In this document: one piece after another, positions 1 through 64,000 of the stretch
How the letters are laid out: the number at the start of each line of letters is the position of its first letter
How positions within the stretch are numbered: the first letter of the stretch is position 1
DNA from: Patescibacteria group bacterium
GTDB taxonomy: Bacteria > Patescibacteriota > Patescibacteriia > Patescibacteriales > UBA12465
Direction of reading: 5' to 3'
DNA length: 64,000 bases
NCBI GenBank assembly: GCA_041661685.1
Contig: JBAZTY010000003.1
Coordinates: 69,550 to 133,549, forward strand
Position numbers and translations under genes: made by a program
The notes under the pieces: generated by a model
Seen by the model: the letters and a program-made list of their open reading frames with translations, nothing else
Databases searched by the model: none
What the model was told of the DNA's origin: nothing

Positions 1-40
1 AATTCTAAAGTGGTCATATGATTATAATTGATTTATTAAA

Positions 41-67
41 ATAAAACACCTAGGGGGGTGTTTTATT
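41..67. terminator. Bidirectional hairpin terminator (AAAACACC-TAGGGG-GGTGTTTT) flanked by A/T runs. On the minus strand it follows the 3' end of tRNA-Ser.
   Basis: Perfect 8-bp inverted repeat seen at 41-64 with a T-run on both strands. It lies immediately 3' of the minus-strand tRNA. Confidence 0.5.
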
Positions 68-74
68 TTATGGG

Positions 75-165
75 CGGAGAAGGAGGGATTCGAACCCTCG
101 ATAGGGGTTTACACCCCTATAACAGGTTAGCAACCTGCCGCTTTCAGCCGCTCAGCCACCTCTCC
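75..165 (-). tRNA. tRNA-Ser (anticodon GCU), class II with a long variable arm
   Basis: The reverse complement reads GGAGAGG-TG-GCTGAGCGG...CAGGT-TGCTAAC-ACCTG, giving anticodon GCT, followed by a long variable arm ATAGGGGTGTAAACCCCTATC. The T arm is GAGGG-TTCGAAT-CCCTC and the 7-bp acceptor pairs with CTTCTCC. U8 is present. CCA is not cleanly encoded. Confidence 0.8.
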
Positions 166-237
166 ATTGTTTATTGAATTGTTTCACCGTTTCTATCAGC
201 CCAGCGAGTCGTCCCGCTTCCGCTTTTTCCTATTTTT

Positions 238-246
238 TGATATAAT
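238..246 (+). promoter_or_regulatory. Extended -10 promoter element (TGaTATAAT) upstream of the 306..824 ORF
   Basis: TG-n-TATAAT seen at 238-246. No good -35. The downstream ATG is at 306. Confidence 0.35.
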
Positions 247-305
247 CACTATATAAAATCTAGTCTCGCTTGTCAAACCGCCTGACTCACGGCGGCCCTA
301 AAAAT

Positions 306-824
306 ATGTCTGAAAACAACTCACAATACCTTCGCTGGCAAGTCCCCGAATACCGCGTCCCGCAACGCGACCGAAAATGGTATATAATTGCCGGAATAGC
401 GGCTTTTATCATGATTTTCTTCTGCTTTTTCGCTTTCAGCAGTTGGCGCTTAGTCTTCCTTGGAACTAGTTCTAATTTCCTCTTCGCCCTCTTTCTAATT
501 ATTGCGATCATCATCATGATCACCAACGAGAGCCGACCACCGATGATGGTCGACGTGGAACTCGGCCCAGAAGGCGTCAAAATCGGTGGCAGCTTCTATG
601 ACTACGATATGATTAAGAGCTTTGTCGTCCTCTATAAGCCCAAACAGAGCCTGAAAAGCGTCTATTTCGAGTTCAAGGGTTCAGTCAGACCCCGCCTGGG
701 CCTGCCCCTGCGCCGCCTAGATGCCCTGACTGTCAGAAACTTCTTAGTCCGCTACCTAGATGAAAATTTGGAAAGAACGGAGATGCCGTTATCGGAGAGG
801 TTGACTAAACTACTGAAACTATAA
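306..824 (+). CDS. Hypothetical membrane protein: two N-terminal TM helices followed by a soluble domain, possibly bacterial PH-like
   Basis: ORF 270..824; start taken at the internal Met (MSENNSQYL). Hydrophobic stretches are IIAGIAAFIMIFFCFFAF and FLFALFLIIAIIIMI. No recognisable catalytic motif. Confidence 0.5.
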   Translation: MSENNSQYLRWQVPEYRVPQRDRKWYIIAGIAAFIMIFFCFFAFSSWRLVFLGTSSNFLFALFLIIAIIIMITNESRPPMMVDVELGPEGVKIGGSFYDYDMIKSFVVLYKPKQSLKSVYFEFKGSVRPRLGLPLRRLDALTVRNFLVRYLDENLERTEMPLSERLTKLLKL

Positions 825-868
825 TAATATAAGGGTTGTCAGTTGTTGGCGTCAATGCCGATAAATAA

Positions 869-940
869 GCTTTCATCGTTCAACGGATAGGACGCAAGCT
901 TGCGGAGCTTGAAATCCAGGTTCGATTCCTGGTGGGAGCA
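869..940 (+). tRNA. tRNA-Arg (anticodon GCG as read; Arg identity inferred from the anticodon only)
   Basis: Acceptor GCTTTCA pairs with TGGGAGC (two G-U pairs). U8 is present. D arm is GTTC-AACGGATA-GGAC. Anticodon stem CAAGC/GCTTG has loop TTGCGGA, so positions 34-36 are GCG and 37 is G. Variable loop is 4 nt. T arm is CCAGG-TTCGATT-CCTGG. Discriminator is A. It ends 10 nt before the recG start. Confidence 0.65.
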
Positions 941-950
941 CATTTAGCTT

Positions 951-2987
951 ATGATAAGCCTCGATTCTAACATAACCGAACTTAACCGCGTCGGCAAAAC
1001 TACCTCTAAACTACTAAAAAAGCTGGGTCTGGAAACTGTCCATGACCTGCTTTTTTATTTCCCCTTCCGTTACGATGATTTCGCAAGCGTTAGTACTATC
1101 GCCGAATTAAAAGCGAACGAAAATACTCACGTCATCGGCACAATCGAACTTATCCAGAATAAGAAAAGCTTCAAGCGGCGTATGTTCATAACCGAAGCGC
1201 TCGTAACCGACGACAGCGGCTCACTCAAGGTCATCTGGTTCAATCAGCCCTTCCTGACTCGGACTTTCAAGCCGGGTGACAAAATATCCTTGGCCGGAAA
1301 AGTGACCGAGGACTACAGCGGCTTATCCATGATAACGCCAGTCGCCGAAAAAATGTACTCTGAATCTCTTATCCATACTAAAGGGCTGATCCCGAATTAT
1401 CATCTGACGGAAAACCTGACTCAGAAACAGATTCGCTATCTAGTGAAAGAAGTGATTACTTTAGCCGATAAGATAGAAGACTGGATTCCTGTAAATGTAA
1501 AAAAACGTCTTGAATTATTAGACTTAGGGCCAGCCCTACATCTGATTCATTTCCCCAAGAGCCACGAAGAAATAACGACGGCCCGAAAACGCCTCGGCTT
1601 TGCGGAATTATTCCTGCGCCAGTTGAAATCAGCGATGATCAAGGGCGACTTGAAGAATCGGCGCGCTCTATCTATCGATTTCAAAGAAAAAGAGACTAAA
1701 GAATTCGTCGCTTCCCTGCCTTTCAAATTAACCGGCGCGCAGAAAAAAACCGCTTGGGAAATATTGCGCGATTTGGAAAAGCCAATTCCGATGAGCCGAC
1801 TCCTCGAAGGTGATGTCGGCAGCGGCAAGACCTTAGTTGTAGCCTTGGCTCTTCTCAATGTCGCTCTGAATAATAAAAGATCGGTCTTGATGGTCCCGAC
1901 CGAAATCCTGGCGTCTCAGCATTTTAATTACCTGACCAAGCTCTTTAAGGATTATGGTTTTAAGATAGCGCTCCTGACTCATAGCCATAAAGACTCAGAG
2001 TCGAATAAAGCCGATATCATTGTCGGCACGCACGCGCTTATTCAAGAAAACGTGAAATTCCAGGATTTAGCTCTAGCTGTCGTGGATGAACAGCATCGTT
2101 TCGGCGTCGGCCAGCGCCGCAAGATCTTGGATTTTAATAGCGTTCCCGACCAGACGCCGCACTTCTTATCCTTGACCGCGACCCCTATCCCCCGCTCTCT
2201 AGCCCTGACTATCTATGGCGATTTGGATTTATCAATCATCAATGAGATGCCTGTCGGCCGCAAGCCGGTCATTACCAAAATAGTTACCGAAGCTAACCGC
2301 TCCCAGGCTTACGACTTCATCCGTAAACAGATAAGCTCCGGCCGCCAGGCCTTCGTGGTCTGCCCGCTCATCGATGAATCTGACCGCCTCGGGGTAAAAT
2401 CGGTCAAAACTGAACATGAACGGCTGGATAAGGAAATATTTCCCGAGCTTAAAGTCGGGCTGCTCCATGGAAGGCTTAAAGCTAAAGAGAAAGAAGATAT
2501 CATGGCCGATTTCTTAAGCAACAAGATTCAAATCCTAGTCGCCACCGCCGTTATTGAAGTCGGCGTGGATGTCCCGAATGCTTCATTAATGATCATAGAG
2601 GGCGCGGAGCGCTTCGGCTTAGCCCAGCTCCATCAATTCCGCGGCCGCGTCGGGCGCGGCGAGGCACAATCATACTGCTTGCTTTTCCCGTCTTCAGAAG
2701 AAATCACTAACCCCAAAACAATCACACGCCTGAATGCTATGAACAGCCATAACGATGGCTTGACGCTCGCTAAGATAGACCTGAAGTTGCGCGGAGCCGG
2801 CGAATTATACGGCCTTAATCAGAGCGGCTTCCCAGAATTCCAGATTGCGACTTTATTTGATTATGAGAATATAAAAAAGGCGCAGGAAGAAGCCCGCGCT
2901 TTGATAGCCGAAGATCCGGAACTAAAAAAATATCCGCTCTTGAAAGAAAAGTTAGGGAAATGGGAAGATGACGCACATTTGGAATAA
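951..2987 (+). CDS. recG: ATP-dependent DNA helicase RecG
   Basis: 678 aa. N-terminal wedge domain, DExH helicase motifs (GDVGSGKT, DEQHRFGV) and C-terminal helicase domain, in typical RecG order. Confidence 0.9.
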   Translation: MISLDSNITELNRVGKTTSKLLKKLGLETVHDLLFYFPFRYDDFASVSTIAELKANENTHVIGTIELIQNKKSFKRRMFITEALVTDDSGSLKVIWFNQPFLTRTFKPGDKISLAGKVTEDYSGLSMITPVAEKMYSESLIHTKGLIPNYHLTENLTQKQIRYLVKEVITLADKIEDWIPVNVKKRLELLDLGPALHLIHFPKSHEEITTARKRLGFAELFLRQLKSAMIKGDLKNRRALSIDFKEKETKEFVASLPFKLTGAQKKTAWEILRDLEKPIPMSRLLEGDVGSGKTLVVALALLNVALNNKRSVLMVPTEILASQHFNYLTKLFKDYGFKIALLTHSHKDSESNKADIIVGTHALIQENVKFQDLALAVVDEQHRFGVGQRRKILDFNSVPDQTPHFLSLTATPIPRSLALTIYGDLDLSIINEMPVGRKPVITKIVTEANRSQAYDFIRKQISSGRQAFVVCPLIDESDRLGVKSVKTEHERLDKEIFPELKVGLLHGRLKAKEKEDIMADFLSNKIQILVATAVIEVGVDVPNASLMIIEGAERFGLAQLHQFRGRVGRGEAQSYCLLFPSSEEITNPKTITRLNAMNSHNDGLTLAKIDLKLRGAGELYGLNQSGFPEFQIATLFDYENIKKAQEEARALIAEDPELKKYPLLKEKLGKWEDDAHLE

Positions 2988-2990
2988 GAA

Positions 2991-3022
2991 AAAAGAGGTC
3001 CTGTCAGAGAGCCTCTTTTTTA
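2991..3022. terminator. Rho-independent terminator after recG (AAGAGG...CCTCTT followed by a T-run); convergent with the minus-strand ORF
   Basis: Inverted repeat at 2993-2998 and 3012-3017, followed by TTTTTT. Confidence 0.5.
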
Positions 3023-3033
3023 TCAATCAGTTT

Positions 3034-3450
3034 TTAGCTGAGTGACATGTTTTCATGAGTTTCGGCCCGATAAGTCATCTTATGAAAGAATAACAATAGA
3101 GAGAAACACATTAATGCGCTTGTTAGAATAGTAACTATTGGATTATACGTGAAAATGATTCTGAGATACTCGCGAGAGAGCACCCACATTGTTGATTGAG
3201 CTATCTCTTCTTCGGGGAACATTCCGATATAAAGATAGGTCAAAAAGATGTAAGCAAGAGAAATGAGAGAAAAGGCGATTGGAACTGAACCAATAAATCC
3301 AATTGTTACTAAGATTTTTTTAAAAGAACGTCTGATCTTTTTCATCTTTATACAGATTTGGTTTATTTTTCGACTAATTCTGCTTAAAATAAGTATATCA
3401 CTTTTATTAAAAGATGTCAATAGTATTGTCTGGAAGGGCAATATTATCAT
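3034..3450 (-). CDS. Hypothetical small membrane protein in an AT-rich islet
   Basis: 138-aa ORF, possibly starting at the internal MKKIRR (3345). Two or three TM helices. Local GC is about 30%, well below the window average. Confidence 0.35.
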   Translation of the reverse strand: MIILPFQTILLTSFNKSDILILSRISRKINQICIKMKKIRRSFKKILVTIGFIGSVPIAFSLISLAYIFLTYLYIGMFPEEEIAQSTMWVLSREYLRIIFTYNPIVTILTSALMCFSLLLFFHKMTYRAETHENMSLS

Positions 3451-3556
3451 TTTCCCTGCCCTTGACTTTATTTTAATATTATAGTAATATAAACCAATAA
3501 AATAAATGCGTTCTTTTCATAATATTTCCTATTGTTTAACCTAAAAAATCTTTAGC

Positions 3557-3877
3557 ATGGACGAAAAGGCTTTAAAGGCAACTACCGTAATCAACGGATT
3601 TTTTGATGGGGTTGAGGTAATCTTCGCGATTGGAGACTGCCAAAGAACTAATGGCTGTATCAAGGTCAACAACATTCGTAAGATTGATGAGGAACACAAG
3701 GGCTATGTGCCCTCTACTTCATGTCTATCAGATAAGCGATTGAATGTTTTCTCTGTCACCAAGAAAGATATCTGTGATTATTTCAACGTTCCTCAGACAA
3801 TCGGAAAGACAGACAAACAAAAAACAAATCAAAAAAAACAACCAACCATCAAAAAAGATTTCAGTCGTAAACGGTAA
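3557..3877 (+). CDS. Hypothetical small Cys-containing, Lys-rich protein in an AT-rich islet
   Basis: 106-aa ORF with no signal peptide. Cys motifs are CQRTNGC and ICDY. Poly-K/Q tail. Low GC. Confidence 0.35.
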   Translation: MDEKALKATTVINGFFDGVEVIFAIGDCQRTNGCIKVNNIRKIDEEHKGYVPSTSCLSDKRLNVFSVTKKDICDYFNVPQTIGKTDKQKTNQKKQPTIKKDFSRKR

Positions 3878-3890
3878 ACGTTCAAGTGAC

Positions 3891-3928
3891 AAAAAAGGCC
3901 AATCTCCCCGATTGGTCTTCTTTTTTTA
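3891..3928. terminator. Bidirectional terminator between the 3557..3877 ORF and radA
   Basis: GGCCAATC-tcccc-GATTGGTC hairpin followed by a T-run. The preceding A-run gives a T-run on the minus strand. Confidence 0.55.
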
Positions 3929-3942
3929 TTCAAACTAATTTC

Positions 3943-5343
3943 CTATTTTATAATATCTACCAGCTCATCTAAGTTCTTAATTTTGCTCAGCTGCAATTTT
4001 CCCCCTTTAACATCAACATTGGGAATAATCGCGCTCAAAAATCCTAATCGTTCCGCCTCCTGCAGGCGCGCCTCTAGCTTGAAGACATTGCGCACTTCCC
4101 CGCCCAAGCCCACTTCCCCGAGAACTATGGTCCGGCGATCGAAATCTTTATTAAGATGCGAAGAAATAATCGCGGTACAGGCCGCCAGATCTAAAGCTGG
4201 ATCACTTATCTTCAAGCCGCCAATAACGTTCAGGATGATATCTTGAGCCGTTAAATTTATCTTCGTCCGTTTAGTTATGACCGCGCTCAGTACCTGCAAA
4301 CGATTCAGGTCGAAGCCGCTGGTCTTCCTCTGCGGATAGCCGAAAACCGTCTTAGTCGCTAAGGCTTGGAGGTCAGCCAAAAACGGACGCGTGCCCTCGA
4401 TGACGCAGCCGATAGCCGAGCCGGAAACTTTTTCGCCGCTAGTCTCGACGAAGATCAGGCTGGGGTTTTTCACTTCCTTAAAGCCCGTTCCGGTCATTTC
4501 CAAGACGCCTAGTTCATTGACCGAACCGAAGCGATTCTTGGCCGCGCGCAATAAGCAATAATTATTATTCGTCTCATTTTCCAAATACAAAACCGTGTCC
4601 ACGATATGTTCTAAAGATTTCGGTCCGGCGATAGAGCCGTCCTTAGTGATATGCCCGACGAGGAAAACCGCGATATTATTCTCCTTGGCTAATTCCAAGA
4701 ATTTGATGGCGGCCGCGCGGATCTGCGAAATCCCGCCCGCTTCCGCCGGAATCAGGCTGGAATAGACCGTCTGGATAGAATCAACGATGAGTATTCCCGG
4801 AGATAATTTCAAGACTGAAGCGCAAATCTTCTCGACGTTAGTTTCAGAAATGAATTTAAGATTCTCAATATTGCAATTCAAGCGATCCAAACGGGATTTT
4901 ACTTGAGCGGCCGATTCTTCGCCGCTGACATAGATTGCCGCCTGCTTTTTTCCAAGCGCGCTAGCAATCTGAGCGACTAAAGTAGATTTCCCGATTCCCG
5001 GTTCACCGCTTAATAAGACTAGTGATCCCGGCACTAAGCCGCCGCCTAAAACGCGATCGATTTCGCTGATTCCCGTCTGAAAACGCTCTAAAGAAGAAGC
5101 TTTTATCGATACTAGATCGATTACTTCCGCGCCGCCGAGCTTCTTGACCGCTTCTTTCTTCTCGGACTTAGAATCGGTCACCTGTTCTCCTAGAGTTCCC
5201 CAGGAGCCGCATTCTGAACAACGCCCACTCCATTTCAGGAATTGGGCGTCGCAATTAGAGCAGACGAAGATTGTTTTGATATTTCCTGGCATATTCTGAA
5301 AAGCCTCGCTAAGCGAAGCCACGTATTTTATTATTTCTCCCAA
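3943..5343 (-). CDS. radA: DNA repair protein RadA/Sms
   Basis: 466 aa. N-terminal C4 zinc finger (CSNCDAQF...CSECGSW), RecA-like Walker A (GEPGIGKST) and C-terminal Lon-protease-like domain. Confidence 0.9.
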   Translation of the reverse strand: MGEIIKYVASLSEAFQNMPGNIKTIFVCSNCDAQFLKWSGRCSECGSWGTLGEQVTDSKSEKKEAVKKLGGAEVIDLVSIKASSLERFQTGISEIDRVLGGGLVPGSLVLLSGEPGIGKSTLVAQIASALGKKQAAIYVSGEESAAQVKSRLDRLNCNIENLKFISETNVEKICASVLKLSPGILIVDSIQTVYSSLIPAEAGGISQIRAAAIKFLELAKENNIAVFLVGHITKDGSIAGPKSLEHIVDTVLYLENETNNNYCLLRAAKNRFGSVNELGVLEMTGTGFKEVKNPSLIFVETSGEKVSGSAIGCVIEGTRPFLADLQALATKTVFGYPQRKTSGFDLNRLQVLSAVITKRTKINLTAQDIILNVIGGLKISDPALDLAACTAIISSHLNKDFDRRTIVLGEVGLGGEVRNVFKLEARLQEAERLGFLSAIIPNVDVKGGKLQLSKIKNLDELVDIIK

Positions 5344-5948
5344 TAGGCTTTATCCATCAGCCATTCGCCATTAACCTTTAAAAAACTGAGATCCAATTTT
5401 TGAGTAAATGGCTCGCCGCCGCCGATTTTTTCCGTGCTTTCGCGGCGTTCCGTCGTGACTATTATCTCGGCCGTACCAGCCTTATCATCAAAGCTCTTTA
5501 CTTCCGTCGTCAGCGCCTTGGCCGTAATGCCATAATAAGAATCAGACTTGGCGCTCGCTTTTTGTTCAGCGACATATTTATCGGCCCAGGCCTGCAGGCT
5601 GGCCGTCATATAAATCTTCAGATCGGTAAAATTGCCGTAATCGGATTGGGTCGAATAAGAGCCGAGGCGCTCCGCATAAGATTTGGAGCGCTGCGCTAAA
5701 TCGGTAGCGTTGACAGTATGGGTCGCCTCTTTAGTGACATCATACTGGGTATAATTGCGGGGCTGGTCGCTCGGAGTCGTCGTTCCCTTCTCTTCGCCCG
5801 CCGGTAATTGGCTAGTCGGGGTATCAGCCGGAAGCAAAGGCTCTTCGACGGCCGCTTTTTTCATGAAGACGAAATAGATGATGGCCACTATGACTAATAG
5901 TCCGAGAAGGACAAATAGGAGGCCGATGGTTTTACGGTTGGTTTGCAT
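5331..5948 (-). CDS. Hypothetical bitopic membrane protein: N-terminal TM plus an extracytoplasmic domain of about 170 aa. Candidate VirB8-like component (inference).
   Basis: 205 aa. Single N-terminal TM (IGLLFVLLGLLVIVAIIYFVF), then a Pro/Thr-rich linker and a compact soluble domain. Sits directly downstream of the VirB4-like gene. Confidence 0.4.
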   Translation of the reverse strand: MQTNRKTIGLLFVLLGLLVIVAIIYFVFMKKAAVEEPLLPADTPTSQLPAGEEKGTTTPSDQPRNYTQYDVTKEATHTVNATDLAQRSKSYAERLGSYSTQSDYGNFTDLKIYMTASLQAWADKYVAEQKASAKSDSYYGITAKALTTEVKSFDDKAGTAEIIVTTERRESTEKIGGGEPFTQKLDLSFLKVNGEWLMDKAYWEK

Positions 5949-5986
5949 ATTTATTTTTAATATTTATTTTCAAATTAATCTCGTCT

Positions 5987-7885
5987 TTATGCACTCGCTT
6001 CTTCCTGCCGGCTTTCATCGAATTCCTTCTTGGCTTCTTCGAGCTCAAGCAGCTGGCGCGGATCGGAAGTAATCAGCTGGTCTTCGGTGTAAGACGCGAC
6101 CGCTTTCATAGCCACGTGCTTATTGCCCGCGAAGAAAATGCCTTCGCCGACGCCGCATTCGAGCAACAGATATTTCTCACCTTCAGTTAGCATGAAAGTC
6201 TTCTGGATCAAGTCGATAGCCGCCGGAGACTGCTTAAATAATAATTGCAAAGAAGAATTATTAACGATCGCCTGGCCGTAAGGAGAGGTCAAGAAGTCAT
6301 TAACGTCCTGCGTAATAGTCGTGACGCCCAAATAATATTTACGGCAACGTTTAACGAGAGCGAAGATGAACTTAGCCGAATCTTCGTGCTGCATCATCCA
6401 CCAAGCTTCATCAATGACTAGGATGCGCTTCTTCATCTCGCTACGAACGACGTTCCAAATGTAATTGACGATAGTATAAATAGCAATCGGGCGGAGTTCG
6501 TCTTCCAAGTCGCGGACCGAGAAACAGACGAGCTGATTGCTCATCTCGACGTTAGTCTGGTTATTGAGTAAGCCGGCAAAAGTTCCTTCGGTAAACTTTC
6601 TTAAGCGCAGAGCCAGGTCAGACCCGCCTTCCATACCGTCTAGAATCTGCTCAAAATCGGCCATAATCGGAGCTTCAATCTTTGATAAGTCAGAGTCGGG
6701 AGTAATATCTTTCTTCGCGTAAGTTTCGAGTAACGCGCGATCAACGATAGAATCTTCGTCATAGCTCAGGTTGCCTAACATCAAGCGCACTAAGCCTTTC
6801 AAGGTAATAACGGCGCTGCGGATGATATCTTTGGGCTTGGCTTCTCCGCCGATAGAGCGCGGTAAATCGAACGGGTTAATCTTATTCTCAGAAGACAAGG
6901 AAATATTGATATAGGTGCCGCCGACCGCTTCCGCTAAATGCTTGTATTCATATTCCGGATCAATGACGATGACGTCGGTCCCGAGCATTAAGGAACGCAA
7001 AATTTCTAATTTGATAGCATAGCTCTTACCGGCGCCGGAGGTCGCAAAGACGACAGAGTTAGCATTCTGAAGGCTGAAGCGATCAAAAAGGATAAGGCTG
7101 TTATTATGGCGGTTAATGCCATATAAGATACCTCGGTCGCTCGTGAGTTCGCTGGAGATGAACGGGAAAGAAGAGGCAATTGGGGAAGAATTCATGTTGA
7201 AGGTAATATATAATTCATCGTCCCCTAAAGGCAGGGTGGAATTGAAGCCCTGTTCTGATTGATAATAAACGCGGCGGGAATAAACTAGGCGGGAGCCGAA
7301 AACATCCTCGACCTGATCGCTTAAACGGTCCAGATCTTCAAGTTTATCGGCATAGATGGTGACATACAAAGCGAATTGAAAAAATTTCTCCGTTCCCTGA
7401 GTAAGCGCATCGCGCAAGTATTCAATATCGCGCAAAGCAGTTTCGCGCAATGGGTCGCGGGCGGCTCCCTTCTCTGCGTCAGAAACGATCTGCGCTTCCA
7501 GGGCGCCGACTTTATTCTTAAGTTGCTTCAAGATAATCGCGCTCTTAACTTGATAGAAGAACATCGAGACATCAAAGGTCACGTTCAGATTGATAATCGG
7601 CGCGAACCAGCCGACGGAGATATAGCGCGGATAAGAGACGATGAAGATGGTGCGCAAGAATTTATTGCCCAAGGCGAGATGATTAGCCTCGACCTTGAGG
7701 CTAGCGGGCGCGATAATATCGCGGACGGATAAGACGCCGCGGCGGAAGGCCTTCTCTTCTTCGATGATTTCCCGAGTCAATTCCGGGTTCTCCTCGATTG
7801 GGTGCGCCACGGGCTTAACCCCGATGGTAATCGGGGTATTGAGGCCTATCTTGGCCTTTTCTTCTTTTTTGCTGAAATCAATCAT
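5987..7885 (-). CDS. virB4: VirB4/TrbE/TraC-family conjugative ATPase, ATPase portion; N-terminal domain is in the upstream in-frame ORF
   Basis: 632 aa. Walker A VVFATSGAGKSYAI and Walker B/DEAW-type ILVIDEAWWMM. Architecture of T4SS VirB4 ATPases. Confidence 0.75.
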   Translation of the reverse strand: MIDFSKKEEKAKIGLNTPITIGVKPVAHPIEENPELTREIIEEEKAFRRGVLSVRDIIAPASLKVEANHLALGNKFLRTIFIVSYPRYISVGWFAPIINLNVTFDVSMFFYQVKSAIILKQLKNKVGALEAQIVSDAEKGAARDPLRETALRDIEYLRDALTQGTEKFFQFALYVTIYADKLEDLDRLSDQVEDVFGSRLVYSRRVYYQSEQGFNSTLPLGDDELYITFNMNSSPIASSFPFISSELTSDRGILYGINRHNNSLILFDRFSLQNANSVVFATSGAGKSYAIKLEILRSLMLGTDVIVIDPEYEYKHLAEAVGGTYINISLSSENKINPFDLPRSIGGEAKPKDIIRSAVITLKGLVRLMLGNLSYDEDSIVDRALLETYAKKDITPDSDLSKIEAPIMADFEQILDGMEGGSDLALRLRKFTEGTFAGLLNNQTNVEMSNQLVCFSVRDLEDELRPIAIYTIVNYIWNVVRSEMKKRILVIDEAWWMMQHEDSAKFIFALVKRCRKYYLGVTTITQDVNDFLTSPYGQAIVNNSSLQLLFKQSPAAIDLIQKTFMLTEGEKYLLLECGVGEGIFFAGNKHVAMKAVASYTEDQLITSDPRQLLELEEAKKEFDESRQEEASA

Positions 7886-7891
7886 ATTAGT

Positions 7892-8572
7892 TTATTTCTC
7901 TACCCTGAGCTTATCTAAATCGACTAATTCCTGATTCTGAGAGGTTTCTGGATTATATGTTTTATAATAAAGCTCAATTAAACTCTGGGTATCTAAGCGG
8001 GCCACGGCGACACCGAGAGATTCTAAGCCACCGGTAACGCTATCGATGCGGCGATCGAGCATCTCCTGATAATTCTTAAAAGTCTTGTCCTTGAGCTTAA
8101 TAACGGTCGCTGGCTTAAGCGCTTCGCTCAATAAGCTCATGAAGCCTTTATGCTTATCGGTCAGGGGATCATAAGGCACAATAACATAGAAACGCTTATT
8201 CATAATCTTGCCCAGCGAGGTCAATTCCTTGATGTATTCAATATAGTCGGCAGTCTGAACTTTCAATAATTTATTCATCTGCTCCTTCTCTTTGTTCTTT
8301 AAGTATTCCAAATAATTATTAATATCTAACTCGCGAGACTGGATAACAATCTGAAGCGTGAAAGTCAGGTTATTTAAGAAGCGGACATAAGAATCAATGA
8401 CTGCATTCTGTTCGTCTTCGCTCTTGAGCGCGAAATTAATACTGGAAACAAGAAGCACGGCGCGCAAAGTGCCGTCCTTCATCACGACGGTGTTATCCTT
8501 AATCTCGGCAATATTCAAATATTGCTGAGTGGAGGCGCTTATTTTATTCTTAGCCAAGCCTTTTTCTGACAT
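7892..8572 (-). CDS. VirB4-family N-terminal domain encoded as a separate ORF (split virB4)
   Basis: 226 aa. The motif ...DGTLRAVLLVSSINFALKSEDEQNAVIDSYVRFLNNL resembles the N-terminal region of Gram-positive VirB4 homologues. It is separated from the ATPase ORF by TAA plus 2 codons, in the same frame. Confidence 0.5.
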   Translation of the reverse strand: MSEKGLAKNKISASTQQYLNIAEIKDNTVVMKDGTLRAVLLVSSINFALKSEDEQNAVIDSYVRFLNNLTFTLQIVIQSRELDINNYLEYLKNKEKEQMNKLLKVQTADYIEYIKELTSLGKIMNKRFYVIVPYDPLTDKHKGFMSLLSEALKPATVIKLKDKTFKNYQEMLDRRIDSVTGGLESLGVAVARLDTQSLIELYYKTYNPETSQNQELVDLDKLRVEK

Positions 8573-8591
8573 AATTAAAATTTATCCTAGT

Positions 8592-9011
8592 TTATTCTCC
8601 TTTATAGCGTCCTTTGGTATCAACGACGAGCGCCAATTCGGCCAAGCGCGATTTCTTATACATTTTCGGAGCGACTATCGGCGCGACGGCCTTGACTTCA
8701 ATATTCGTTTCGCCGATTTCAGCAGCCATGATCCGATTATTCCATACTCTTATTCCGGGACGGCGCAAAGTCTGAAAAGCATTAAGCATAAAGAGATGGA
8801 AGGGGCGGCCGTTTATCTTAACGAAGGCGAATAGAGCAGCAAAGACGAGCGTCACGATACCGACGGTCAAGAACAAGGTAAAATCGAACAACTTGTAACT
8901 GATGCCGATGATAACGGCAGCGCCGAGAATAATCATGAATTGGCGCACGGTCAGAGGGCCGATAATCTTATTTTCGACGTCGATGAATTGAGGAACGGTG
9001 AACTGCTGCAT
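8592..9011 (-). CDS. PrgI/VirB3-like small membrane protein of T4SS
   Basis: 139 aa. DVENKIIGPLTVRQFMIILGAAVIIG followed by two TM helices. Position immediately upstream of virB4 is typical for VirB3/PrgI. Confidence 0.5.
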   Translation of the reverse strand: MQQFTVPQFIDVENKIIGPLTVRQFMIILGAAVIIGISYKLFDFTLFLTVGIVTLVFAALFAFVKINGRPFHLFMLNAFQTLRRPGIRVWNNRIMAAEIGETNIEVKAVAPIVAPKMYKKSRLAELALVVDTKGRYKGE

Positions 9012-9016
9012 ATATC

Positions 9017-10486
9017 TTAAAAAACTAACTTGCTATTTAAACTGACAATCGCTTCAATCTCATCCATGCTCAGATATTCCTGATTAGCAGCCTTGCGAGC
9101 TTCAGCTATCTGTTTCAGGGGCTGGCCTTTCGCGATTGCTTCTTGACCTAGACGCAGGTATAAACGGCTAACCGGACTCTGACGCCAAGCGCGAACGCCA
9201 GCAACCATCTTATCATAACCATCTTTCTCTAATAATTTTATTTTCGCGAAAACCTTAGAAGTTATTTCGGCTGGAGTCGTGCCGAGACGGCGGAAATTAA
9301 TTACATCCAAAAATTGCAATTCCTCAATCGGACCCATGACTTTCGGCATTGGCTTGATATCATGCATCTGCGGATGAGCGGCGGAGGAAGCAAGCGCTTG
9401 CTTGCCGGCTAAAGTACGGGCGGCAGCCATAGAAACTGGAGGCGTTGAAATAATCTTAGCGGCCGGAATAGCTGGAGCGAATTTAGGCGTAACAGGCGCA
9501 ACGGCTACAACTGGCGCGACTTCTTTATGCCCGCCAAAAAATTTCGTAAAGGCAGATTCATGCTTAACTGGAGCGATTTTAGGGGAAACAGGCGATATTT
9601 TCGGAGTGATTGGAACAATCGGAACGACCGGAGATACTTTCGGGGCGGTCGGAACAACAGGGGCTGGCGCAATCGGCTTAATTTCCGCAACTGGCTTATT
9701 CAAAACGACTGACTTAATTTCGGCTTTAACTTCCGGCTTAGGCAAATCTAACTGCGCCTCCGGCTTGGCTAATTCATGCTTCGTATCTAAAGGCGCTGGC
9801 ACGACAGACTTAGTCTCTCCTTTAGCTAGCGCTTGTTTTAAATTATATTCAGAACTTACCGGCGCAGCCTTATCAGCGCCGCCGATAATCTTATCTAATC
9901 GCGTCACCGGCGGCATGGAAACTGGAGCAGCTTGAGTAGTGACGGCTGGAGTAATCAATCCTTTAGAAATCCTGGTATCGCAGATCTTTAGGACGCGATC
10001 AATCTCCTCCGGGCTCAGATTCAGGCCTCCGATCTTAACGTCCTTAGATAAAGTATTACGCGTATCTATCTTACTCCTGATGCCGCGCGCGTACGTAGAA
10101 ACGATATTCTTAAAGCGGCTGATAGCGACAGCACTCGGCAGGACCAGACCCGCCTCTTTAATGACAACTTCAATATCCTTATCAAGATCTAAGGCGCGAA
10201 TCTCAGAAGTCAGTCCTAAATAATCAGCCATAGGCGCGAAGATCTTTTCCTTCAATTCTTTAACGAGCTGAGCGGCTGTTTCCGGGGTTAATAATAATTC
10301 TCCGGTCAAATAAGCTGGCAAATCCGAAAATTTCAGGCTCTTAACCATCAGTTTCATGATCACGATAGCTAAATCAACTTTATATTTCGTTTCTAATTCG
10401 GAAATAAGCGCCATCGCGGACGGCGAAGAAACCTGATCGCGCAGGTTTTTCGGAAGATTGTTGAATTGTTGTAAATAGTCGAACAT
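9017..10486 (-). CDS. Hypothetical protein with a central Pro/Val/Ala/Lys-rich low-complexity repeat region
   Basis: 489 aa with an N-terminal globular region. The central region (PVVPIVPITPKISPVSPKIAPV...) is encoded by imperfect direct repeats in the DNA, about 9470-9800. The C-terminal domain is conserved-looking. No TM helix. Confidence 0.5.
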   Translation of the reverse strand: MFDYLQQFNNLPKNLRDQVSSPSAMALISELETKYKVDLAIVIMKLMVKSLKFSDLPAYLTGELLLTPETAAQLVKELKEKIFAPMADYLGLTSEIRALDLDKDIEVVIKEAGLVLPSAVAISRFKNIVSTYARGIRSKIDTRNTLSKDVKIGGLNLSPEEIDRVLKICDTRISKGLITPAVTTQAAPVSMPPVTRLDKIIGGADKAAPVSSEYNLKQALAKGETKSVVPAPLDTKHELAKPEAQLDLPKPEVKAEIKSVVLNKPVAEIKPIAPAPVVPTAPKVSPVVPIVPITPKISPVSPKIAPVKHESAFTKFFGGHKEVAPVVAVAPVTPKFAPAIPAAKIISTPPVSMAAARTLAGKQALASSAAHPQMHDIKPMPKVMGPIEELQFLDVINFRRLGTTPAEITSKVFAKIKLLEKDGYDKMVAGVRAWRQSPVSRLYLRLGQEAIAKGQPLKQIAEARKAANQEYLSMDEIEAIVSLNSKLVF

Positions 10487-10536
10487 CTTTTTCTATTTTA
10501 ACATATTATGCCAAAAAGAGAAAGAAAAATAAGCGG

Positions 10537-11475
10537 CTAGAGAGTCGTTATCGGCCGGCTCTGAGTTATATAGAATTTGCCCTGTTTATAGGCCCATTCG
10601 ATGTCGCAGGGGAATTTATAATGCTTCTCGATACCGGCGCATATCTTGGCTAGTTCTACTATCTGGCGGCCATTCAATTTCTGCTTGGACTGTCCCGATT
10701 TAGCAATCGGAACCCATTTTGTTCCGCCGGCAGAGCCTTTGATAATCTGCTTGATCTGAGGAGCGACATTGATATCTACAAGAGAATAATCCCGCTTATC
10801 TAAAACATAAGCATCGGGAGTAATCGATCCGGAAACAATCGCTTCGCCCAAGCCATAACCGGCCTCAATTATCATCTGATTCTTGTCCTTCGTCACGGGA
10901 TGGACCGTAAAGGTAATGCCGGATATTTCCGAATCGACCATAACTTGGATCACGACCGCGACGCCGACTTTTGTCTTTAATAATTTCTTCTCGTGGCGAT
11001 AAAAGATGGCGCGGGGCGTGAATAACGAGGACCAGCATTTCTTAACATTGATCAATAGGGTCTTTTCTGTAGTATTTAAATACGTTTCTAATTCTCCGGC
11101 CCAAGAAGCCGACGAAGAATCTTCGGCCGTCGCGCTAGAGCGGACCGCAACGAACTTGGCTTTCAGTTTCTTAAAATCGCTGACAATATCTTTTTCTAAA
11201 TCAACTGGCATCTTGGCGGCGGCAATTAAGTTGCGAATTTTTGCGGAAGCGCCGTCGACGGAATTGATATCTTTATAATTTACTTTCTTTAGAATCGCTT
11301 CTAATTCTTGCGTTAGGTCAGTTTCAGCGAGAAAACGATTAAAAGCTGAGGCTAAAATAACGAAACCCGAAGGAACCGGAATCTTAGCTTTAGTCATTTC
11401 TCCAAGAGAAGCTCCCTTGCCTCCAGCTTCGGCAACAGAATTTTTAGTAATCCGACTAAATGGCTTAATATACAT
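10537..11475 (-). CDS. Stand-alone PEP-synthase / pyruvate-phosphate-dikinase N-terminal ATP-grasp (nucleotide-binding) domain protein
   Basis: 312 aa. Motifs AEAGGKGASLGEM, AVRSSATAEDSSSASWAGELETYLN and CDIEWAYKQGKFYITQSRPIT match the PPDK_N domain of PpsA and rifampin phosphotransferase. It has no phosphohistidine domain and no PEP-binding TIM-barrel domain. Confidence 0.8.
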   Translation of the reverse strand: MYIKPFSRITKNSVAEAGGKGASLGEMTKAKIPVPSGFVILASAFNRFLAETDLTQELEAILKKVNYKDINSVDGASAKIRNLIAAAKMPVDLEKDIVSDFKKLKAKFVAVRSSATAEDSSSASWAGELETYLNTTEKTLLINVKKCWSSLFTPRAIFYRHEKKLLKTKVGVAVVIQVMVDSEISGITFTVHPVTKDKNQMIIEAGYGLGEAIVSGSITPDAYVLDKRDYSLVDINVAPQIKQIIKGSAGGTKWVPIAKSGQSKQKLNGRQIVELAKICAGIEKHYKFPCDIEWAYKQGKFYITQSRPITTL

Positions 11476-11546
11476 ATCATTATTATTTACTTATATTAAT
11501 ATTAGCATAAAATAACCAAAAAATGTAATTAATCAGACTTAAATTA

Positions 11547-11575
11547 TTGACAAGATTACAATAATATTATAAAAT
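11547..11575 (+). promoter_or_regulatory. Sigma70-like promoter for the histidine-phosphatase gene (TTGACA, 15-17 nt spacer, TATAAA/TAAAAT)
   Basis: TTGACA at 11547-11552 with an AT-rich -10 at 11568-11575. The start codon is at 11656. Confidence 0.4.
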
Positions 11576-11655
11576 ATTAGAAATATTTAGAACTTTAATA
11601 ACAAACAAATCACCTCATAAACCTCTGGTCCCGTAGTTAACGGGTCTATTACTCG

Positions 11656-12255
11656 ATGAAAACTTTAGTAATAATCCGTCACGGACGGAAAGACGAAGAT
11701 GGAACTTTGGTCGATAAGGATCAGCTCGCTGAGATTGAAAACATCGGAATCGCCGGCTTGAATGATTTAGTCAAAAAACATCAAGGACTAGTCATCTTTC
11801 ATTTAGGTACCGCTATCGAAAGGACGGGGCAAACCATAAAAGCCTACGAAAGACATCTCGATATATCTAACGCGATTAATTCTTTCGGCGGCTACTTGCC
11901 GGCTGATGCCCGCTTAGGAAGCAATAAGATTTTTAAAGAATTCAGCGAGAATCCCGAAATCGTCAAAGAAGCGGAAAGGACTACTTGGTTCAATGCTTTT
12001 AGGAGATATAATCCGAAATTCATCGAGAAGATACAAATCAACATGCTCGATGCGATTACTGATATATTCTCGCGTGTCGATGACGGCAGCTTGGTTATCA
12101 GCGCTGGCCATACGCCCATGATCGAATGGCTCGCTCTCGGCATTGACGAGAACGACCATAAAATTTCTTGCAAAATTAAACTTAAGGAATTGACCGGCTT
12201 CATCTTTACTGAAGACAAGGGGCGCATCCAAGTTACAAGGACTATCGGGTTCTAA
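11656..12255 (+). CDS. Histidine phosphatase superfamily protein (SixA/phosphoglycerate-mutase-like; RHG motif)
   Basis: 199 aa. N-terminal IIRHGRK (catalytic RHG), ERTGQT (conserved Arg) and AGHTPMIEW (second catalytic His). Encoded convergently to the swivel-domain paralogs. Confidence 0.7.
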   Translation: MKTLVIIRHGRKDEDGTLVDKDQLAEIENIGIAGLNDLVKKHQGLVIFHLGTAIERTGQTIKAYERHLDISNAINSFGGYLPADARLGSNKIFKEFSENPEIVKEAERTTWFNAFRRYNPKFIEKIQINMLDAITDIFSRVDDGSLVISAGHTPMIEWLALGIDENDHKISCKIKLKELTGFIFTEDKGRIQVTRTIGF

Positions 12256-12281
12256 ATGAACCGAATTAAAGAAATTAAAGA

Positions 12282-12310
12282 AACCGACACCAAAAGTGCC
12301 GGTTTTTTAT
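12282..12310. terminator. Bidirectional terminator between the histidine phosphatase gene and paralog A
   Basis: 9-bp stem AACCGACAC/GTGCCGGTT with one mismatch, followed by a T-run; preceded by an A-rich stretch. Confidence 0.5.
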
Positions 12311-12311
12311 T

Positions 12312-14207
12312 TTATTTTATTATCCTCACTATTCCTTTATCCGCATCGACTTCGACGAGGTCGCCATCTTTCAGGACTTTAGTCGCGATCCTGGTGGCGA
12401 TGACGCAAGGCACGTTCATTTCACGAGCGACAATAGCCGCATGCGAAGTTACGCCGCCTTGGTCGGTCACGAAAGCTCCGGCTTTTTTCATAGCCGGCAA
12501 TAAATCCGGCTGCGTCGAGATAGAAACGAGGATATCCCCCTTCTTCATCTTTTCCATATCGCGGATAACATTAACGATCCGAACGATCCCCTTGGCTTGT
12601 CCGCGGCAACCGCATTGCCCTTTCAGCTCTGAAACTTCCCTGCTCTCGTCTTTCTGGATATATTTCTTGATTATCTGCTCGGCTGCACGGCCGCTATAAT
12701 AAACTTCGGTGTCTTTGGCCGTATAATACAAGCTGAGCTTAGCGCGAGATTTTATCTCTTCCTTGTCCGATTGATGATCGAACAGAGCTGCTTTTATCTC
12801 CTTCGAAGTCATGAATCTCGTTTCTTTCAGGCTCAAACCAATACGCCGAGCTATCTCCTCTAAGAAGAAAGTCGTCTTATAAAGAGCGAAGAGCTGGGCA
12901 TAGCGGCGATATATCTTCGTCACCATGAAATCGCCCCAGGCACCGAAAAAACGAGTCGTCTTTTTTGATAGGCTTATTTTTTTGATGAGAGCCTGTTTAT
13001 CTGCCAGTACCATCTTTATCTTTTTCTCTTGGTCTCCATAGGTTTTCTTGAGGTTATTGTCTCCATTAACCAAGCGGACTAACTCTTTCAGATAATGCTC
13101 AAAATTATAGACGCCCTGCTCTTCAGTATAAATGAACTTGGTATAGAAATACTTGGCATAATGCTTCTGCAGATCATTCAATATTTTCTTATTGATCCGG
13201 TTCTTGAGAGTCCGGACGACCTCCTCGAATTTATCCTCATACTCTTTACTATGAGTATACAGGCCGAGAAATTTAACATCTTCTTCTTTGAACTTCCTGA
13301 ATAATTCCTTGAAAATGGAAAATTGCTTAGGATCAGACTGGACAGCAATACCGATCTTAATCAGAGCATCTTGCTCTTCTTTCAAGAGCGAATCCTGTTC
13401 CGGCTGAGTAAGCAGGGCGAGATATTCCTCAATTTTCGCAGCCGGAGCCTTCAGTTCTCTTAGCATCTGCTTGCCGCGATTAGTCAGATTATCGCCGAAC
13501 ATGTCAGCGGCCACCGGGATCCAGCCCCATTGATAATATTCCTGATGCACTTCTTCATGCTCCTTATAGTAGCGCCACAGCTTCTCTGAAGATACCTTAT
13601 CCAGACCGCTTTCAGGAATCTTAGCGACCGTAGCGACTAGCTTATCGGCGAAAAGTCTTATCTGAGAATTAACCTCTTCCATGAAATCGACGTCGCTCTC
13701 GAACTTGTCGACTAAATGGTCGCCTACGGCTTGCGCGTCCTGCTTATCAAAATAGAACCAGAGATGATAGCCCCGATAAACGCAAGCTTGATGCTGATAA
13801 GCTTTCCCGCCTGGCTGAGCGAATTGATTCGTAAAGCAATAAAAAGGGATGGCCATGAACCAGGGGTTAGCGTTGATGATCTCTTCGGCTAACAGCCATT
13901 CACGATTAAATATCTTCTCGACTTCTGCGCCTTTATTCTTCTGGAAAAGATTGATAAGCTCCGGCCCGATCGCATAATCGGTATTGAAGGAATAGCTTTT
14001 CTTCCTATTTTTAAGTTCTTGCGCGATTATGCCTTCCTTAATCAGCTTATCCAGTTCGCGGGTGATATTGGCCGCATCTTTCTTGACAGCCTCTCTTATT
14101 TCTAAAAAATAAAAAGACCGCTTCGGGCTGGCGGTCAGAAGCATCAATATCTCATAAGCGGTCTGCGATTTGAATAGATTCTTCATATATATATGTCTTG
14201 AAGACAA
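12312..14207 (-). CDS. PEP-utilizing-enzyme mobile (phosphohistidine swivel) domain protein, paralog A. Has an N-terminal winged-helix-like segment and a large helical domain.
   Basis: 631 aa. The C-terminus GGVTSHAAIVAREMNVPCVIATRIATKVLKDGDLVEVDADKGIVRIIK matches the PEP-utilizer swivel domain with the catalytic His. The N-terminus (TAYEILMLLTASPKRSFYFLEIREAV...ITRELDKLIKEGII) is wHTH-like. Confidence 0.7.
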   Translation of the reverse strand: MSSRHIYMKNLFKSQTAYEILMLLTASPKRSFYFLEIREAVKKDAANITRELDKLIKEGIIAQELKNRKKSYSFNTDYAIGPELINLFQKNKGAEVEKIFNREWLLAEEIINANPWFMAIPFYCFTNQFAQPGGKAYQHQACVYRGYHLWFYFDKQDAQAVGDHLVDKFESDVDFMEEVNSQIRLFADKLVATVAKIPESGLDKVSSEKLWRYYKEHEEVHQEYYQWGWIPVAADMFGDNLTNRGKQMLRELKAPAAKIEEYLALLTQPEQDSLLKEEQDALIKIGIAVQSDPKQFSIFKELFRKFKEEDVKFLGLYTHSKEYEDKFEEVVRTLKNRINKKILNDLQKHYAKYFYTKFIYTEEQGVYNFEHYLKELVRLVNGDNNLKKTYGDQEKKIKMVLADKQALIKKISLSKKTTRFFGAWGDFMVTKIYRRYAQLFALYKTTFFLEEIARRIGLSLKETRFMTSKEIKAALFDHQSDKEEIKSRAKLSLYYTAKDTEVYYSGRAAEQIIKKYIQKDESREVSELKGQCGCRGQAKGIVRIVNVIRDMEKMKKGDILVSISTQPDLLPAMKKAGAFVTDQGGVTSHAAIVAREMNVPCVIATRIATKVLKDGDLVEVDADKGIVRIIK

Positions 14208-14251
14208 TAATTATTGTCTATAAGACAATATTATCACGGAAAATAATCCTG

Positions 14252-15838
14252 TCAACCTTTTTTCTTCTTCATTAAACGCACTATTCCCTGCTCCGCGTCC
14301 ATCTCTACCGAATCGCCATCGCGGAGAACTTTAGTCGCCACCTTAGTGCCGACGATACACGGAATCCTTAATTCTCTGGAAACGATAGCAGCATGGCAGG
14401 TAATGCCGCCAGCGTCAGTAATGATTGCCGCCGCCCTCTTCATAGCCGGAACCAAATCCGGCGTAGTTGCTATTGAGACCAAGATATCGCCCTTCTTCAT
14501 CTTAGGAATATCGCTAGGAATATTAATGACTTTGATCGCGCCCCTAGCCTTGCCAGGAAAAGCACAGTCACCCGACAGTGAATTGACATTCTTGATATTC
14601 TCTCTGATGATATTCAGGCGAGCTGATATCTTTCTCGCTTCTGCTCCGCTCACATTCAGATCATCCTTGAAATCCCCGACAGAATAATACAGATTGAACT
14701 TATATCTTTCATTCAAGATAGCAACATCAAAATTATTGCCCAAGAGGAGCTCCTTGAACTCATGCGGATAAAGATAGCGGACTTGGCGGATAGCCAGATA
14801 GCGGCGGCGGCCGATTTCCTTGAATAATCTCTCGACTATCGACCAGCTATGAAACATGGAATCCTTTCTAGCCCCCTTGGTAAACACGAGATTCCTAGCA
14901 AAAGCTAATATCTCTTCGTGCTTCTTATCTATCTTGAGGTCGCGGACTAATTTCTTCTGCCTATTCAATATTTCTTGCCGACCAGCTTTCACGCCTTGCA
15001 GGGACTTCTTGGGATTCACACCCTGCCTGACCAAACTTGATAAGATATCGATAAAATACTCTCTTCCCCAAGACGGCCCGACCATGCCATAACCGAGCCA
15101 GCCGAAAGCTTTGGCATGTCGGCTAATCATCAAATCTAATCTCTTATCTAATTTTGACAATTCCCTGTCAATATCTTCGACGCCATGCTTGGCAAAGATT
15201 TTCTTCAAAGCCGGCTTACTAATGATGTGCCCCAATATCGACAGAAGTTGTTTATATTCTTCAGAGGCCTTAGCGTCCCTAGTCGGCGTCGTGAGAGTAG
15301 AGAAAGCTTCACCCAAAGAATAGTCTTGACCGGCAATCCTATCTTTGAGGTAATTCCTCAGATATTTAGAGAGGATATTTTCCCCAAAATCAGCCGCCGT
15401 CTGCATCCAATGAAGGACATGCAAGCGGCTATAGATAGCATAGTATTCATCATAAACCTTGAATAATTCCTTGTCGGAGAGCTTGGTTAAATTTATCTTC
15501 TTCAAGCTGTCAGAGGCGCGATATAGTTCGCCTTCTGCTTTTTCAAGATCTTTAAAATAACGATCGCCCCATTTCTGGTTCTTCTTAATATTCTCCAATA
15601 GCTCCAAGCCGATCTCTTTGAATTCCTGCCGAGCCACTAGCAACTGGCAGATATTATCTTGAAAGATCATTGCCAGGCATGGCATCTTTCTTTTAAAGCC
15701 ATAACTTTTAAGAAACCTATTCGCCCGGGCCGTATTCCAAGCAATACCAGCCATCATTGGATAATAATTCGGCATTTCCTCCATACAGAAGAGTTCTTGG
15801 CGGCTGACGGAAATATTTTTACGCTTACGGCTGTTCAT
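14252..15838 (-). CDS. PEP-utilizing-enzyme mobile domain protein, paralog B
   Basis: 528 aa. C-terminus GGITCHAAIVSRELRIPCIVGTKVATKVLRDGDSVEMDAEQGIVRL. The N-terminal helical domain shares the FGWLxY...G motif with paralog C. Confidence 0.7.
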   Translation of the reverse strand: MNSRKRKNISVSRQELFCMEEMPNYYPMMAGIAWNTARANRFLKSYGFKRKMPCLAMIFQDNICQLLVARQEFKEIGLELLENIKKNQKWGDRYFKDLEKAEGELYRASDSLKKINLTKLSDKELFKVYDEYYAIYSRLHVLHWMQTAADFGENILSKYLRNYLKDRIAGQDYSLGEAFSTLTTPTRDAKASEEYKQLLSILGHIISKPALKKIFAKHGVEDIDRELSKLDKRLDLMISRHAKAFGWLGYGMVGPSWGREYFIDILSSLVRQGVNPKKSLQGVKAGRQEILNRQKKLVRDLKIDKKHEEILAFARNLVFTKGARKDSMFHSWSIVERLFKEIGRRRYLAIRQVRYLYPHEFKELLLGNNFDVAILNERYKFNLYYSVGDFKDDLNVSGAEARKISARLNIIRENIKNVNSLSGDCAFPGKARGAIKVINIPSDIPKMKKGDILVSIATTPDLVPAMKRAAAIITDAGGITCHAAIVSRELRIPCIVGTKVATKVLRDGDSVEMDAEQGIVRLMKKKKG

Positions 15839-15851
15839 ATGTTTAGCAAAA

Positions 15852-17363
15852 TTATCTTATCCTCTTTATCACTTTTACTATTCCTTTTCTGGCGTCGACT
15901 TCTACTATATCGCCGTCTTTCAAAATTCGCGTAGCGATTTTTGTGCCGATAATGCAGGGAATCTTCATCTCCCTAGAGACGATAGCGGCATGGCAGGTGA
16001 CTCCGCCGGCATCAGTAATGATAGCGCTAGCGCGATTCATGGCCGGCACCAATGACGGATTAGTAGAAAAACTAACTAGAATATCACCTTTGTTAAATTT
16101 CTTAATATCGGCAACAGCATTGATAATCTTGACTGCGCCCCGCACGCGACCAGGAAAAGATACTTGGCCGGTAAAAATATCCACATTAGTCTTGATGAGT
16201 TTCGGCATCTGCATATATCTAACCATACTTTCAGCTTCTTTCCCTACCAAGACACGGCTTTTACCCTTAATAGTTACGAAAGCGGAAAGATGGAATCTCT
16301 CGGGCAATTCTTCAGCTCTCGGCCGGCGCCCAGAACGCAAGAATCCTCTAATTTCTTCTGGGGTCAAATATTTCGCTTGTGTCTGAGAACAGAAAAGACG
16401 GCGCCCTAATTCTGTAAACCATGAGCTCATCGCATAATTCAGATAATATATCTGCATCTCTTTGCGCAATTCCTTGATAAAAGAAAATTCGCGCAATAGG
16501 CGGATGTCATGACGGGCGGAAACCGATAACGAACTTTCAATCCTCTTCTGCCAAGCGCCTAATTTTTCCCTCTCTCGCTTATTAGCCGACAGGATCTTTC
16601 CCGCTTTATCTCCTGCCCTGCCTTTCAATAATTCGAAATAATACTCTGGTCCGGCAGCCTGGCCGTCATAATAATATTGCAGCCAGCCGAAGCGCCTAGA
16701 CAATGATTGCAGCTGGCGGCGCTGAGAAATATTATCCAGGTTAGCAAGCTTCGAAGCTCTTTTAAAGGCGCGCCATAGCTTCGGCTGTCTCTGCCAGCGC
16801 GCCAATAATCCCAAAGCTGCCTCAGCTTCACGGCGGACATAGGTGGCTTTGAGAGGAGTTAATAAGCGGCTAAAAATTACGCCAGGATCGCCAAAAGCAG
16901 ATAGCGAGCCGCGAATATTTTTCTCTACGAACACAGAATATTTATTATCGCCCATGTCCACATATTGCGGGATAGCAGACCAATCAGCTATCTCCAGCCA
17001 GATACGACAAAAATCGTCATAAATCTTGCTTAATCCACGCGGTGACATCTTTTTTAAATCTTTGTGCTTGAGGCTAGAGACAAATCGTTTAATTTTAGCA
17101 AAACCAATATAATGCTGCCGCACTATTTCTTCCGCCAAAGTTGAGTCAGCCTGCAAGCGCGGCAAAAAATAAGCGCCAGCGGCGGAAAATTGGCTAGCAT
17201 CCGGAGCCCAGAGCGCCTTACCTTCCTGAAAAATGAATATAGAATCGATAAATATCTTCCCTTTGGTCTTCAAACGCAGATCATAAAAAGTCTTATTCCA
17301 AAGGAGCCAAGGATGCGGCGGCACGTTATAATCTTCCGTAAAGAGAGTAAATTTTTTGGACAT
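15852..17363 (-). CDS. PEP-utilizing-enzyme mobile domain protein, paralog C
   Basis: 503 aa. C-terminus GGVTCHAAIVSREMKIPCIIGTKIATRILKDGDIVEVDARKGIVKVIK. N-terminal domain is homologous to paralog B. Confidence 0.7.
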   Translation of the reverse strand: MSKKFTLFTEDYNVPPHPWLLWNKTFYDLRLKTKGKIFIDSIFIFQEGKALWAPDASQFSAAGAYFLPRLQADSTLAEEIVRQHYIGFAKIKRFVSSLKHKDLKKMSPRGLSKIYDDFCRIWLEIADWSAIPQYVDMGDNKYSVFVEKNIRGSLSAFGDPGVIFSRLLTPLKATYVRREAEAALGLLARWQRQPKLWRAFKRASKLANLDNISQRRQLQSLSRRFGWLQYYYDGQAAGPEYYFELLKGRAGDKAGKILSANKREREKLGAWQKRIESSLSVSARHDIRLLREFSFIKELRKEMQIYYLNYAMSSWFTELGRRLFCSQTQAKYLTPEEIRGFLRSGRRPRAEELPERFHLSAFVTIKGKSRVLVGKEAESMVRYMQMPKLIKTNVDIFTGQVSFPGRVRGAVKIINAVADIKKFNKGDILVSFSTNPSLVPAMNRASAIITDAGGVTCHAAIVSREMKIPCIIGTKIATRILKDGDIVEVDARKGIVKVIKRIR

Positions 17364-17375
17364 ATTTTAATATTC

Positions 17376-17786
17376 CTAAACTCGGCAAAAACTCGACTTA
17401 TACTTTTCCGGATGATGAGCCTTTAGCCTTTTTATCTTACAGAAAAAGCGAAATCCGGCGATTTCGCTTTTTAATTGCGGCAAATCAACTTGCTGATCAT
17501 AGCCTAAGCAGATTATCTCCGGACGATATTTTTTCAGGATAAGCCAGCGGTTCTTAAGATTTCCTAAAACAGCCCTCCCTGTTATACCCAGCTCTTTAAG
17601 GGCGCGTCTAACCTTACGCTGGCGAGTCTTCTCGTCATCTTGCGGCGCACGTTTCTTAATCGCCAAGACATTCTTGTCGCGAGCAATTATGACTATCAGC
17701 TCATCGCCAAAAAGGCGGGCCTGTTTGAAATAATCCAAGTGCCCCGGATGGAGATTATCGAATGTTCCGAAAGTCATGACGCGCAT
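17376..17786 (-). CDS. Cytidylyltransferase-family nucleotidyltransferase (TagD/RibL-like, HxGH motif)
   Basis: 136 aa. TFGTFDNLHPGHLDYFKQARLFGDELIVIIARD matches the (H/T)xGH nucleotidyltransferase fold. Ends 13 nt upstream of paralog C. Confidence 0.6.
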   Translation of the reverse strand: MRVMTFGTFDNLHPGHLDYFKQARLFGDELIVIIARDKNVLAIKKRAPQDDEKTRQRKVRRALKELGITGRAVLGNLKNRWLILKKYRPEIICLGYDQQVDLPQLKSEIAGFRFFCKIKRLKAHHPEKYKSSFCRV

Positions 17787-17834
17787 AATAGAGACAAAAC
17801 ACCACTCTTCACAGAGCGGTGTTTTTATTGTTCT

Positions 17835-18986
17835 TTATTTTATCGCCTTTTTCAATGCTGCGACCTTATCAGTCTTTTCCCATCTGAATTCTGGGCGACC
17901 GAAATGGCCGTAAGCCGCGGTCTTCAAGAAGACCGGCTTTCTTAATTCTAAGTGATCAATAATCGCTTTCGGGCGGAAATCAAAGACCTTCTCGATAGCC
18001 TTCAAGATATCTTCTTCCGCATATTTATTCGTGCCAAAAGTGTCGATATAGATGCCGACCGGCTTAGCGACCCCAATCGCATAAGCGACCTGGACCTCGC
18101 ATTTATCGGCTAATCCAGCCGCAACGACGTTCTTAGCCGCATAGCGAGCCATATAAGCGCCGGAGCGGTCGACTTTGGACGAATCCTTGCCCGAGAAGCA
18201 GCCGCCGCCATGACGCGCGACGCCGCCATAGGTATCGACAATGATCTTGCGGCCAGTCAGACCGGTATCGGCCGCCGGACCGCCGAAAGTAAAGGCGCCA
18301 GTAGAATTGATATAGACTTTAGTCTTCTTGTCCATTAATTTGCCTAAAACCGGCTTAATGACTTTCGCTAAGATATCGGCACGGACCTTAGAAAGCTTAA
18401 CCTTCTCGCTATGGCAAGCGGCGATAACGACAGTTTCGACGCGCTTAGCAATGCCGTCATGATATTCGACGGTCACCTGGCTTTTTCCGTCCGGTCTTAA
18501 ATAAGGCAGGGTTTTATTCTTGCGGACTTCAGCTAATCTAAAAGTTAATTTATGAGCCAAGGTTATCGGCAAAGGCATGAGCTCCTTGGTCTCGTTAGTT
18601 GCGAAGCCATACATCAAACCTTGGTCACCAGCTCCCTGCTCCTTGAATTCGCCTGCGCCCTCATCGACGCCTTGCGCGATTTCCGCGCTCTGCGCGTGAA
18701 GAGATGACATGATACCGACGCTGTCGCAGTCGAAGCCGGATTCAGCGCCGTTATAGCCGATGCTCTTCAAAACCTTGCGGACAATATCGTCAACTTGAAT
18801 ATACTCTTTAGTTCTGACTTCTCCGCCAACAACAATCATGCCGTTAGTGGCGAATGATTCCACGGCCGCATGGCTGTGCGGGTCTCTCTTTAACATCTCG
18901 TCTAAGATGCCATCGGAAATCTGATCGCAGACCTTATCCGGATGTCCTTCGGTAACAGATTCCGAAGTGATTAATTTTATGTTCAT
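17835..18986 (-). CDS. metK: S-adenosylmethionine synthetase
   Basis: 383 aa. GHPDKVCDQISD and the typical MetK domain order. Confidence 0.9.
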   Translation of the reverse strand: MNIKLITSESVTEGHPDKVCDQISDGILDEMLKRDPHSHAAVESFATNGMIVVGGEVRTKEYIQVDDIVRKVLKSIGYNGAESGFDCDSVGIMSSLHAQSAEIAQGVDEGAGEFKEQGAGDQGLMYGFATNETKELMPLPITLAHKLTFRLAEVRKNKTLPYLRPDGKSQVTVEYHDGIAKRVETVVIAACHSEKVKLSKVRADILAKVIKPVLGKLMDKKTKVYINSTGAFTFGGPAADTGLTGRKIIVDTYGGVARHGGGCFSGKDSSKVDRSGAYMARYAAKNVVAAGLADKCEVQVAYAIGVAKPVGIYIDTFGTNKYAEEDILKAIEKVFDFRPKAIIDHLELRKPVFLKTAAYGHFGRPEFRWEKTDKVAALKKAIK

Positions 18987-19043
18987 ATTTTTTGTTCCGC
19001 TGTGGTAACGGAGATAATTAAGTTATGTCCTGCTATCAAACTT

Positions 19044-20300
19044 CTAGGTTCCTGATTCCCAAGAAGACAGATAAGCAGCTTGTTCCGCGGTTAGCTTATC
19101 GATCTTGATGCCTAATGACTTAAGTTTCATCATCGCCACCTTCTTTTCAATCTTCTCGGAAACGTTATGGACTCTGACTTCTAATTTTCCGGCGCTCTTA
19201 GCGACGTACTCAGCTGCTAAGGCCTGGGTGGAAAAGCTCATATCCATGACGCTAGACGGATGGCCTTCGGCGGCGGCCAGGTTAATAAGGCGGCCCTGAC
19301 CAAGCACATAGATGCGCCTCTTCCCTAAGATATACTCGTCTACATTATTATTGACGTTATAATTCACCTTGTTAGCTAGTTTCTTTAGAGCCGGAATATT
19401 TATTTCCACATCGAAATGGCCGGAATTGCAGACCATAGCGCCGTCTTTCATGACCTTGAAATGCTCCTTATCGATCACCTTGAGGTCGCCCGTAATAGTA
19501 CAGAAGACGTCTCCGACTTTAGCCGCTTCTTTCATCGTCATCACTCCGAATCCGTCCATAGCGGCTTCAAGGGCCTTAATTTCATCGACTTCGGTCACGA
19601 TGACCTGGGCGCCCATGCCCCGAGCGCGCATTGCGAAACCGCGGCCGCACCAGCCATAGCCAGCCACGACGAAAACCTTACCGGCAACCAATAAGCCAGT
19701 CGCGCGGATGATGCCGTCGAGAGTCGATTGCCCAGTGCCGTAGCGGTTATCGAACATGTTCTTGGTCTTAGCGTCATTAACGGCGATGACCGGCAATAAT
19801 AATTTCTTATCAGCGGACAAAGCGCGCAAGCGGATAACTCCGGTCGTCGTTTCTTCCATGCTGCCCAAGATATCCTTAACCTGATGCTTATATTTATTAT
19901 GCAGGAGGGAAATTAAGTCGGCGCCATCATCCATCGTGATATTCGGGCGATTCTGCAGAGCCTGATTCAAATGAGAATAATAAGTCTTAGTGTCTTCGCC
20001 ATGGATAGCTAAGACCTTGATGCCATGGTTCTTCACTAAAGCCGCGGCGATATCGTCTTGCGTCGATAGCGGATTAGAGGCTACTAAAGTAATATCCGCT
20101 CCGCCAGCTTGGAGAGCCAGCATTAAGTTAGCTGTTTCCGCGGTTACATGCATGCAAGCCGAAACCCGCTTGCCCTTGAATGGCTTAGTTTTCTTAAAAT
20201 CGGCCTTAATGATTTCTAAAACCGGCATATCGCGACTAGCCCAAGCCAAACGCTTTTCGCCAATGGCAGCTAAATTCATGTCTTTTACGTGGTGAGTCAT
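19044..20300 (-). CDS. ahcY: Adenosylhomocysteinase (SAH hydrolase)
   Basis: 418 aa. NAD-binding GYGWCGRG and AhcY-typical N- and C-terminal regions. Confidence 0.85.
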
Positions 20301-20329
20301 ATTTATTTAAAATATTTTTAAGCTCTTAT

Positions 20330-21286
20330 TTATATCTTCAGACTTTCCTTATAATTCTCCTGATACCTTTTCTTAAGTTCCGCCAGACTGAATTGATGCG
20401 TCTGGGTGCCATATTTCTCAACCGTATAAACCGCCACTAGCCCAGCCAATTGACCGCAAGCCTTTAGATTATAGCCTTTTATCAGGCCTTTGATAAGACC
20501 GGCGCGATAGGCGTCGCCGGCGCCGGTCGGGTCCGAGGTATTCTTCGGTTTTGCCGGTTTAATCACTACCTTCTCCTGGCCTTGATATATTTCCGATCCC
20601 TTACCGCCCTTAGTTATTACTAATATCTCGACTAGTTTGACCAGCTGCGCCAAAGTTATCTTCATCTTATCGGCCATCAGTTTTATTTCATAATCATTGC
20701 CGATAAGCACCTTCGCACCCCTGACAGCTTTCTTAAGTTCCGCGGCCGAAAAAGCGATCAAAGCTTGACCCGGATCAAAGATATAGGGGACATGATGCTT
20801 CTGATAGGCGACCGCGTAGTCCAGCATCCGCTGTTTATCGTCAGGAGCGATAATAGCCAGATTAATCTCTTTAAAATTACAGGCGCGGCGAGCGTAATCT
20901 TTCGGGCGCGCTCCGGGATAAAAAGCGGCGATCTGATTATCGGCTTGATCGGTAATGATATAGGCTGTCGCTGTCCTATCGGTCGGAACAGTCCTGATTC
21001 GGCTAAGATCGGCGCCGCCCTTCTCTAGCCATTTGCGGTAGTCGCCAAAATCAAAACCGGCTACCCCTAGGATAATCGGTTTCTCTTGCAGCAGAGTTAA
21101 GTTATAAGCGATGTTTCCGGCCGTGCCGCCGAAGCTGCGGCGCAAGCCGCTGAGGAAGAAGCTTAAATTCAAGTTATGGATTTCTTTAGGCAGGATATGG
21201 TCTGAGAAACGTCCGGGAAAATCCATGATCTGGTCGTAAGCGAGCGATCCGGAAACAGCTATTTTTAATCTTTTATTTTTTAACAT
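20330..21286 (-). CDS. PfkB-family kinase. Adenosine kinase is the candidate, given adjacency to ahcY.
   Basis: 318 aa. GGTAGNIAYNL and C-terminal DPTGAGDAYRAG motifs of ribokinase/PfkB kinases. Confidence 0.65.
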   Translation of the reverse strand: MLKNKRLKIAVSGSLAYDQIMDFPGRFSDHILPKEIHNLNLSFFLSGLRRSFGGTAGNIAYNLTLLQEKPIILGVAGFDFGDYRKWLEKGGADLSRIRTVPTDRTATAYIITDQADNQIAAFYPGARPKDYARRACNFKEINLAIIAPDDKQRMLDYAVAYQKHHVPYIFDPGQALIAFSAAELKKAVRGAKVLIGNDYEIKLMADKMKITLAQLVKLVEILVITKGGKGSEIYQGQEKVVIKPAKPKNTSDPTGAGDAYRAGLIKGLIKGYNLKACGQLAGLVAVYTVEKYGTQTHQFSLAELKKRYQENYKESLKI

Positions 21287-22244
21287 CTACTTTCTGAGAT
21301 TTTTTAAGTTCTGATCTTTTGAAACGACTGATCTCCTGTGATATCGCCTTGTGTTCGAGACTGGATTCGGGATAATTTTTCAGGATATTCTCTAATTCAG
21401 TTAGCGTTGGGAATGGCCTAGTTTCTTGGGCGGGTTGAGACGTAGTTATAATAGGATGAGAAATACTAGGATTGAGATCAAATTGCTTATTAGCCAGTCC
21501 CGGTTCCAGAGTTCCAATATCAATATGCCTTATCTTATCAACACTAGCAATTTCTTCAATATTTCCATGATTAAAAATAATCGTTTTATCGTCTATATTC
21601 ATGACCACCGAATTATCATATCCCTCCGGAGTTTTAGAAGAAATTTTTAATTTTTCATAGATATCTAAAAGAATTTTTACTCTGTCCTTGTCCTTAGCAT
21701 CTAAAATCTTAATAAATTGGTTGTTGCTAAAATACTCAACCTTTTTAACCTTATCAAACTTATCTAGCCCTAAATTAGCAATAAAACTTTTTATCCATTC
21801 GTCCACTTTTCTGGGGATTTCTTGATTAACATATTTCTGCCGACTAATTAAAACGTTGTCGCATTTCTCTAGCGCTTCCCGCATTTTTGTTTTAAAGATA
21901 TCCCTCTCATTCAAATCGCTAATGGCGACAAGCTCCGTTTCTAATTTTCGCCAAAGATCAAATTGATCTATTTCCAAAGAAAGGGAAAAATAATTTTTTA
22001 ACAGATCAGCGCGTTCTTCGGTATCTTTTAAATAGTTAAAACCGATAAATTTAAACTTCATCAAGTAATTTTCGTACTGGGTGTATTCCGGACTATTCTT
22101 TAATATGCCCGACCGATCAAGCCAGTCTTTGACTAGATTATAGCTTTCAAAAGCATCCAAAAATTCGTTATTTGCCATAACGTAATCTATTTCCTGTTGT
22201 AGTAAATCGAGAGTTAATTTTGCCATATCTTTAAGAAACAACAC
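21273..22244 (-). CDS. Hypothetical protein
   Basis: 323 aa, acidic and helical, no recognisable motifs. Directly upstream of the VirB6-like gene. Confidence 0.4.
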   Translation of the reverse strand: MLFLKDMAKLTLDLLQQEIDYVMANNEFLDAFESYNLVKDWLDRSGILKNSPEYTQYENYLMKFKFIGFNYLKDTEERADLLKNYFSLSLEIDQFDLWRKLETELVAISDLNERDIFKTKMREALEKCDNVLISRQKYVNQEIPRKVDEWIKSFIANLGLDKFDKVKKVEYFSNNQFIKILDAKDKDRVKILLDIYEKLKISSKTPEGYDNSVVMNIDDKTIIFNHGNIEEIASVDKIRHIDIGTLEPGLANKQFDLNPSISHPIITTSQPAQETRPFPTLTELENILKNYPESSLEHKAISQEISRFKRSELKKSQKVDVKK

Positions 22245-24831
22245 CCCTTATAGCGCCCATAGGATTAGAAACATCATTCTTCTTACCTCCCTGGGCACAA
22301 ATCTTTCTAATAACTTTAGCTACTTCTACGGCGCCATTCTTTTCTAAGGCTTCGAGATTCTTTTCATTAGCGCCAATAAACCGAATAACATTAATATTAC
22401 CAGTCTTTTCTAAATCAGCAGCGTAAGCAGCGTCTTTTGAAGCGAACAGACTGATAGTAGAACGGCTGATATCCCAATGTTTAGAATCATGCGGTTCGCC
22501 ATTACGATAAGAACCGGCTCCTAAGCGATTAACAGACCTAACAAATTGCTGAACTTGAACTTTTGATTTTTCACTAAGAATAGCGGCTTCCTGTTCATCT
22601 TTGCCTGTTTCTTCCCATTTGCCAGCTTTATTCATGCTCATAGCGCCAAAAGCTTCAAAATGGTTAGAAGCCTTAGCCAGCTCCCCAACTTCAGCAATAA
22701 GCGCACGAGAATCCTGCTCGGTCATTCCGCCTGCTTTCTGTAAATGTTCAGACATTTTAATCATGCCATCATAGCCAGTGCCAATGCCTAAAGATCTGTG
22801 CAGATCATTATAATTCCCCGACTTAGCTAATTTCTTATAACAAGCCGCCATCAATCCTTCATCATGTTGCTCCTCCGCCTCTTTGAATATACCGACCAAT
22901 TGATCCGGATTAGAAAAATTGGCAATTTGTTTGCTTGCCTCGCCTTCCATTTTAGCGCTGATGGAGGCCCGCGCCGATTGCACCTCGGATAATTGATTTT
23001 TACGCAGAACATCGGCAAATTTAGCGATTTCTGCATCAGCGGCGTTAACCGCGCCAAGAGATTTATCTTTTTCTTTTTGATACTCCTCCAACTTAGCATC
23101 TTTAGCTATCTTATCAGAAACAACAATATTTTTACCGCTAAGAACATCTTTTTCTTCTAGGTTGCGGGCCATGGTATCATTAATCTTCTTAATGTCTGCT
23201 TTTTTCTTCACCAACTCTTTAGTTTCATCTTCGGTCAGGCTGCCCGCTTTTTCTTTACCGAGTAATTTTTTATAATCAGCGCTATCAACAATGGCCTTGC
23301 TATCTTCTTCCAATTTATAATTCTTTTTATTAATATCCTTAATCCTTTCTTTGTTATCTCTATCTTCTGCGGCCGTGACCACTTTACCAGATTCTAAATC
23401 AATTCTTCCTAACTCACCAGTAGCCGCCTTCTTCATATCTTCCTGGGCTTTAATCTTACCAAGATATTCTTTATTCTTGGCTGGCGAACCGGCATTGAAT
23501 TTCCTATCCATAATATTCTGCCAGGCGACGTCGCCGGTGCTTAAAAGAGCGGCTTTACGGCCAATCCATGTTTCACCCTCTTCCGCCTGCTTAAGAGTGC
23601 CTTTCCTAATTCTAGTTTGTCGTAACGCTCTATTATGTTCTACTTGTTCTCTTCTTCTTCTTTCTCCGGCCGCTAAATTCAAATCTACTCCTAATTTTTC
23701 ACTAGTCATATCTCTCAAGTCTCCGAGCTGTCTTCCGGTCCATTTACCTAGGCCCTTCCCGGCTCCAGTTATTTTCCCAGTCGCAAACGATGCCCCAGAA
23801 CTTATCTTGGACATCCCCTTCCCGGCCATGCTGCCGGCCGCGCCGCCGATCTCTTGAGATATCTTCAAGCCGCCGAGCAACATACCGATGGCGATGACGA
23901 ATTGGATAAGCGATGCCGGAGAAGACGCCTTAGTAGCTACCATAGCATTTGTACCCGAGGCGGTAGTATCTCCGATTGCCGACATTTCTGCCGCTACTTT
24001 CGTATTTACTGAGGTGTCTTGAGTGTAAGTCTGCAGAGCCGCAAAAGACAGCCAGATAAAAAAGGCTAAAACCGGACCGACAACGAGATTCTTAGTAAAC
24101 TCGCTCCACCACTGAGAAGCATATTTCTGTCCGCCCGGAAAAGCTGATAATAGATAAGCGGCCGGAGATAAGACGACATAAATCCAGATCATGACCAGGC
24201 GCATGACGAGCATCATCATCATGGTCACAATAACAACGACAGCGACCAGAAGATAAATAATTCCCAAGACATAAGCGCCAACAACCGTCCACAAGCTCAT
24301 GCTGCTATCATCTTTGGCCATGGTCACGATATTGCTCAGCCCTAGAATATCAGTCAGGTTAGCGCCGCCGACATCTTTAAAAGCGTTGACGAAAGTGAGC
24401 ATGACGACCTGCGCCGCGTCGATCATCAAACCGCAGATAGTCTTAGAAAAATTAATCAGCACGGCCATTAAAATCAATTTCGGCAGCCATTTCTTATAAC
24501 TATAGTTTTCTAAATGAAGAATTGTCCCGAAAGCGATGATGAGCAGAACGACCACAAAAAACATGTTACAAATATCGCGCACTATTACCCAGCCGAGCCT
24601 GACAGCGTCGGAGCCGATAAAATCCTGATATTGAGCAATAATAATCAGTCCTTTTATAACCAAAACTAAAATGACGCCGAGCGCCCAGATGAATACTCCG
24701 AGAATTCCACTAATGACGCTAACCGCCCAATCCGGGGCCGCCAGGACATTATGACCAAATAAAAAAATCCCGATTACGGCGATAAGCGGCAATATGGCAA
24801 ATAAAAATTTTTTATTGTTGATTGACTTCAT
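22231..24831 (-). CDS. Polytopic membrane protein, VirB6/TrbL-like (inference), with a C-terminal hydrophilic/coiled-coil extension of about 500 aa
   Basis: 866 aa. Signal-anchor, at least 6 predicted TM helices in the first 330 aa, a Gly/Ala/Ser-rich linker, then a long Lys/Glu-rich region. Confidence 0.4.
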   Translation of the reverse strand: MKSINNKKFLFAILPLIAVIGIFLFGHNVLAAPDWAVSVISGILGVFIWALGVILVLVIKGLIIIAQYQDFIGSDAVRLGWVIVRDICNMFFVVVLLIIAFGTILHLENYSYKKWLPKLILMAVLINFSKTICGLMIDAAQVVMLTFVNAFKDVGGANLTDILGLSNIVTMAKDDSSMSLWTVVGAYVLGIIYLLVAVVVIVTMMMMLVMRLVMIWIYVVLSPAAYLLSAFPGGQKYASQWWSEFTKNLVVGPVLAFFIWLSFAALQTYTQDTSVNTKVAAEMSAIGDTTASGTNAMVATKASSPASLIQFVIAIGMLLGGLKISQEIGGAAGSMAGKGMSKISSGASFATGKITGAGKGLGKWTGRQLGDLRDMTSEKLGVDLNLAAGERRRREQVEHNRALRQTRIRKGTLKQAEEGETWIGRKAALLSTGDVAWQNIMDRKFNAGSPAKNKEYLGKIKAQEDMKKAATGELGRIDLESGKVVTAAEDRDNKERIKDINKKNYKLEEDSKAIVDSADYKKLLGKEKAGSLTEDETKELVKKKADIKKINDTMARNLEEKDVLSGKNIVVSDKIAKDAKLEEYQKEKDKSLGAVNAADAEIAKFADVLRKNQLSEVQSARASISAKMEGEASKQIANFSNPDQLVGIFKEAEEQHDEGLMAACYKKLAKSGNYNDLHRSLGIGTGYDGMIKMSEHLQKAGGMTEQDSRALIAEVGELAKASNHFEAFGAMSMNKAGKWEETGKDEQEAAILSEKSKVQVQQFVRSVNRLGAGSYRNGEPHDSKHWDISRSTISLFASKDAAYAADLEKTGNINVIRFIGANEKNLEALEKNGAVEVAKVIRKICAQGGKKNDVSNPMGAIRGVVS

Positions 24832-24852
24832 GTTAATTGGCGCGAAGTTCTC

Positions 24853-25530
24853 TTATTGAAAAATACTCTTAAGCAAATCCCACAGCGCCTCTCCAATTAT
24901 TTTGACCGACGACACCGGATCAAATATAATGGCGCTGATTATGTAAATGACGCTAGCCACTGCTATCAGGAGAAACAAACATCCTAAATCGCAACCGATC
25001 AATCCCCATATTTCCATCGAAGGCTTAACCGGCGGTTTCGCGTCCGCGGCGGCCCCGGCAACTTTTCCGGCCACGCCTCCGATCGCTCCGGCAGCAGCGG
25101 CGCCGCCTCCCGGTATCATATCTTTCCATTCATCCCCTAAATTACAAAAGAATTTCTCGCCAAATATCTGATTCAGAAAAAAGGCATGAATATTTATCCA
25201 GATAAGGGTACACCCGAAACTAGTAATAAGATTAAGCCAGGACTGTTGTAATAATTTAGAGGCCCCTTGTTTCAGCGGCGAGGGACTAGACCCGCTTTCC
25301 CCGTCTGACCCGGGCGTTGCGCCGGCTTTCTTTTTCTCTGCTAGAACCGCCTCACGCAAAGACGTAGCGCCTTGGCCATCCGGACCGCCGGCCCTCTGTG
25401 CTTCTCTCAACCGGGAAGCTTTCTCGGACCAAGCAGATTCCCTAGCAGAATCATAAGCGCCCCAAGCGGTTTCCGCATTTCTTTCATCCGGTTCTTGTTG
25501 TTGCGCTAATAGCTGTTCATCAAGGCTCAT
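24853..25530 (-). CDS. Hypothetical membrane protein: Gly/Ala-rich, C-terminal TM
   Basis: 225 aa. Acidic N-terminus, GGAAAAGAIGGVAGKVAGAAADA low-complexity stretch, and a C-terminal hydrophobic helix. Confidence 0.35.
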   Translation of the reverse strand: MSLDEQLLAQQQEPDERNAETAWGAYDSARESAWSEKASRLREAQRAGGPDGQGATSLREAVLAEKKKAGATPGSDGESGSSPSPLKQGASKLLQQSWLNLITSFGCTLIWINIHAFFLNQIFGEKFFCNLGDEWKDMIPGGGAAAAGAIGGVAGKVAGAAADAKPPVKPSMEIWGLIGCDLGCLFLLIAVASVIYIISAIIFDPVSSVKIIGEALWDLLKSIFQ

Positions 25531-25671
25531 AGGCTCACTTTATGCTTTATCTTTACTTTGATTATATACTATTTACGACGTTTTTGACAGCCTATTTATG
25601 AGCTTATTTCCGATTCTATTTTTAAGGTTATCCCTTGCTATTATTTTACTATAAAATAGCCGTAAAGGCAA

Positions 25672-25709
25672 AGAAAAAAGGCTTATCAATTAAGACAAGC
25701 CTTTTAAAA
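25672..25709. terminator. Hairpin terminator downstream (minus sense) of the lipoprotein gene
   Basis: AAGGCTT(ATC...GAC)AAGCCTT inverted repeat with flanking A/T runs. Confidence 0.45.
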
Positions 25710-25755
25710 ATTCGACACGATTCCGAAAATCACGAGAAGAGTGTTTAGCGACGTA

Positions 25756-26202
25756 CTAAACTGGTACAAAAGTTACATCAAAGTGATAAGTGTAAGTTTT
25801 GTTTTTCTCTATGACTACAGGTACTGGAGCGGGAGAATACGTGGTTTCAAACGCGGGACTAGGCGTAGTGCCCATATACAAGCGATAGACTGTTACTAAA
25901 GAGCAAATAACTACTTCTTTCCCTATGATAGCTCGAGCTTCCTCCCCTTTTAAGACCTTCTTAACTCCTGGGGCAAATTGATACACTGGGGTATTCCAAG
26001 TTTCCGTCCAAACTCCGACAGCATTTTTTTCCATTACGTATTCGGATTTCCATTCGGTTAAGATATTAGTATACACAATGATAACCACGCTGTCTTCTTC
26101 GGGGGCAGCAGGAGGCTCATTAAAGGGGTCATTTTCCTTATTACAACTTACTAAGCTGGCCATGACTATCATGGTGATAGCTAAAAGAAACATTCTCTTC
26201 AT
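25756..26202 (-). CDS. Putative lipoprotein
   Basis: ORF 25756..26241; the likely start is the internal MKRMFLLAITMIVMASLVSC, a signal peptide with a lipobox-like LVSC. Confidence 0.5.
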   Translation of the reverse strand: MKRMFLLAITMIVMASLVSCNKENDPFNEPPAAPEEDSVVIIVYTNILTEWKSEYVMEKNAVGVWTETWNTPVYQFAPGVKKVLKGEEARAIIGKEVVICSLVTVYRLYMGTTPSPAFETTYSPAPVPVVIEKNKTYTYHFDVTFVPV

Positions 26203-26276
26203 GATTTCTATGGTTTTTATGTTAACGTACTTTATTTTCAAATTTTAACTATAAACATTATATAACATTATTAAAC

Positions 26277-26305
26277 TTTTGTCAAGTAGGTTATCAACAA
26301 CCCCA
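26277..26305 (-). promoter_or_regulatory. Consensus sigma70 promoter (TTGACA, 17 nt spacer, TATAAT) on the minus strand, upstream of the lipoprotein gene
   Basis: Reverse complement of 26300-26305 is TTGACA and of 26277-26282 is TATAAT, with a 17-nt spacer. Lies between the stop of the giant gene and the lipoprotein start. Confidence 0.5.
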
Positions 26306-26312
26306 ATTATAC

Positions 26313-29300
26313 CTAATAATTTCGCCAATACATACCCCAATTATCCCTAATCTCCAATTTGATTGTTTTTAAGCCCTTGGAGGAGTAATAATGATAAAAG
26401 ACATGGGGGCTAGCCTGGGTCGGATGATGATCTTCGCCGGTTATCGTCTGAAGACTGCCATCACCCCAGTCGATAATAATTTCCTTGAGCGGCTGCTGTT
26501 CCTTGTCGACAACGCTATTGAACTCTAAACGGTAGACGCCTTTATTAAGAATGTCGAAGGCTATGCCAGAAGCAGGAATCACGGTATTCGTGGCGCCGAA
26601 ATAAAGCTTGATATTACTGACGACCGGCTTAATCCAACAGAAAGAGCTCAGCCCTTCTCCGATGCGCTTATCATTAGTGCATCGCGGTAGATTAGCTGCC
26701 GGAGCCGTGAAATCAGAATAAGAATTAGAATCTAACACATAAGCATTATCCTTGAAGTTATAGCTCTTAAAAGACTTCATGAATATGGTTTTAAGAATAT
26801 TCTTGTAATCGGGAGCCGACATTGTATCTGTTACCGGTGATAACGGCTGAGCCCAAAGCGGAACACACGACCCCAGGCTGCCGCAAGACAGATTGCCTAC
26901 GGCCGAATCTCCTCCGGATATAAGCTTGGCGGCCGTTAAGCAATAGACGTTTTTATCGCTGCTGCAATAACCAATTGATTTACAGCCGTTTGAAGTGCTG
27001 CCGTTGGCGCAGCCATAAGGCCGTCCGGCGAGAATATTATTCTCTCCGCTAGTCTTCAAATCTCTGTCCAATAGGCTAACAGGAGTACTCTGAGTACTTA
27101 AATCATCCGGCAAGCTAGCCGCGCCGAAAGGTACCGTGGCACGATTACGGCCATAGCTATCTATCGCTTTCGGCAGAGCGCCGTAATATTTATCTAAATT
27201 ATCGACAAAGAATCTCGGGGTAATATCAGGATAGGCCGGATCGCCTTCAATTCGGGCGGCCCACGCCTTATTTTTTCCGCTTTCATCGACGACTTGAATA
27301 AATTTATTGCAGGTCAAGCGGAAAAGCGCATCCGAGTCATCGCCAGAAATCAGCTTAAGATCAGTTTCCGTCAGCGGCGGGTGAGCATAGTCGTAGACTC
27401 GGATCGAAGGGTCGGCAAGATCCTGATTTTCGGCCTCCGTTGAATTACCGCCATATTTATACCAGCCATCAGTTAGAACCCAGAGCCTGGCATGAAATCC
27501 ATCATAATTAATCCCGCTGACATTAGAGCCCCTAACCCAATGATCGGAATTAGCTAAAAGCCTAGTATATCCCGTAGACGCTGGCGACCAAAAATATACT
27601 GGACCTTGATAAAAATTCGCGGGATCTAATGATCCTAATACTGTCGGCAATGACGGGTCAGGAAAAGTGCTGTCACCATCGGCCGTTCTCACGACTTCAA
27701 TTATAAATCTTTTGCTAGTGTCATTCTTCGGAACGCACCACTCATCGCTATTACAATGATGGACGCTGCCGCGCGTATAGGAATACTCATAATAGAATCG
27801 ATTGTACCCTGGAGCACAAGGACTGGAATCGCTCTTAAAGCCATCATCCTCGTAAGCGTTATCACAATAACCATGATTAGAATCGTCATGCCTCAGCCAA
27901 TAAGCCGTTCGATTATCCACGATATCAAAGTTACCATTCAGCTCCGTGCAATAATCAAGGGGGTATACACCCTTATAGCCATAGGCGGAGGGCTGAGAAA
28001 TTCGGGTAGTCGAGATCTTATCGACCGGATACCACAATAAGCAGACGTTGGGGTTATAAGAATCGTGCTCTAAGCAATATCCTTCCAAACCGTTCTTAAT
28101 GACATTACTATTCTTAGTCTCGCAAGTCAGGCTATCCTCGGTCGGATAAAGGCGGCATTCGCGTGCCGCATACTGATTATTTCCGATTTCTAAGACCGGT
28201 TCGATGCTGAGATTGTCAAAATAGACAGAGTTCGCATCGTTAAGATCGACCGTATCCGAGGTTAGATAAATCTTAACTTTATTGCTCCCTTGGCCGATAT
28301 CAAACTTAACAATCTTGGTTTCCCAGCCGTTCGGAGCGGCCGCATAGAATATGAGCGGCGCTCCGGTCAGCGCGTCTTTCTTAACCACGCCGTCGGTATC
28401 AGTAATAATCACTTTCGTGCGCAAGCTAGTCCCTCTGGTATTAACCATGTAATTCAGATAATAGGTATTGGTTTCTCCTAGGGCGGGAGACGTCAGCTGA
28501 ATGCCCGCGTCTGACCCATCGCCTAAAGTCGAGACTTGATAAGGCGCCACGACTTTCAGGTAGCTCTTGCCCTGAGCCGGGTAATCGGTCGGGGCGTTCT
28601 CGGGCTCATTAATAATAGAATAGGCTTTAGAAAGATCGGTTGGACAATCTTTCGGCCCGGAAAAATCAATATTCCCATGGCAGCTTAGCGACAGGCTGGT
28701 TTCGAAATCGGCATAAAAATCAGAATTGAAACCGACCTGTTTAATCTGACTAAAATGATATTTATTAAGCAAGGAATAACCGGTCGCATTCCTGTCGTTA
28801 TTAGCATCGAAACTGCGCGTGGTCGCGGGCATGGTGATAAAATTGGCGCATTCATTCTTATCGTCTAAACGGTTGCATTCGGCCACCGCGTAGCAAGTCT
28901 TAGTTTTTGTGGCCGGATCTTCAATATAAGTGACGCAATCCAGCCATTTCGAGCAGACCCTGTCCGGACGGACCTTTAAGAGCTGATTAGCCGTACAAGA
29001 ACCGGCGATGCTAGGCGAACAAGCGGTCGGAGTCGCGCCGGAAACTGTCTTATAGGCGTCCCAGCCTTTTTCTAAACTAACTAAGCCGGAAGATCCGGAA
29101 ACACTGCGCTCGTTAAATAAGACACAGCCGTCGTCGAAGTTCACCAAACCGTTACAGCTCGTCTTGTCGGTATTAGCTTTCAGCTGATAATCGACGACCA
29201 GCTCTCTTAACTCTATTGTCTTGCCGATTGCGCCGCCGCTTACCAAAACCGAAGAATTATTGATGGAATTAAATATAATCGGCTGATTAAGATTACTGGA

Positions 29301-32300
29301 GATGGTGAAGCTATTGGTAGTCGCCCCAAAATTGTTATTAGATAATAGCGGTTTGGCGACAGTGACGAACGATAAGCTGACGTCTCCTGAAACGCCGCTG
29401 CCATATTTAACCGTAAAGCTATACAGTTTATTCGGCTCTAATCTGACAATCTGCTGCGTAGCGGTCGGCCGCTGACCGGCAAAAGTTTCACCCGCAAACC
29501 CCCAACCCTCCTTAACCCCCTCTATCGTCTGATAGCTGGAATTAAAGACGAGATTGACCGAGAACTGGCTGACCGGATCAATATATTCCGTACAGCCCGA
29601 CTCATTAGCATTGCAAAGACCGGCCGCCGTATCCGGAATCCAGACCTGATTACCGGCTCCGCCTAAGCCGATAGTCTTATCATAAGATGTAGAACAAGGG
29701 TAATCATTATTATCAATAATACATTTACCCGCGGCACAATCGGTATCACTCGTGCAGATAGCGATGCCTTTTTCCGTTCCGGAAATGGTGTTATCGCTAT
29801 TAGCGTCGCAACGCTTAGCGGCAATCTTATACCAGGCCTTGCCGAATATCTTCGGGTCGGTGCTAGCTCTATAGGTGCAGGTATTAGAACCCGGATTCTT
29901 GAAATAACTCACACTGCTGTCAGCGCTGTTCTGCCATTCTTCGCAGCCGACATTGGGCTTCTGGCATAAAGACTGCGCATAAGTATCCGGATTATTCTGC
30001 CTATAGACGTCTACCCAGGAAGTGACAATCGCTCCGCCCTGTCCCTGTCCTAAGCGGCTGCAGCCCTTGCTGGCCGAAGTGCATAATTTATTTGGATCAT
30101 AAACCGCATAGATAGCGCTATCGCCGGCGACCTTGACGCAATCAACCTCAGTCGGATCGCAGACGTTGTTATTATTAGTATCATTCCAGATGCCGGATTT
30201 ATAAGAAGAATAATTCTTGGTATCCACCATCTGCTCGCAGCCGACGGCTGAGTCCGAGCAAAGCTTCGAAAATTGGCGCAAATTATGCATCAAGCCGCCG
30301 CGATCGGCATATTGAGAACAACCTAGATTATAATCAGCTCCTTGGTACTTATCAAAAATATCATAATAACAGACATCCGGAATCTGACTGGAGCCCTTAA
30401 TCAAATAATAACGGTCGGTGATTTCGGAAAGCACAAAATCGTCAAATAAGAAATTAGCATTAGCGCTGATAATCAGGCGCTCGTTCGGACCGACCGCATG
30501 ATCAAGATCCGCCAGGTTAGCTTGATAAATATTCCATTGATCGCCGCCCTTGACGATTAAGGTGCTAGAAGCGTTGAAATATGATTTCCCGCCAGTATCG
30601 CGATTCAAGAAATATATCTTCAGGCTGGCATCGGTCGTAGCCCGCGCTAAGAATTTTACGGTATAGGCGCTATTCTGATTAACGGAATTGCCGACGGCTA
30701 ACTGAGCGGCGACATTATCGCTCGCCAAAATCCTCTCCATTAAACGAGTCTTAGCAATCGGCGCGCCGGCATCCGTGCCTACGAGCTGACAGCCGCTCGC
30801 GGCGTCCAAATACTGTAAAGAATGCCCATTTTTGGTGTTAGCAATCGTCGAAACGCTCAGGCCGTTAGTGCAATTAGAGGTCCAATAAGCGGCCGCTCCG
30901 CTCTCGAAATCATAAGAAGCCACTAAACGAACGTTATTACCGCTATTGCCGTTATATTCGCGGCAGCTATTCTCGTTAGCTGAGCAGGTCTGGCCTTCCC
31001 CCGGAATCGCCTGATAGACGCAAGCGTTATTATTCGTATCCCAGACGCCGCCATTAGCACAGACATTGCAAGTATTGTCTCCGGCGTTCCAATGCTTATC
31101 AGAGCCGGTGCATTGCGCCGCGGTCAGATTCTTAACGATATTTTTATCACTTAGCCGATAAGCGTGACAGTTATCCGAGCAAGTGATAGTCCGAGAAGCG
31201 AGATGATACGAGACTTGGCCAGAAGCATTATAAAATTCACGACAATCGGCATTATAACCGGCATTACTAATAGGGAGATTATAGATAGCGGCGTTGCACA
31301 AAGCGCTATCATTAGAAGTTACCTCCGGCAAGCCATTCAAGCTTTTAAGAGAATAGGACTTCAGTTGATAACCGCCCTCGGTTCCCTCCCAAGAATAAAA
31401 AGTCGTACAGGTCGCGGCTGCCGGCTTAACGCATTGTTTCAAAGACGTATAATATTCTTTCTGTTCTCCGCCGCTAGCCAGCGCATCCAGATTAGTGAAC
31501 TCATTGCAGCCGGAAGCTTCGGCACTGCAGACAGTCGCTGCTGCCGGAATAAGATTCTCGGCCGCTGCCGGATTAAAATAGCTGGCTTTCGCAATATAAA
31601 CATCATAACCCAAGCATTTATCAGAACAATAATCGCTGCTCACGACCTTGGCCGGAACCGCAAAGTTATCGGCGGCCGACGAATATAATTCGCAGCCGGC
31701 TTCTGACTGGTTGCATTTGCGAGCGAAATTAGAACAAGCGGCCGGAGCATCGCTCTTCAGGCTATAATCCTTAGCCGCGCTGACAGCGTCGACATAGCAT
31801 GATTTTTCTAGATAAGCCGGCAATAATTTTTCATAAACCGTAAATTTCCCGTAAGCATTATAGCCGGTGTCCCAGCTACTGATTTCGAACTTCAGATTCT
31901 TGAGATAAAAAGTCGCTTGTCCGTTAACGCTATAGCCGCTGACGAAGAAATCCGCGTTATTGTAAGCGCTATCCGCCAGACGCGTGATGTTCACGTGCTG
32001 CCAGACGTTCTTAGTGGTGATAGTCTTAGAGAATCCTTCGGAAACCGCGCCTAAGCTAATACTGGCGCTATCGCCGCTAGTCAGATAAAGATCGGCACTG
32101 AGCGTATATGATTGTCCGGAGATAGTCTGGAAATTAGAAGGCAAAAGCGAGGCGGAAGGATTAGAGTAGACGCCGCCGCCAGTCGCGCTCGTCTCTATCT
32201 TCAGAGCCTTGCCACTGGAATCTCCCGGAGTAGCGGCGGAATTAACCACGGTCGCGCGAGCATTATTAAGAGGCCAAGTATTAAGGGCCGGCTGAGTCGC

Positions 32301-34538
32301 AGTTTGTCCGATCTCATCGCTGCCGAAATCAGCATTCATGACTAGATTACCGCCCCAGGTCGGTTTCAGGCGCATGAGTTCAGTACAGCCGCCAGTCGTA
32401 TTATCGCAGACACCGGCGTTCTTATTCAGATAGACGCTTTGACCGCCATTCCAAGAGACGGAATCAGTTGAACTAGCATAGACGCCATTATAGGAATATT
32501 GGCGGCAACCGGAGTTTTCCGAAGTGCAGCTATCATAATCTAAGGTATTTTCCAAATAAGCGACCGAGGTGCCGCTATCAGTATTCGTAAAATCTTGGCA
32601 GGTATTATTTATCGGCTGACAGGAATCAGAGCCGAAGACCCAGGTTCGTCTTTCTTCGTCGCAATAACCGTAAGCATCGCAGCTGCCGTCGCTCTTTTCT
32701 TTGATACAGGTCTGGCTATCGGCGCAGTAAGAATCGGCGCGAGAAAGGCTTAATTCGCTCGGAGTATTATCCGAGCTAGGCATGACCGTCTTGCTCAGTA
32801 TCTGAGCACCAAAACCCTCTTTGCTGCAAGAATTCATCGGCGCTTTCAAGACCCAATTCGGATCAATCAAGCCTTCGCACCAGCCCTGATCATTAACATT
32901 AAAATCTTTGCTAAATTCCGCATATTGGTCATTCGAATCAAAGCAAGACATATAGTCCTTCAAATTCGCCTTTTTCTGATTAGCGTCATTAGCAAAAGCT
33001 CTATTAATGGCTTCTTCCCAACCGACCGGCAGAATCCGATATTTACGCAGTATAGAAATATTACGCAGGCTATAAGCGCCGGCACGATTATCTTTTGTTA
33101 GTTGCCAATCGCCATGCAGATAACCTTCCTTAACCGCTTCCGCTATTGTCTTCTTCTCAGTTATCCCCTGCATGAACTGATCATCGATGACGCACTCGGT
33201 CGGACCGGGGTTTTTAGAATCTGTACAAATAGATAATTCCGATAAAATGTCGTAATCGGCGCGGACTCCAAAATTAGTCTGCAAAAGCTTAGTAGTAATT
33301 TCCTTTAAGGCGGTCGCACTCACATTAGCATTCGGGTCGCTTTCGTAATTTCCAGAGGCTATGCTGGATTTATTAGCCTTAGTAGTCTTCTCTCCTAAAG
33401 TCTGGAGAAGATTATTGAAAGCCGAAAAATATAATTGATTCAAAAAGACATTAGCGGCATCAACTAAGATATCGCCGGTTGTCTTTCCCAAAGCCTGCTG
33501 CCGGGCAGCTCTAGCCGAGTCAGCGGCTGCCTGAGCCTCTCCAGGAACACCTTTCAGAGCGCCAGAAATATCCCGGACGTCGGCCCAGCCTTTATTAGCT
33601 ATGAAGCTATTTCCGGAAGTCAGCTTCTTATCATAAACCTTACTGGATAAATCAGTTTGCGCCAACACGAAAATACCGACGTCGTTAGTGCGCGGATCAA
33701 AAATATTTACAAAAGTATCTAAATAATTCGGGTCCTGAAGCGAATCGAGTTTCTTTTGAATGCTATCACCCCAATCTTTGATCATTCTTGAAGCTGTACA
33801 ATTAGGCGCGGCTGGACGAGTCTGCTCTACTAAACCCAGACCAATCCTAATCTTGGCTTCTAAAGAAGATGGACTACAGACATTAAACGAAGGTGTAACT
33901 TGGTCGGCAGTCGTCTGTGTCTTAGCGGCACAGCTAGTCGCGGCCTTATCGCAAGCAGCGTTACAATTCGTAAGACCGGTACCTACGTTTGTGACTATCG
34001 GATTATCTTCCGTTCCTTCGGTCCAATATTGACGCCCGCTGGCTCGTGAGGCGCAATCGCTTCGACAGGAATCTAATTTTTTAAAACAAGTATCATCGCT
34101 GGTATTATTCAGGTTATTAACGAAACTCTCGATGAACTGACCAGCCGCTTCATCGCCGATCTGTTCTATATAAGCACCAAGACTTTTGGTGATGAACAAA
34201 GGCTTCTGCCCTTTCCCTCCAGAACCGATATAGTTAGCGGTGTCGTAAGCAATCTTATTTAAAGCCGAACTTAAGACTCTCTGGAACGCTAATGATCCGG
34301 CTTTTTGGATCATCTTAGTCGCCCGCTGCCAAAAAGTAAGTTTAACGGCGGCGACAGTATTACCAGATAAAATTTTTACTAAGGCGGCGTTAGAAATAGG
34401 GTCCGCCACCACCATTCCTTGTGCCTGAACATCTTTTAGAGTAAAGACCGCCAAAACAGAAAAAACCAGCAAGAAAAGGACCAATTTCTTACCGGTCTTA
34501 AACTCGGTCTCCTTTTTAAAATTTAGGAAAGACTTCAT
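26313..34538 (-). CDS. Giant secreted Cys-rich surface protein (2741 aa) with a C-terminal PKD-like domain
   Basis: N-terminal signal peptide (LVLFLLVFSVLAVFTLKDVQAQG). More than 100 Cys spread over the length. C-terminal IIDWGDGSLQTITGEDHHP... matches the PKD-domain WxxGDGS signature. Confidence 0.7.
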   Translation of the reverse strand: MKSFLNFKKETEFKTGKKLVLFLLVFSVLAVFTLKDVQAQGMVVADPISNAALVKILSGNTVAAVKLTFWQRATKMIQKAGSLAFQRVLSSALNKIAYDTANYIGSGGKGQKPLFITKSLGAYIEQIGDEAAGQFIESFVNNLNNTSDDTCFKKLDSCRSDCASRASGRQYWTEGTEDNPIVTNVGTGLTNCNAACDKAATSCAAKTQTTADQVTPSFNVCSPSSLEAKIRIGLGLVEQTRPAAPNCTASRMIKDWGDSIQKKLDSLQDPNYLDTFVNIFDPRTNDVGIFVLAQTDLSSKVYDKKLTSGNSFIANKGWADVRDISGALKGVPGEAQAAADSARAARQQALGKTTGDILVDAANVFLNQLYFSAFNNLLQTLGEKTTKANKSSIASGNYESDPNANVSATALKEITTKLLQTNFGVRADYDILSELSICTDSKNPGPTECVIDDQFMQGITEKKTIAEAVKEGYLHGDWQLTKDNRAGAYSLRNISILRKYRILPVGWEEAINRAFANDANQKKANLKDYMSCFDSNDQYAEFSKDFNVNDQGWCEGLIDPNWVLKAPMNSCSKEGFGAQILSKTVMPSSDNTPSELSLSRADSYCADSQTCIKEKSDGSCDAYGYCDEERRTWVFGSDSCQPINNTCQDFTNTDSGTSVAYLENTLDYDSCTSENSGCRQYSYNGVYASSTDSVSWNGGQSVYLNKNAGVCDNTTGGCTELMRLKPTWGGNLVMNADFGSDEIGQTATQPALNTWPLNNARATVVNSAATPGDSSGKALKIETSATGGGVYSNPSASLLPSNFQTISGQSYTLSADLYLTSGDSASISLGAVSEGFSKTITTKNVWQHVNITRLADSAYNNADFFVSGYSVNGQATFYLKNLKFEISSWDTGYNAYGKFTVYEKLLPAYLEKSCYVDAVSAAKDYSLKSDAPAACSNFARKCNQSEAGCELYSSAADNFAVPAKVVSSDYCSDKCLGYDVYIAKASYFNPAAAENLIPAAATVCSAEASGCNEFTNLDALASGGEQKEYYTSLKQCVKPAAATCTTFYSWEGTEGGYQLKSYSLKSLNGLPEVTSNDSALCNAAIYNLPISNAGYNADCREFYNASGQVSYHLASRTITCSDNCHAYRLSDKNIVKNLTAAQCTGSDKHWNAGDNTCNVCANGGVWDTNNNACVYQAIPGEGQTCSANENSCREYNGNSGNNVRLVASYDFESGAAAYWTSNCTNGLSVSTIANTKNGHSLQYLDAASGCQLVGTDAGAPIAKTRLMERILASDNVAAQLAVGNSVNQNSAYTVKFLARATTDASLKIYFLNRDTGGKSYFNASSTLIVKGGDQWNIYQANLADLDHAVGPNERLIISANANFLFDDFVLSEITDRYYLIKGSSQIPDVCYYDIFDKYQGADYNLGCSQYADRGGLMHNLRQFSKLCSDSAVGCEQMVDTKNYSSYKSGIWNDTNNNNVCDPTEVDCVKVAGDSAIYAVYDPNKLCTSASKGCSRLGQGQGGAIVTSWVDVYRQNNPDTYAQSLCQKPNVGCEEWQNSADSSVSYFKNPGSNTCTYRASTDPKIFGKAWYKIAAKRCDANSDNTISGTEKGIAICTSDTDCAAGKCIIDNNDYPCSTSYDKTIGLGGAGNQVWIPDTAAGLCNANESGCTEYIDPVSQFSVNLVFNSSYQTIEGVKEGWGFAGETFAGQRPTATQQIVRLEPNKLYSFTVKYGSGVSGDVSLSFVTVAKPLLSNNNFGATTNSFTISSNLNQPIIFNSINNSSVLVSGGAIGKTIELRELVVDYQLKANTDKTSCNGLVNFDDGCVLFNERSVSGSSGLVSLEKGWDAYKTVSGATPTACSPSIAGSCTANQLLKVRPDRVCSKWLDCVTYIEDPATKTKTCYAVAECNRLDDKNECANFITMPATTRSFDANNDRNATGYSLLNKYHFSQIKQVGFNSDFYADFETSLSLSCHGNIDFSGPKDCPTDLSKAYSIINEPENAPTDYPAQGKSYLKVVAPYQVSTLGDGSDAGIQLTSPALGETNTYYLNYMVNTRGTSLRTKVIITDTDGVVKKDALTGAPLIFYAAAPNGWETKIVKFDIGQGSNKVKIYLTSDTVDLNDANSVYFDNLSIEPVLEIGNNQYAARECRLYPTEDSLTCETKNSNVIKNGLEGYCLEHDSYNPNVCLLWYPVDKISTTRISQPSAYGYKGVYPLDYCTELNGNFDIVDNRTAYWLRHDDSNHGYCDNAYEDDGFKSDSSPCAPGYNRFYYEYSYTRGSVHHCNSDEWCVPKNDTSKRFIIEVVRTADGDSTFPDPSLPTVLGSLDPANFYQGPVYFWSPASTGYTRLLANSDHWVRGSNVSGINYDGFHARLWVLTDGWYKYGGNSTEAENQDLADPSIRVYDYAHPPLTETDLKLISGDDSDALFRLTCNKFIQVVDESGKNKAWAARIEGDPAYPDITPRFFVDNLDKYYGALPKAIDSYGRNRATVPFGAASLPDDLSTQSTPVSLLDRDLKTSGENNILAGRPYGCANGSTSNGCKSIGYCSSDKNVYCLTAAKLISGGDSAVGNLSCGSLGSCVPLWAQPLSPVTDTMSAPDYKNILKTIFMKSFKSYNFKDNAYVLDSNSYSDFTAPAANLPRCTNDKRIGEGLSSFCWIKPVVSNIKLYFGATNTVIPASGIAFDILNKGVYRLEFNSVVDKEQQPLKEIIIDWGDGSLQTITGEDHHPTQASPHVFYHYYSSKGLKTIKLEIRDNWGMYWRNY

Positions 34539-34566
34539 TTTATTAAGATAAATTATTTATTTTTAT

Positions 34567-35241
34567 TTATTGGCTTGAACTTGCGCTAGTACTCTGGGCA
34601 TTAAGCGTTTCCTGATAGCTCTTCATCAAATCCTCATCGCTAATCTGATCGAGATCTTCCTTTGAGGCGCCGCCGGAAATCAGGAATTGACGCAAGGTCG
34701 CAGCGTCGCCCTGGCCGTTCAAGACGTTCTGAAGAATACTCTCATCAACGCCGGTCGTATCAAGACTGGCTGAAGAACTGGCAACGGCCGCAGTATCGGT
34801 CGTGGTAGTGCTGGAAATATCTGAAGCAGTAGAAGTCGCAACTGCGCTCGTATCTATTTGTCCGCTGCAGTCTTTGCCTTGCGGACAAAGCGGGTCGGTC
34901 CCATTGTCAACCTCTTTCTTATCAGAAATACCGTCGCTATCCGTATCTTCTAGATATGGCGAAGTCTTATAGACATAAATTTCGTCATAATCAGACAAGC
35001 CGTCCTTATCGGTATCCATGGTCTTGAGCAGCTTGTTAAAATCTTCTTCGGAAGTATCCGTCGTCGTTGCCGTTTGATAATCAAACGGCCCCTTGATATG
35101 CGCGTTCATCTGCCAGACCCAAAAAATAATAATAAAAACCGCAAAAGCGGCCAAAATAATGACTGCATTCCTTTGCGGCTTAGGTAATCCTCTTGAGTTC
35201 AAATCAGTCTCGTTTCCTCCCCAATTTTTTTGTATCGGCAT
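34567..35241 (-). CDS. Membrane-anchored protein with thrombospondin-type-3-like Ca-binding repeats and a Ser/Thr-rich region
   Basis: ORF 34567..35325; the likely start is the internal MPIQ... Has a TM helix, then DTDKDGLSDYDE and DTDSDGISDKKE (DxDxDGxxDxxE) motifs. Confidence 0.45.
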   Translation of the reverse strand: MPIQKNWGGNETDLNSRGLPKPQRNAVIILAAFAVFIIIFWVWQMNAHIKGPFDYQTATTTDTSEEDFNKLLKTMDTDKDGLSDYDEIYVYKTSPYLEDTDSDGISDKKEVDNGTDPLCPQGKDCSGQIDTSAVATSTASDISSTTTTDTAAVASSSASLDTTGVDESILQNVLNGQGDAATLRQFLISGGASKEDLDQISDEDLMKSYQETLNAQSTSASSSQ

Positions 35242-35282
35242 AATAATCAAACTAAACCAAAAATGGTTTTTGATTATTTTTA

Positions 35283-36137
35283 TTATACCATAAACGGTTT
35301 CAAAGCCGCAAATAATTTTTGCCAATCTTCAAGGAATAAATCTTCGGCCCGAGCGGCATTTTTTATCCCTGCCTTAATCAATGTATCTTCAATGGCTTTC
35401 GGCTCGACTCTGAGGCCGGCGGCCAGATTATTCTTGAGCATTTTCCGCTTAGAACTGAAGCCGATCTTCACTATCCTGAAAAAATCTTTATCGGCTTTCG
35501 TGTCAAAAGGCTGAGGCTTGAGATCTATCCTGATAACAGCGCTATCAACCTTTGGCTCCGGCCAAAAATTTCCGGCTTTAACCTCGCGGATAATCTTCGG
35601 AGCGGCATAATACTGGACGGAAAGCGCTAAGACACTCATCTCCGGCGGCGCGGCGGCGATACGTTCGGCCACTTCTTTCTGAAGCATCAGGATAAGCGCT
35701 TCCGGCTTATGTTCAGAGGTTAAAAAACGGCGCAAAAAGATAGAAGTAATATTATAAGGCAGGTTAGCGACAATCTTGTATTTCAAGGGCAAATCCAGCT
35801 TCTTAAAATAAGCTTCCAGATTAAAATCTAAAATATTCTCGTTAATTATAGCAACGTTTTCAATTCCCTGTGAATCAATGCCAGTCTGGAGATACTCGGC
35901 TAATTTATTATCCAGTTCGACGGCCACTACCTGTTTAACTTTAGCCGCCAGCTTAGCGGTCAAAAAACCTAAGCCTGGACCAACTTCAAGCACAATATCA
36001 TCCGGCTTCAGGTCGGCCGCTTTAATGATGTCGTCATAAATCTTTTCATTAATTAAAAAATTCTGACCCTTGGATCGCGCCGGCTTAATTTCAAAGATGT
36101 GACAGATTTCTCTAGTTTTCGCTAATAGATCGGACAT
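35283..36137 (-). CDS. rsmA: 16S rRNA (adenine1518-N6/adenine1519-N6)-dimethyltransferase
   Basis: 284 aa. SKGQNFLIN...LEVGPGLGFLT SAM-binding motifs of KsgA/RsmA. Confidence 0.85.
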   Translation of the reverse strand: MSDLLAKTREICHIFEIKPARSKGQNFLINEKIYDDIIKAADLKPDDIVLEVGPGLGFLTAKLAAKVKQVVAVELDNKLAEYLQTGIDSQGIENVAIINENILDFNLEAYFKKLDLPLKYKIVANLPYNITSIFLRRFLTSEHKPEALILMLQKEVAERIAAAPPEMSVLALSVQYYAAPKIIREVKAGNFWPEPKVDSAVIRIDLKPQPFDTKADKDFFRIVKIGFSSKRKMLKNNLAAGLRVEPKAIEDTLIKAGIKNAARAEDLFLEDWQKLFAALKPFMV

Positions 36138-36210
36138 AGACTAGAAGTTAAAAAGATTTATTTTTTATTAATATTTTATTAATGCCTAGTTTGCTATCGT
36201 GCTCTTCAGT

Positions 36211-36279
36211 GGGCCCGGTGTTGGCCACAAACTCATTCTTGACAATTGAGTCTTCGGGGTTCGATCCCCCGCGGGTCCA
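36211..36279 (+). tRNA. tRNA-like element (non-canonical; possible tRNA gene or pseudogene). The anticodon arm is unresolved.
   Basis: Perfect T arm CGGGG-TTCGATC-CCCCG. The 7-bp acceptor GGGCCCG/CGGGTCC has one G-U pair. It is only 69 nt, has G at position 8, and a weak 3-bp D stem. The best anticodon-stem pairing (ACTCA/TGAGT) encloses an 11-nt loop. An alternative 4/5-bp stem gives loop CTTGACA, anticodon TGA. Confidence 0.4.
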
Positions 36280-36374
36280 CAGGGAGGAAAAATTTAATTG
36301 AAAATTTGACTCAAAAAAAAATTTTTGCTAAGATACTATTATCGTCAAGAATGAGAAAATAACCAACGCAAGAC

Positions 36375-36407
36375 TTAAAAACATTCCGCCTTCTGGCGGA
36401 TTGTTTT
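36375..36407. terminator. Bidirectional terminator 3' of leuS (copy 1 of a repeated element)
   Basis: CCGCC-ttct-GGCGG hairpin flanked by AAAAAC upstream and TTGTTTTTT downstream. About 50 nt resemble 38895-38948. Confidence 0.55.
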
Positions 36408-38843
36408 TTATTTAACGACAATATTTAATAATTTTCCCGGCACAAAAATGTTTTTCACGATTTCCTTCCCTTCCAGCCATTTTTTCACATTGATATTCTC
36501 CTGTGCTAAAACCAAAGCCTCAACTTCTTTAATATCAGCTTCAACCTCGATAGTCGCGCGCGCTTTTCCATTAACGGATATGACTAGATTAGCCATCTTA
36601 TCCTTGATCAATTCCGGATCATACGCCGGCCAAGGAGATTTGAAGATGCTGTCCTTATGGCCGAACTTCTCCCAGATTTCTTCCGCCAGATGAGGGGCGA
36701 AAGGCGATAATATCTGCCATAAATGCAAGAAATTTTCCTGACTGATAGCCGAATGTCCTGACTGGTTATTGTAGTCAGTCAATTTATTCACCAAGATCAT
36801 CAGAGCGGAGATAGCCGTATTGAAATTGAATTTCTCGATATCTTCCCCGACTTTCTTGATTGTCTTATGAAGCAGCGACAGCGATTCCTCGTCTTCTGTC
36901 GATGGCGCGACAAAAGCGGCGGCCAGCCGATCTATCTTATCCAGAAATTTGCGCGCGCCCGTCAGTCCGTTAGTATTCCAGGCGATCGCCTGCTCAAACG
37001 GACCCATGAACATCTCATAAACCCGGAGAGCGTCGGCGCCATGGCTGGCGGCGATATCGTCGGGATTGATAACATTGCCCCAGCGCTTAGACATCTTGCG
37101 GCCGTCTTCACCCATGACCAAGCCGACGTGCCTTAATTTAGTGAAAGGCTCTTCATAATTGACCGCGCCGATATCGAATAAGAATTTATGCCAGAAACGG
37201 GCATAGATGAGATGGCGCGTCGCGTGTTCGGCGCCGCCGACATAAAAGTCTACCGGCGACCAATATTTTTCCAATTTCTTATCGACTAATTCCCGATCAT
37301 TTTTCGGATCGATATACCTCAGATAATACCAGCAAGAACCGCCCCATTGCGGCATAGTATTGGTTTCTCGTTGCGCTGGTCCGCCGCATTTCGGGCATTT
37401 AACATTGACCCAATCAGTTATCGCTGCCAGAGGCGATTCGCCCGTTCCGGTCGGTTCATAGCTTTTCACTTCCGGCAAAACGACCGGCAATTCGCTTTCC
37501 GGTACCGGTACGACGCCACATTTGGCGCAATGGATCATCGGAATCGGCTCGCCCCAATAGCGCTGGCGGGAGAAGACCCAATCTTTGATCTTATAATTTA
37601 TCTTTTTGGCGCCTTTATTATTATTTGCGAGCCAAGCCGTCATCTTAAGGCGGGCGGAAACGGAATCAAGCCCAGAAAATTCTCCAGATGACAAAAGAAC
37701 GCCGTCATCCGCATAGCAAGACTCGGTCGATTCATCTCGCGGGTTAGATAACGGGGCAACTGATTTTCTAATCGACAGATCATATTTCTGCGCGAACTCC
37801 CAATCTCTCTCATCATGCGCCGGCACAGCCATAACCGCGCCCGTCCCGTATAAATTTAAAACATAATCGGCAATAAATACCGGGACTTCTTCATTATTAA
37901 AAGGATTGACGGCCACGATCCCCTTTAAGACGACGCCGGACTTTTCCTTGTTCAGGTCGGTTCTTTGCAGATCGGTCTTATTTTTTGTTTCCGCCAAATA
38001 TTTTTCTACTTCCGGCCAATTCTTTATCTTATCTTTCAAATCCGCGACTAATTCATTTTCCGGCGCGAGCACGATGTAAGTGCAGCCGAAGATAGTATCG
38101 ACACGCGTCGTAAAGACTTTAATCATCTTGTCGGCGCCAGAGATAGCGAAGTTTATTTCCGCGCCCTCGCTCCGGCCGATCCAGTTCCGCTGCATTTCCT
38201 TGATCGTCTCTTCCCATTCCGGTAATTTTTCCAAATCATCCAAAAGACGCTGCGCATAATCAGTGATGCGGATGACCCATTGGCGCATCGGCTTCTGCTC
38301 GACGACGCTGCCGCAGCGTTCACAGAGGCCGTCTTCTAAATCTTCATTGGCTAGCCCAGTCTTGCAAGACGGACACCAATTTATCGGCTCATATGATTCA
38401 TACGCTAGGCCTTTCTTCCACATCTGGATGAAAGTCCATTGCGTCCATTTATAATATTGCGGATCAATCGTACTTATCTCCCTATCCCAATCATAGGAAA
38501 GGCCGATCATATTAATCTGCCGCTTATAAGTCGCGATATTCTCTTCCGTCGCCTGCCGCGGATGAAGCTTATTCTTGATAGCATAATTCTCGGCCGGTAA
38601 ACCGAAAGCGTCCCAACCCATAGGGTGAAGGACGTTATAGCCTTGCATGCGCTTCTGACGGGCAAAGATATCGGTCGCGATATAGCCTTTCGGATGGCCG
38701 ACGTGCAGGCCTGTCCCGGACGGATATGGAAACATATCCAAAACATAGTATTTCGGCCTGCCTTTGGCCTCACCGGTCTTATGCGCCCCGGTCTCGGCCC
38801 AGATTTTCTGCCATTTCTTCTCTATTTCTTGATGATTATACAT
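36408..38843 (-). CDS. leuS: Leucyl-tRNA synthetase
   Basis: 811 aa. HVGHP (HIGH-type) motif near the N-terminus, KMSKRWGN (KMSKS) motif, and the typical LeuS editing-domain insertion. Confidence 0.9.
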   Translation of the reverse strand: MYNHQEIEKKWQKIWAETGAHKTGEAKGRPKYYVLDMFPYPSGTGLHVGHPKGYIATDIFARQKRMQGYNVLHPMGWDAFGLPAENYAIKNKLHPRQATEENIATYKRQINMIGLSYDWDREISTIDPQYYKWTQWTFIQMWKKGLAYESYEPINWCPSCKTGLANEDLEDGLCERCGSVVEQKPMRQWVIRITDYAQRLLDDLEKLPEWEETIKEMQRNWIGRSEGAEINFAISGADKMIKVFTTRVDTIFGCTYIVLAPENELVADLKDKIKNWPEVEKYLAETKNKTDLQRTDLNKEKSGVVLKGIVAVNPFNNEEVPVFIADYVLNLYGTGAVMAVPAHDERDWEFAQKYDLSIRKSVAPLSNPRDESTESCYADDGVLLSSGEFSGLDSVSARLKMTAWLANNNKGAKKINYKIKDWVFSRQRYWGEPIPMIHCAKCGVVPVPESELPVVLPEVKSYEPTGTGESPLAAITDWVNVKCPKCGGPAQRETNTMPQWGGSCWYYLRYIDPKNDRELVDKKLEKYWSPVDFYVGGAEHATRHLIYARFWHKFLFDIGAVNYEEPFTKLRHVGLVMGEDGRKMSKRWGNVINPDDIAASHGADALRVYEMFMGPFEQAIAWNTNGLTGARKFLDKIDRLAAAFVAPSTEDEESLSLLHKTIKKVGEDIEKFNFNTAISALMILVNKLTDYNNQSGHSAISQENFLHLWQILSPFAPHLAEEIWEKFGHKDSIFKSPWPAYDPELIKDKMANLVISVNGKARATIEVEADIKEVEALVLAQENINVKKWLEGKEIVKNIFVPGKLLNIVVK

Positions 38844-38909
38844 ATATTTTACCTTCTGCTATAATATTAATGTCAAAGCCCGTCTTAATAGTTAGCAACC
38901 GACACAAGA

Positions 38910-38946
38910 CTCAAAAACTTTCCGCCCCTCGGCGGATTGTTTTTTT
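38910..38946. terminator. Bidirectional terminator 3' of xth (copy 2 of the repeated element)
   Basis: CCGCC-cctc-GGCGG hairpin with flanking CAAAAAC and ATTGTTTTTTTT. Confidence 0.55.
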
Positions 38947-39728
38947 TATGACAATTCCAATACGATAGGCGCGTGGTCGGAACCGGTTATTTTATCTAAG
39001 ATATAAGCTTTTTTCAGGCTTCTTCTAAGTTTAGCGGACACGCAGAAATAGTCAATCCGCCAGCCGATATTCCGCACGCGGGCGTTCATCCGGAAGCTCC
39101 ACCAAGAATATTGAACTTTCCGGCCATTTTTCTCTCTAAAAGTATCGACAAAGCCGGCTTGCAAAAGTTTAGTCATCCAGTCGCGTTCTTCCGGCGTAAA
39201 ACCGGCGCTGCCTTCGTTCTCTTTCGGTCGTGCCAAGTCGATTTCTTCATGGGCGACATTAAAATCGCCGGTGATAACGACTGGTTTAGACTTTTCTAAT
39301 TTTTTAATATATTTCAGCAAAGTTTCATTGAACTCCAGCTTATAGCCCAAACGCGATAATTCATGATTAGAATTAGGAAAATAAACGTTCAACAAGAATA
39401 ATTTTCCAGTTTCCAGGGTCTGAACGCGGCCCTCCTTATCGAATTTGGCCAAGCCGAAACCGTTCTTGACGCTCTTAATTTTCAAGCCTTTCGCTCCGCC
39501 TAAACCCTCGCGGGCTAAGATGGCCGTGCCGCTATAGCCCGGACGTTCAGCGCTATTCCAATATTCCGTATAACCGGCAAAATCGAATTCTGTCAGCAAG
39601 CGCGCGGAATCGGAAATCTTTATCTCCTGCAAGCATAAGATATCCGGTTTTTCGGATCGTAAAAAATCTTTAAAACCCTTCTTGGCGACCGCTCTGATTC
39701 CGTTAACATTCCAGGAGATTATTTTCAT
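38946..39728 (-). CDS. xth: Exodeoxyribonuclease III (AP endonuclease)
   Basis: 260 aa. MKIISWNVNGIRA...LCLQEIK N-terminus and the conserved C-terminal SDHAPI motif. Confidence 0.85.
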   Translation of the reverse strand: MKIISWNVNGIRAVAKKGFKDFLRSEKPDILCLQEIKISDSARLLTEFDFAGYTEYWNSAERPGYSGTAILAREGLGGAKGLKIKSVKNGFGLAKFDKEGRVQTLETGKLFLLNVYFPNSNHELSRLGYKLEFNETLLKYIKKLEKSKPVVITGDFNVAHEEIDLARPKENEGSAGFTPEERDWMTKLLQAGFVDTFREKNGRKVQYSWWSFRMNARVRNIGWRIDYFCVSAKLRRSLKKAYILDKITGSDHAPIVLELS

Positions 39729-39734
39729 AGATTA

Positions 39735-39743
39735 TGATATAAT
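39735..39743 (+). promoter_or_regulatory. Extended -10 promoter element (TGaTATAAT) upstream of the DsbA-like/por operon
   Basis: TG-n-TATAAT at 39735-39743, about 50 nt upstream of the proposed start at 39793. Confidence 0.35.
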
Positions 39744-39792
39744 ACAATTATACTGGAAACAGCGCTTAGTTTCAATTTTTTATAATAATCAT

Positions 39793-40539
39793 ATGGGTTT
39801 AGAAGAACGAGTGAAGTACGCGGCCATGAAGGCGCGGCACAAAAAATTATTGCTTCCTTGGTATAAGAAATGGTGGGGTATAGTCATTATGGTCTTGGCC
39901 GGATTATTGCTCATAATCCTGACCATTTCCAGTCTTTACGTGATCAGCAAAGCCAAAGAGATTATCGCTGGGCAGAACCAAGGAGTGACTGAGCAGGACT
40001 ATAAGATTTACGCGCAGAATATCAAAGGAGACGGCACTAATTTTTTTATCGGCACGACTACGCCGCAAGCAACTATCGTAGAATTTGGAGATTTCGCCTG
40101 CCCCTATTCTAAGGAATCATACCTCGCCATCAAGCAAGTCCTGGCCGATTATCCGGATAAAATAAAAATAGTCTGGCGCGATTATCTGCGCAATGAAGAT
40201 TCTATCGATCTCGCGGTCGCGGCTCGCTGCGCCGGCGCTCAAGGAAAATTCTGGGAAATGCACGATAAGCTGTTCGAAGACCAAGAAAATCTAACGACAG
40301 CCGATGAAGCGCGCTTGAATCGTTTAGTGGCTCTCGCCGTCAGTCTAGGGATGAACGATACGGAGTTCGCGACTTGTCTGACTAATCGCGATGATTTAGC
40401 AAAAATCCAGAAAGATTACGAAGACGGTAACACTCTGGCGATTATCGGCACTCCGACTTGGTTCGTCAATAACTATCCTATCTCTGGCGCCCTAACTCTT
40501 GATAAATTCAAGGAGTTATTGAGCGGCATCATTAAATAA
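39793..40539 (+). CDS. DsbA-like thioredoxin-fold protein with a CxxS (CPYS) active-site motif; N-terminal membrane anchor
   Basis: ORF 39682..40539; start placed at the internal MGLEERVKY to avoid a 46-nt antisense overlap with xth. TM helix WWGIVIMVLAGLLLIILTI, then a DsbA-like domain with FGDFACPYS. Confidence 0.6.
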   Translation: MGLEERVKYAAMKARHKKLLLPWYKKWWGIVIMVLAGLLLIILTISSLYVISKAKEIIAGQNQGVTEQDYKIYAQNIKGDGTNFFIGTTTPQATIVEFGDFACPYSKESYLAIKQVLADYPDKIKIVWRDYLRNEDSIDLAVAARCAGAQGKFWEMHDKLFEDQENLTTADEARLNRLVALAVSLGMNDTEFATCLTNRDDLAKIQKDYEDGNTLAIIGTPTWFVNNYPISGALTLDKFKELLSGIIK

Positions 40540-40559
40540 TTAGAGAACTATCAAATAAT

Positions 40560-41105
40560 ATGGAACAGATCCGCATACATGGACGCGGCGGGCAAGGCGT
40601 CGTCACGGCCGCCGAGCTTATCGCTATTGCCGCTTTTTATGAGGGGAAAGAAGCACAGGCCTTCCCTAATTTCGGCGTGGAACGAACGGGTGCGCCGATC
40701 CAATCCTACGCGCGCATCTCTGATGCGCGCATCGTGACGCGCGAGCAGATTTCTGAGCCGACCGTACTGATCATCCAGGATGCGACCTTATTAGACACGG
40801 TCGACGTCTTCTCTGGCAGCACGCCGGAAACCGTCGTCATCATCAACGCGCCGGAAAATAAATGGCCGGAACTCAATAAGAGATTTAAACATTTATATTT
40901 TACGCCGGCGACTGAAATTGCCATGAGAATATTCGGCAAGAATATTATCAACACTGTTATCCTCGGCGCTTTTGCCAAACACACGAAATTAGTCAGCCTT
41001 GATTCTCTGAAAAAAGCGGTTACAGAAAAATTCGGCGATAAGGGCGCGGCGATAATCGAAAAGAATATCCAAGCGATTACCGAGGATTACGAAAGAGCAG
41101 AATAA
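40560..41105 (+). CDS. porC: Pyruvate/2-oxoacid:ferredoxin oxidoreductase gamma subunit
   Basis: 181 aa. MEQIRIHGRGGQGVVTAAELIA is the typical POR gamma N-terminus. Confidence 0.85.
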   Translation: MEQIRIHGRGGQGVVTAAELIAIAAFYEGKEAQAFPNFGVERTGAPIQSYARISDARIVTREQISEPTVLIIQDATLLDTVDVFSGSTPETVVIINAPENKWPELNKRFKHLYFTPATEIAMRIFGKNIINTVILGAFAKHTKLVSLDSLKKAVTEKFGDKGAAIIEKNIQAITEDYERAE

Positions 41106-41132
41106 TCTAAGCTGGAATAGATCTAAAATGAT

Positions 41133-41411
41133 ATGAAAAATAAAAAGATAAATCTTATAACCCAGCCGAATACGACTCTAGCCAACAAGACCGGAGCTTG
41201 GCGCACGGAAAAACCGATTACCGATTTATCGGCCTGCATCGGCTGTTCTTTATGCGCGAAAATCTGCCCCGAGGGCTGCATCGAAATGGAAAAGAGCGTC
41301 GCTCATGGCGATAAGCTCAAGCCGGAGACGGATTATGACTACTGCAAAGGCTGCGGTCTCTGCGCCCATGAATGCCCGGTCAAGGCAATTAAGATGATCA
41401 AAGATTATTAA
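41133..41411 (+). CDS. porD: Pyruvate:ferredoxin oxidoreductase delta subunit (2x[4Fe-4S] ferredoxin)
   Basis: 92 aa with two CxxCxxCxxxCP clusters (CIGCSLCAKICP and CKGCGLCAHECP). Confidence 0.85.
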   Translation: MKNKKINLITQPNTTLANKTGAWRTEKPITDLSACIGCSLCAKICPEGCIEMEKSVAHGDKLKPETDYDYCKGCGLCAHECPVKAIKMIKDY

Positions 41412-41412
41412 T

Positions 41413-42609
41413 ATGACAAAAAAAAATCATAAACAAATACTAGAAGGCTCGCACGCCATTGCGCTCGTGGTCAAAAACATCGGCCCGGCGGTCGTGTCCG
41501 CTTATCCGATCACGCCGCAGACCCATATCGTCGAGGATCTCGCCAAAATAAAAGCCGACGGTCAAGCCGATTATGAATATGTCCGCGCCGAAAGCGAATT
41601 TGCGGCCGCTTCGATCATCCTCGGAGCGAGCGCCGCCGGTTCTCGCGTCTATAGCGCGACTAGTTCCCAGGGCTTATTGCTCATGGCTGAAGTCGTTTAT
41701 AATATTTCAGGCATGCGCCTGCCGATAGTCATGACGACCGCCAACCGCGCAATTTCAGGTCCGATCAATATCTGGAACGACCACAGCGACGTGATGGCTG
41801 TCCGCGATGCCGGCTGGATCCAATTATTCGCGGCCAATCATCAAGAGGCGGTTAACGCTCATATCCTCGCTTATAAGCTGGCCGAAAAATTAAGCCTACC
41901 GGTAATGGTCAATGTCGACGGCTTTATTTTGACTCACTCTTATGAATCAGTTATCATCCCCGAGCCGGAAAAGATAAAAGAATTTTTACCGGCCTACCAG
42001 CCGGAAAATGGGACTTATCTCGATCCTAAAAATCCGGTCACGCTCGGCGCTTTCTTTACCCCGGCAGATTATATGGAAACACGTGAAGCCTTGCATGTTG
42101 ATTTGTTAGCTAGCCTAGAGACGATCAAGAAAGAATATAAATTATTCCAAAAGATATTTAAAGACGAAACTAAATTAGCGGAAGTGTCTAATCAAAAAGA
42201 TATTTTTGACGACGGTCTGGCAGAATATTACGGCCCGGCTAAGCCGGAGACTATTCTGGTCGCGCTCGGATCGATGAACGGCACGATCCTCGAAACTATC
42301 AAGGATATAAAAAACGTCGGACTCTTAAAAATAAAAGTCTATCGCCCCTTCCCTGTCGAAACGATCAATAAAATCATCATTCGCGCCAAGAATATCGCCG
42401 TCATCGAAAAAGCGATTAATTTCGGCCAGACTGGTCCGCTCTATTCCGATATTAAGTCTGGGCTGAGCGGCGCAGAAGCGAAGAATCTGAATATCACAAA
42501 TTACGTCGTCGGTCTCGGCGGCCGCGACGTCACTAAGAAGATGATCCAGAAAATAATTAAGAAGGCCTCGCGCCGCGACCAGGCAGTAGAGTTCATTGGC
42601 CATAACTAA
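41413..42609 (+). CDS. porA: Pyruvate:ferredoxin oxidoreductase alpha subunit
   Basis: 398 aa. Typical PorA N-terminal domain (YPITPQT...) and length. Confidence 0.85.
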   Translation: MTKKNHKQILEGSHAIALVVKNIGPAVVSAYPITPQTHIVEDLAKIKADGQADYEYVRAESEFAAASIILGASAAGSRVYSATSSQGLLLMAEVVYNISGMRLPIVMTTANRAISGPINIWNDHSDVMAVRDAGWIQLFAANHQEAVNAHILAYKLAEKLSLPVMVNVDGFILTHSYESVIIPEPEKIKEFLPAYQPENGTYLDPKNPVTLGAFFTPADYMETREALHVDLLASLETIKKEYKLFQKIFKDETKLAEVSNQKDIFDDGLAEYYGPAKPETILVALGSMNGTILETIKDIKNVGLLKIKVYRPFPVETINKIIIRAKNIAVIEKAINFGQTGPLYSDIKSGLSGAEAKNLNITNYVVGLGGRDVTKKMIQKIIKKASRRDQAVEFIGHN

Positions 42610-42621
42610 TAATTTTGCTAT

Positions 42622-43587
42622 ATGAAAGTAAAAAGACCAAAAATATTAGGGGCTATGAAGATATCTTTCTTCATCGCTCTTTGCCTACAGCTAACGATAT
42701 CTTTCGCTTTAGCGGCTTGGCCGACCAAGGTCTCAGCGCAAATTAACCCCCAACCTTTACAATTTGAACCACAAATTCAGATTCCTAATTCCGCTTTCAG
42801 CGCCACTTCTGTCTCTGTGGCCACTCTCGACACTAAAACTGGAATGTTTAATAGCGACCTACTCGCTAAATATATCCAGGCTTTTTATAACTATGGGATG
42901 GCGGTCGTCGGAATATTAGCGGCGATAGTGCTTATGGCCGGAGGCGTCCTCTGGCTCACTTCCGGCGGTGATTCCGGAAAAGTCGGCCAGGCTAAAGAAC
43001 TAATCATCGGCAGTATCGTCGGCACGGGCATCCTGTTCAGTTCTTGGATAATATTAAACACAGTTAATCCAGAACTTTTAAAATTTAAACCGATTAAGAC
43101 GCTGTCTGTACAGCAAAGAATGTTCGGCGACACGGTCTGTTGTGATCAAGACGCAGGGGAAAAAAGATTTGTTTTAACCACTAACAAAGACGGAAAAAGA
43201 GTTTATGCTTCTGACCCAAGCAAATTATTTCTAGGTTGTAACGATGCCTTTGGAAAACCTGAAATTTCACTTGGAACTAGAGAATGCCCCACTTCTGGTG
43301 CAACCACCGCCTGTCTCTACACTTCTGATGGCCTTCTAGAGTCAGGAACATATAAATGTGTTGATACTAGCGATATCTGCTGTCAATGTAGAACCACTCT
43401 TTTAGGTGTTATTACGTCTGCTTCATGTTATGATCACGCTAAATCTATGCAGGATTGCGAAGATTGGTGTCATCTTGGCTGGGGTTACGCCATAGTTGGA
43501 ATTGGCTACCAAACGCTTGACTACCCCGGAGAATATACCTGCGGTTCAAGGGCTACTTACAATTATTGTTCCGCGCCTCAATATTAA
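42622..43587 (+). CDS. Secreted Cys-rich protein with a VirB2/TrbC-like two-helix membrane hairpin (paralog 1), inserted between porA and porB
   Basis: 321 aa. Signal peptide; conserved block YIQAFYNYGMAVVGILAAIVLMAGGVLWLTSGGDSGKVGQAKELIIGSIVGTGILFSSWIIL (helix, Gly/Lys loop, helix). C-terminal region of about 150 aa with about 14 Cys. Confidence 0.5.
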   Translation: MKVKRPKILGAMKISFFIALCLQLTISFALAAWPTKVSAQINPQPLQFEPQIQIPNSAFSATSVSVATLDTKTGMFNSDLLAKYIQAFYNYGMAVVGILAAIVLMAGGVLWLTSGGDSGKVGQAKELIIGSIVGTGILFSSWIILNTVNPELLKFKPIKTLSVQQRMFGDTVCCDQDAGEKRFVLTTNKDGKRVYASDPSKLFLGCNDAFGKPEISLGTRECPTSGATTACLYTSDGLLESGTYKCVDTSDICCQCRTTLLGVITSASCYDHAKSMQDCEDWCHLGWGYAIVGIGYQTLDYPGEYTCGSRATYNYCSAPQY

Positions 43588-43599
43588 AATTTAATAAAT

Positions 43600-44478
43600 A
43601 TGATAGAGAATACTAAATCAAAAAAATTCCTTGCTCCCGGACATAATGCCTGTGCCGGTTGCGGCCAATTATCAGCGGCTCAATCAGTGATGAGGGGCTT
43701 GAATGAAAACGTCATTATTGCTAATGCTACCGGTTGCTTAGAAGTGACGACGACCGCTTATCCGCAAAGTTCCTGGGGCCTGCCGTTCATCCATTCTCTT
43801 TTTGAAAATGCGGCCGCAGTCGCGTCCGGAATCCTGGCATCTCTAAAACAAAAAGGCGATACAAAAACTAAAGTCGTCGTTCAAGCCGGCGACGGCGGAA
43901 CGTTCGATATCGGCATCGGGCTGGTCAGCGGCATGTGGGAACGCGGCGAGAACATCTTATATATCTGCTATGACACCGAAGCTTATTCTAATACCGGCTA
44001 TCAAGCTTCCGGCAGCACCCCTTACGGCGCCAATACGACGACGACGCCGAACGGTTCCGCTTCCGTCGGATCAACTCAAAGAAAAAAAGACATGCTAGGA
44101 ATAGCTTTAGCCCATGGCTTAAGATATGTCGCCCAGACGACCGCCGGCTTTCCTGATGATATCACTAATAAGGTCAAAAAAGCTTTGACCATTGAGGGTC
44201 CGAGCTATATTCAGATCCTCTGCCCTTGCATCCCTTACTGGAAAATACAAAATGACCAAGCGATCTCAATGGGAAAACTAGCTGCTCAAACCGCTCTTTA
44301 CCCTCTCTTAGAATATATTGACGGTCGATTAGTTTCTTCCAGCATCAAAGAAGGCTTCCAAGTTAAGCCAGCCGCAGAATACTTGAAGAGCCAGGGGCGT
44401 TTCAAGCATCTCAAAGACGAAGATATCGCTTTGATAGAAAAGATCGGGAGCGAAAATATCACTAAATATAAAATATGA
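43600..44478 (+). CDS. porB: Pyruvate:ferredoxin oxidoreductase beta subunit (TPP-binding)
   Basis: 292 aa. GHNACAGCGQ...ATGCLEV and a TPP-binding GDGG motif. Confidence 0.85.
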   Translation: MIENTKSKKFLAPGHNACAGCGQLSAAQSVMRGLNENVIIANATGCLEVTTTAYPQSSWGLPFIHSLFENAAAVASGILASLKQKGDTKTKVVVQAGDGGTFDIGIGLVSGMWERGENILYICYDTEAYSNTGYQASGSTPYGANTTTTPNGSASVGSTQRKKDMLGIALAHGLRYVAQTTAGFPDDITNKVKKALTIEGPSYIQILCPCIPYWKIQNDQAISMGKLAAQTALYPLLEYIDGRLVSSSIKEGFQVKPAAEYLKSQGRFKHLKDEDIALIEKIGSENITKYKI

Positions 44479-45716
44479 AGAGAACTAAAAATCTTATTTT
44501 AATAATAAGCTCGTTCTTCGTTCTTTTACCTTTGTTTTCGGTCAGAGCGGCTGATAATTGTTTTTGGTCAATAATCGTGAATTCTTCTCCAAAAAGCTCG
44601 GAATCGATGTGCGACGCTCCGGGCGAATCTTATTTTTTCGCAGACAGCTCCGGCATAAGCTGCGAAGGAAAGGAAAAAGAAACTTATGATAAAATTTGCT
44701 GCTGCCAAATTAAGGACAGGCCAGGCCAATGCTTAATCAGCCAAAAATGTCCCAATGATTTACCTTGCATCGACGGTTATTGCAAAGAACCGATTGTTAA
44801 TTCTGTGCCAGTTACTCAAACAGCAAAATTTGTAATGCCGATACTACAAATTAAAATTCCGGGCTTAGAAGAATTCAACAATAATGAATTATGTACAAAG
44901 GATGGCCGTTGCGGAATTCCTTGGCTCGCACAATACATCAGGGCAATCTATAATTACGCTATCGCGGTTGCCGGCATATTGGCCGCCATCGTTCTAATGG
45001 CTGGCGGAGTAATCTGGCTAATCTCTGGTGGCGATTCTTCTAAAGTGACTCAAGCCAAAGAATTGATATTCGGGAGCATTAGCGGCTTAGTAATTTTAGC
45101 CTCCTCATATATCCTCTTAACTCAAATAAACCCCGACTTGGTCACCCTTAAAACAATCGATTTAATCCAAGTCCGCAGACTTGATTTTCTCCAAAACGGC
45201 AGTGAAAGTTTTTCTAATTCCTCCAACCGCAGACCATGCCCGACAGATAACAATCTGGTTTCTATCTCTAATATAGTTAGCAGCTCTGCTAGCGACCCCC
45301 GGCTCGACCCGAGAGACGCGGAAGGATTAAAAAAAGCCGTCGCTATTGCCGACCAACAAAAAGTAAAACTACAGGTGACTTCTGCTTTCCGGAGCTATGA
45401 CCTGCAAAAAACCTTATGGGATGCAGCTTTAAAAAATAACAACAACGACGTAGCCAAAGCCGGTTTATATGTGGCGCCACCGACTCAATGCGAAGGGCTT
45501 AACTGCTATGGCCATTGCGCCGGAGCAGCAATTGATGTCTGTATCGCTGGTAGCGTTTCCTGTTCCCATATCGGCGGAAATGAAAACGCTAAGTACAGCG
45601 ATGATGACGTTATAAAACTGGAAAAAATTATGCAATTAGCCGGCTGGACCAGATATTGCAACGAATGGTGGCATTATCAATATAGCCTAACCCCCGGTAT
45701 TGCCTGCTCTCCATAA
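44475..45716 (+). CDS. Secreted Cys-rich protein (paralog 2): VirB2/TrbC-like membrane hairpin fused to a C-terminal peptidase M15 (VanY-like D,D-carboxypeptidase/LAS) domain
   Basis: 413 aa. Signal peptide, a 12-Cys N-terminal region, and a hairpin block about 65% identical to paralog 1 (YIRAIYNYAIAVAGILAAIVLMAGGVIWLISGGDSSKVTQAKELIFGSISGLVILASSYILL). C-terminal motifs SAFRSYDLQ, HCAGAAIDV and NEWWH match the Zn-ligand motifs of M15 peptidases. Confidence 0.55.
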   Translation: MKRTKNLILIISSFFVLLPLFSVRAADNCFWSIIVNSSPKSSESMCDAPGESYFFADSSGISCEGKEKETYDKICCCQIKDRPGQCLISQKCPNDLPCIDGYCKEPIVNSVPVTQTAKFVMPILQIKIPGLEEFNNNELCTKDGRCGIPWLAQYIRAIYNYAIAVAGILAAIVLMAGGVIWLISGGDSSKVTQAKELIFGSISGLVILASSYILLTQINPDLVTLKTIDLIQVRRLDFLQNGSESFSNSSNRRPCPTDNNLVSISNIVSSSASDPRLDPRDAEGLKKAVAIADQQKVKLQVTSAFRSYDLQKTLWDAALKNNNNDVAKAGLYVAPPTQCEGLNCYGHCAGAAIDVCIAGSVSCSHIGGNENAKYSDDDVIKLEKIMQLAGWTRYCNEWWHYQYSLTPGIACSP

Positions 45717-45735
45717 TTATCAAATTTTCCCTTTT

Positions 45736-45768
45736 TAAAAAATCCGCTCGACTTGAGCGGATTTTTTT
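45736..45768. terminator. Bidirectional terminator between the paralog-2 gene and rnhA
   Basis: Perfect 8-bp stem ATCCGCTC/GAGCGGAT with flanking A-run and T-run. Confidence 0.6.
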
Positions 45769-45777
45769 ATTGCGAAT

Positions 45778-46185
45778 TTATCTAGTTCCTCTATCCATCG
45801 CCTCATTAGCCAATCGATCGGCTTCTTTATTGCGCTCGCGCGGAATATGAGTATAAGTAATATGCTTGAAGCTTAAAGATAAGTTATGGATATTTAAAAA
45901 TAATTTTGCCAAATCCTGATCCTTAACTCGGTATTCCCCTTTCAATTGTTTGACCACTAATTCGCTGTCGAGGTAACATTCCAGCTCTTTCGCCCCTAAC
46001 TCGGCCGCTTTCCGAAAAGCGGCGACGAGCGCCTTATATTCCGCCTGATTATTAGTCGCGACGCCGATATACTCGGAAACCTCGGTAATCAGCTTCTTAT
46101 GCTCATTATAAATAGCCGCGCCGATTCCGGCCGGACCAGGATTGCCGCGCGCGCCGCCATCGGTATAAATTATTACTTTCTCCAT
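45778..46185 (-). CDS. rnhA: Ribonuclease HI
   Basis: 135 aa. IYTDGGARGNPGPAG, NNQAEYKAL and the conserved catalytic Asp/Glu spacing. Confidence 0.85.
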   Translation of the reverse strand: MEKVIIYTDGGARGNPGPAGIGAAIYNEHKKLITEVSEYIGVATNNQAEYKALVAAFRKAAELGAKELECYLDSELVVKQLKGEYRVKDQDLAKLFLNIHNLSLSFKHITYTHIPRERNKEADRLANEAMDRGTR

Positions 46186-46186
46186 A

Positions 46187-48025
46187 TTATTTATGCTCAG
46201 TTAATTTTATATCCACTATTTTCAGCTGCGCCTCTTTGCGTCCATTGAAACCATTAACTTCTAAATAGTAAACCAGATCAACGACATCGCCGACTTTGAA
46301 ATCCTTATATTCTTGGGCTGCTCCGAAAGCTAGGGCCCAAAAAGAATTGGCGCGGCCAGTCTCATGATTGACAGACGAGAAGCGAAACTTGATATGCTGA
46401 TTATCAAAACCCATGGTCGTAATATCATCCAGACGGAGATTATAGGAAACAAAACGCGGCTGCTGATTATTCTGGCCGTAAGGCGCGAAAGCGCTGATCT
46501 TCTCAGCGAGATCAAGACTAACATTATCAAATTTCAATTCCGTTTCGATCTTCAACTTAGGCGTCAGCATTTCAGCGGTCAACTTTTCCGCGGCTAAAAC
46601 CAAGAGCTGTACCTTGAATTCAGCCAGCTTCCCTTCTTCTTTAATCGAAAAACCGCAAGCCATAGGATGGCCGCCGTATTTATCTAATTTATCGGCGCAA
46701 GCTTCTACCGCCGCGATGAGATTGAATTCTTCAACCGAACGGCCGGAACCTTTGAAAGATATCTTCTTCGGCACGAACTTCTTAGTCGCGGCGTCGAATT
46801 CCGCTTCTTCTATCAGACGCGTAATTATCAAAGTCGGACGATAATATTTTTCCGCGATGCGGCCGGCCACTAAGCCGATCACGCCTTCATTCCAAACCTG
46901 ATCTTCCTGAGCAACACCGATAATAACCAGCGGGATATTATCTTTATCTATTTGCGCTTCAACTTGAGAAGTTATCTCTTCGGTAATCTGCTGGCGGCTG
47001 ATATTGCGCTGATTCAATTCTGAGGCCAGGCTGGCCGCTTCCTCGCCGTCAGTCGTCGTCAAAAGCGCAAAGGCACTGTTGGCGTGCGCTAAGCGACTGG
47101 CCGCATTCAAGCGCGGCCCAATCTGCCAGCCGATATTCCAGGACTCTAGCTGACGACCGCCATTAACCTTAGCGACTTTGATTAATTCGTTCACGCCTAA
47201 GCGTTTATTCTCATTCAAAATTTTCAAACCCTCTTTTACTAATAACCGGTTCTCTCCTAAAAGACTGACCATATCCGCGACCGTGCCGATTGCGACTAGA
47301 TCCAAGCATTTCTCGCTGATTAATTGTTTCTGCTTATCAGACAAATTCGCTTTAGTAAGCAAGGCGCTAACGAGCTTAAAAGCGACGCCGACGCCAGCCA
47401 GATAGCGCCAAGGATAGCCAGAATTAGGATCGGAGGGGTTTACCAATAGGCAATCCGGCAGATCAGCCGGATCTTCCGGCAAGATATGATGATCGGTAAT
47501 AATGATATCTAAGCCTTTCTGTTTCGCATAAGCGACCTCGTCTTTATTTCTCGTGCCGTTATCAACGGTGATGACTAGCTTGAATCCTTGTTTCACGATA
47601 GAATTTATCGCCATCTTATTTAAACCATAGCCTTCAGTGACGCGATCAGGCAGATAGACCTCGACCTCGGCATGAAGAATATGTAATGTCTCTAAGAGAA
47701 TCACGGAAGACGTGACGCCATCGGCGTCGTAATCGCCATAGACAACGATGCGATTTCCCGCTTTGATATGAGAAATAATTAAGTCGACGGCCGCATTCAT
47801 GCTCTTAAATAGAAAAGGATCATAAAAAGCCGAAGTTCCCTCGCCGTATGAGCGGGTCTTCTCCGGTTCTAGCGACCCCTTCAGGAACATATCGATAGAA
47901 GAATTTTCTTCTAAGCCTCTATTATAGAGCAATTGCAAAATGACCGGATTGAGTTCCGGGTGAGCGGCTGCGAATTCAGCCGGCATGGCTTTAAGAAGTT
48001 CCCATTTCTTGGTTTTCATGATCAT
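46187..48025 (-). CDS. recJ: Single-stranded-DNA-specific exonuclease RecJ
   Basis: 612 aa. DHH motifs (GDYDADGVTS, ITDHH), DHHA1 domain and C-terminal OB-fold region. Confidence 0.8.
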   Translation of the reverse strand: MIMKTKKWELLKAMPAEFAAAHPELNPVILQLLYNRGLEENSSIDMFLKGSLEPEKTRSYGEGTSAFYDPFLFKSMNAAVDLIISHIKAGNRIVVYGDYDADGVTSSVILLETLHILHAEVEVYLPDRVTEGYGLNKMAINSIVKQGFKLVITVDNGTRNKDEVAYAKQKGLDIIITDHHILPEDPADLPDCLLVNPSDPNSGYPWRYLAGVGVAFKLVSALLTKANLSDKQKQLISEKCLDLVAIGTVADMVSLLGENRLLVKEGLKILNENKRLGVNELIKVAKVNGGRQLESWNIGWQIGPRLNAASRLAHANSAFALLTTTDGEEAASLASELNQRNISRQQITEEITSQVEAQIDKDNIPLVIIGVAQEDQVWNEGVIGLVAGRIAEKYYRPTLIITRLIEEAEFDAATKKFVPKKISFKGSGRSVEEFNLIAAVEACADKLDKYGGHPMACGFSIKEEGKLAEFKVQLLVLAAEKLTAEMLTPKLKIETELKFDNVSLDLAEKISAFAPYGQNNQQPRFVSYNLRLDDITTMGFDNQHIKFRFSSVNHETGRANSFWALAFGAAQEYKDFKVGDVVDLVYYLEVNGFNGRKEAQLKIVDIKLTEHK

Positions 48026-48032
48026 GATCTTA

Positions 48033-48134
48033 ATAAAGACCGGCCATGACTGTCCAAGAAATCATGGATAAGACGACGATGAACGACAGGATTATCCAAA
48101 GAGTCTTGATGACTTTGCGGCGTTTGAATTTCAT
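48033..48134 (-). CDS. Candidate small hydrophobic peptide (34 aa), found by hand; not in the supplied ORF track
   Basis: ATG...TAA ORF in the recJ-lepA intergenic region encoding MKFKRRKVIKTLWIILSFIVVLSMISWTVMAGLY: a positively charged N-terminus plus a single TM helix. Confidence 0.25.
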
Positions 48135-48175
48135 ATTTTATATTATAATATTAAATCTGTCTTTTTGAAAATTTT

Positions 48176-50005
48176 TTATCTCTTTAAGATCTTAACGAAA
48201 GTTTCCGGCGGGATATCAACGCTACCTTTGCCGGCCGCCATCATCTTCTTCTTGCCCTTTTTCTGCTTTTCTAAGAGTTTGCGCTTACGCGTCACATCGC
48301 CGCCGTAAAGCTTAGCCGTAACGTCTTTGCGCATTGCCGATAATTTCTCAGCCGCGATGACTTTACCGTTAATCGCAGCCTGGATCTTGATGGCGAACAT
48401 CTGCTTAGATAAATTATCTTTCAGAATATCCACAATTTCTCGACCCTGACGATTGGCATCTTCGCGATAGACAATAGTCGAAAGCGCTTCAATCTGCTCT
48501 TCGGCGACAAGAATATCCATCTTGACGACATCAGCGGCGCGATAATCCAAGTATTCATAATTAATAGAAGCATAGCCGGCGGAAACGCTCTTGATCTTAT
48601 CATAGAAATCCGTCAAGATCGCGGCCAGCGGAATATCATAATGGAGCAAGACGCGGCTATCGTCGCCATCGGAGGAAATATACTCGGTATTCTTATAGAT
48701 ACCCTTCTTGTCCTGGGCTAATTTTATGACATTGCCGAGATACGTCTTTGGAGTGATGATGTCGAGCTTGACCCAGGGCTCTTCGATATGTTCAATCTGT
48801 GTCGGATCGGGCAGACGCTGCGGCGAACGGATGATTATCTCTTCGCCGCTGGATCTAAAAACCTTATAAGCAACGCTCGGCATGGTCACGATCAGATCCA
48901 AATCATATTCGCGACGCAGCCTTTCCTGAAAGACTTCGAGATGCAAGAGTCCTAAGAAGCCGCAGCGGAAACCGAAGCCTAAAGCGTCAGAACGCTCGGG
49001 CTCATATGATAAGGCGGCATCATTCAATTTCAATTTATCCATGGCTTCCCGCAATTCCTTGAAATCATTGCCTTCGCGCGGAAAGATACTGGCAAAGACC
49101 ATCGGCCTGACTTCTTTATAGCCGGCCAAAGGCTCAACGATCGCGCCCGCTTCGACATTCTTGACGAAAGTGACCGTATCGCCGACGCGGCAGTCGCCCA
49201 CCTGCTTGAAGCCGGTGACGACGTAGCCGATCTCTCCGGCTTTCAAATGACCGGTAGAAATATAATCCGGCTTGAAAATGCCACAATCAAGAACTTCGCT
49301 TTCGGCCTTAGTAGCTATTAGTCTAATTTTATCGCCTTTCTTCAAAGCACCATTAAAAACGCGGATATAGGCGACGACGCCACGATAAACATCATATTTA
49401 GAATCGAAAATCAGAGCGCGCAGGACATCCATTTCTGCATTTTCCATCTTAGGTTCGGTTGGTGCCAGCCCTACGGCCACCACTCGGTTTAAAATTTCTA
49501 TTACTCCAGCACCAGTCTTGCCAGACGCACAAATAATTTCGTCTTCGCGGCAGCCAAGTAGATCAATGATCTCCCTCTTAGTTTTCTCGACATCTGCCGC
49601 CGGCAAATCTATCTTATTTACTACCGGGATAATCGTTAGATTCTGATCAAGCGCCAGATATAGATTAGCCAGCGTCTGGGCTTGAATGCCTTGAGTACAA
49701 TCAACTAGAAGAACGGCTGTCTCGACCGCCGCCAAAGAACGAGAAACTTCATAAGAAAAATCGACATGCCCCGGAGTATCGATCAAATTTAATTGATAGC
49801 CCTCATAATTCATGGTTACCGGCTGCAGCTTGATGGTTATTCCTCTCTCGCGCTCGATATCCATGCCATCTAGGATCTGATCCTTCATCTTGCGTTTCTC
49901 GACCGTGCCGGTCAATTCCAACATGCGGTCGGCCAAAGTCGACTTGCCGTGATCAATGTGAGCCAAGATAGCAAAATTTCTAATTTTTTTTATTTCTTCT
50001 GACAT
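48176..50005 (-). CDS. lepA: Elongation factor 4 (LepA)
   Basis: 609 aa. GTPase motifs AHIDHGKST and DTPGHVDF, and the LepA-specific C-terminal domain. Confidence 0.9.
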   Translation of the reverse strand: MSEEIKKIRNFAILAHIDHGKSTLADRMLELTGTVEKRKMKDQILDGMDIERERGITIKLQPVTMNYEGYQLNLIDTPGHVDFSYEVSRSLAAVETAVLLVDCTQGIQAQTLANLYLALDQNLTIIPVVNKIDLPAADVEKTKREIIDLLGCREDEIICASGKTGAGVIEILNRVVAVGLAPTEPKMENAEMDVLRALIFDSKYDVYRGVVAYIRVFNGALKKGDKIRLIATKAESEVLDCGIFKPDYISTGHLKAGEIGYVVTGFKQVGDCRVGDTVTFVKNVEAGAIVEPLAGYKEVRPMVFASIFPREGNDFKELREAMDKLKLNDAALSYEPERSDALGFGFRCGFLGLLHLEVFQERLRREYDLDLIVTMPSVAYKVFRSSGEEIIIRSPQRLPDPTQIEHIEEPWVKLDIITPKTYLGNVIKLAQDKKGIYKNTEYISSDGDDSRVLLHYDIPLAAILTDFYDKIKSVSAGYASINYEYLDYRAADVVKMDILVAEEQIEALSTIVYREDANRQGREIVDILKDNLSKQMFAIKIQAAINGKVIAAEKLSAMRKDVTAKLYGGDVTRKRKLLEKQKKGKKKMMAAGKGSVDIPPETFVKILKR

Positions 50006-50040
50006 ATGTGAATTTTCTCTTTAATACAACAAATCTGGCT

Positions 50041-51684
50041 TTAATTATTGCTCGATAGCTGATCATCTATCTTGACCTTATTGAAGGGCAGATGATGCTT
50101 CATGGAGGCGATAAATCCAAAAAGTTCTTCGCTCTTAAACAGATAACAGAATAATAGATAAACCAAGAGCCCGACCCCTCCGGCGGCAATCAACTGAATG
50201 AAGACCCCGCTGAATTTGGTCATATCTATGAAAGGCCAGACAACTACTTTCATAATCTGGGCCGCGCCTCCAGCGGCGATTGCGCTAGTCGTAAACTTTA
50301 ACACGGCTATGAGAATATTGCCAATATCCAGAACTCCGACCTTAAGATATAGCCAGATCCATAATAACAGGAAATTCAAGATATTAGCTACAGAAAAGGC
50401 CAGCGCTAGGCCGGCTACCCCCATTTTTGGAGCTAACATTAGAGATAAAATTACATTGACAGCCGCGGAAACCAAACTAAGATAAAAAGGCAGAGCGGAG
50501 TTATGGCGCGCGTAAAAGACTCTGATAAGTAAAGGGATAGTTGCTTGCGCGAACAAGCTAATTGCAAAGAAGCCTAAGGTGTTCATGGTCAAAATCGTGT
50601 CTTGCCAATCAAAATTTCCAGTTCCGAGCACAACGCGAATTATCTGCGCCCGAAGCGCAATAATCAAGAAGGTCGCCGGAATGACGAAGAATAATATCTG
50701 CCGCATGGTCGAAGAAAAGCTAGCCGCCAGCTTTTCTTTATTGAAGGCGGCTTCGGCTAAGCTCGGAAAAGCGGCGATAGCAAAAGAGACGCCGAATATT
50801 CCAATCGGGAAAGACTGGAGATTATTAGCTAGATTAAAGACAGCCAAAGATCCGGCGGATAAGTTAGAGGCGAGAATAGTGATGACGACCAGATTTATCT
50901 GAGAGATTGCTAAGCTCAAAGTCCGCGGCACCATCATCTTCCCCATTTTCCAAGTATTAATGTCACGCCAATTTATCTTTAACTTAAAACGGAAACCGAG
51001 ATGATAGACAGTCGGAATCTGGATAGCCATATGGAGAAAAGCGCCTAAGATAACGCCCCAAGCTAACCCATACATACCCCAGAGCGGCACGAGATAGACA
51101 GCGCCGATGATTATGCCGACGTTATAGAAGACTGGCGCTAATGAATAGATTAAGAATCTCTTAAATGACTGTAAGATGCTGCCGATGATTCCAGAAATAC
51201 CTAAGAATAACGGCGATAAGAACATGACGCGCGTCAGCGCGGCAGTCAGTGCCTGTTCATCCCGCCCGAATCCCGGAGCGATCAAACGAGTCAGAGCCGG
51301 AGCAAAGATTATGCCGATAACAGACAGGACTACTAAGCCCAATAATAATATATTCAAGACATTGTTCGCCAAATCCCAAGCCTCCTGATTCTTCAAGCGC
51401 GGGTCGCATTCTTCCGTCTTAACGCATTTGAAATCTTTAACGAGCGAAGCGAAGATCGGGATGAAGCCGGCTGATAAAGCGCCGAGAACAATAAGATTAT
51501 AAATCAAATCAGGGACACGGAAGGCAGCATAATATATATCTAAAGTCGTGCCGGCGCCGAAATGTCCGGCCAGGATACGATCACGGATAACGCCTAAAAG
51601 GCGCGACGCCAAAGAAGACAGGGCGACGAGTGCGGCCGCGACGGTGATGCTATTGATCTGTTTCTTGAAAATATCCTTAAACAT
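50041..51684 (-). CDS. murJ: Lipid II flippase MurJ/MviN
   Basis: 547 aa with about 14 TM helices. N-terminal LGVIRDRILAGHFGAG...DIYYAAFRVPD is a MurJ signature. Confidence 0.8.
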   Translation of the reverse strand: MFKDIFKKQINSITVAAALVALSSLASRLLGVIRDRILAGHFGAGTTLDIYYAAFRVPDLIYNLIVLGALSAGFIPIFASLVKDFKCVKTEECDPRLKNQEAWDLANNVLNILLLGLVVLSVIGIIFAPALTRLIAPGFGRDEQALTAALTRVMFLSPLFLGISGIIGSILQSFKRFLIYSLAPVFYNVGIIIGAVYLVPLWGMYGLAWGVILGAFLHMAIQIPTVYHLGFRFKLKINWRDINTWKMGKMMVPRTLSLAISQINLVVITILASNLSAGSLAVFNLANNLQSFPIGIFGVSFAIAAFPSLAEAAFNKEKLAASFSSTMRQILFFVIPATFLIIALRAQIIRVVLGTGNFDWQDTILTMNTLGFFAISLFAQATIPLLIRVFYARHNSALPFYLSLVSAAVNVILSLMLAPKMGVAGLALAFSVANILNFLLLWIWLYLKVGVLDIGNILIAVLKFTTSAIAAGGAAQIMKVVVWPFIDMTKFSGVFIQLIAAGGVGLLVYLLFCYLFKSEELFGFIASMKHHLPFNKVKIDDQLSSNN

Positions 51685-51715
51685 ATAAAACTATTCTTAT
51701 CGAGCTATTCTTAAA

Positions 51716-53707
51716 TTAAGCGCTTAAGATTATGCGGACATCTCCGGCGGACACGCCTTTCTCAAAAACGAAAAGCGGATTAATATCGAATTCGGAAATT
51801 TCCGGATGCTCGTTAGCGAGTTTAGCCAGTTTGACGATAGTCTGAGCTAAGGCGTTGATATCATATTTCTTCTGGCCGCGCGCGCCATTTAAAATTGGGT
51901 ATATCTTCAGGCTGGCGATAAGCTTAATCGCCCCGGCCAGATCGATATCGCTGATAGCTAATTTAAAGTCTTTCATCACTTCCGTATAGATTCCGCCCCA
52001 GCCGACCATGAGCAGCGGGCCGAAAACAGCATCGCGCTTGAAACCTAAAATTATTTCCTGGAATCTATTCGCCTGTTCTTGGACGACTAGATAATTCTCC
52101 GGGTTCTTGAACGCCCAGGCGTTCTTCTTAGCTAATGATTCAGCCATCGCTTGTAATTGCGCTTCATCTTTCAGATTAACGACGACGCCGCCGGAATCAG
52201 TCTTATGTAAGAAATCCGGGCCAACTGTCTTCAAGACTGCCGGATATCTATAACTCTGCAATTTCGCTTCTTCATAGCGCAAGCTTTTTACGGCCGGAAT
52301 ATTATAACTCTTCAATAAGGAGAAAGCCTGAAGATAGTCGCCATTCTTAACCGTCCTCTTTGCTGTAATGCCCGTATTCTTAAAAGGCTTGAGGTTTTTG
52401 ACTAAAGAGCGATAAGCAATGAGATGTCTAAAACTGCGCACCGCTTCTTCGGGATAATCAAAAGACGGAATCTGATTCTCTGATAATAATTTCCGAGGAG
52501 CCGCGACGGCTTCTCCTCCGACGAAGCTCGTCATGATTAATTTATTCGGATATTTTTTCTTAACCGCAATGATAGCTTGCGCAGTTTTCATTGGCTCGGT
52601 TGAAGTCTGCGGCGTTAAGAGGACTAAAAGATTATTTATTTTCTTATCAGCTAAGGTCTTATTCAATGCCGTTTCATAACGAGCGGCATCGGCATCGCCT
52701 AATAAATCTTGGCTTGTCCCCAGGGGCACTCCTTGGCGGCTAATTTCATCAGCGGTCAAAACGGCTACGCCGCCGGCATTAGTGATGACATGAAGTTCCG
52801 GAGATCCGGTATTAAACCAGGATTTCTTATCAAAAATCATTAAGAGATTAAACATGTCTTCGAGATTATCCAGCCAGATTGCTCCAGCTCTTTCTACGCC
52901 CGCTTTGACGGCCGCAGCCGAACCGGCCAATGACCCCGTATGCGACATCGCCAATTTTCCTCCAGCCGCGCTGGTGCCCGCTTTCAGGATAGCCACCGGC
53001 TTGCGTTTGGCTAAGCGCGAAATTATTTCCATGAAGCGGCCGCCGTCCTTCATTTCTTCGAGATAAGCGATAATCAAATCGATTTTTTTATCGGCTGCTA
53101 AATATTCGATGATCTCATTTTCATCCAAAACTGCTTTATTGCCGAGAGAAATGAAATAACCGAAATTAAAATCCTTAATCTTTAGCCAATCAAGCGCACC
53201 CGCGCCGATAGCGCCGGACTGCGACAATAAAGCGCAATTGCCGGATTCAGTATCAGCAGCGGCAAAAGTCGCATTTAATTTATGCCAAGTATTGATAAGA
53301 CCTAAACAATTCGGACCGAGGATGTTCAGATGATGACGAGAAGCGATTTCCTTGATATCCGCTTCTAGCTTCTTCCCTTCTTCGCCCGCCTCCTTAAAAC
53401 CGGCCGTGATGATGATGATATTCTTGATGCCTAAAGAGGCGCAATTCTTTACTTCCGCTACGACAAAAGGCGCCGGAATAGAAATAACGACTAAAAGCCC
53501 GGCCATTTCCGCGTGCGGCAAAGCCGCTAGATTCGGATAAGCTTTCAGCTTAGCGATCTTCTTCTCTTTCAGATTAATCGGATAAACGCGGCCCTTGAAG
53601 CCGCCCTTGATGATATTATCGAGAATCTGACGGCCCAGCTTTTCCGGACTATTCGAAGCGCCGACGACCGCGACTGAACGCGGATTGAAAAAATTATTCA
53701 GAGACAT
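51716..53707 (-). CDS. Acetyl-CoA synthetase (ADP-forming), fused alpha/beta subunits
   Basis: 663 aa. N-terminal CoA-binding domain (NPRSVAVVGASNSPEKLG), succinyl-CoA-synthetase-like central domain and ATP-grasp C-terminal domain. Confidence 0.75.
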   Translation of the reverse strand: MSLNNFFNPRSVAVVGASNSPEKLGRQILDNIIKGGFKGRVYPINLKEKKIAKLKAYPNLAALPHAEMAGLLVVISIPAPFVVAEVKNCASLGIKNIIIITAGFKEAGEEGKKLEADIKEIASRHHLNILGPNCLGLINTWHKLNATFAAADTESGNCALLSQSGAIGAGALDWLKIKDFNFGYFISLGNKAVLDENEIIEYLAADKKIDLIIAYLEEMKDGGRFMEIISRLAKRKPVAILKAGTSAAGGKLAMSHTGSLAGSAAAVKAGVERAGAIWLDNLEDMFNLLMIFDKKSWFNTGSPELHVITNAGGVAVLTADEISRQGVPLGTSQDLLGDADAARYETALNKTLADKKINNLLVLLTPQTSTEPMKTAQAIIAVKKKYPNKLIMTSFVGGEAVAAPRKLLSENQIPSFDYPEEAVRSFRHLIAYRSLVKNLKPFKNTGITAKRTVKNGDYLQAFSLLKSYNIPAVKSLRYEEAKLQSYRYPAVLKTVGPDFLHKTDSGGVVVNLKDEAQLQAMAESLAKKNAWAFKNPENYLVVQEQANRFQEIILGFKRDAVFGPLLMVGWGGIYTEVMKDFKLAISDIDLAGAIKLIASLKIYPILNGARGQKKYDINALAQTIVKLAKLANEHPEISEFDINPLFVFEKGVSAGDVRIILSA

Positions 53708-53742
53708 AGGTACGATTTATATATATTATTTATTAATTAATT

Positions 53743-53937
53743 TTATTTCTTCCAGAACAGCATGACTAAACCAGAAATAAGCCAAATAATCAAAAGGTAA
53801 TTAAGATTGAAATAGGCCAGGATAATATTCGGCCAAATTATTTCCATAACGATAAAAACGGCCGCTAGAATAGTGAAAAAATAGAATAATTCTCTAATTA
53901 TCAAATTCTTATTATTTATGGGGTCTTTCTTATCCAT
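53743..53937 (-). CDS. Hypothetical small membrane protein (2 TM)
   Basis: 64-aa ORF with two hydrophobic helices. Confidence 0.3.
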   Translation of the reverse strand: MDKKDPINNKNLIIRELFYFFTILAAVFIVMEIIWPNIILAYFNLNYLLIIWLISGLVMLFWKK

Positions 53938-53938
53938 A

Positions 53939-55429
53939 TTATTTCCTTAAAATCTCCTTTATCTTTTCAAAAATAGTCTTCCCCGTCAGCTTTATCTGAA
54001 TTTCCTGGATATCTAGATAATTTTCCGCTCCGGCTAGTCCATCCAATCCCGGAATAGAAATCAGGAAAGTGTATTTATTTTTCTCATTAACGGCTCCTCT
54101 CAGATTCAAAGCCGCTCGCGCTGTTTTTACGCCGTCATTTTCTAAAGGACGCTCATAAACGGCGATGATATATTTAATATTATCGGAAGCCGAAAAATAA
54201 CGATCAACTTTCTTCGCTCCCGGATCAATCAGACTAGCAGAGGAGAAAGCGAAGACACCACTATTTTCCAAGACTAGATCATCTTTATCCAAAACGATCT
54301 TATTGGCGCCGCTACTAGCCTGAAAATAAAATTGCTTATAAGTCTTATCCAGGCTAAAATTTTTGCCGGCGAAGATTACTTCTCCTAAGCTGACCGGATT
54401 CACGGTTGAGACACCGAGATAAGAAGCATCGGTAAATAAAGTCAGGCTACCCTTCCCGGATACTGGCCAGAGCTTATTGATGAAAGAGATCTTATCAGAT
54501 GAACTCTCTAATTTTGATATCACGATATCATCGCTGACTTTTATTTCAACCCGATATAGCCCAGAGGCTTCTTGTCCGCTCAAAGTAATCGCCTTTTCTT
54601 CACTCTGACCGTTATCAGGCGTCGGGTTATTGTCGGCTAAAGTTTTAGCGGCGATGATTTTATCTCCGGAATAGACATTGACCGTAATCGGGTCCTGTTC
54701 CTTATCCAGATTCAAATCGACAAAGTTGAAAGCTAGGCGCCAAGAAGATGACTTAAAATAAACATAAAATTGATGCGCGCCTCTTAGGGGTTGGCTAATG
54801 ACTGTCGGGGTGAGTGAAACATAATCCGGCAGACGGAATTCTGAATTAAGCTGATAATTATAAGTCGCGACGCAAGACGTCGGGCCGCCCAGGCAACCTT
54901 TCAGATTGCCAGCTTTCAGGTCCTGATTGAATTCCGAAACATCGTTATAATACTTTTCCGTTTGCAGGACCAAACGATCCGAACTATCTTCCAAGCGCGG
55001 CCATGAAAAGCGATAGCGGTCGACGATATTATTCTGAAGGGGCTGAAGTTCATATTGCCCGGTCAACTTATCTTTCAAGACACCAATTTCAATGATCGGA
55101 GTCGTCGTCGCCAGCCTATCGCGATATTTGACGGTTATTTCCGCTCTATCAAAAGCTCGCGGAGCATAAAGAGAAAAATAAACCGGATCAGCGGCTAATC
55201 TCAGAGATGAAGAACTGGCGTCTATCCGTTCAGCTGGCTTAAAATCATAGATAAAGCCTTTGCCCGAGGCTAGCCCGCGCGGCCAAGTCCGGCTATAGGT
55301 AATATGGCCAAAAAGCACGATTTTCAGACACAAAAAAAGAAGCACTAAAATCAGGGAAATTAACCCTAAAATAAGGCGTATTTTAAACAAAAATGACCTT
55401 TTTTCCCAAAAGGATCTTAATTTCTTCAT
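53939..55429 (-). CDS. Hypothetical membrane-anchored extracytoplasmic protein
   Basis: 496 aa. N-terminal TM (ILGLISLILVLLFLCLKIVLF), then a large beta-rich-looking domain with no recognisable motif. Confidence 0.4.
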   Translation of the reverse strand: MKKLRSFWEKRSFLFKIRLILGLISLILVLLFLCLKIVLFGHITYSRTWPRGLASGKGFIYDFKPAERIDASSSSLRLAADPVYFSLYAPRAFDRAEITVKYRDRLATTTPIIEIGVLKDKLTGQYELQPLQNNIVDRYRFSWPRLEDSSDRLVLQTEKYYNDVSEFNQDLKAGNLKGCLGGPTSCVATYNYQLNSEFRLPDYVSLTPTVISQPLRGAHQFYVYFKSSSWRLAFNFVDLNLDKEQDPITVNVYSGDKIIAAKTLADNNPTPDNGQSEEKAITLSGQEASGLYRVEIKVSDDIVISKLESSSDKISFINKLWPVSGKGSLTLFTDASYLGVSTVNPVSLGEVIFAGKNFSLDKTYKQFYFQASSGANKIVLDKDDLVLENSGVFAFSSASLIDPGAKKVDRYFSASDNIKYIIAVYERPLENDGVKTARAALNLRGAVNEKNKYTFLISIPGLDGLAGAENYLDIQEIQIKLTGKTIFEKIKEILRK

Positions 55430-55482
55430 ATATCTATTTTACTTTATTTTTAGTAATAAAAAAAGCCCTCACAATCAAAAAA

Positions 55483-55512
55483 AGAAGCCCCTTCTCGGGG
55501 GCCTCTTTTTAT
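55483..55512. terminator. Rho-independent terminator 3' of rpoC (GC-rich hairpin GCCCC/GGGGC followed by a T-run on the minus strand)
   Basis: AGAAGCCCC-ttctc-GGGGGCCTCT, with an upstream A-run that gives a T-run on the minus strand. Confidence 0.55.
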
Positions 55513-55531
55513 ACAAAACTCTTAATTTCTC

Positions 55532-58500
55532 TTATTTCCCGTAGTCCATTCTCGCTTTCTTGCCCTTATAGCCGGTTCCAGCCGGGATTAGACAACCGAT
55601 AATGACATTTTCCTTCAGGCCTTCAAGGTAATCGATCTTGCCGTTAACCGCGGCATCAATCAAAACGCGAGAAGTTTCTTGGAAAGAAGCGGCTGACAAG
55701 AAGCTATCGGTCGTTAAGGATGCCTTAGTGATACCCATCAACAAACGATCAGCCTTAGCCGGATTCTTCAGACCCTTATTGGCCTGCTCAAGAACTTCTT
55801 CTTCGACGGTTTCGCCCGACAAGACCGTAGCGTCTCCAGCATCAGTAATCAGGTAGCGGGAGAACATCTGGCGCGCGATGATTTCGACGTGCTTATCATT
55901 CAAAGGCTGGCCCTGAGAACCATAAACGTATTGGATTTCCTTGATGATGTATTTCTGAGTTTCTAAGCGGCCTTTCAACTTGTACAACTCGCGCAGATCA
56001 AGGCTGCCTTCGGTTAGCTGCGTGCCTCTCTCGATCGCTTCGCCGTCTTTAACCATCATCATCGTGCCCTTCAGGATCGGATATTCCTTAACCTTCTCGA
56101 CTTCCTTGGCGACGGAGATGAATTTTTCGGTGATAGTGGCGACGCCGGCAGTCTTGGCTTTGACGATTTCCGCTCCAACCTTGAATAATTCGGTGTTCTT
56201 AGAAACCGCTTCACCGTCTTTGACTAAGACCTTAATCTCTAATTTCTTGGTATCTTTAGTGCTTAGTCCTCCGGCTAGCTTAAGCTCATTAACCTTCTCG
56301 GAGAAATAATATTTATCATGATCCTTGCCTTTATAGTAGATACTCAAGATCTTAGTCTGAGGATTATTAACGGAAATCTCCTTGCCATCCTTGTCCTTGA
56401 TGATCTTCTGAGCGAATTCGATCTTAACCTTGCCGGTAACATCAGAGATAAGAGCTTTCTTCTTCGGACTGCGCGCTTCAAAGATTTCTTCGACGCGAGG
56501 CAAACCTTGGGTAATATCATCCTGGCCGGCGACACCTCCAGTATGGAAGGTTCTCATCGTCAGCTGCGTGCCCGGTTCGCCGATAGACTGCGCGGCGATA
56601 ACGCCGACGGTCGCGCCCATCTTAACCTCCTTATTGTAAGCTAAGTCCCAGCCATAGCATTTCGCGCAGATACCCTTATGCATCTTGCAGCTCAGTACGG
56701 AACGGACGCAAGCGTGTTCGATGTCCTTAGTCTTTAATAATTTGATATTGTCTTCATTCAAGAGCTCTCCGGCTTTCAAGATTGCCTTGCCCTTATTGTC
56801 TGCTAAATCTTTAGCCAAGAAACGGCCGGTCAAACGTTTGAAGAAGTCTTCGCCATTCTTCTCGATTTCCGCGCGGTTCAGATCGAGACCGACAGTGTCG
56901 CCGCAATCGTCATCGGAAATGATAATATCCTGAGAAACATCGACTAAGCGACGAGTCAGATATCCGGCGTTAGCGGTTCTAAGAGCGGTATCAGACAAAC
57001 CTTTGCGGACACCGTGAGTAGAAATAAAGTATTCGAGAACACCGAAACCTTCTTTGAAGTTTCCTTTAACCGGAAGTTCGAAAATAGCGCCGGACGGAGA
57101 GGTAACCAAACCTTTCATACCTAAAATCTGAACCGGCTGAGCCCAAGAACCGCGGGCTCCGGATTCGATCATGGAATAAACCGGCAAGATATTGATTAAG
57201 CCTTTCTTACAGATAGTGGCAATCTTATCCTTAGTCCCGGTCCATTCTTCAATGACTTTGGCATAGCGTTCGCTCTCGGTCAGCAAACCTTCATTATACT
57301 GTTCTTGAATGAGCTCGACTTTCTTATTCGCCTCCTCGATCAATAAATCCTTCTCTGGTAAGCTCGGCAGATCGCCGAAACCCCAAGACAGGCCGGATTT
57401 AGTGATGAAAGAGAAACTGCGATTCTTTAAGCCGTCGATGAATTTAACGGTCTCTTCTTCGCCGTATATTCTCAAGCATTCACGAATCAAGTCTTTCAAT
57501 TTACCTTTGCCGACGACTTCGTTAAGATAACGCAGTTTTTCCGGCAACAAGGAATTGAAAGTCAAACGGCCGACAGTAGTCTTTAGCATCTCGCCGTCAT
57601 ATCTCACATTGATAGCCTCATGCAAGCCGATACCATTGCTTTCATAAGCTAAATAAGCCTCATCTTCATTATAAAAATAATGCATGTCCTCGACTTTCTT
57701 GTCGGCATAATCGGCCTCCACTAAAGTAATATAATAAGTTCCCCAGACGATATCCTGAGCCGGAGTGACGATTGGATCGCCAGTCGCCGGTTTCAATAAG
57801 TTATGGGAAGACAGCATCAAGGTTTCCGCCTCGTGCTTAGCTTCTTTAGTTAAAGGCACATGGACAGCCATCTGGTCGCCGTCGAAGTCGGCGTTAAAAG
57901 CCGTACAGACAAGCGGATGGATCTGAATAGCCTTACCTTCAATCAGGATCGGACGGAAAGCCTGGATGCCTAAACGATGCAAGGTTGGAGCGCGATTTAA
58001 TAAAACGAAAGCGCCTTTAATAATCTCTTCTAAGATATCCCAGACCTCATCATGCCCAGCCTCCATATAGCGGGAAGCGCTGCGGACATTATGGACTATT
58101 TCTCTCTTAATAAGCTGGGAGATGACGAACGGCTTGAATAATTCCAAGGCCATGATCTTTGGCAGACCGCATTGGTCCAAATTCAAACGCGGATTGACGA
58201 CGATGACGGAACGGCCGGAGTAATCGACGCGCTTGCCTAATAAGTTCTGGCGGAAACGTCCCTGCTTGCCTTTTAAAGTATCGGCCAAAGATTTCAATTG
58301 GCGTTTCTGACCGGTCGAGGCGGTGACAGTCTTGGTATGGCGGGCGGAATTATCAATCAAAGCATCAACCGCTTCCTGAAGCATGCGCTTCTCATTACGG
58401 CAGATAACTTCCGGAGCGTTCAAGTCCATCAATTGCTTCAAGCGATTATTGCGGTTGATAATACGGCGATAAAGGTCGTTAAGATCGGAGGCCGCGAAAC

Positions 58501-59464
58501 GGCCGCCGTCTAACGCGACCATCGGGCGCAAATCCGGAGGAACTACCGGCATGACCGTCATAATCATCCATTCCGGACGAATATTATTATTGCGCAGGCC
58601 CTTCAATAATTTCAGGCGCTTCACTAATTTCTCTTTCTTGGAATCGACCGCACCAGTCAATTTATCTTCTAGAGAATTAATACTCTTTTCTAGATCAATC
58701 TGGGCGAGCAATTTGCGGATAGCTTCAGCGCCGATAGAGGCTTCAAAGATATGGCCGAATTTCTGGCTCAATTCCTGATATTGCTGTTCGCTCATGATCA
58801 AAAGCGGTTTCAGTTCTTTCAGTTCCTTCTGAACCTGACCAAAATCTTCTTCCAAACGAGCTAAACGTTCTGCTTTCGCTTTGATAGCTTCTTTGACCTC
58901 CTTGTTATTATCATCAGCCTTATCATTCTCTTCCTTAATCTTCTTGACCTGGACATTAAATTCATTATCGATGCTCTTTAATTTAGATTTATATTCAGCC
59001 TTAATCTGATCGATAGTAGATTCTTTCAAGGCTTCGTCGACTTCAGTGACGATGAAGCTGGCATAATAGATGACTTTCTCTAAAGACTGGATACCCAAGC
59101 CTAAGAGCAAGCCGATCTTAGAAGACAGCCCTCTTAAGAACCAGATATGAGAAACTGGAACCTGTAAAGTAATGTGGCCTAAGCGTTCGCGACGAACAAT
59201 GCTGCGAGTGACTTCGACGCCGCATTTATCGCAGACGATTCCCTTATAGCGGATTTTCTTATACTTGCCGCAAGCGCATTCCCAGTCCTTGGTCGGACCG
59301 AAGATCTTTTCGCAGAACAAGCCGTCTTTTTCCGGCTTCTGTGTGCGGTAGTTGATGGTTTCCGGCCGCGTTATTTCTCCGTGAGACCAATCAAGGATCT
59401 CTTCAGGACTAGCCAACTTGAGGCGGATGGCGGCGAAATCGCTGGTTTTTATCGGATTTAACAT
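55532..59464 (-). CDS. rpoC: DNA-directed RNA polymerase beta' subunit
   Basis: ORF 55532..59515; start taken at [22 protein letters not shown]. Zn-binding CxxC motifs and the NADFDGD catalytic motif. Confidence 0.9.
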
Positions 59465-59486
59465 ATATATATTAATTACGAATTTA

Positions 59487-62400
59487 TTATTCTTCGTTAG
59501 CAATTTCGCTGACATTTATGTCCGCGACTATCTCCGGCTTGTCGTAAGCGAATTTCTCGTCCGCCTTAATTTCTTCGTCGATATCAGTGACGACTTCCGA
59601 AGCCGGATTTCCTCCGGCGCTATCCAATAATTGAACATTGAGACCCAAGCCCTTCAACTCGCGAATAAGCACATTGAACGATTCTGGAACGTTGAGCTTC
59701 TCAATCTCTTCGCCCTTGATAATCGCTTCGTAAGCCTTGCTGCGTCCAGGAACGTCATCAGATTTGATCGTCAACATTTCCTGCAAAGTATGGGCAGCGC
59801 CATAACCTTCGAGGGCCCAGACTTCCATTTCTCCGAATCTCTGGCCGCCGAATTGCGCCTTACCTCCTAAAGGCTGCTGTGTGATCAAAGAGTAAGGACC
59901 GATAGAACGTTGATGAATCTTATCCTCAACCATATGGTTGAGTTTAAGCACATATTTATAACCGACGGTAATCTTATTATCATAAGGGGCACCAGTTTTG
60001 CCATCATAAAGATAGATCTTCCCGTCTTCTGGTAGACCCGCCGCTTTCAGTTCGCCTTTGATTTGCGCTTCAGAAATTCCGTTCAAAGCCGGGGTCATAA
60101 CGCGATAACCTAATTTCTGAGCGGCAAAGCCCATATGAGTTTCAAGCAGTTGCCCTAAATTCATACGAGAGATAATGCCTAACGGAGATAAAAGGACATC
60201 AATCGGAGTACCATCTTCCATGAAAGGCATATCTTCAATCGGCACGACGCGGGAAATAACACCCTTATTTCCATGGCGCCCGGACATCTTGTCGCCGACC
60301 TGGATCTTTCTTAAGTTAGCGACCGCGACCTGAATGGATTTCAAAACACCGGCTGATAACTTATCACCTTCTTCACGAGAGAATATCTTAATATCAACGA
60401 CTTTTCCGTGCTCGCCGTGCTCTAAGTACATGGAAGAGTCACGGACATCCTTAGCTTTCTCGCCGAAGATCGCGCGTAATAATTTTTCTTCAGCGGACAG
60501 AGTAGTTTCACCCTTCGGGGTGATCTTGCCGACGAGAATATCGCCGGAAGAAACTTTAGCGCCGATGCGGATAATACCTTCTTCATCGAGATTCTTTAAT
60601 TTCTCCTCGCTGATGTTCGGGATATCGTTAGTGATAACCTCCGGACCGAGCTTAGTATCGCGAACATCGATGGTATAGTTCTCAATATGGATAGACGAAT
60701 AAACATCTTCTTTCACTAAGCGTTCGGAAATGATGACCGCATCTTCATAATTGAAGCCTTCCCAAGTCATAAAAGCGACTAGGACGTTGCGGCCTAAGGA
60801 CAATTCGCCGTTGTCGATCGCCGGACCGTCGGAAAGGATATCTCCTTTCTTAACCTTCTGATCAACGTCGACAACCGGGTGCTGATTGATACAGGTAGAA
60901 GAGTTGGAACGCAAGAATTTATTCAATTTATAAGTAATAACTTTGCCTTTCTTATCAGTCAATTCAATCATGCCGGCGTCAGCCTTAGTGATCACACCGT
61001 CTTCATCGGCAATGACAACATGGCCGCTATCGCGAGCTGCGCGCGCTTCAATACCGGTGCCGACGATAGGCGCTTCTGACTTAATTAAGGGGACGGCCTG
61101 GCGTTGCATGTTTGTACCCATCAAAGATCTCTGGCCATCGTTATGTTCCATGAACGGAATAAGGCTAGTTGCGACCGAAATGATCTGATTAGCGGCGAGC
61201 CCGACGAAATCGATCTTAGAAACTTCCGACATGCCCGGCTGGCCGTTCTTTCTGACTTCATGTTTAGTCACAATGAAATAACCATCCTTATCGGTCGGGA
61301 TAGTCGCATCGACAGTGATATATTTTTCTTCTTCAAAAGCGTCTAAGTAAACGACCTCGTCAGTAACTCTGGTTCCCTTCTTATCATGAGCAGTTTTTCT
61401 ATAAGGGGTTTCTAAGAAACCATAAGTATTCAAACGAGCATAGCTGGCCAAGTGGCCGACTAAACCGATATTCGGGCCTTCCGGGGTAGCGATCGGGCAG
61501 ATGCGGCCGTAGTGAGTCGTATGAACATCGCGGACATCAAAGCCGGCGCGTTCGCGAGTCAAACCGCCCGGACCCATAGCTGATAAGCGGCGCTTATGCT
61601 CTAATTCCGCGAGCGGATTAGTCTGATCCATGAACTGGGATAACTGAGAAGACATGAAGAATTCGCGGACGACGCCGATAACCGGACGAGCGTTCACGAG
61701 CTTGGAAGGAGTAAGAGAGGCGACTTCGGAAGTGGACATGCGATCCTTGATGATGCGTTCCATTCTCGCTAAGCCGACACGGAAACGATTCTGAATGAGC
61801 CCGCCGATAGCGCGGATGCGGCGATTGCCTAAATGGTCAATATCATCTTCCGGCTCTTTAACGATATTTAATCTAATAATTTCCTTAATGATCAGGACTA
61901 AATCTTCCTTACGCAAGATTCTGTTCTCTTTCTTATTGGCTGGTAAATCAAGCGTAAAACGGCGATTCAATTTATAGCGGCCGACACGGCCGAAATCATA
62001 ACGGTCAAAACGGAAGAACATGGAATGGATGAGCTGGCGGGCATTATCGACAGAGGCCAGATCTCCTGGACGGATGCGGCGATAAACTTCCTGAAGGCCT
62101 TCTGCCTCATTCTTAGCAGCATCTTTCTCGATAGTCGATTCGATATAGCCCTTCTCATCCTTACTCTTAACTAAATCGATATCAGCGAATAATTTTATCA
62201 ATTCCTCATCAGTTTCATAACCGAAAGCTCTTAATAAAGAGGTGACGGCGACTTTTCTTTTTCTATCAATGCGCACCCAAAGAACCTTATTAGCATCGGT
62301 CTCGATTTCGAGCCAAGCGCCGCGATTCGGGATGACTTTAGCGCCATAGCATTTCTTGCCCTTGATAAATTCAGCAGTGAACATGACACCGGCGGAACGG

Positions 62401-62789
62401 ATCAACTGAGAAACGACAACTCTTTCAATACCGTTGATAATGAAAGTTCCTTTATCGGTCATGAGCGGGAAATCGCCCAAAAAGACTTCCTGATTCAGGG
62501 AGCGTCCGCTTTTCTTATTTAATAATCTGGTTTTAACGCGCAAAGGCGCTTCATAGGTGATATTCTTCTCACGGCTTTCTACCTCGGAGAATTTCGGTTC
62601 ATCCAGATAATAATCTTCAAAATATAATTCTAAATCGCGGCCGATGAAATCGGTCACCGGATTTATCTCGTCAAAAAGTTCAGCTAAACCTTCTTTTAAA
62701 AACCACTTATAGCTATCCGTCTGGATCTCGATTAGGTCCGGCATCGGCATGACCTCGGCCAGCTCGGAAAATGATTTTCGTTTAGACAT
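59487..62789 (-). CDS. rpoB: DNA-directed RNA polymerase beta subunit
   Basis: ORF 59487..62831; start taken at MSKRKSFSELAEV. Conserved RpoB blocks throughout (the Rif region and ...GDKMSGRHGNKGV...). Confidence 0.9.
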   Translation of the reverse strand: MSKRKSFSELAEVMPMPDLIEIQTDSYKWFLKEGLAELFDEINPVTDFIGRDLELYFEDYYLDEPKFSEVESREKNITYEAPLRVKTRLLNKKSGRSLNQEVFLGDFPLMTDKGTFIINGIERVVVSQLIRSAGVMFTAEFIKGKKCYGAKVIPNRGAWLEIETDANKVLWVRIDRKRKVAVTSLLRAFGYETDEELIKLFADIDLVKSKDEKGYIESTIEKDAAKNEAEGLQEVYRRIRPGDLASVDNARQLIHSMFFRFDRYDFGRVGRYKLNRRFTLDLPANKKENRILRKEDLVLIIKEIIRLNIVKEPEDDIDHLGNRRIRAIGGLIQNRFRVGLARMERIIKDRMSTSEVASLTPSKLVNARPVIGVVREFFMSSQLSQFMDQTNPLAELEHKRRLSAMGPGGLTRERAGFDVRDVHTTHYGRICPIATPEGPNIGLVGHLASYARLNTYGFLETPYRKTAHDKKGTRVTDEVVYLDAFEEEKYITVDATIPTDKDGYFIVTKHEVRKNGQPGMSEVSKIDFVGLAANQIISVATSLIPFMEHNDGQRSLMGTNMQRQAVPLIKSEAPIVGTGIEARAARDSGHVVIADEDGVITKADAGMIELTDKKGKVITYKLNKFLRSNSSTCINQHPVVDVDQKVKKGDILSDGPAIDNGELSLGRNVLVAFMTWEGFNYEDAVIISERLVKEDVYSSIHIENYTIDVRDTKLGPEVITNDIPNISEEKLKNLDEEGIIRIGAKVSSGDILVGKITPKGETTLSAEEKLLRAIFGEKAKDVRDSSMYLEHGEHGKVVDIKIFSREEGDKLSAGVLKSIQVAVANLRKIQVGDKMSGRHGNKGVISRVVPIEDMPFMEDGTPIDVLLSPLGIISRMNLGQLLETHMGFAAQKLGYRVMTPALNGISEAQIKGELKAAGLPEDGKIYLYDGKTGAPYDNKITVGYKYVLKLNHMVEDKIHQRSIGPYSLITQQPLGGKAQFGGQRFGEMEVWALEGYGAAHTLQEMLTIKSDDVPGRSKAYEAIIKGEEIEKLNVPESFNVLIRELKGLGLNVQLLDSAGGNPASEVVTDIDEEIKADEKFAYDKPEIVADINVSEIANEE

Positions 62790-62948
62790 AGGACTTATAT
62801 TTATGTAAATATAGAGAAAAACAAAAAACAAAAAAAATCTCTTAACAAAAAAATCCCCACCCCAATTTGGTTTGAGTTTCGTGTTTTATTAAATTAATTT
62901 ATTTTTTGGTAAATCACTTTTTAGATAAAAAAGTGTTAAGATATTCCT

Positions 62949-62977
62949 ATAATATTATAATATTTATTATTTGTCAA
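62949..62977 (-). promoter_or_regulatory. Candidate sigma70 promoter for rpoBC (TTGACA, 17 nt spacer, TATTAT) on the minus strand, overlapping the 3' end of murE
   Basis: Reverse complement of 62972-62977 is TTGACA and of 62949-62954 is TATTAT. The AT-rich leader extends to the rpoB start. Confidence 0.3.
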
Positions 62978-64000
62978 TACACATCTTCTCCACAATCTCT
63001 TCCCTGACGACTTCCCGGTCATCCCAAGGGATTTTCCGGCCATTTTCGACACAAATGAATTGCTCCGCACCTTTCCCCGTTAAAAGGACTAAATCACCAT
63101 TTTCGGCTAATTCTAGAGCTTTTTTTATAGCCTCCCGCCTATCAAAAATCTTGAATAGATTCTTATTAAGCTCCTTGCCGGCAGTCTCGACTCCGGTGGC
63201 AACTTGGTTGATTATTGAGGCCGGGTCTTCATCATAAGGGTCTTCGTTGGTGATAACTATAAAATCGGCATATTTAGCCGCTAAACTGCCTAAAATCGGC
63301 CGGCGCGCTTTATCCCTTCCCCCGCCAGTCGAACCAAGAAGATGGATAATCTTATTATGAGGCAGAAACTCAAGCGTCTGGTAGAGCTTAATCATCGCTT
63401 CCGGCTCAAAAGCATAATCAACGATGACGGTAAAATCTTGTCCGGCGTTAATAATCTCCATTTTTCCGGCCAAGCCCCTGATCTCTTCCAAACCAGATTT
63501 TATCTGAGCAAAACTGAGTTTCTGATTAATGCCAACAGCGGCCGTCGCTAAGGCATTGATAGAGTTAAATTCTCCCAATAATTTAAGACTGACCGATTGG
63601 CCATCGACAGTCATCTTCGTGCCGCTGCCACTCGCCTCCACCTCCGCGCCGCGCACGAGCGTAAAATCTTTTATTATCGCTTCGCCCGTCAGCTTATTCG
63701 ACAAAGAAACGATAGAGACTTGAGGATTCAGAGTATAAGCCATCTTTGTTTCCGCTCGGAAATTCAAAAAATAATCAGCATTCTCATCATCGCCATTAGC
63801 AATAATCGTCTTTAGAACACGGGTCAAATCCAACTTCTTAAGCTGACTGGCTGGCTTAGTCACTTGATGTTCATCATTAATATATTTTGTCCGGCAATTC
63901 TTTAGATGCTTAAATAACTTTCCTTTAGCGGCACGATAATTCTCAAAACTGCCGTGTGCCTCGATATGTTCTGGATAAAGGCCAGTGAAGACAAGCGTAT
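62967..64000 (-). CDS. murE: UDP-N-acetylmuramoyl-tripeptide synthetase (MurE-type Mur ligase), partial; the N-terminus lies beyond the window end
   Basis: The C-terminal domain motif LLGSTGGGRDKARRPILG resembles MurE GGDRDKGKRPLMG. The reading frame stays open upstream of the annotated Met to position 64000 (...EHIEAHGSFENYRAAKGKLF...). Confidence 0.6.
   Translation of the reverse strand, partial: TLVFTGLYPEHIEAHGSFENYRAAKGKLFKHLKNCRTKYINDEHQVTKPASQLKKLDLTRVLKTIIANGDDENADYFLNFRAETKMAYTLNPQVSIVSLSNKLTGEAIIKDFTLVRGAEVEASGSGTKMTVDGQSVSLKLLGEFNSINALATAAVGINQKLSFAQIKSGLEEIRGLAGKMEIINAGQDFTVIVDYAFEPEAMIKLYQTLEFLPHNKIIHLLGSTGGGRDKARRPILGSLAAKYADFIVITNEDPYDEDPASIINQVATGVETAGKELNKNLFKIFDRREAIKKALELAENGDLVLLTGKGAEQFICVENGRKIPWDDREVVREEIVEKMCIDK

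Follow-up and report, generated by a model that had tools for sequence, protein, structure and literature searches.

A probable core of a chromosomal Patescibacteria-type T4SS beside radA in a Falkowbacteria-like bacterium

In the 64-kb stretch of DNA analysed here (the window), five consecutive minus-strand genes occupy positions 5331-10486, exactly the interval in which the first-pass annotation had placed a compact T4SS-like module next to radA. From p489 to p205, the successive genes are separated by 5, 19, 6 and 38 nt, and radA, in the same orientation, closes the run:

9017..10486, minus strand: p489, putative cytoplasmic accessory protein, 489 aa (position, AF2 model)
8592..9011, minus strand: PrgI/VirB3-like membrane protein, 139 aa, two TM helices (PF12666)
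7892..8572, minus strand: TrsD-like protein, 226 aa (NF041427, NF045975, TIGR00929)
5987..7885, minus strand: VirB4 ATPase, central and C-terminal P-loop part, 632 aa, MPF-FATA-like (NF045971)
5331..5948, minus strand: p205, bitopic VirB8-like protein, 205 aa (AF2 model and Foldseek)
3943..5343, minus strand: radA/sms (TIGR00416, 508 bits)

The true start of radA, judging by its sequence, is likely the ATG at 5292, and a terminator-like hairpin (3899-3915) lies directly past its stop codon.

The 139-aa protein passes the PrgI profile check (PF12666, 36.7 bits against a Pfam gathering score of 27) and carries two hydrophobic segments at residues ~20-45 and ~46-64. It had been described as lying immediately before VirB4, but the 226-aa gene stands between the two. 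This intervening protein matches NF041427 (TrsD/TraD, E 6.4e-9), positions 96-239 of the 894-position NF045975 model (VirB4_plasma, E 2.8e-12) and positions 5-135 of TIGR00929 (VirB4), and its homologues bear a precomputed PF26593 TraC-like annotation. The VirB4 assignment of the 632-aa protein holds at the NCBIfam equivalog level: NF045971 (VirB4-like conju_CD1110) is matched over positions 179-734 of 752 with 359.9 bits (cutoff 325), alongside NF045975 (Mycoplasma ICE VirB4, 276 bits) and PF19044 (E 4.4e-28), and the translation displays both Walker A (SGAGKS) and Walker B (LVIDEAW) motifs. The TrsD-like protein and VirB4 span consecutive stretches of the VirB4 models without overlap, which indicates that the former is the detached counterpart of the N-terminal part of VirB4. 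Read-through joining the two was ruled out, since the two genes stay split in 70 loci, mostly with TAA stops and without preference for any frame.

The first-pass annotation had named p205 as a bitopic VirB8-like candidate, and its layout agrees: a single N-terminal TM helix is followed by a Thr/Pro-rich linker and a C-terminal domain of predicted NTF2 type. In the AF2 model (mean pLDDT 83.5), the TM helix covers residues 2-29 and precedes three helices and four long strands. Foldseek returned a list headed by VirB8 family members, with PrgL of pCF10 as the best PDB match (7aed, E 6e-5), a target-normalised TM of 0.68-0.71 against CagV (6iqt), and TrwG/VirB8 of R388 and Bartonella, TraE, TraH (5aiw), TcpC (3ub1) and Agrobacterium tumefaciens VirB8 (2cc3) among the other top matches; ARC6/PARC6, Tim44 and SnoaL-type proteins were present too. 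The E-values are modest (6e-5 to 1e-3), and the NTF2-like fold itself is widespread. Pfam and NCBIfam profile searches gave no match for p205, with no VirB8 or PrgL signal at the sequence level; among the small proteins, profile hits were obtained for PrgI but not for p205, whose VirB8 fold comes from the model. On this predicted NTF2-type fold, we assign p205 as a VirB8-like protein.

At the other end of the module, p489 has the length and the Pro/Val/Lys-rich linker ahead of PrgI that had been claimed for it. The further description as a Pro-rich repeat protein did not hold: TRF found no tandem repeat, and the Pro/Val/Lys/Ala-rich middle third (~200 aa) is instead a low-complexity linker predicted to be disordered (pLDDT <50 over residues 177-371). 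On either side, AF2 predicts all-helical domains at residues 1-176 and 380-489, both with pLDDT >90. No TM segment was found; Pfam, NCBIfam and PHROG searches gave no match, and comparison of the fold with the PDB returned nothing at E<=0.001. At E<=1e-3, the family comprises 2582 cluster representatives (clusters at 50% identity).

Further genes that probably belong to the system, or interrupt it, are found upstream on the same strand and in the por operon:

10537..21286, minus strand: metabolic gene block interrupting the T4SS cluster (Pfam; context only, outside the machine)
21273..22244, minus strand: p323, putative cytoplasmic accessory protein (synteny)
22231..24831, minus strand: extended VirB6-like polytopic protein, 866 aa (sub-threshold TrbL, topology, synteny)
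24853..25530, minus strand: p225, small 2-TM membrane protein with disordered N-terminus (topology, synteny)
26313..34538, minus strand: giant Cys-rich secreted protein, 2741 aa (signal-like N-terminus, synteny)
42622..43587, plus strand: VirB2-type T4SS pilin-domain protein, 321 aa, between porA and porB (PF18895)
44475..45716, plus strand: T4SS pilin domain fused to a VanY/M15 D-Ala-D-Ala peptidase, 413 aa (PF18895 and PF02557)

The VirB6-like protein combines a signal peptide and ~6 TM helices in residues 1-330 with a ~500-aa hydrophilic C-terminal domain. The earlier VirB6-like label is supported by this polytopic topology and by the position of the gene 5' of p323/p489 in 30 related loci, whereas all matches to TrbL (PF04610) stay below the gathering score of 25.9, with E 0.004 at full length and E 7e-4 (19.8 bits) for the N-domain. 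The same region is matched recurrently at sub-threshold level in homologues (5 of 12), some of which bear a precomputed PF19590; curated thresholds were never reached, and a profile search against PDB sequences gave no match. Its neighbour p225, with TM segments at residues ~101-119 and ~185-203 and no match in profile searches, is found beside the VirB6-like gene at 22 loci, as it is in the distant locus L084. The giant protein shows a signal-like N-terminal sequence in its translation and a weak CBM_4_9 hit as its sole profile match; homologues lie 5' of p225/VirB6-like in 10 loci, and the L084 counterpart has 2775 aa. In p323, both TM segments and profile matches are absent. The roles of p489 and p323 are guesses from gene position, with no homology or fold match detected.

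To assess the conservation of the locus, a set of 80 related species-level genomes (Falkowbacteria-like Patescibacteria) was compared. The order p489-PrgI-TrsD-VirB4-p205-radA is collinear in 65-79 of these 80 independent genomes, a recurrence that places the five-gene module well above chance, and it is seen also in more distant loci. PrgI was detected in 66 of the 80 loci, p489 lies directly 5' of it in 65 of the 65 loci where tblastn found both genes as well as in the distant loci L081, L083 and L084, and p205 directly follows VirB4 in 79/80. Upstream, p323 adjoins p489 in 16 loci (20 have any p323 match) plus the same three distant loci; in relatives it sits directly between the VirB6-like gene and p489.

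The metabolic block encodes a PPDK_N-only protein, three PEP-utilizer-domain paralogues, a cytidylyltransferase, metK, ahcY and pfkB, together with one plus-strand ORF without annotation (11656-12255). This block is missing from 31 related loci, where VirB6-like/p323 is immediately 5' of p489; 16 of them have a p323 match, and for the other 15 the arrangement was deduced from the VirB6-like gene position. These uninterrupted loci include every deep branch of the VirB4 NJ tree. The genes for the giant surface protein, p225, VirB6-like and p323 stand directly 5' of the p489-PrgI-TrsD-VirB4 module in many relatives. The comparison indicates one ancestral contiguous cluster, headed by the 2741-aa protein as a candidate surface or adhesin component and split here by a ~10.8 kb metabolic insertion. 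The earlier view of a dispersed, non-operonic set was therefore overstated: its parts do lie apart in this window, but the module is operon-like and the split secondary.

Both pilin genes assigned to the por operon by the first-pass annotation exceed the PF18895 gathering score of 26.6, the 321-aa protein with 34.8 bits and the 413-aa protein with 29.6 bits. The former carries a TM hairpin at residues 94-145; the latter also matches VanY (PF02557, 34.3 bits, gathering score 25) and NF007557 (D-Ala-D-Ala dipeptidase, E 1.6e-10), making it a candidate cell-wall remodelling component that would substitute for VirB1. VirB4 is accordingly one of several T4SS-related genes here, together with PrgI, the VirB8-like fold, the VirB6-like gene and the pilins. 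With profile matches for PrgI and VirB4 and recurrent synteny in agreement, the module is very probably the core of a chromosomal Patescibacteria-type T4SS, MPF-FATA-derived and Gram-positive-like, of a Falkowbacteria-like CPR bacterium.

Pfam scans of the main ORFs (~130 aa or more) of the 64-kb window detected no relaxase, coupling protein (T4CP) or integrase, in line with the first-pass annotation; VirD4 or a relaxase may lie beyond the window, and according to the literature many VirD4-like genes of Patescibacteria are situated far from virB4. An active or remnant ICE, of which the module would be the mating-pair-formation part with its relaxase, T4CP and integrase outside the window, draws on the best NCBIfam matches of VirB4 and TrsD, which are families of ICEs or conjugative plasmids (CD1110 of CTn2, Mbov_0397 of a Mycoplasma ICE, TrsD of pGO1), and on a weak match of the 321-aa pilin to the Mycoplasma ICE pilin-like protein NF045849. 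Against it, radA and recG are constant neighbours in ~80 species-level genomes, protein divergence follows the genomes (identities of 80-99% for VirB4 across 79 loci and 33-93% for p205 across related loci), neither an att-like tRNA junction nor a G+C discontinuity was seen at the locus, and relaxases occur in only 103 Patescibacteria genomes (PMC12102498). We regard this reading as highly improbable and, on the synteny, largely refuted. The surrounding genes are recG, radA, ksgA, leuS, recJ, lepA, murJ and rpoBC. The cluster belongs to the chromosome, as had been proposed, and passes on by vertical inheritance rather than as a mobile element.

We hypothesize that VirB6-like, PrgI and the VirB8-like protein would form a cytoplasmic-membrane translocon, with TrsD docking a VirB4 hexamer onto PrgI and the hexamer driving the extraction of pilins, the growth of the pilus and the passage of substrate. 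Instead of a VirB1 hydrolase, the fusion of pilin and VanY could breach the cell wall locally, the giant secreted protein may mediate contact, and p489 and p323 might serve as lineage-specific cytoplasmic accessory or recruitment factors. Neither a relaxase nor a coupling protein lies close by, and Saccharibacteria cannot grow epibiotically without the homologous system. The machine would therefore most likely be a contact-dependent conduit to a host cell, for exchange of protein or other macromolecules, rather than a conjugation apparatus; the essentiality is known only from a Saccharibacterium of a different class from the present lineage (PMC10633639; PMC12857230). An organelle for adhesion only, in which the ATPase and membrane proteins build VirB2-type pili or display the giant protein with no translocation, is unlikely. 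The several pilin-domain genes of the window, the linkage of the Cys-rich giant protein in relatives, the missing coupling protein and the unusual pilin arrays underlined in reviews of Patescibacteria T4SSs (PMC12857230) are consistent with it; however, the pilins here are 32-35 kb away from the cluster, adhesion of Saccharibacteria is already attributed to type IV pili (PMC10633639; PMC12857230), and conservation of a full VirB3/4/6/8 translocon with two cytoplasmic accessory proteins suggests traffic from the cytoplasm to the outside.

A DNA-related role is possible given the conserved co-oriented radA and neighbouring recG. In this rival reading, the T4SS would run in reverse, like Helicobacter pylori ComB or archaeal Ced. 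It would import DNA either from the host to which the cell is attached or from the surroundings, with the co-transcribed RadA helicase and RecG processing the strand that enters, to be used in recombination or in nucleotide salvage. Consistent with this, radA is co-oriented with the VirB8-like gene and lies 3' of it in 72/80 loci (HSP gap <=100 nt in 66) and remains linked in distant loci with an inserted DsbA gene, recG is ~1 kb beyond radA here and likewise in L084, radA, recG and comF are found near virB4 in class ABY1 (PMC12102498, Quinonero-Coronel et al. 2025), and the window is without relaxase or T4CP. Weak partial matches of VirB4 to the ATPases CedB (E 4e-12) and CedD (2e-4) point the same way, but the CedB match is a generic P-loop of ~70 residues, far under the cutoff. 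Moreover, competence of Southlakia relies on ComEC and type IV pili, and a comEC deletion mutant loses transformation yet remains viable, while the T4SS cannot be dispensed with (PMC10633639; PMC12857230). The cluster proteins lack a detectable DNA-binding or nuclease domain, and radA is a general recombination gene, which a compact genome could have kept at this place by chance. We therefore consider import of DNA rather unlikely, and the contact-dependent conduit is retained as the preferred reading.

Among known systems, the MPF-FATA prototype is the Prg/Pcf T4SS of Enterococcus faecalis pCF10, where the gene order runs VirB6-like ... PrgI (VirB3-like) - PrgJ (VirB4) ... PrgL (VirB8-like), collinear with the present cluster. 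PrgI is the Pfam family matched here, and the VirB8 domain of PrgL is the best structural match of p205; unlike the present system, pCF10 has a single-chain VirB4, the cell-wall hydrolase PrgK, the T4CP PcfC, the relaxase PcfG and the adhesin PrgB, lacks pilins, and is plasmid-borne and conjugative. ComB and the Ced system of Sulfolobales are T4SS-related DNA-uptake machines without relaxase, and their parallel to the radA/recG linkage is conceptual: ComB is a diderm VirB2-4/6-10 system, and Ced works with CedA/CedB, which share just the generic P-loop with the present VirB4. The Trs system of Staphylococcus pGO1/pSK41 is the sole MPF-FATA subclass with a separate TrsD before TrsE, the VirB4 homologue, and the 226-aa protein matches the TrsD model; in contrast to the present locus, it resides on a conjugative plasmid with relaxase and T4CP, and no VirB6 homologue is recognised in this subclass (PMC12102498). 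In Patescibacteria, the VirB4 clade is akin to MPF-FATA, and TrsD, PrgI, VirB6 and VirB2 arrays are frequent near virB4 with relaxases mostly missing (PMC12102498). This T4SS type is already published (Wang 2023; Quinonero-Coronel 2025), and the locus is a well-resolved example rather than a discovery; new here are the VirB8-like fold assignment for the p205 family and two conserved accessory proteins, p489 and p323, with fold and function unassigned. The Southlakia epibionticum cluster (SEML1_0006-0019), essential and without coupling or relaxase proteins (PMC10633639; PMC12857230), and the Patescibacteria clade at large share with our locus the split TrsD and VirB4, PrgI, an extended VirB6-like protein, an NTF2-like bitopic protein, PF18895 pilins, a chromosomal location and the absence of relaxase/T4CP nearby, and the ABY1 members share radA and recG near virB4 (PMC12102498). 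Southlakia differs in its in-cluster pilin array, a 300-aa PrgI with a C-terminal extension, two VirB6-like genes, and lysozyme and peptidase genes after virB4, whereas here the pilins lie in the por operon, PrgI has 139 aa, the cluster holds no hydrolase, p489 and p323 are added between VirB6-like and PrgI, and a 10.8 kb metabolic block splits the cluster.

Between window positions 10486 and 5331, five open reading frames (ORFs) follow one another on the minus strand with spacers of 5, 19, 6, and 38 nt, and radA lies directly after the last of them. In order of transcription, the features are:

9017-10486, minus strand: p489, a 489-aa protein
8592-9011, minus strand: PrgI/VirB3-like protein, 139 aa, PF12666
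7892-8572, minus strand: TrsD-like protein, 226 aa, matching the TrsD/TraD model and N-terminal parts of VirB4 models
5987-7885, minus strand: VirB4 ATPase, 632 aa, NF045971 and PF19044
5331-5948, minus strand: p205, a 205-aa protein, VirB8-like by predicted fold, topology, and position
3943-5343, minus strand: radA, TIGR00416, 508 bits

The first-pass annotation had described a compact T4SS-like module at 5331-10486; the five-gene arrangement was confirmed, and its interpretation as a T4SS is supported by the gene set, the predicted folds and topologies, and a conserved gene order. The true start of radA is probably the ATG at 5292, and a terminator-like hairpin (3899-3915) lies immediately beyond its stop codon. 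A consensus scan for a promoter of the module's own gave promoter-like sites no more frequent than in shuffled sequence; read by eye only, an extended -10-like element, TGTTAAAAT, is situated 8 nt ahead of the p489 ATG. The proteins of the window were mapped onto 80 species-level genome loci fetched around homologues of p205.

Judged by its profile matches, the 632-aa protein is a VirB4/TraC-type T4SS ATPase, MPF-FATA-like and of the CD1110 family. It matches the curated VirB4 family model NF045971 (CD1110) over the full protein with 359.9 bits (cutoff 325), PF19044 with 98.5 bits (E 4e-28; threshold 25.8), and the model of Mycoplasma ICE VirB4 with 276 bits, and both the Walker A (SGAGKS) and Walker B (LVIDEAW) motifs are intact in the translation of 5987-7885. 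The N-terminal membrane/VirB3-interacting domain is absent from this polypeptide and is encoded instead as the 226-aa TrsD-like protein, whose gene lies immediately upstream of virB4; VirB4 is thus split in two, since the 226-aa protein matches the N-terminal parts of VirB4 models and the 632-aa protein the remainder. The match of the smaller protein to TrsD/TraD NF041427 (E 6.4e-9, 35.9 bits) falls below the curated cutoff of 200, and its homologues in three more distant loci (L081, L083, and L084) carry precomputed PF26593 (TraC-like) matches. The two ORFs of the window share a frame and are separated by TAA and 6 nt. Across 70 related loci, the frame is shared in 23, a chance level without bias, the stops are mostly TAA, and an ATGA overlap occurs in 10; this pattern rules out a read-through or frameshift product joining TrsD to VirB4 and indicates a genuine two-gene arrangement. 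Split TrsD and VirB4 are a known pGO1/Patescibacteria variant (PMC12102498). From the organism and the TrsD, PrgI, and pilin gene set, which matches the one described in that study, we infer that this VirB4 belongs inside the Patescibacteria VirB4 clade.

The 139-aa protein has two hydrophobic helices and matches PF12666 with 36.7 bits, exceeding the gathering score of 27, as expected of the PrgI-like protein proposed earlier, and its gene adjoins TrsD/VirB4 in 66 loci. PrgI had been placed immediately before VirB4; both do belong to the module, but the TrsD-like gene, not characterised in the first reading, lies between them.

The assignment of p205 rests on structure prediction and gene position. 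p205 matched no Pfam profile (VirB8 PF04335 included) and no NCBIfam profile at E<=1, and a profile built on 41 homologues retrieved no VirB8 among PDB sequences, with chance-level matches or none. The AlphaFold2 model built on these 41 homologues is confident (mean pLDDT 83.5) and consists of a transmembrane (TM) helix at residues 2-29, a disordered Thr/Pro-rich linker, and a domain of three helices packed against four long strands. In a Foldseek search of the PDB, the VirB8 domain of PrgL from pCF10 (7aed) was ranked first, followed by CagV (6iqt, target-normalised TM-score ~0.7), TrwG/VirB8 of R388 and Bartonella and TraE of pKM101 (8rtd, 4nhf, 5i97), TraH of pIP501 (5aiw), TcpC (3ub1), and Agrobacterium VirB8 (2cc3); the target-normalised TM-scores of the listed matches were 0.55-0.71. 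Other NTF2-like proteins, ARC6/PARC6 and Tim44, are scattered through the same list, so the NTF2-like fold by itself is unspecific for VirB8. Taken together, the predicted fold, the bitopic topology, and the fixed place of the gene, which comes straight after VirB4 in 79 of the 80 loci, make a VirB8-like subunit a sound reading of p205, in agreement with the bitopic VirB8-like candidate of the first-pass annotation.

WC719_03785, a protein of a MAG entered as Patescibacteria group bacterium, is 100% identical to p205; those relatives that carry a name are Candidatus Falkowbacteria, a group that we take to belong to the GTDB class ABY1. The ECOD domain e4ec6D1 is, we believe, derived from pIP501 TraM, a VirB8-like protein. 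An HMM survey of the phylum detected few VirB8 homologues, nearly all of them in ABY1, and states that structural comparison revealed none in Southlakia (PMC12102498). The latter statement is at odds with the entry for SEML1_0012, a protein encoded inside the Southlakia T4SS cluster, which is given as NTF2-like (ECOD e4ec6D1) and scored non-essential (PMC10633639 Table S2).

Across the 80 loci, homologues were found of VirB4 (79 loci), radA (73), TrsD (70), PrgI (66), and p489 (65), with contig ends accounting for most absences, and the order p489-PrgI-TrsD-VirB4-p205-radA is constant, with short gaps. In 30 loci a VirB6-like gene lies just upstream, accompanied by homologues of three further proteins encoded in the window, the 225-aa p225 (22 loci), the 323-aa p323 (20 loci), and a giant protein (10 loci); the full order in these 30 loci is giant-p225-VirB6-like-p323-p489-PrgI-TrsD-VirB4-p205-radA. 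The three more distant loci retain the full order, in some cases with a DsbA gene before radA and recG beyond it. In the window, the upstream part of this cluster is set apart by a block of metabolic genes:

10537-21286, minus strand: metabolic block (PPDK_N-only gene, PEP-utilizer paralogues, cytidylyltransferase, metK, ahcY, pfkB)
21273-22244, minus strand: p323
22231-24831, minus strand: VirB6-like protein, 866 aa
24853-25530, minus strand: p225
26313-34538, minus strand: giant protein, 2741 aa

A block that begins with the PPDK_N-only gene adjoins p489 in 16-17 related loci, as it does in the window, replacing the contiguous arrangement. In a neighbour-joining tree of VirB4 the contiguous arrangement occupies all deep branches, so the layout of the window is a secondary split of one cluster. 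The T4SS-like set had been called dispersed; its components are indeed separated in the window, but as the result of a metabolic insertion into one ancestral cluster. Within the block (10537-17363, minus strand), the 312-aa PPDK_N-only protein is accompanied by three paralogues of 631, 528, and 503 aa in which nothing is recognised apart from a C-terminal PEP-utilizers 'mobile' domain, their large N-terminal regions being unannotated; this looks like a disassembled and expanded PPDK/PEP-synthase-like system. The flanks are core chromosomal genes (recG, ksgA, leuS, recJ, lepA, murJ, rpoBC), and the G+C content is even. Recombination and repair genes are concentrated around the T4SS parts, with recG (951-2987, plus strand), recJ (46187-48025, minus strand), and an RNase H-like gene (RVT_3; 45778-46185, minus strand) all sharing the 64-kb window with radA.

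The 866-aa protein carries a signal peptide, approximately six TM helices within residues 30-330, and a 500-aa hydrophilic C-domain, and thus fits the 'extended VirB6' type. Its best match to VirB6/TrbL PF04610, 19.8 bits (E 7e-4), stays below the gathering score of 25.9; sub-threshold TrbL matches recur in the same region in 5 of 12 homologues, some homologues carry precomputed PF19590, and a profile search with the N-domain against solved structures gave chance-level matches or none. The earlier VirB6-like label accordingly holds for a polytopic protein sharing a cluster with VirB4 in 30 loci, but not at the level of the TrbL profile. No NCBIfam match was obtained for this protein, p323, p225, or p161, a 161-aa ORF (25756-26241, minus strand). 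Situated between p225 and the giant protein, p161 has a lipoprotein-type signal (…LVSC). None of the 80 related loci encodes a homologue of it; relatives have other small genes at that site, such as two 139-aa genes in L084, indicating a variable slot inside the cluster. The giant protein is Cys-rich and secreted, with a weak CBM_4_9 match as its sole domain match; it heads the T4SS cluster in relatives (2775 aa in L084) and is a candidate host-contact protein. In L081 (13395-14147) and L084 (13727-14521), radA is separated from the VirB8-like gene by a DsbA/thioredoxin-like gene, and the window has a DsbA-like gene at another site (39682-40539, plus strand); given the several Cys-rich proteins of the cluster, a disulfide-forming partner is plausible.

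VirB2-like genes had been reported from the pyruvate:ferredoxin oxidoreductase (por) operon, and two genes there do encode the T4SS pilin domain PF18895, with 34.8 and 29.6 bits (gathering score 26.6) and TM hairpins at residues 94-145 and 162-215. The operon (porG, porD, porA, porB; 40560-45716, plus strand) is split between porA and porB by the 321-aa pilin-domain gene, with a pilin-VanY fusion following; both proteins have Cys-rich extra domains, and the odd site suggests co-expression with central metabolism. Since the second pilin domain is fused to a VanY/M15 peptidase, this protein could plausibly stand in for the VirB1 hydrolase, which is missing. The first pilin (42622-43587, plus strand) weakly matches Mbov_0395, a 'pilin-like conjugal transfer protein' of Mycoplasma ICEs (E 1.4e-4), and TrsD and VirB4 (5987-8572, minus strand) match its neighbour, the VirB4 protein Mbov_0397, well, which hints that VirB2-like pilins are perhaps not foreign to the MPF-FATA lineage, against the usual statement.

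In p489, no TM segment is predicted, and the model comprises confident all-helical domains at 1-176 and 380-489 with ~200 disordered Pro/Val/Lys/Ala-rich residues between them. It had been labelled a repeat protein; TRF detected no tandem repeat in 9000-10500, so the label was dropped and the middle segment is regarded as a low-complexity linker. Foldseek found no fold match in the PDB. Neither Pfam, NCBIfam, nor PHROGs matched p489, and no consistent functional match emerged when 41 family members were scanned with Pfam. The family is a large uncharacterised one: when its profile was run against 1.84 billion cluster representatives (50% identity), 2582 members were retrieved at E<=1e-3. A paralogous relationship between p323 and p489 was rejected (BLASTP E 0.53). 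Both are conserved cytoplasmic proteins of no known fold, fixed between VirB6 and VirB3. With more than 2500 cluster representatives in the p489 family alone, the two are obvious candidates to fill the missing role of recruiting substrates.

Pfam scans of the main ORFs in the window (~130 aa or more) detected no domain of a relaxase, coupling protein, or integrase, in line with the first reading. An integrative conjugative element was rejected on synteny, on the even composition, and because mobility genes are lacking. Beyond the gene set, its conserved order, and the predicted folds and topologies, the mechanism is inferred. The likeliest role is contact-dependent exchange with a host cell rather than conjugation. 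The VirB6-like protein, PrgI, and the VirB8-like protein would make up the translocon in the membrane, with energy supplied by VirB4 and TrsD. A pilus would be assembled from the PF18895 pilins, the wall remodelled by the VanY fusion, and contact mediated by the giant protein; p489 and p323 would act as cytoplasmic accessory factors. Import of DNA by the T4SS is a less likely role: radA and recG are linked to the T4SS core, yet in Southlakia competence depends on ComEC and can be separated from the essentiality of the T4SS (PMC12857230). A more far-reaching reading starts from the invariant operonic coupling of core and radA and from the neighbouring recG: ABY1 Patescibacteria might use their relaxase-less T4SS as a conduit for DNA import or exchange from the host, and the widespread two-domain protein p489 (and p323) would be a new kind of substrate-handling adaptor in place of the coupling protein. 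We consider this proposal improbable; if true, it would add a third independent case of DNA uptake by a T4SS to ComB and Ced. The fixed radA linkage provides a concrete, testable hypothesis on DNA handling.

The window can be set against the published Patescibacteria T4SS. In Southlakia epibionticum, an essential T4SS cluster encodes PrgI, VirB4, pilin arrays, an NTF2-like protein, and VirB6-like proteins whose C-terminal domains are large, without a coupling protein or relaxase (Wang et al. 2023, PMC10633639). A phylum survey placed most Patescibacteria VirB4 proteins in one clade related to MPF-FATA, with TrsD as the commonest virB4 companion, PrgI, VirB6, and VirB2-like pilins frequent, and relaxases rare; class ABY1 loci commonly include radA, recG, and comF (Quinonero-Coronel et al. 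2025, PMC12102498). Points of both studies are restated in a 2025 review (PMC12857230). The Patescibacteria T4SS is the only one known to be essential to its own carrier bacterium, and the window matches this published system and is assigned to it. The novelty is modest, comprising the VirB8-fold assignment for the p205 family, p489 and p323 as conserved members, and the metabolic insertion splitting the cluster; rather than a new system, the window provides a clean and well-supported inventory of the parts of the known one in its ABY1/Falkowbacteria version, including a consistent VirB8-fold subunit.

Follow-up and report, generated by a model that had tools for sequence, protein, structure and literature searches.

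Two-component dikinases, made up of an ATP-grasp protein and a separate acceptor, have been characterised biochemically and published as PpsAB, CreHI and HpeHI (PMC12167813). Such split enzymes were previously known from phenol-degrading bacteria, and in all three systems both components are required; HpeH alone moves phosphate between substrates, and mutation of its histidine abolishes activity (PMC12167813). HpeH is explicitly described as a homologue of two domains, swivel and rifampin-binding, in rifampin phosphotransferase (RPH) (PMC12167813), and members of the PRK08296 / HpeH-CreH-PpsA subfamily reportedly share about 45% identity with each other. Within RPH, the R666-K670 segment is critical for the second phosphotransfer as judged by mutagenesis (PMC4844700).

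The window analysed here is a 64-kb stretch of DNA from a Patescibacteria bacterium with a tiny genome, in which the region of interest covers positions 10537-17786. A first-pass annotation had described a lone ATP-grasp domain and three tandem swivel-domain paralogs, and these four open reading frames were confirmed at the coordinates given below, all on the minus strand. Genes for a 199-aa histidine-phosphatase-fold protein and a 136-aa nucleotidyltransferase also lie within 10537-17786 and had been overlooked.

10537..11475, minus strand: stand-alone ATP-grasp (PPDK_N) gene, 312 aa (Pfam PF01326)
11656..12255, plus strand: predicted histidine-phosphatase-fold gene (branch 1), 199 aa (Foldseek, conserved residues)
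12281..12305, minus strand: hairpin terminator closing the nucleotidyltransferase-paralog operon (11-bp stem and T-rich tail)
12312..14207, minus strand: acceptor paralog 1, 631 aa, subfamily c1, with a wHTH, a predicted RPH-like helical substrate domain and a swivel
12333-12545: PF00391 in the 631-aa paralog (residues 555-625), catalytic His589 codon at 12441-12443
14252..15838, minus strand: acceptor paralog 2, 528 aa, subfamily c0, with a predicted RPH-like substrate domain and a swivel
14285-14497: PF00391 in the 528-aa paralog (residues 448-518), catalytic His482 codon at 14393-14395
15852..17363, minus strand: acceptor paralog 3, 503 aa, short variable type, cluster c4, with a predicted RPH-like substrate domain and a swivel
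15882-16097: PF00391 in the 503-aa paralog (residues 423-494), catalytic His458 codon at 15990-15992
12324..17381, no strand: cassette of 5,058 bp, present or absent between close relatives (blastn against L005 and L006)
17376..17786, minus strand: cytidylyl/adenylyl-transferase-like gene, 136 aa (PF01467)
17796..17825, minus strand: hairpin terminator after metK, the upstream operon boundary (13-bp stem, consensus scan only)

Domain content of the ATP-grasp protein and the acceptor paralogs

Pfam places PPDK_N (PF01326) only in the 312-aa protein, which it spans completely (E 1.5e-94, model positions 3-311 of 328), and the PEP-utilizers domain (PF00391) only at the C-terminal end of each of the three paralogs (E about 1e-25), in agreement with the first-pass annotation. 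Nor is a complete ATP-grasp or PEP-binding domain hidden in the paralogs; PF01326 was not found there and PF02896 is absent from all four window proteins. Over its whole length (residues 2-312) the ATP-grasp protein aligns with that domain of RPH (residues 4-316), and the residues that bind the nucleotide phosphates are intact, with K20, R112, T131 and E293 corresponding to Lys22, Arg117, Thr136 and Glu297 of RPH. The swivel motifs of the 631-, 528- and 503-aa paralogs (TDQGGVTSHAAIVARE, TDAGGITCHAAIVSRE and TDAGGVTCHAAIVSRE) carry His589, His482 and His458 respectively, and all of the 171 paralogs, drawn from 80 loci, have the catalytic histidine. The 631-aa ORF opens with a TTG codon and its exact sequence is absent from the protein collection; the ATG at codon 8 is probably where translation begins.

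The N-domain in front of each swivel is mostly helical. The 528-aa protein, modelled with AlphaFold2 (mean pLDDT 92.4), gave RPH as the top Foldseek matches (5FBT, 5FBU and 5HV1; E about 1e-13, TM 0.53-0.56), and RPH was the only structure that aligned across about 580 columns. In hmmsearch the family profile aligns to RPH residues 525-878, a stretch that starts midway in the rifampin-binding domain and takes in the swivel, and hhalign against Listeria RPH gave 316 columns at a probability of 99.0; the first 200 or so residues of the N-domain match RPH by structure alone, with no sequence alignment. As judged by modelled fold and profile, the acceptor N-domains are homologues of the RPH substrate domain, in keeping with the suggestion that the paralogs follow the domain order of C-terminal RPH. 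In a sequence alignment of ~20% identity, from which the register is taken, K321-x-x-R324-K325 of the 528-aa protein lies on R666-E-Y-P-K670 of RPH, with K321 and K325 at Arg666 and Lys670 and a glycine at the position of Glu667. Across the acceptor family R324 is more conserved than K321 and K325. The 631-aa paralog conserves K431/R434/R435, E470 and R488, and the 503-aa paralog K297/R300/K301, E337 and R356.

Among structures, RPH (PDB 5FBS, 5FBT, 5HV1) is the best match to the acceptor and the only one over its full length; its ATP-grasp catalytic residues are conserved in the window proteins and its basic phosphotransfer motif appears to be. However, RPH consists of one chain of about 865 aa, whereas the window system is made of separate genes whose products show about 15% identity with RPH. 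Against the rph model (NF041857, cut-off 999 bits) the paralogs score 55-63 and the ATP-grasp protein 274; the split genes and the scores below cut-off rule out the rifamycin-inactivating phosphotransferase itself, and no sign of rifamycin specificity was seen in the window proteins. Membership of the PRK08296 / HpeH-CreH-PpsA sequence subfamily is also ruled out, as the three paralogs of the window reach 90-102 bits where 578 is required, with a match limited to the last 120 or so residues. A true PRK08296 acceptor, L087, scores 730 bits with that model, and the Patescibacteria profile aligned to it over the swivel only (132 columns). No NCBIfam model gives the Patescibacteria acceptor family a score as high as its curated cut-off.

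In architecture the window resembles HpeHI, CreHI and PpsAB (phenylphosphate synthase). The ATP-grasp is separate, in the acceptor a helical substrate domain precedes the C-terminal swivel His domain, the same chemistry is predicted (ATP + X + H2O -> AMP + Pi + X-P) and phosphatases are found in the neighbourhood both there and here. From sequence and models, the window system fits the architecture of a two-component RPH-like dikinase, with an intact ATP-grasp and an acceptor of predicted RPH fold bearing the swivel His. The described systems are, however, 1:1 gene pairs in aromatic-catabolism clusters, whereas here there is one ATP-grasp gene to three acceptors (0-9 in relatives), which form a cassette in a different transcription unit, and two Patescibacteria subfamilies carry a wHTH.

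Gain and loss of acceptors among relatives

Each of 84 related loci has exactly one ATP-grasp gene, and between 0 and 9 acceptor paralogs adjoin it per Patescibacteria locus; these counts, taken within +/-10 kb, are lower bounds as MAG contigs may be incomplete. Of the 39 loci in which both sides extend for 8 kb or more, 34 have one paralog or several no further than 10 kb from their single ATP-grasp gene, including 23 of the 25 without lineage-specific T4SS-like synteny. Clustering the 171 paralogs at 40% N-domain identity gives 98 clusters, and the same cluster never occurs twice in a locus. Natural fusions of ATP-grasp and acceptor in the RPH domain order are seen in P0083 (859 aa) and P0207 (808 aa), and one protein of 2309 aa combines four swivel/acceptor units with one PPDK_N. 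The fusions and the gene co-occurrence together argue indirectly for a functional link between the two components.

By blastn, window positions 3889-12323 and 17382-21403 are colinear with the relative L005, in which the segment between them is missing, while in L006 the cassette block is 95-100% identical and the flanks 79-97%. Almost the whole of the three paralog genes falls within the cassette, whose edge at 12324 sits 12 nt inside the stop end (12312) of the 631-aa gene. The acceptors are gained and lost as a cassette. Since relatives carry 0-9 acceptors in the same slot, the window holds a reduced array and not a fixed triplet; the multiplicity of acceptors first noted is real, and larger than was thought, but the triplication is not a constant feature. 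The ATP-grasp gene is retained in relatives where the slot is empty (L005, L015, L026 and L053), at the full 312 aa in the first three and as an ORF called at only 259 aa in L053, and it must therefore have partners elsewhere or another role.

The operon and its neighbours

The 136-aa nucleotidyltransferase gene (PF01467, E 8.6e-12; best solved relative 3GLV, then TagD) heads the paralog operon, with gaps of 12, 13 and 44 nt between it and the successive downstream paralogs, and is kept in loci without the array. The 11-bp-stem hairpin at 12281..12305 lies directly past the stop codon of the 631-aa gene; in L005, which has no array, this hairpin comes after the stop codon of the nucleotidyltransferase gene. 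The nucleotidyltransferase could act on a phosphorylated product, though its link to the system is uncertain. The ATP-grasp gene lies outside this operon, at the head of another co-directional run that includes T4SS-like genes.

Divergent from the ATP-grasp gene is the gene for the 199-aa protein, an antisense arrangement that recurs in about 17 loci, across which R8, R56 and H152 are invariant or nearly so and H9 is nearly invariant. Its AlphaFold2 model (mean pLDDT 92.3) gave 100 Foldseek matches at E<=1e-3, with HFP, PhoE, phosphoserine phosphatase, RosC and PGM at the top; Pfam His_Phos_1 fell below threshold, and the evidence from sequence only is weak. On the model, with its RHG...R...H residues, the protein belongs to branch 1 of the histidine phosphatase superfamily and is likely a small-molecule phosphatase accessory. 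Larger arrays in relatives include HAD, HD and a second histidine-phosphatase-like gene.

Proposed mechanism and competing explanations

Taking sequence and models together, it would seem likely that the locus encodes an RPH-type 'substrate, water dikinase' of two components, with a single ATP-grasp protein shared by several acceptor enzymes. On the strength of homology to RPH, PpsAB and HpeHI, the 312-aa protein, the proposed shared ATP-charging module, would bind ATP and the C-terminal swivel domain of an acceptor would dock onto it. The swivel histidine (His589, His482 or His458) would attack the beta-phosphate, with the gamma-phosphate lost as Pi and AMP released. The phospho-His swivel would then swing back to its own N-terminal helical domain, the homologue of the RPH rifampin-binding domain, where the phosphate would pass to a hydroxyl-type substrate positioned by the K/R-x-x-R-K/R motif and by conserved Glu and Arg residues. 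All acceptors would be able to use the same ATP module because the swivel domain is highly conserved; swivels are the most constrained regions (omega 0-0.02) and the N-domains less so (0.08-0.16), with column identities of 0.5-0.77 and 0.04-0.39 respectively. The substrate domains, on the other hand, are very different, with pairwise identities of only 22-24% among the three in the window, and each acceptor therefore probably phosphorylates a different small molecule. The idea of a trans-acting ATP-grasp that charges several RPH-like acceptors, put forward in the first-pass annotation, is thus well supported by inference from the alignment to RPH 525-878, the fusions and the 34 loci.

Two other readings would make the genes pieces of an enzyme that was once, or is still, complete. 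Public names call the proteins PEP synthase or 'pyruvate, water dikinase', the ATP-grasp and swivel are closest in sequence to those of PEP synthase, whose models give them their highest scores (328 and about 120 bits), and the histidine lies in a motif, GGxT[S/C]HAAI, identical to the PEP-synthase type. It is nevertheless very unlikely that this is a disassembled genuine PEP synthase working with a PEP/pyruvate-binding barrel encoded elsewhere. Here each swivel is fused C-terminally to an unrelated, RPH-type helical domain, the enzyme is split into separate genes and no PEP/pyruvate-binding TIM barrel lies near them. With residues 471-792 of E. coli PpsA as the phmmer query, none of the ORFs (90 aa or longer) from the 64-kb window and the 84 related loci was matched, only E. 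coli ppsA itself, and PEP-utilizers_C is absent from the same loci, so the third PpsA/PPDK domain is missing, as first described. Full-length PEP synthase models all score far below their cut-offs, and up to nine different acceptors per genome would make no sense for one central reaction. Assignment to PEP synthase (TIGR01418 / PRK06464) is ruled out by the missing TIM-barrel domain PF02896 in the window and the 84 loci. That the genes are functionless, decaying remnants of a former full-length enzyme might be suggested by the absence of the array from some close relatives, but we find this scarcely credible. The domains are full-length with intact catalytic residues, hundreds of homologues are conserved and, compared with the L006 orthologues, all four genes are under purifying selection (dN/dS 0.04-0.15; 0.037 for the ATP-grasp gene and 0.093 for the 503-aa paralog), which effectively refutes decay; the genes are not pseudogenes.

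The N-terminal wHTH is found in two conserved subfamilies, c0 and c1, that make up the conserved single-copy core of the arrays (c1 is single-copy in 15 loci) and, being superfluous for a plain enzyme, it counts against a purely enzymatic reading. In the 631-aa paralog it appears as a weak MarR match (E 0.004) and as PADLOC PDC-M05A (E 1.8e-13; residues 8-94, window 13926-14186), and homologues have HTH_5, HTH_20 and IclR-type HTH domains. The acceptors, or at least those of c0 and c1 with a wHTH, might then be ligand-sensing transcription factors whose activity the ATP-grasp protein sets by phosphorylating their histidine, in a regulatory phosphorelay, rather than metabolite kinases. We consider this improbable, as most paralogs (about 475-510 aa) have no wHTH, nor do the 503- and 528-aa proteins of the window, the latter lacking the one carried by most c0 members, and the RPH phosphate-positioning residues for substrate transfer appear to be conserved across the family. 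Moreover, a wHTH is compatible with catalysis, as in the enzyme-repressor fusions BirA and NadR. The nucleotidyltransferase at the head of the operon, and the HAD, HD and second histidine-phosphatase-like genes of the larger arrays, would be in keeping with activation for biosynthesis or the envelope, where the acceptors phosphorylate a carbonyl or hydroxyl to drive condensation (PigC, RedH) or a polymer (glucan water dikinase) and the nucleotidyltransferase makes an NDP-linked product. We give this little credence: the locus has no glycosyltransferase, carbohydrate-binding or biosynthetic genes, loci without the array still keep the nucleotidyltransferase, and 0-9 copies with wholesale turnover fit a fixed pathway poorly.

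The shared ATP-grasp protein with several RPH-type acceptors would resemble Enzyme I/HPr of the PTS in logic, though not as a homologous system overall, in that a single general component couples energy to many substrate-specific phosphotransferases, and the swivel His domain is of the same fold. The donor here would be ATP, via the ATP-grasp, instead of PEP, there is no HPr or EII, and the acceptors would be soluble RPH-like enzymes. The multi-gene split of this enzyme class, at first taken to be new, was already described for PpsAB, CreHI and HpeHI (PMC12167813). Our literature searches found no description of the one-to-many layout, and a cassette of zero to nine acceptors per ATP module seems to be undescribed. 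The gain and loss of the cassette and the 0-9 copies point to an accessory, niche-dependent function, which we propose may be the capture of scavenged metabolites or the inactivation of toxic ones.

An ATP-grasp gene and three acceptor genes

The four open reading frames are as the first-pass annotation gave them, all on the minus strand. Its predicted division of domains was borne out by the Pfam search, in which PF01326 was restricted to the 312-aa protein and PF00391 to the C-termini of the 631-, 528- and 503-aa proteins:

10537-11475, minus strand: ATP-grasp gene, 312 aa; PPDK_N (PF01326), E 1.5e-94, model positions 3-311 of 328
C-termini of the three paralogs (631, 528 and 503 aa), minus strand: PEP-utilizers (PF00391), E about 1e-25

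The catalytic motifs of the paralogs, GGVTSHAAIVARE, GGITCHAAIVSRE and GGVTCHAAIVSRE, contain His589, His482 and His458 of the 631-, 528- and 503-aa proteins, respectively. Overall identity among the three is ~29%, nearly all of it from the last 110 residues; taken by themselves, the N-domains share 22-24%. The third domain of PpsA and PPDK is, as had been claimed, missing: phmmer, run with the PEP/pyruvate-binding domain of E. coli PpsA (residues 471-792) as query, matched no ORF of 90 aa or longer, either across the whole window or across 84 related loci.

The window is chromosomal, since it contains rpoB, rpoC, leuS and two tRNAs. Relative to the orthologues in L006, a related locus on a complete 895-kb chromosome, the ATP-grasp gene has a dN/dS of 0.037 and the three paralogs have values of 0.061, 0.149 and 0.093; in the swivel domains, the C-terminal domains with the catalytic histidine, it is 0-0.02 when these are taken alone. 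The ATP-grasp protein aligns end to end with the ATP-grasp domain found in rifampin phosphotransferase (RPH), with K20, R112, T131 and E293 aligned to Lys22, Arg117, Thr136 and Glu297, residues of RPH that have been tested by mutagenesis (PMC4844700). With the dN/dS low, the alignment full and the catalytic residues kept, the 312-aa ORF is not the truncated pseudogene that had been considered, and all four genes are predicted to be functional. The 631-aa ORF begins (14187-14207) with a TTG codon, and its exact sequence is missing from a collection of 15 billion proteins in which those of the other three genes are present. Translation probably starts instead from codon 8, an ATG, giving 624 aa against a subfamily median of 626.

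Relationship to RPH and to known two-component dikinases

A confident AlphaFold2 model of the 528-aa protein, made with 62 homologues (mean pLDDT 92.4, pTM 0.89), is mainly helical and ends in the beta-rich swivel. In a Foldseek search of the PDB the sole structure to align across ~580 columns was RPH (5FBT, 5FBU and 5HV1; E about 1e-13, TM 0.53-0.56). PPDK, pyruvate kinase and Enzyme I gave TM-scores of at most 0.19, which is consistent with matches limited to the swivel. The profile of the acceptor family matches RPH residues 525-878 in hmmsearch and aligns with Listeria RPH over 316 columns in hhalign (probability 99.0). In the profile alignment the motif K321-x-x-R324-K325 of the 528-aa protein falls on R666-E-Y-P-K670 of RPH, where Arg666, Glu667 and Lys670 are critical for the second phosphotransfer (PMC4844700). 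The basic motif is found in all three window paralogs, at 431-435 (631 aa), 321-325 (528 aa) and 297-301 (503 aa), as are conserved Glu and Arg positions.

A multi-gene split of this enzyme class had been thought undescribed. This has to be corrected, as PpsAB, CreHI and HpeHI have already been published as two-component dikinases (PMC12167813). HpeI is an RPH-like ATP-grasp protein (PDB 9GOJ), HpeH was modelled as the substrate and swivel domains of RPH, and while both components of HpeHI are required, HpeH by itself exchanges phosphate (PMC12167813). The window ATP-grasp protein matches 9GOJ. A typical one-to-one pair, in an aromatic-catabolism context, is found at L087, a locus on a haloarchaeal plasmid of Natribaculum luteum; its acceptor (L087:3006-4904) scores 730 bits against PRK08296, the NCBIfam acceptor family of these systems (cut-off 578). 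The window proteins are far under every curated NCBIfam cut-off. The Patescibacteria profile aligns with the L087 acceptor over the swivel only (132 columns), whereas against RPH the alignment runs well into the substrate domain. The system would thus work like the known two-component dikinases, but it is a separate lineage nearer the RPH-type enzymes, with another gene organisation.

In the homologues examined in the HpeHI paper, a Met lies two residues before the catalytic His (PMC12167813). The L087 acceptor has Thr at this position (GGITSHAAIV), so Met is not universal in that subfamily. Thr or Met at His-2 was considered as a marker to tell this family from the known two-component dikinases and rejected; because a genuine PRK08296 acceptor, that of Natribaculum, also has Thr, the residue is not diagnostic.

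One ATP-grasp gene and a variable array of acceptors

Each of the 84 related loci contains exactly one ATP-grasp gene. The order at the conserved slot is PfkB, AhcY, MetK, nucleotidyltransferase, the array of acceptor paralogs, an antisense gene of ~200 aa and the ATP-grasp gene, beyond which are a gene of ~490-570 aa and the PrgI/TraC-like/VirB4-like genes. The slot holds nine paralogs in L001, seven in L002, three in the window and in L006, and none in L005, L015, L026 and L053. Linkage was assessed in the 39 loci of the genome collection where the ATP-grasp gene has 8 kb or more of sequence on both sides. At least one paralog lay within 10 kb of it in 34 of these, including 23 of the 25 loci without the T4SS-like synteny seen in the closer relatives of the window. 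The two gene types are mostly kept together, though not as a fixed triplet, with zero to nine paralogs per slot.

Directly downstream of the window ATP-grasp gene, and co-directional with it, are a 489-aa gene and PrgI-like (139 aa), TraC-like (226 aa) and VirB4/TraG-like ATPase (632 aa) genes (5987-10486, minus strand), with spacings of 5-50 nt within the block. The 489-aa ORF is Pro/Ala-rich and without a family match. A functional tie between the ATP-grasp protein and the T4SS-like genes was considered and set aside: because the block lies beside the ATP-grasp gene in only 14 of the 39 loci, loci with an empty slot included, against 34 of 39 for the paralogs, the neighbourhood is treated as lineage-specific synteny. 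A terminator-like hairpin (10409-10425, minus strand; 7-bp stem with five GC pairs) falls within the 489-aa ORF, ~60 nt past its predicted start; either this ORF starts later or the ATP-grasp transcript may end there.

Grouped at 40% N-domain identity, the 171 paralogs make up 98 clusters. Mean column identity among cluster representatives is 0.04-0.39 in the N-domain against 0.5-0.77 in the swivel, and the catalytic His is present in all 171. An exhaustive search with the N-domain alone gave 956 clusters at 50% identity. Two wHTH-bearing subfamilies, c0 and c1, are conserved, each occurring as a single copy in 15 loci; the 528-aa gene belongs to c0, without the wHTH in the window, and the 631-aa gene to c1. 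The variable portion of the arrays consists of shorter forms of ~475-510 aa. An origin of the triplet by recent tandem duplication was rejected on the 22-24% identity of the N-domains and on the finding that, among the 171 paralogs, two members of one 40% cluster never occur within a single locus. Acceptor diversity seems to come from gene turnover rather than fast sequence change, since close orthologues are under purifying selection.

Comparison of close relatives shows where the array varies. The L005 ATP-grasp protein is 93% identical to that of the window, and the two loci are colinear save for 12324-17381, a segment of 5,058 bp missing in L005 that corresponds nearly exactly to the three paralog genes. 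The terminator hairpin after the 631-aa gene is the one that follows the nucleotidyltransferase stop codon in L005. Nucleotide identity with L006 is 95-100% in the array block and 79-97% in the flanks. Synonymous divergence from L006 (window 10537-21286) is 0.73 for the ATP-grasp gene, 0.31 for a 199-aa gene and 0.30 for metK, but 0.05-0.12 for the three paralogs and the nucleotidyltransferase. This very uneven divergence suggests, as a lead rather than a demonstration, that the cassette or a neighbouring block was recently exchanged by recombination or transfer.

The two modules also occur within single polypeptides. P0083 (859 aa; PPDK_N 17-323, swivel 774-844), which is 43% identical to the 528-aa paralog, and P0207 (808 aa) are natural fusions with the RPH domain order. 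P0145, P0147, P0150, P0146, P0226 and P0149 have two to four units of N-domain plus swivel per polypeptide, and P0149 (2309 aa) combines four swivel units with one PPDK_N (1529-1802). The P0149 gene is at L086:2012-8941, its translation from that locus being the query protein; Translin-, TrmB- and TGT-family genes are among its neighbours.

Accessory genes and possible role

The 199-aa gene, divergent from the ATP-grasp gene, recurs in ~17 loci. Sequence alone gave no reliable identity for its product, and a structure model was needed: this has a confident histidine-phosphatase fold, with PhoE, RosC, phosphoserine phosphatases and PGM as top matches. The protein has conserved R8, H9, R56 and H152 and is 100% identical to a protein of a Patescibacteria MAG. 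A 136-aa nucleotidyltransferase heads the paralog operon and is kept in array-less loci. Interspersed with the paralogs in the larger arrays of L001 and L002 are genes for an HD protein (~201 aa), for a HAD phosphatase of ~203 aa and for a protein of 288-297 aa that matches His_Phos_1 weakly; with the ~200-aa antisense gene, this comes to four phosphohydrolase-type genes in a single locus. The accessory genes gave no clue to the substrate: the nucleotidyltransferase and the HD and HAD proteins match generic families only. A methyl-cycle and nucleoside-salvage block, syntenic in closer relatives, lies directly upstream of the operon (17835-21286, minus strand) and consists of metK, ahcY and a gene for a PfkB-family kinase, for which nucleoside kinase is the best match (96 bits, cut-off 450). 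Further away are a giant 2741-aa ORF (26313-34538, minus strand), whose sole family match is a sub-threshold CBM_4_9 (E 7e-4), and beside it an 866-aa ORF (22231-24831) without a family match. Third-party MAG records for L005, L008, L014 and many other genome_contigs loci are titled 'uncultured Gammaproteobacteria bacterium' despite a clearly Patescibacteria-type locus; the name is apparently a placeholder or mistaken.

The trans-acting mechanism proposed in the first-pass annotation is the best-supported reading, its catalytic steps being taken from homology, and it is likely that one ATP-grasp protein would charge several RPH-like acceptors. The cassette is a new layout of a known split dikinase, with zero to nine acceptor copies, extremely diverse N-domains and natural fusions at 4:1. 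No specific account of such arrays in Patescibacteria/CPR was found in the literature, where coverage was incomplete and an earlier account is possible; a CPR resistome survey presents rph-like genes only as counts. Anti-phage defence was also considered and rejected, as the sole PADLOC match was to the 631-aa protein, at its wHTH (PDC-M05A), with none for the other proteins; close relatives of the ATP-grasp protein were not found on IMG/VR viral contigs. Candidate substrates are scavenged metabolites or toxic small molecules. More tentatively, the locus may be a modular toolkit, similar in logic to the PTS, in which one conserved ATP-charging protein would serve an exchangeable library of highly diverse RPH-like enzymes, with cassettes swapped at a fixed slot, for capture of scavenged metabolites or neutralisation of toxic ones. 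This reading, which would take in Patescibacteria as well as certain other uncultured organisms that have multi-unit fusions, is possible but somewhat doubtful.

In public annotation the genes (10537-17363) are called 'pyruvate, water dikinase', 'phosphoenolpyruvate synthase/pyruvate phosphate dikinase' and 'PEP-utilizing enzyme', which at face value would place a false gluconeogenic PEP synthase in metabolic reconstructions of Patescibacteria. Up to nine genes of ~1.5 kb, more than 1% of a ~1 Mb genome, suggest an important role in these host-dependent bacteria. A one-to-many ATP-grasp protein would widen the recently defined two-component dikinase subfamily from one-to-one catabolic pairs to multiplexed systems, and the ~1000 diverse substrate domains would be a resource for the discovery of small-molecule kinases, possibly antibiotic-modifying ones. 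If the toolkit reading is true, these ultra-small host-dependent cells would use it to trap irreversibly what metabolites they scavenge from hosts and neighbours, or to neutralise those that are toxic, and 'one engine, many adaptors' would be a general design for small-molecule kinases.

What the first reader, a model, noticed from the sequence alone, without database searches (positions are those of the whole stretch)
11656..12255. Histidine-phosphatase (RHG) gene embedded in the phosphohistidine-swivel locus in opposite orientation
The only plus-strand gene in the 9-20 kb block encodes a phosphoglycerate-mutase/SixA-type histidine phosphatase (IIRHGRK...AGHTP). SixA-type enzymes dephosphorylate phospho-His on HPt domains. 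A phosphatase that removes phosphate from the phospho-His swivel domains, or from their phosphorylated products, would make this a kinase/phosphatase regulatory pair. It is separated from the ATP-grasp gene by a 180-bp AT-rich divergent promoter region and converges on paralog A at a shared bidirectional terminator.
Basis: inference. Interest (0 to 1): 0.6.

Follow-up and report, generated by a model that had tools for sequence, protein, structure and literature searches.

The report
Divergent histidine phosphatase in dikinase cluster
A small gene reading against the grain of its neighbours encodes a very diverged histidine-type phosphatase found almost only in tiny Patescibacteria (CPR) genomes, nearly always inside a cluster of split ATP-driven kinases, so it probably removes phosphate that those kinases add, though from what is unknown.

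Summary
ORF 11656-12255 (+, 199 aa) is real and is the only plus-strand gene in a run of 24 minus-strand genes. A 180-bp, ~18% GC spacer with a near-consensus promoter separates it from the ATP-grasp gene, and it converges on paralogue A at a hairpin flanked by A/T runs. Pfam, NCBIfam and PDB sequence searches miss it. A confident AF2 model (pLDDT 93) matches only branch-1 histidine phosphatases. The R8-H9/R56/H152 core is kept in 82-87 of 90 relatives, and 18 of 90 reach His_Phos_1. The canonical general-acid Glu is absent. It is a separate Patescibacteria clade, not SixA, dPGM or CobC. The neighbours form a two-component RPH/HpeHI/PpsAB-type small-molecule dikinase: one ATP-grasp subunit plus three substrate/swivel subunits. 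In about 40 loci, including an unrelated genomic backbone, the gene lies antisense in such clusters, usually beside the A-type subunit. About half of the clusters lack it, and relatives carry further phosphatases. The functional link is well supported, but the substrate is unresolved. I lean towards a small-molecule phospho-product (~0.45) over the swivel phospho-histidine (~0.27).

The parts
11656..12255 (+). Target CDS, 199 aa: diverged branch-1 histidine-phosphatase-fold protein. Catalytic core R8/H9 (11677-11682), R56 (11821-11823), H152 (12109-12111). Family-specific E157. Helical cap at about residues 90-139.
   Evidence: ORF; AF2 pLDDT 93.4, pTM 0.90; Foldseek: all top hits are histidine phosphatases; conservation in 90 relatives; HH alignment to CobC maps the core
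11476..11655 (.). 180-bp AT-rich divergent intergenic region shared with the ATP-grasp gene
   Evidence: GC 0.18. In all 37 other loci where the 5' neighbour is visible, that neighbour is divergent
11547..11575 (+). Sigma70-like promoter TTGACA-17-TAAAAT (11/12) facing the target. An equivalent promoter is conserved in relatives.
11623..11646 (+). Conserved leader element CTCTGGTCCCGTAGTTAACGGGTC (4-5 bp stem, 7-nt loop) ending about 10 nt before the ATG. No Shine-Dalgarno is present. The element is unique in the window.
   Evidence: It also lies upstream of distant family members in L096 and L100. No Rfam match.
12281..12305 (.). Hairpin of 11 pairs between the convergent target and paralogue A, flanked by A-runs and T-runs: a likely bidirectional terminator
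   Evidence: MFE z = -3.5
10537..11475 (-). Stand-alone ATP-grasp subunit (PPDK_N only, 312 aa), equivalent to HpeI/PpsB
   Evidence: PF01326, E = 1.5e-94; 67-87% identical relatives in 80 kept loci
12312..14207 (-). Paralogue A, 631 aa: ArsR/MarR-like wHTH (about aa 1-80), an RPH-type substrate-binding domain, and a C-terminal phospho-His swivel domain (TDQGGVTSH)
   Evidence: the only full-length structural match is rifampin phosphotransferase, E about 6e-12; the wHTH matches SmtB/CadC/MarR-type regulators
14252..15838 (-). Paralogue B, 528 aa: substrate-binding domain plus swivel domain (TDAGGITCH)
15852..17363 (-). Paralogue C, 503 aa: substrate-binding domain plus swivel domain (TDAGGVTCH)
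17376..17786 (-). Small cytidylyltransferase-like nucleotidyltransferase (136 aa) that heads the swivel-gene operon in nearly all loci that reach it. Whether it belongs to the system is inferred from position only.

Best explanation
The gene encodes a cytoplasmic, catalytically competent member of the histidine-phosphatase superfamily (branch 1). It belongs to a small, very diverged clade restricted to Patescibacteria. It is a dedicated but optional accessory of a two-component RPH/HpeHI/PpsAB-type dikinase system. In that system, one ATP-grasp subunit (10537-11475) loads the beta-phosphate of ATP onto the swivel histidine of several substrate-binding/swivel subunits (A, B and C here; up to about nine elsewhere), and each subunit passes the phosphate to its own substrate. 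The target uses H9 as nucleophile, with R8, R56 and H152 holding the phosphate, to take off a phosphoryl group that this system put on. My committed reading is that it hydrolyses a phosphorylated small molecule: the product of the A-type subunit or a later intermediate derived from it. This is the role of the HAD phosphatases HpeD and AcvF in characterised two-component dikinase pathways. It is transcribed on its own from a strong divergent promoter with a conserved leader, so kinase and phosphatase levels can be set independently. Shown: the ORF, fold, catalytic core, clade, neighbour identities, the conserved antisense embedding and the association with the A-type subunit. Inferred: that it is active, that it acts on dikinase-derived phosphate, and which substrate it uses. 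Confidence is about 0.8 for 'phosphatase functionally dedicated to the dikinase cluster' and 0.45 for the small-molecule version.
For: Fold and chemistry. The AF2 model has pLDDT 93.4. All 50 top Foldseek PDB hits are histidine phosphatases, led by the small-molecule enzymes PhoE, riboflavin-pathway HFP, RosC and phosphoserine phosphatase. R8, H9, R56 and H152 are kept in 82-87 of 90 relatives. 18 of 90 relatives hit Pfam His_Phos_1. HH alignment to E. coli CobC spans 144 columns including a cap of the same size, and PhoE aligns over residues 6-163. Link to the cluster. In all 13 distinct target-anchored loci the gene is antisense inside PPDK_N + swivel clusters. 14 of 33 informative PPDK_N-anchored loci carry it, always divergent from paralogue A (21 loci) or PPDK_N (16 loci). 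Distant members at about 20-30% identity are again in such clusters, including one on a dnaA/ribosomal-protein backbone. Presence is associated with the A-type subunit (Fisher p = 0.002). Small-molecule reading. The neighbours are RPH-type small-molecule dikinase subunits (PMC12167813). Characterised clusters of this kind encode a phosphatase for the small-molecule intermediate (HpeD in PMC9618137; AcvF in bioRxiv 10.1101/2022.04.28.489975). Related CPR clusters carry up to four phosphatases of mutually very divergent types (HP177, HP288, HP306/315 and a HAD) alongside many swivel paralogues. This fits substrate-specific enzymes better than several enzymes all acting on the near-identical swivel domain.
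Against: There is no biochemical evidence. The canonical general-acid Glu is missing: N90 aligns with CobC's Glu, G88 is invariant, and position 89/90 is not conserved as acidic in close relatives. That would handicap hydrolysis of ordinary alcohol phosphomonoesters, and it suits good leaving groups (aryl, enol or acyl phosphates) or phospho-His equally well. A kinase and a phosphatase for the same small molecule, with no modifying enzyme between them in the cluster, would be a futile cycle. Unlike the other cluster phosphatases, which are co-directional with the kinases, this one is always antisense with its own promoter, which looks regulatory rather than pathway-like. The best PDB sequence hits of the family profile are SixA-like proteins. 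Some loci keep PPDK_N and the target with no swivel gene within 10 kb (L009, L042-44). One distant member is outside any cluster (L096). The loci used for the statistics are not phylogenetically independent.
Confidence: 0.45

Rival explanations
1. Phospho-histidine protein phosphatase. The enzyme strips the phosphoryl group from the swivel histidine of A, B and C, perhaps preferentially A. It would act as a brake or reset on the whole dikinase system, as SixA does for NPr and for the catalytic phospho-His of Ndk.
For: The family profile's best PDB sequence hits are SixA-like proteins 4hbz (E = 8e-6) and 3f2i, with both RHG and GHxP motifs aligned. One relative was named SixA by JGI. The canonical general-acid Glu is absent. 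By my own reading of the E. coli SixA sequence (PELTP versus CobC PELNE), SixA lacks it too. The gene always has its own divergent promoter and conserved leader, unlike the co-directional accessory phosphatases. It is retained next to PPDK_N where no swivel gene is nearby. Precedents: SixA dephosphorylates NPr, which lies downstream of a swivel-domain enzyme I (PMC7948535), and the catalytic pHis of Ndk (PMC12934123). A PPDK-derived regulatory histidine kinase, VadK, exists (PMC13400623).
Against: The protein has a full ~50-residue cap like small-molecule histidine phosphatases, whereas SixA is a 161-aa cap-less core. E. coli SixA aligns only over 57 N-terminal columns at 53% probability. No SixA structure is among the top 50 fold hits. 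TIGR00249 is hit weakly by only 3 of 90 relatives. Draining the swivel pHis would turn the system into an ATPase. Half of the clusters manage without it.
Confidence: 0.27
2. Phosphomutase or phosphotransfer partner. The RHG histidine is itself phosphorylated, by a phosphorylated product or directly by a swivel pHis, and passes the phosphate to another position or acceptor. The protein would then work as a dPGM-like mutase or transferase rather than as a net hydrolase.
For: The superfamily includes mutases that work through the same phospho-His intermediate, and dPGM structures are among the fold hits. Lack of the Glu that normally activates water would slow hydrolysis of the phospho-enzyme and so favour transfer. 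HpeH alone catalyses phosphotransfer between small molecules, so transfer chemistry exists in this system type (PMC12167813). This reading would avoid a futile cycle.
Against: There is no specific evidence. dPGM hallmarks (RHGxSxWN, HGNSLR, the C-terminal tail) are absent. The top fold hits are hydrolases.
Confidence: 0.1
3. Unrelated housekeeping phosphatase, or a decaying gene, that sits in a hypervariable island between conserved flanks (PPDK_N and CTP_transf/MetK) only through inherited synteny.
For: The region between PPDK_N and the CTP_transf-like gene varies from 0 to about 10 genes between related genomes. Most loci share the same T4SS-like and MetK flanks. One distant member lies outside any cluster. 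R8 is substituted in two close relatives.
Against: The island cargo is almost exclusively swivel paralogues and phosphatases, not random genes. The association recurs on a different backbone (L098: dnaA/dnaN and L11/L1) and at about 20-30% identity. The catalytic core is under strong conservation. There is no affinity to dPGM, CobC or SixA equivalogs.
Confidence: 0.08

Closest known systems
SixA phosphohistidine phosphatase (E. coli; TIGR00249) and SixA-like proteins (PDB 4hbz, 3f2i)
   Same: Both have the branch-1 histidine-phosphatase fold. Both have RHG at the end of strand 1, an Arg in an 'xRTxQT / LRAEQT' helix, and a second His in a G/S-H-x-P motif. Both have no Glu at the canonical general-acid position (for SixA this is my own reading of the sequence). 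SixA-like proteins are the best PDB sequence matches of the family profile.
   Different: The target is 199 aa with a ~50-residue four-helix cap, whereas SixA is a 161-aa cap-less core. HH alignment to E. coli SixA covers only the N-terminal 57 columns. The target protein itself does not hit TIGR00249. It has a family-specific conserved Glu five residues after the second His. Its genomic context is a dikinase cluster, not a two-component or PTS-Ntr system.
Small-molecule branch-1 histidine phosphatases: PhoE (1h2e), CobC alpha-ribazole phosphatase, RosC, the riboflavin-pathway HFP (9mmh), and iPGM-independent phosphoserine phosphatase (4ij5/4ij6)
   Same: These are the best structural matches (E about 1e-6, TM about 0.6). 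They have the same length class and the same cap size. The profile alignment runs through RHG, the Arg, the cap and the second His.
   Different: Identity is only 13-15%. The canonical general-acid Glu is replaced (N90, invariant G88). The second-His motif is GH(S/T)PxIE instead of (S/T)HGG/HQG. The protein is not detected by Pfam or NCBIfam models. There is no cobalamin, riboflavin or serine-pathway context.
HpeD / AcvF / phenylphosphate-carboxylase delta subunit: phosphatases encoded in two-component dikinase clusters
   Same: These are the functional analogue: a phosphatase gene embedded with a split ATP-grasp + substrate/swivel dikinase, removing the dikinase-derived phosphate from a small-molecule intermediate. 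HAD genes of this kind also occur in related CPR clusters.
   Different: They belong to the HAD superfamily, not the histidine-phosphatase fold. They are co-directional with catabolic genes (carboxylases and others) that are absent here. The target is antisense and optional.
Two-component small-molecule dikinases HpeHI, CreHI and PpsAB, and single-chain rifampin phosphotransferase (for the neighbouring genes)
   Same: There is a stand-alone PPDK_N ATP-grasp protein, plus separate proteins with an RPH-type substrate-binding domain and a C-terminal swivel domain carrying T/SxxGGxxxH.
   Different: One ATP-grasp gene serves three (elsewhere up to about nine) diverse substrate/swivel paralogues. 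One paralogue carries an N-terminal ArsR-type wHTH. The cluster contains phosphatases but no catabolic enzymes. The host is a reduced Patescibacteria genome.

Membership tests
Histidine phosphatase superfamily, branch 1 (Pfam His_Phos_1, PF00300) | Alpha/beta fold of the PGM/PhoE type | tested here: met
   AF2 model pLDDT 93.4, pTM 0.90. All 50 top Foldseek PDB hits are histidine phosphatases or dPGMs, with best E = 8.5e-7 and TM 0.61.
Histidine phosphatase superfamily, branch 1 (Pfam His_Phos_1, PF00300) | RHG motif with the nucleophilic His at the end of strand 1 | tested here: met
   R8-H9-G10. R is present in 82 of 90 relatives and H in 85 of 90. It aligns with the RHG of CobC, SixA, 4hbz and PhoE.
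Histidine phosphatase superfamily, branch 1 (Pfam His_Phos_1, PF00300) | Second Arg and second His completing the phosphate pocket | tested here: met
   R56 is present in 83 of 90 relatives and H152 in 87 of 90. They align with CobC 'ERAQHT' and 'VSHQGV' and with 4hbz 'GHAP'.
Histidine phosphatase superfamily, branch 1 (Pfam His_Phos_1, PF00300) | General acid/base Glu after strand 3 (the RLxE position) | tested here: not met
   CobC's Glu aligns with N90. G88 is invariant, and positions 89/90 are not conserved as acidic in close relatives. A family-specific E157 (81 of 90) might substitute; this was not tested.
Histidine phosphatase superfamily, branch 1 (Pfam His_Phos_1, PF00300) | Score above the Pfam gathering threshold | tested here: not met
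   The window protein has no hit at E<=1. However, 18 of 90 family members do hit PF00300, with best E = 1.5e-10, so the link is transitive.
SixA (TIGR00249) | Minimal ~160-aa core without the helical cap insertion | tested here: not met
   The protein is 199 aa with four helices at residues 90-139. The cap aligns with that of CobC and PhoE. E. coli SixA is 161 aa.
SixA (TIGR00249) | Match to the SixA equivalog model or full-length homology to SixA | tested here: not met
   No NCBIfam hit for the protein. 3 of 90 relatives hit TIGR00249 weakly. HH against E. coli SixA gives 53% probability over 57 columns.
SixA (TIGR00249) | (S/G)-H-x-P motif at the second His | tested here: met
   GHTP in the window protein. 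P154 is present in 88 of 90 relatives. It aligns with GHAP of 4hbz and GHEP of 3f2i.
SixA (TIGR00249) | Phospho-histidine protein phosphatase activity | not testable with these tools
   This needs an in vitro assay with phosphorylated swivel proteins.
   Only 2+2 of 90 relatives hit dPGM models and 3 of 90 hit CobC, all weakly. There are no glycolytic or cobalamin neighbours.
Two-component RPH-type small-molecule dikinase (HpeHI/CreHI/PpsAB), for the neighbouring genes | A stand-alone ATP-grasp (PPDK_N) protein, plus a separate protein with an RPH-like substrate-binding domain and a C-terminal swivel His domain | tested here: met
   PF01326 E = 1.5e-94, with no other domain. PF00391 lies at the C-termini of A, B and C with the GGxT(S/C)H motif. 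The model of A matches RPH full-length at E about 6e-12. The definition comes from PMC12167813.
Two-component RPH-type small-molecule dikinase (HpeHI/CreHI/PpsAB), for the neighbouring genes | ATP -> AMP + Pi dikinase chemistry with transfer of the beta-phosphate to a small molecule | not testable with these tools
   Biochemistry is required.

The most novel reading that the evidence does not exclude
The ATP-grasp protein, the wHTH-bearing swivel protein A and this phosphatase form a previously unrecognised histidine phosphorelay for gene regulation. PPDK_N would phosphorylate the swivel His of A. The phosphorylation state of A, drained either by its substrate or by this dedicated phospho-His phosphatase, would set DNA binding by its ArsR-type wHTH at the shared divergent promoter. 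This would be the first phospho-histidine phosphatase known to act on a PEP-utilizer swivel domain. It would also be a third kind of His-based signalling, beside two-component systems and the PTS.
Probability: 0.15. Interest if true: 0.85.

Novelty: new variant of a known kind. Interest (0 to 1): 0.55.

Why it matters
Patescibacteria (CPR) have tiny genomes of about 1 Mb, yet some devote 10-20 kb to this array: one ATP-grasp subunit, up to about nine substrate/swivel subunits, and several phosphatases. I found no paper in the searchable library that describes it. The only related mention is that RPH-like genes in CPR have been counted as rifampin-resistance genes (PMC8651080). Recognising the array as a one-to-many split dikinase with dedicated phosphatases reframes those calls. 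It also points to a substantial, unexplored piece of CPR metabolism or regulation, such as salvage, detoxification, envelope chemistry or signalling. The target defines a histidine-phosphatase clade invisible to Pfam and NCBIfam, with an altered acid/base arrangement. It is a ready-made, small, soluble test case for whether histidine phosphatases police swivel-domain phospho-histidines. All the partners are encoded side by side, so reconstitution is straightforward.

Tried and rejected
- Direct family assignment failed: Pfam and NCBIfam gave no hit at E<=1. PDB sequence search with the single protein and with the 22-sequence profile gave only noise.
- Model coordinates are not exposed, so I could not check whether E157 or E178 reaches the active site.
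- Orthology to dPGM, CobC or SixA was considered and rejected.
- The idea that the target and the other cluster-encoded histidine phosphatases (HP177, HP288, HP306/315) form one cluster-specific radiation was suggested by motifs shared by eye (HxxxxE, DxRLG). HH gave only a superfamily-level N-terminal match to HP315 and nothing to HP288, so I do not claim it.
- The leader hairpin has no Rfam match and unremarkable folding energy (z = -0.7). It shows too little sequence variation to demonstrate covariation.
- 'Inherited synteny only' was rejected because of L098 and other distant loci.
- The argument that the target is always divergent from the transcription unit containing PPDK_N was dropped as near-trivial, because PPDK_N is the last gene of a co-directional array.
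- One context look-up was uninformative because the contig was only 2.4 kb.
Full report
**1. Observation**

The window has an ATG-initiated ORF at 11656-12255 on the + strand. It encodes 199 aa that begin MKTLVIIRHGRK and contain ...VISAGHTPMIEW.... A rough gene map shows it is the only + strand gene in a run of 24 otherwise co-directional genes from 3943 to 39728. The other + ORFs listed in 9-20 kb are shadows of - strand genes.

The gap to the upstream, divergent gene (10537-11475) is exactly 180 bp and is about 18% GC. It contains an 11/12 sigma70-like promoter, TTGACA-17-TAAAAT, at 11547-11575, pointing into the ORF. The 56-bp gap to the convergent gene 12312-14207 holds an 11-pair hairpin at 12281-12305. 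The hairpin is followed by T-rich runs on both strands and folds better than 199 of 200 shuffles.

**2. Is it a histidine phosphatase?**

Direct searches do not show it. Pfam and NCBIfam give nothing, even at E<=1. PDB sequence searches with the protein or a 22-sequence profile give only noise. The call is nevertheless right, on three independent grounds:

- **Fold.** An AlphaFold2 model built on the family alignment is confident (pLDDT 93.4, pTM 0.90). All 50 best Foldseek matches in the PDB are branch-1 histidine phosphatases or dPGMs. They are led by PhoE, the riboflavin-pathway HFP, RosC and a phosphoserine phosphatase (E about 1e-6, TM about 0.6, 13-15% identity).
- **Transitive sequence links.** An exhaustive profile search of 1.84 billion representatives finds only 118 relatives at E<=1e-3, nearly all 190-210 aa. 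Of 90 relatives aligned, 18 reach Pfam His_Phos_1, with best E = 1.5e-10. The broader profile hits SixA-like 4hbz (E = 8e-6), 3eoz, 3f2i, dPGM, PhoE and PGAM5 in the PDB.
- **Catalytic core.** The nearly invariant residues across those 90 sequences are the catalytic core itself: R8 (82/90), H9 (85), R56 (83) and H152 (87). P154, E157, G88, G51 and K12 are also conserved. HH alignment to authentic E. coli CobC (83% probability, 144 columns) maps RHG, the second Arg and the second His onto their CobC counterparts.

There are two departures from the textbook enzyme:

- The canonical general-acid Glu is missing. CobC's Glu aligns with N90, next to an invariant G88.
- The second-His motif is GH(S/T)PxIE, with a family-specific Glu at position +5.

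**3. Which kind of histidine phosphatase?**

It belongs to none of the curated kinds. Among the 90 relatives, weak NCBIfam hits are scattered: CobC 3, SixA 3, dPGM 2+2. The GHxP motif and the missing Glu resemble SixA-like proteins. The statement that SixA lacks the Glu is my own reading of its sequence.

The protein also carries a ~50-residue four-helix cap (residues 90-139) of the same size as in CobC and PhoE. E. coli SixA is a 161-aa cap-less core and aligns only over the N-terminal 57 columns. So the protein is a separate, very diverged clade with SixA-like motifs on a PhoE/CobC-like chassis.

The clade is rare and appears confined to Patescibacteria. There are 22 clusters in 5.8 billion proteins at word-index sensitivity. 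There are 8 loci among about 185,000 species-representative genomes, and the informative titles read Patescibacteria or Falkowbacteria. The window protein is 100% identical to a 'Patescibacteria group bacterium' MAG protein.

**4. What are the neighbours?**

- Gene 10537-11475 is a stand-alone PPDK_N ATP-grasp protein (E = 1.5e-94), with no swivel or substrate domain.
- Genes 12312-14207 (A), 14252-15838 (B) and 15852-17363 (C) each end in a PEP-utilizers swivel domain with the GGxT(S/C)H histidine motif. Upstream of it, each has a 400-500-aa region whose last ~130 residues align with the RPH/PigC/'PRK06241' family.
- An AF2 model of A (pLDDT 86) has one full-length structural relative, rifampin phosphotransferase (E about 6e-12). 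Its first ~80 residues match ArsR/SmtB/MarR winged-helix regulators. JGI annotators noted the same fusion.

This is the architecture recently defined for HpeHI, CreHI and phenylphosphate synthase PpsAB. In those systems an ATP-grasp component loads the swivel His of a separate substrate-binding component, which then phosphorylates a small molecule (PMC12167813). What is new here is the one-to-many arrangement: one ATP-grasp gene with three (elsewhere up to about nine) different substrate/swivel genes.

**5.

*Target-anchored loci.* In all 13 distinct loci fetched through the target family, at 37-93% identity, the gene lies inside a PPDK_N + swivel cluster and on the opposite strand.

*PPDK_N-anchored loci.* Anchoring instead on the highly conserved PPDK_N protein gave 80 metagenome loci at 67-87% identity. 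Of these, 33 were informative: 14 carry the target and 19 do not.

*Position of the gene.* Wherever the gene is present and its 5' neighbour is visible, that neighbour is divergent. It is paralogue A in 21 loci and PPDK_N in 16. Presence is associated with the A-type subunit ([[9,5],[2,17]], Fisher p = 0.002) and with more accessory phosphatases, 1.2 versus 0.3 per locus. These loci are not phylogenetically independent.

*Distant members (about 20-30% identity).*
- P0064 is divergent from an A-type swivel gene.
- P0036 lies between PPDK_N and a swivel gene.
- P0052 sits antisense in a PPDK_N + swivel cluster on a wholly different backbone, next to dnaA/dnaN and the L11/L1 ribosomal protein genes.
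- P0045 lies outside any cluster.

The association is therefore not inherited synteny.

*Accessory status.* The family occurs almost only in these clusters, but the clusters often lack it, so it is an accessory component. A few loci keep PPDK_N and the target with no swivel gene within 10 kb (L009, L042-44). Others keep PPDK_N alone. PPDK_N is under strong conservation there, so partners probably exist elsewhere in those genomes (inference).

**6. The wider cluster**

In relatives, the stretch between PPDK_N and a small CTP_transf-like gene varies from 0 to about 10 genes. Its cargo is almost exclusively swivel paralogues and phosphatases:
- the target;
- a 177-aa protein that follows it on the same strand;
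- 288-300-aa and 306-317-aa His_Phos_1-type proteins;
- a 199-aa HAD hydrolase.

These phosphatase families are mutually very divergent. HH links the target profile to HP315 only over the N-terminal RH(S/G)xK region, and does not link it to HP288 at all. In this window the target is the only phosphatase in the cluster.

**7. Mechanism**

*What is well supported (about 0.8).* This is an active histidine-phosphatase-fold enzyme functionally dedicated to the split dikinase system.

*What it dephosphorylates is not settled.* I favour a phosphorylated small molecule, either the product of the A-type subunit or a derivative of it (about 0.45). The reasons are:
- The neighbours are small-molecule dikinase subunits.
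- Every characterised cluster of this type encodes a phosphatase that removes the dikinase-derived phosphate from a small-molecule intermediate: HpeD, AcvF and the phenylphosphate carboxylase delta subunit.
- The protein has the capped architecture of small-molecule histidine phosphatases.
- Several very different phosphatases accompanying many kinase paralogues is easier to explain by different substrates than by repeated targeting of the near-identical swivel domain.

*The phospho-His alternative (about 0.27).* It draws on:
- the SixA-like motifs;
- the missing general acid;
- the unique antisense, separately promoted arrangement;
- precedents in which SixA drains NPr and the catalytic pHis of Ndk.

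The missing Glu fits either phospho-His or good leaving groups such as the aryl phosphates made by PpsAB, CreHI and HpeHI. Both readings face the futile-cycle objection. That objection is itself an argument that expression must be tightly and separately controlled, as the gene's layout suggests. A mutase or transfer role (about 0.1) and mere co-location (about 0.08) remain possible.

**8. Side observation: a conserved leader element**

Upstream of the target, relatives conserve the TTGACA-N17-TATAAT promoter, a 'GAACnTTAAAA' block, and a near-invariant element CTCT(G/T)GTCCCGTAGnnAACGGGG that ends about 10-15 nt before the start codon.

The element is unique in the window and has no Rfam match. 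It also precedes the distant family members in L096, which is outside any cluster, and L100. It therefore travels with the gene and is more conserved than the protein. Loci that have it lack a Shine-Dalgarno sequence, while loci without it show GGAGG-like sites. Its folding energy is unremarkable and there is too little variation to prove pairing. I regard it as an unexplained cis-regulatory element.

**9. Novelty and verdict**

The superfamily, its chemistry and the two-component dikinase type are all known. Three things appear to be new:
- a histidine-phosphatase clade invisible to the standard models, with an altered acid/base set-up;
- its dedicated, antisense pairing with a split dikinase;
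- the one-to-many dikinase/phosphatase array in Patescibacteria.

I found no description of any of these. RPH-like genes in CPR have only been tallied as putative rifampin-resistance genes. I rate this a new variant of a known kind and moderately interesting (0.55). If the gene proves to be a swivel-domain phospho-His phosphatase within a wHTH-linked phosphorelay, it would deserve a much higher rating.

Noticed in passing
window 11576-11655 (element at 11623-11646); also L001 ~9965-9990, L009, L010, L012, L053, L096 ~9964-9990, L100 ~1257-1282: Near-invariant leader element CTCT(G/T)GTCCCGTAGnnAACGGGG just upstream of the start codon of the target and of distant family members (28-45% protein identity), including one outside any dikinase cluster. 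Loci that have it lack a Shine-Dalgarno sequence. No Rfam match, and function unknown. A 'GAACnTTAAAA' block after the -10 hexamer and a 'TATAAACC' block are also conserved.
   Followed up: partly
window 12312-14207 (-), wHTH at about 13968-14207: Paralogue A fuses an ArsR/MarR-type winged-helix DNA-binding domain to an RPH-type substrate-binding domain and a phospho-His swivel domain. It is the best conserved swivel paralogue (50-75% identity across many Patescibacteria) and usually shares the divergent promoter region with the target. It may be an enzyme-regulator.
   Followed up: partly
L001 10616-12155; L003 1707-2573 and 7338-8288; L005 10596-12415; L007 6793-7713; L012 10732-13382: Related clusters carry up to four further phosphatases: a 177-aa protein on the target's strand (its RHG Arg is replaced, 'VLHF'), 288-300-aa and 306-317-aa His_Phos_1-type proteins with large cap insertions, and a 199-aa HAD hydrolase. 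None of these is present in this window.
   Followed up: partly
L009, L040-L045, L051 (PPDK_N-anchored loci): In some genomes the highly conserved stand-alone PPDK_N gene (79-82% identical to the window's) sits directly next to the CTP_transf-like and MetK genes with no swivel gene within 10 kb, with or without the target. The region between PPDK_N and CTP_transf behaves as an expandable island holding 0 to about 10 genes.
   Followed up: partly
window 17376-21286 (-): A 136-aa cytidylyltransferase-like nucleotidyltransferase (GTFDNLHPGH motif, RibL/TagD-like by my reading) heads the swivel operon in nearly all loci that reach it. It is preceded by SAM synthetase, SAH hydrolase and a PfkB-family kinase. 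A possible functional link between the nucleotidyltransferase and the dikinases was not examined.
   Followed up: no
window 5987-10486 (-): Downstream of PPDK_N in most loci lies a conserved 468-496-aa protein with a Pro/Ala/Val-rich low-complexity centre and no Pfam match. It is followed by PrgI-like, TraC-like and VirB4/DUF87-like (type IV secretion-like) genes.
   Followed up: no
window 12441-12449, 14346-14354 region, 15943-15951 region (swivel motifs of A, B, C): All three swivel domains keep a Thr two residues before the catalytic His (GGVTSH, GGITCH, GGVTCH). This is the position of the regulatory phospho-Thr in PEP synthase and PPDK, as noted in PMC12167813. No DUF299-type regulator was looked for.
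   Followed up: no
window 26313-34538 (-): A single giant ORF of 2741 aa appears in the rough gene map. It was not analysed.
   Followed up: no
L009 (CAZFBV010000005.1): The record is titled 'uncultured Gammaproteobacteria bacterium', but the locus is collinear with the Patescibacteria window, with 79% identity for the target. This is probably a mislabelled or mis-binned MAG.
   Followed up: no
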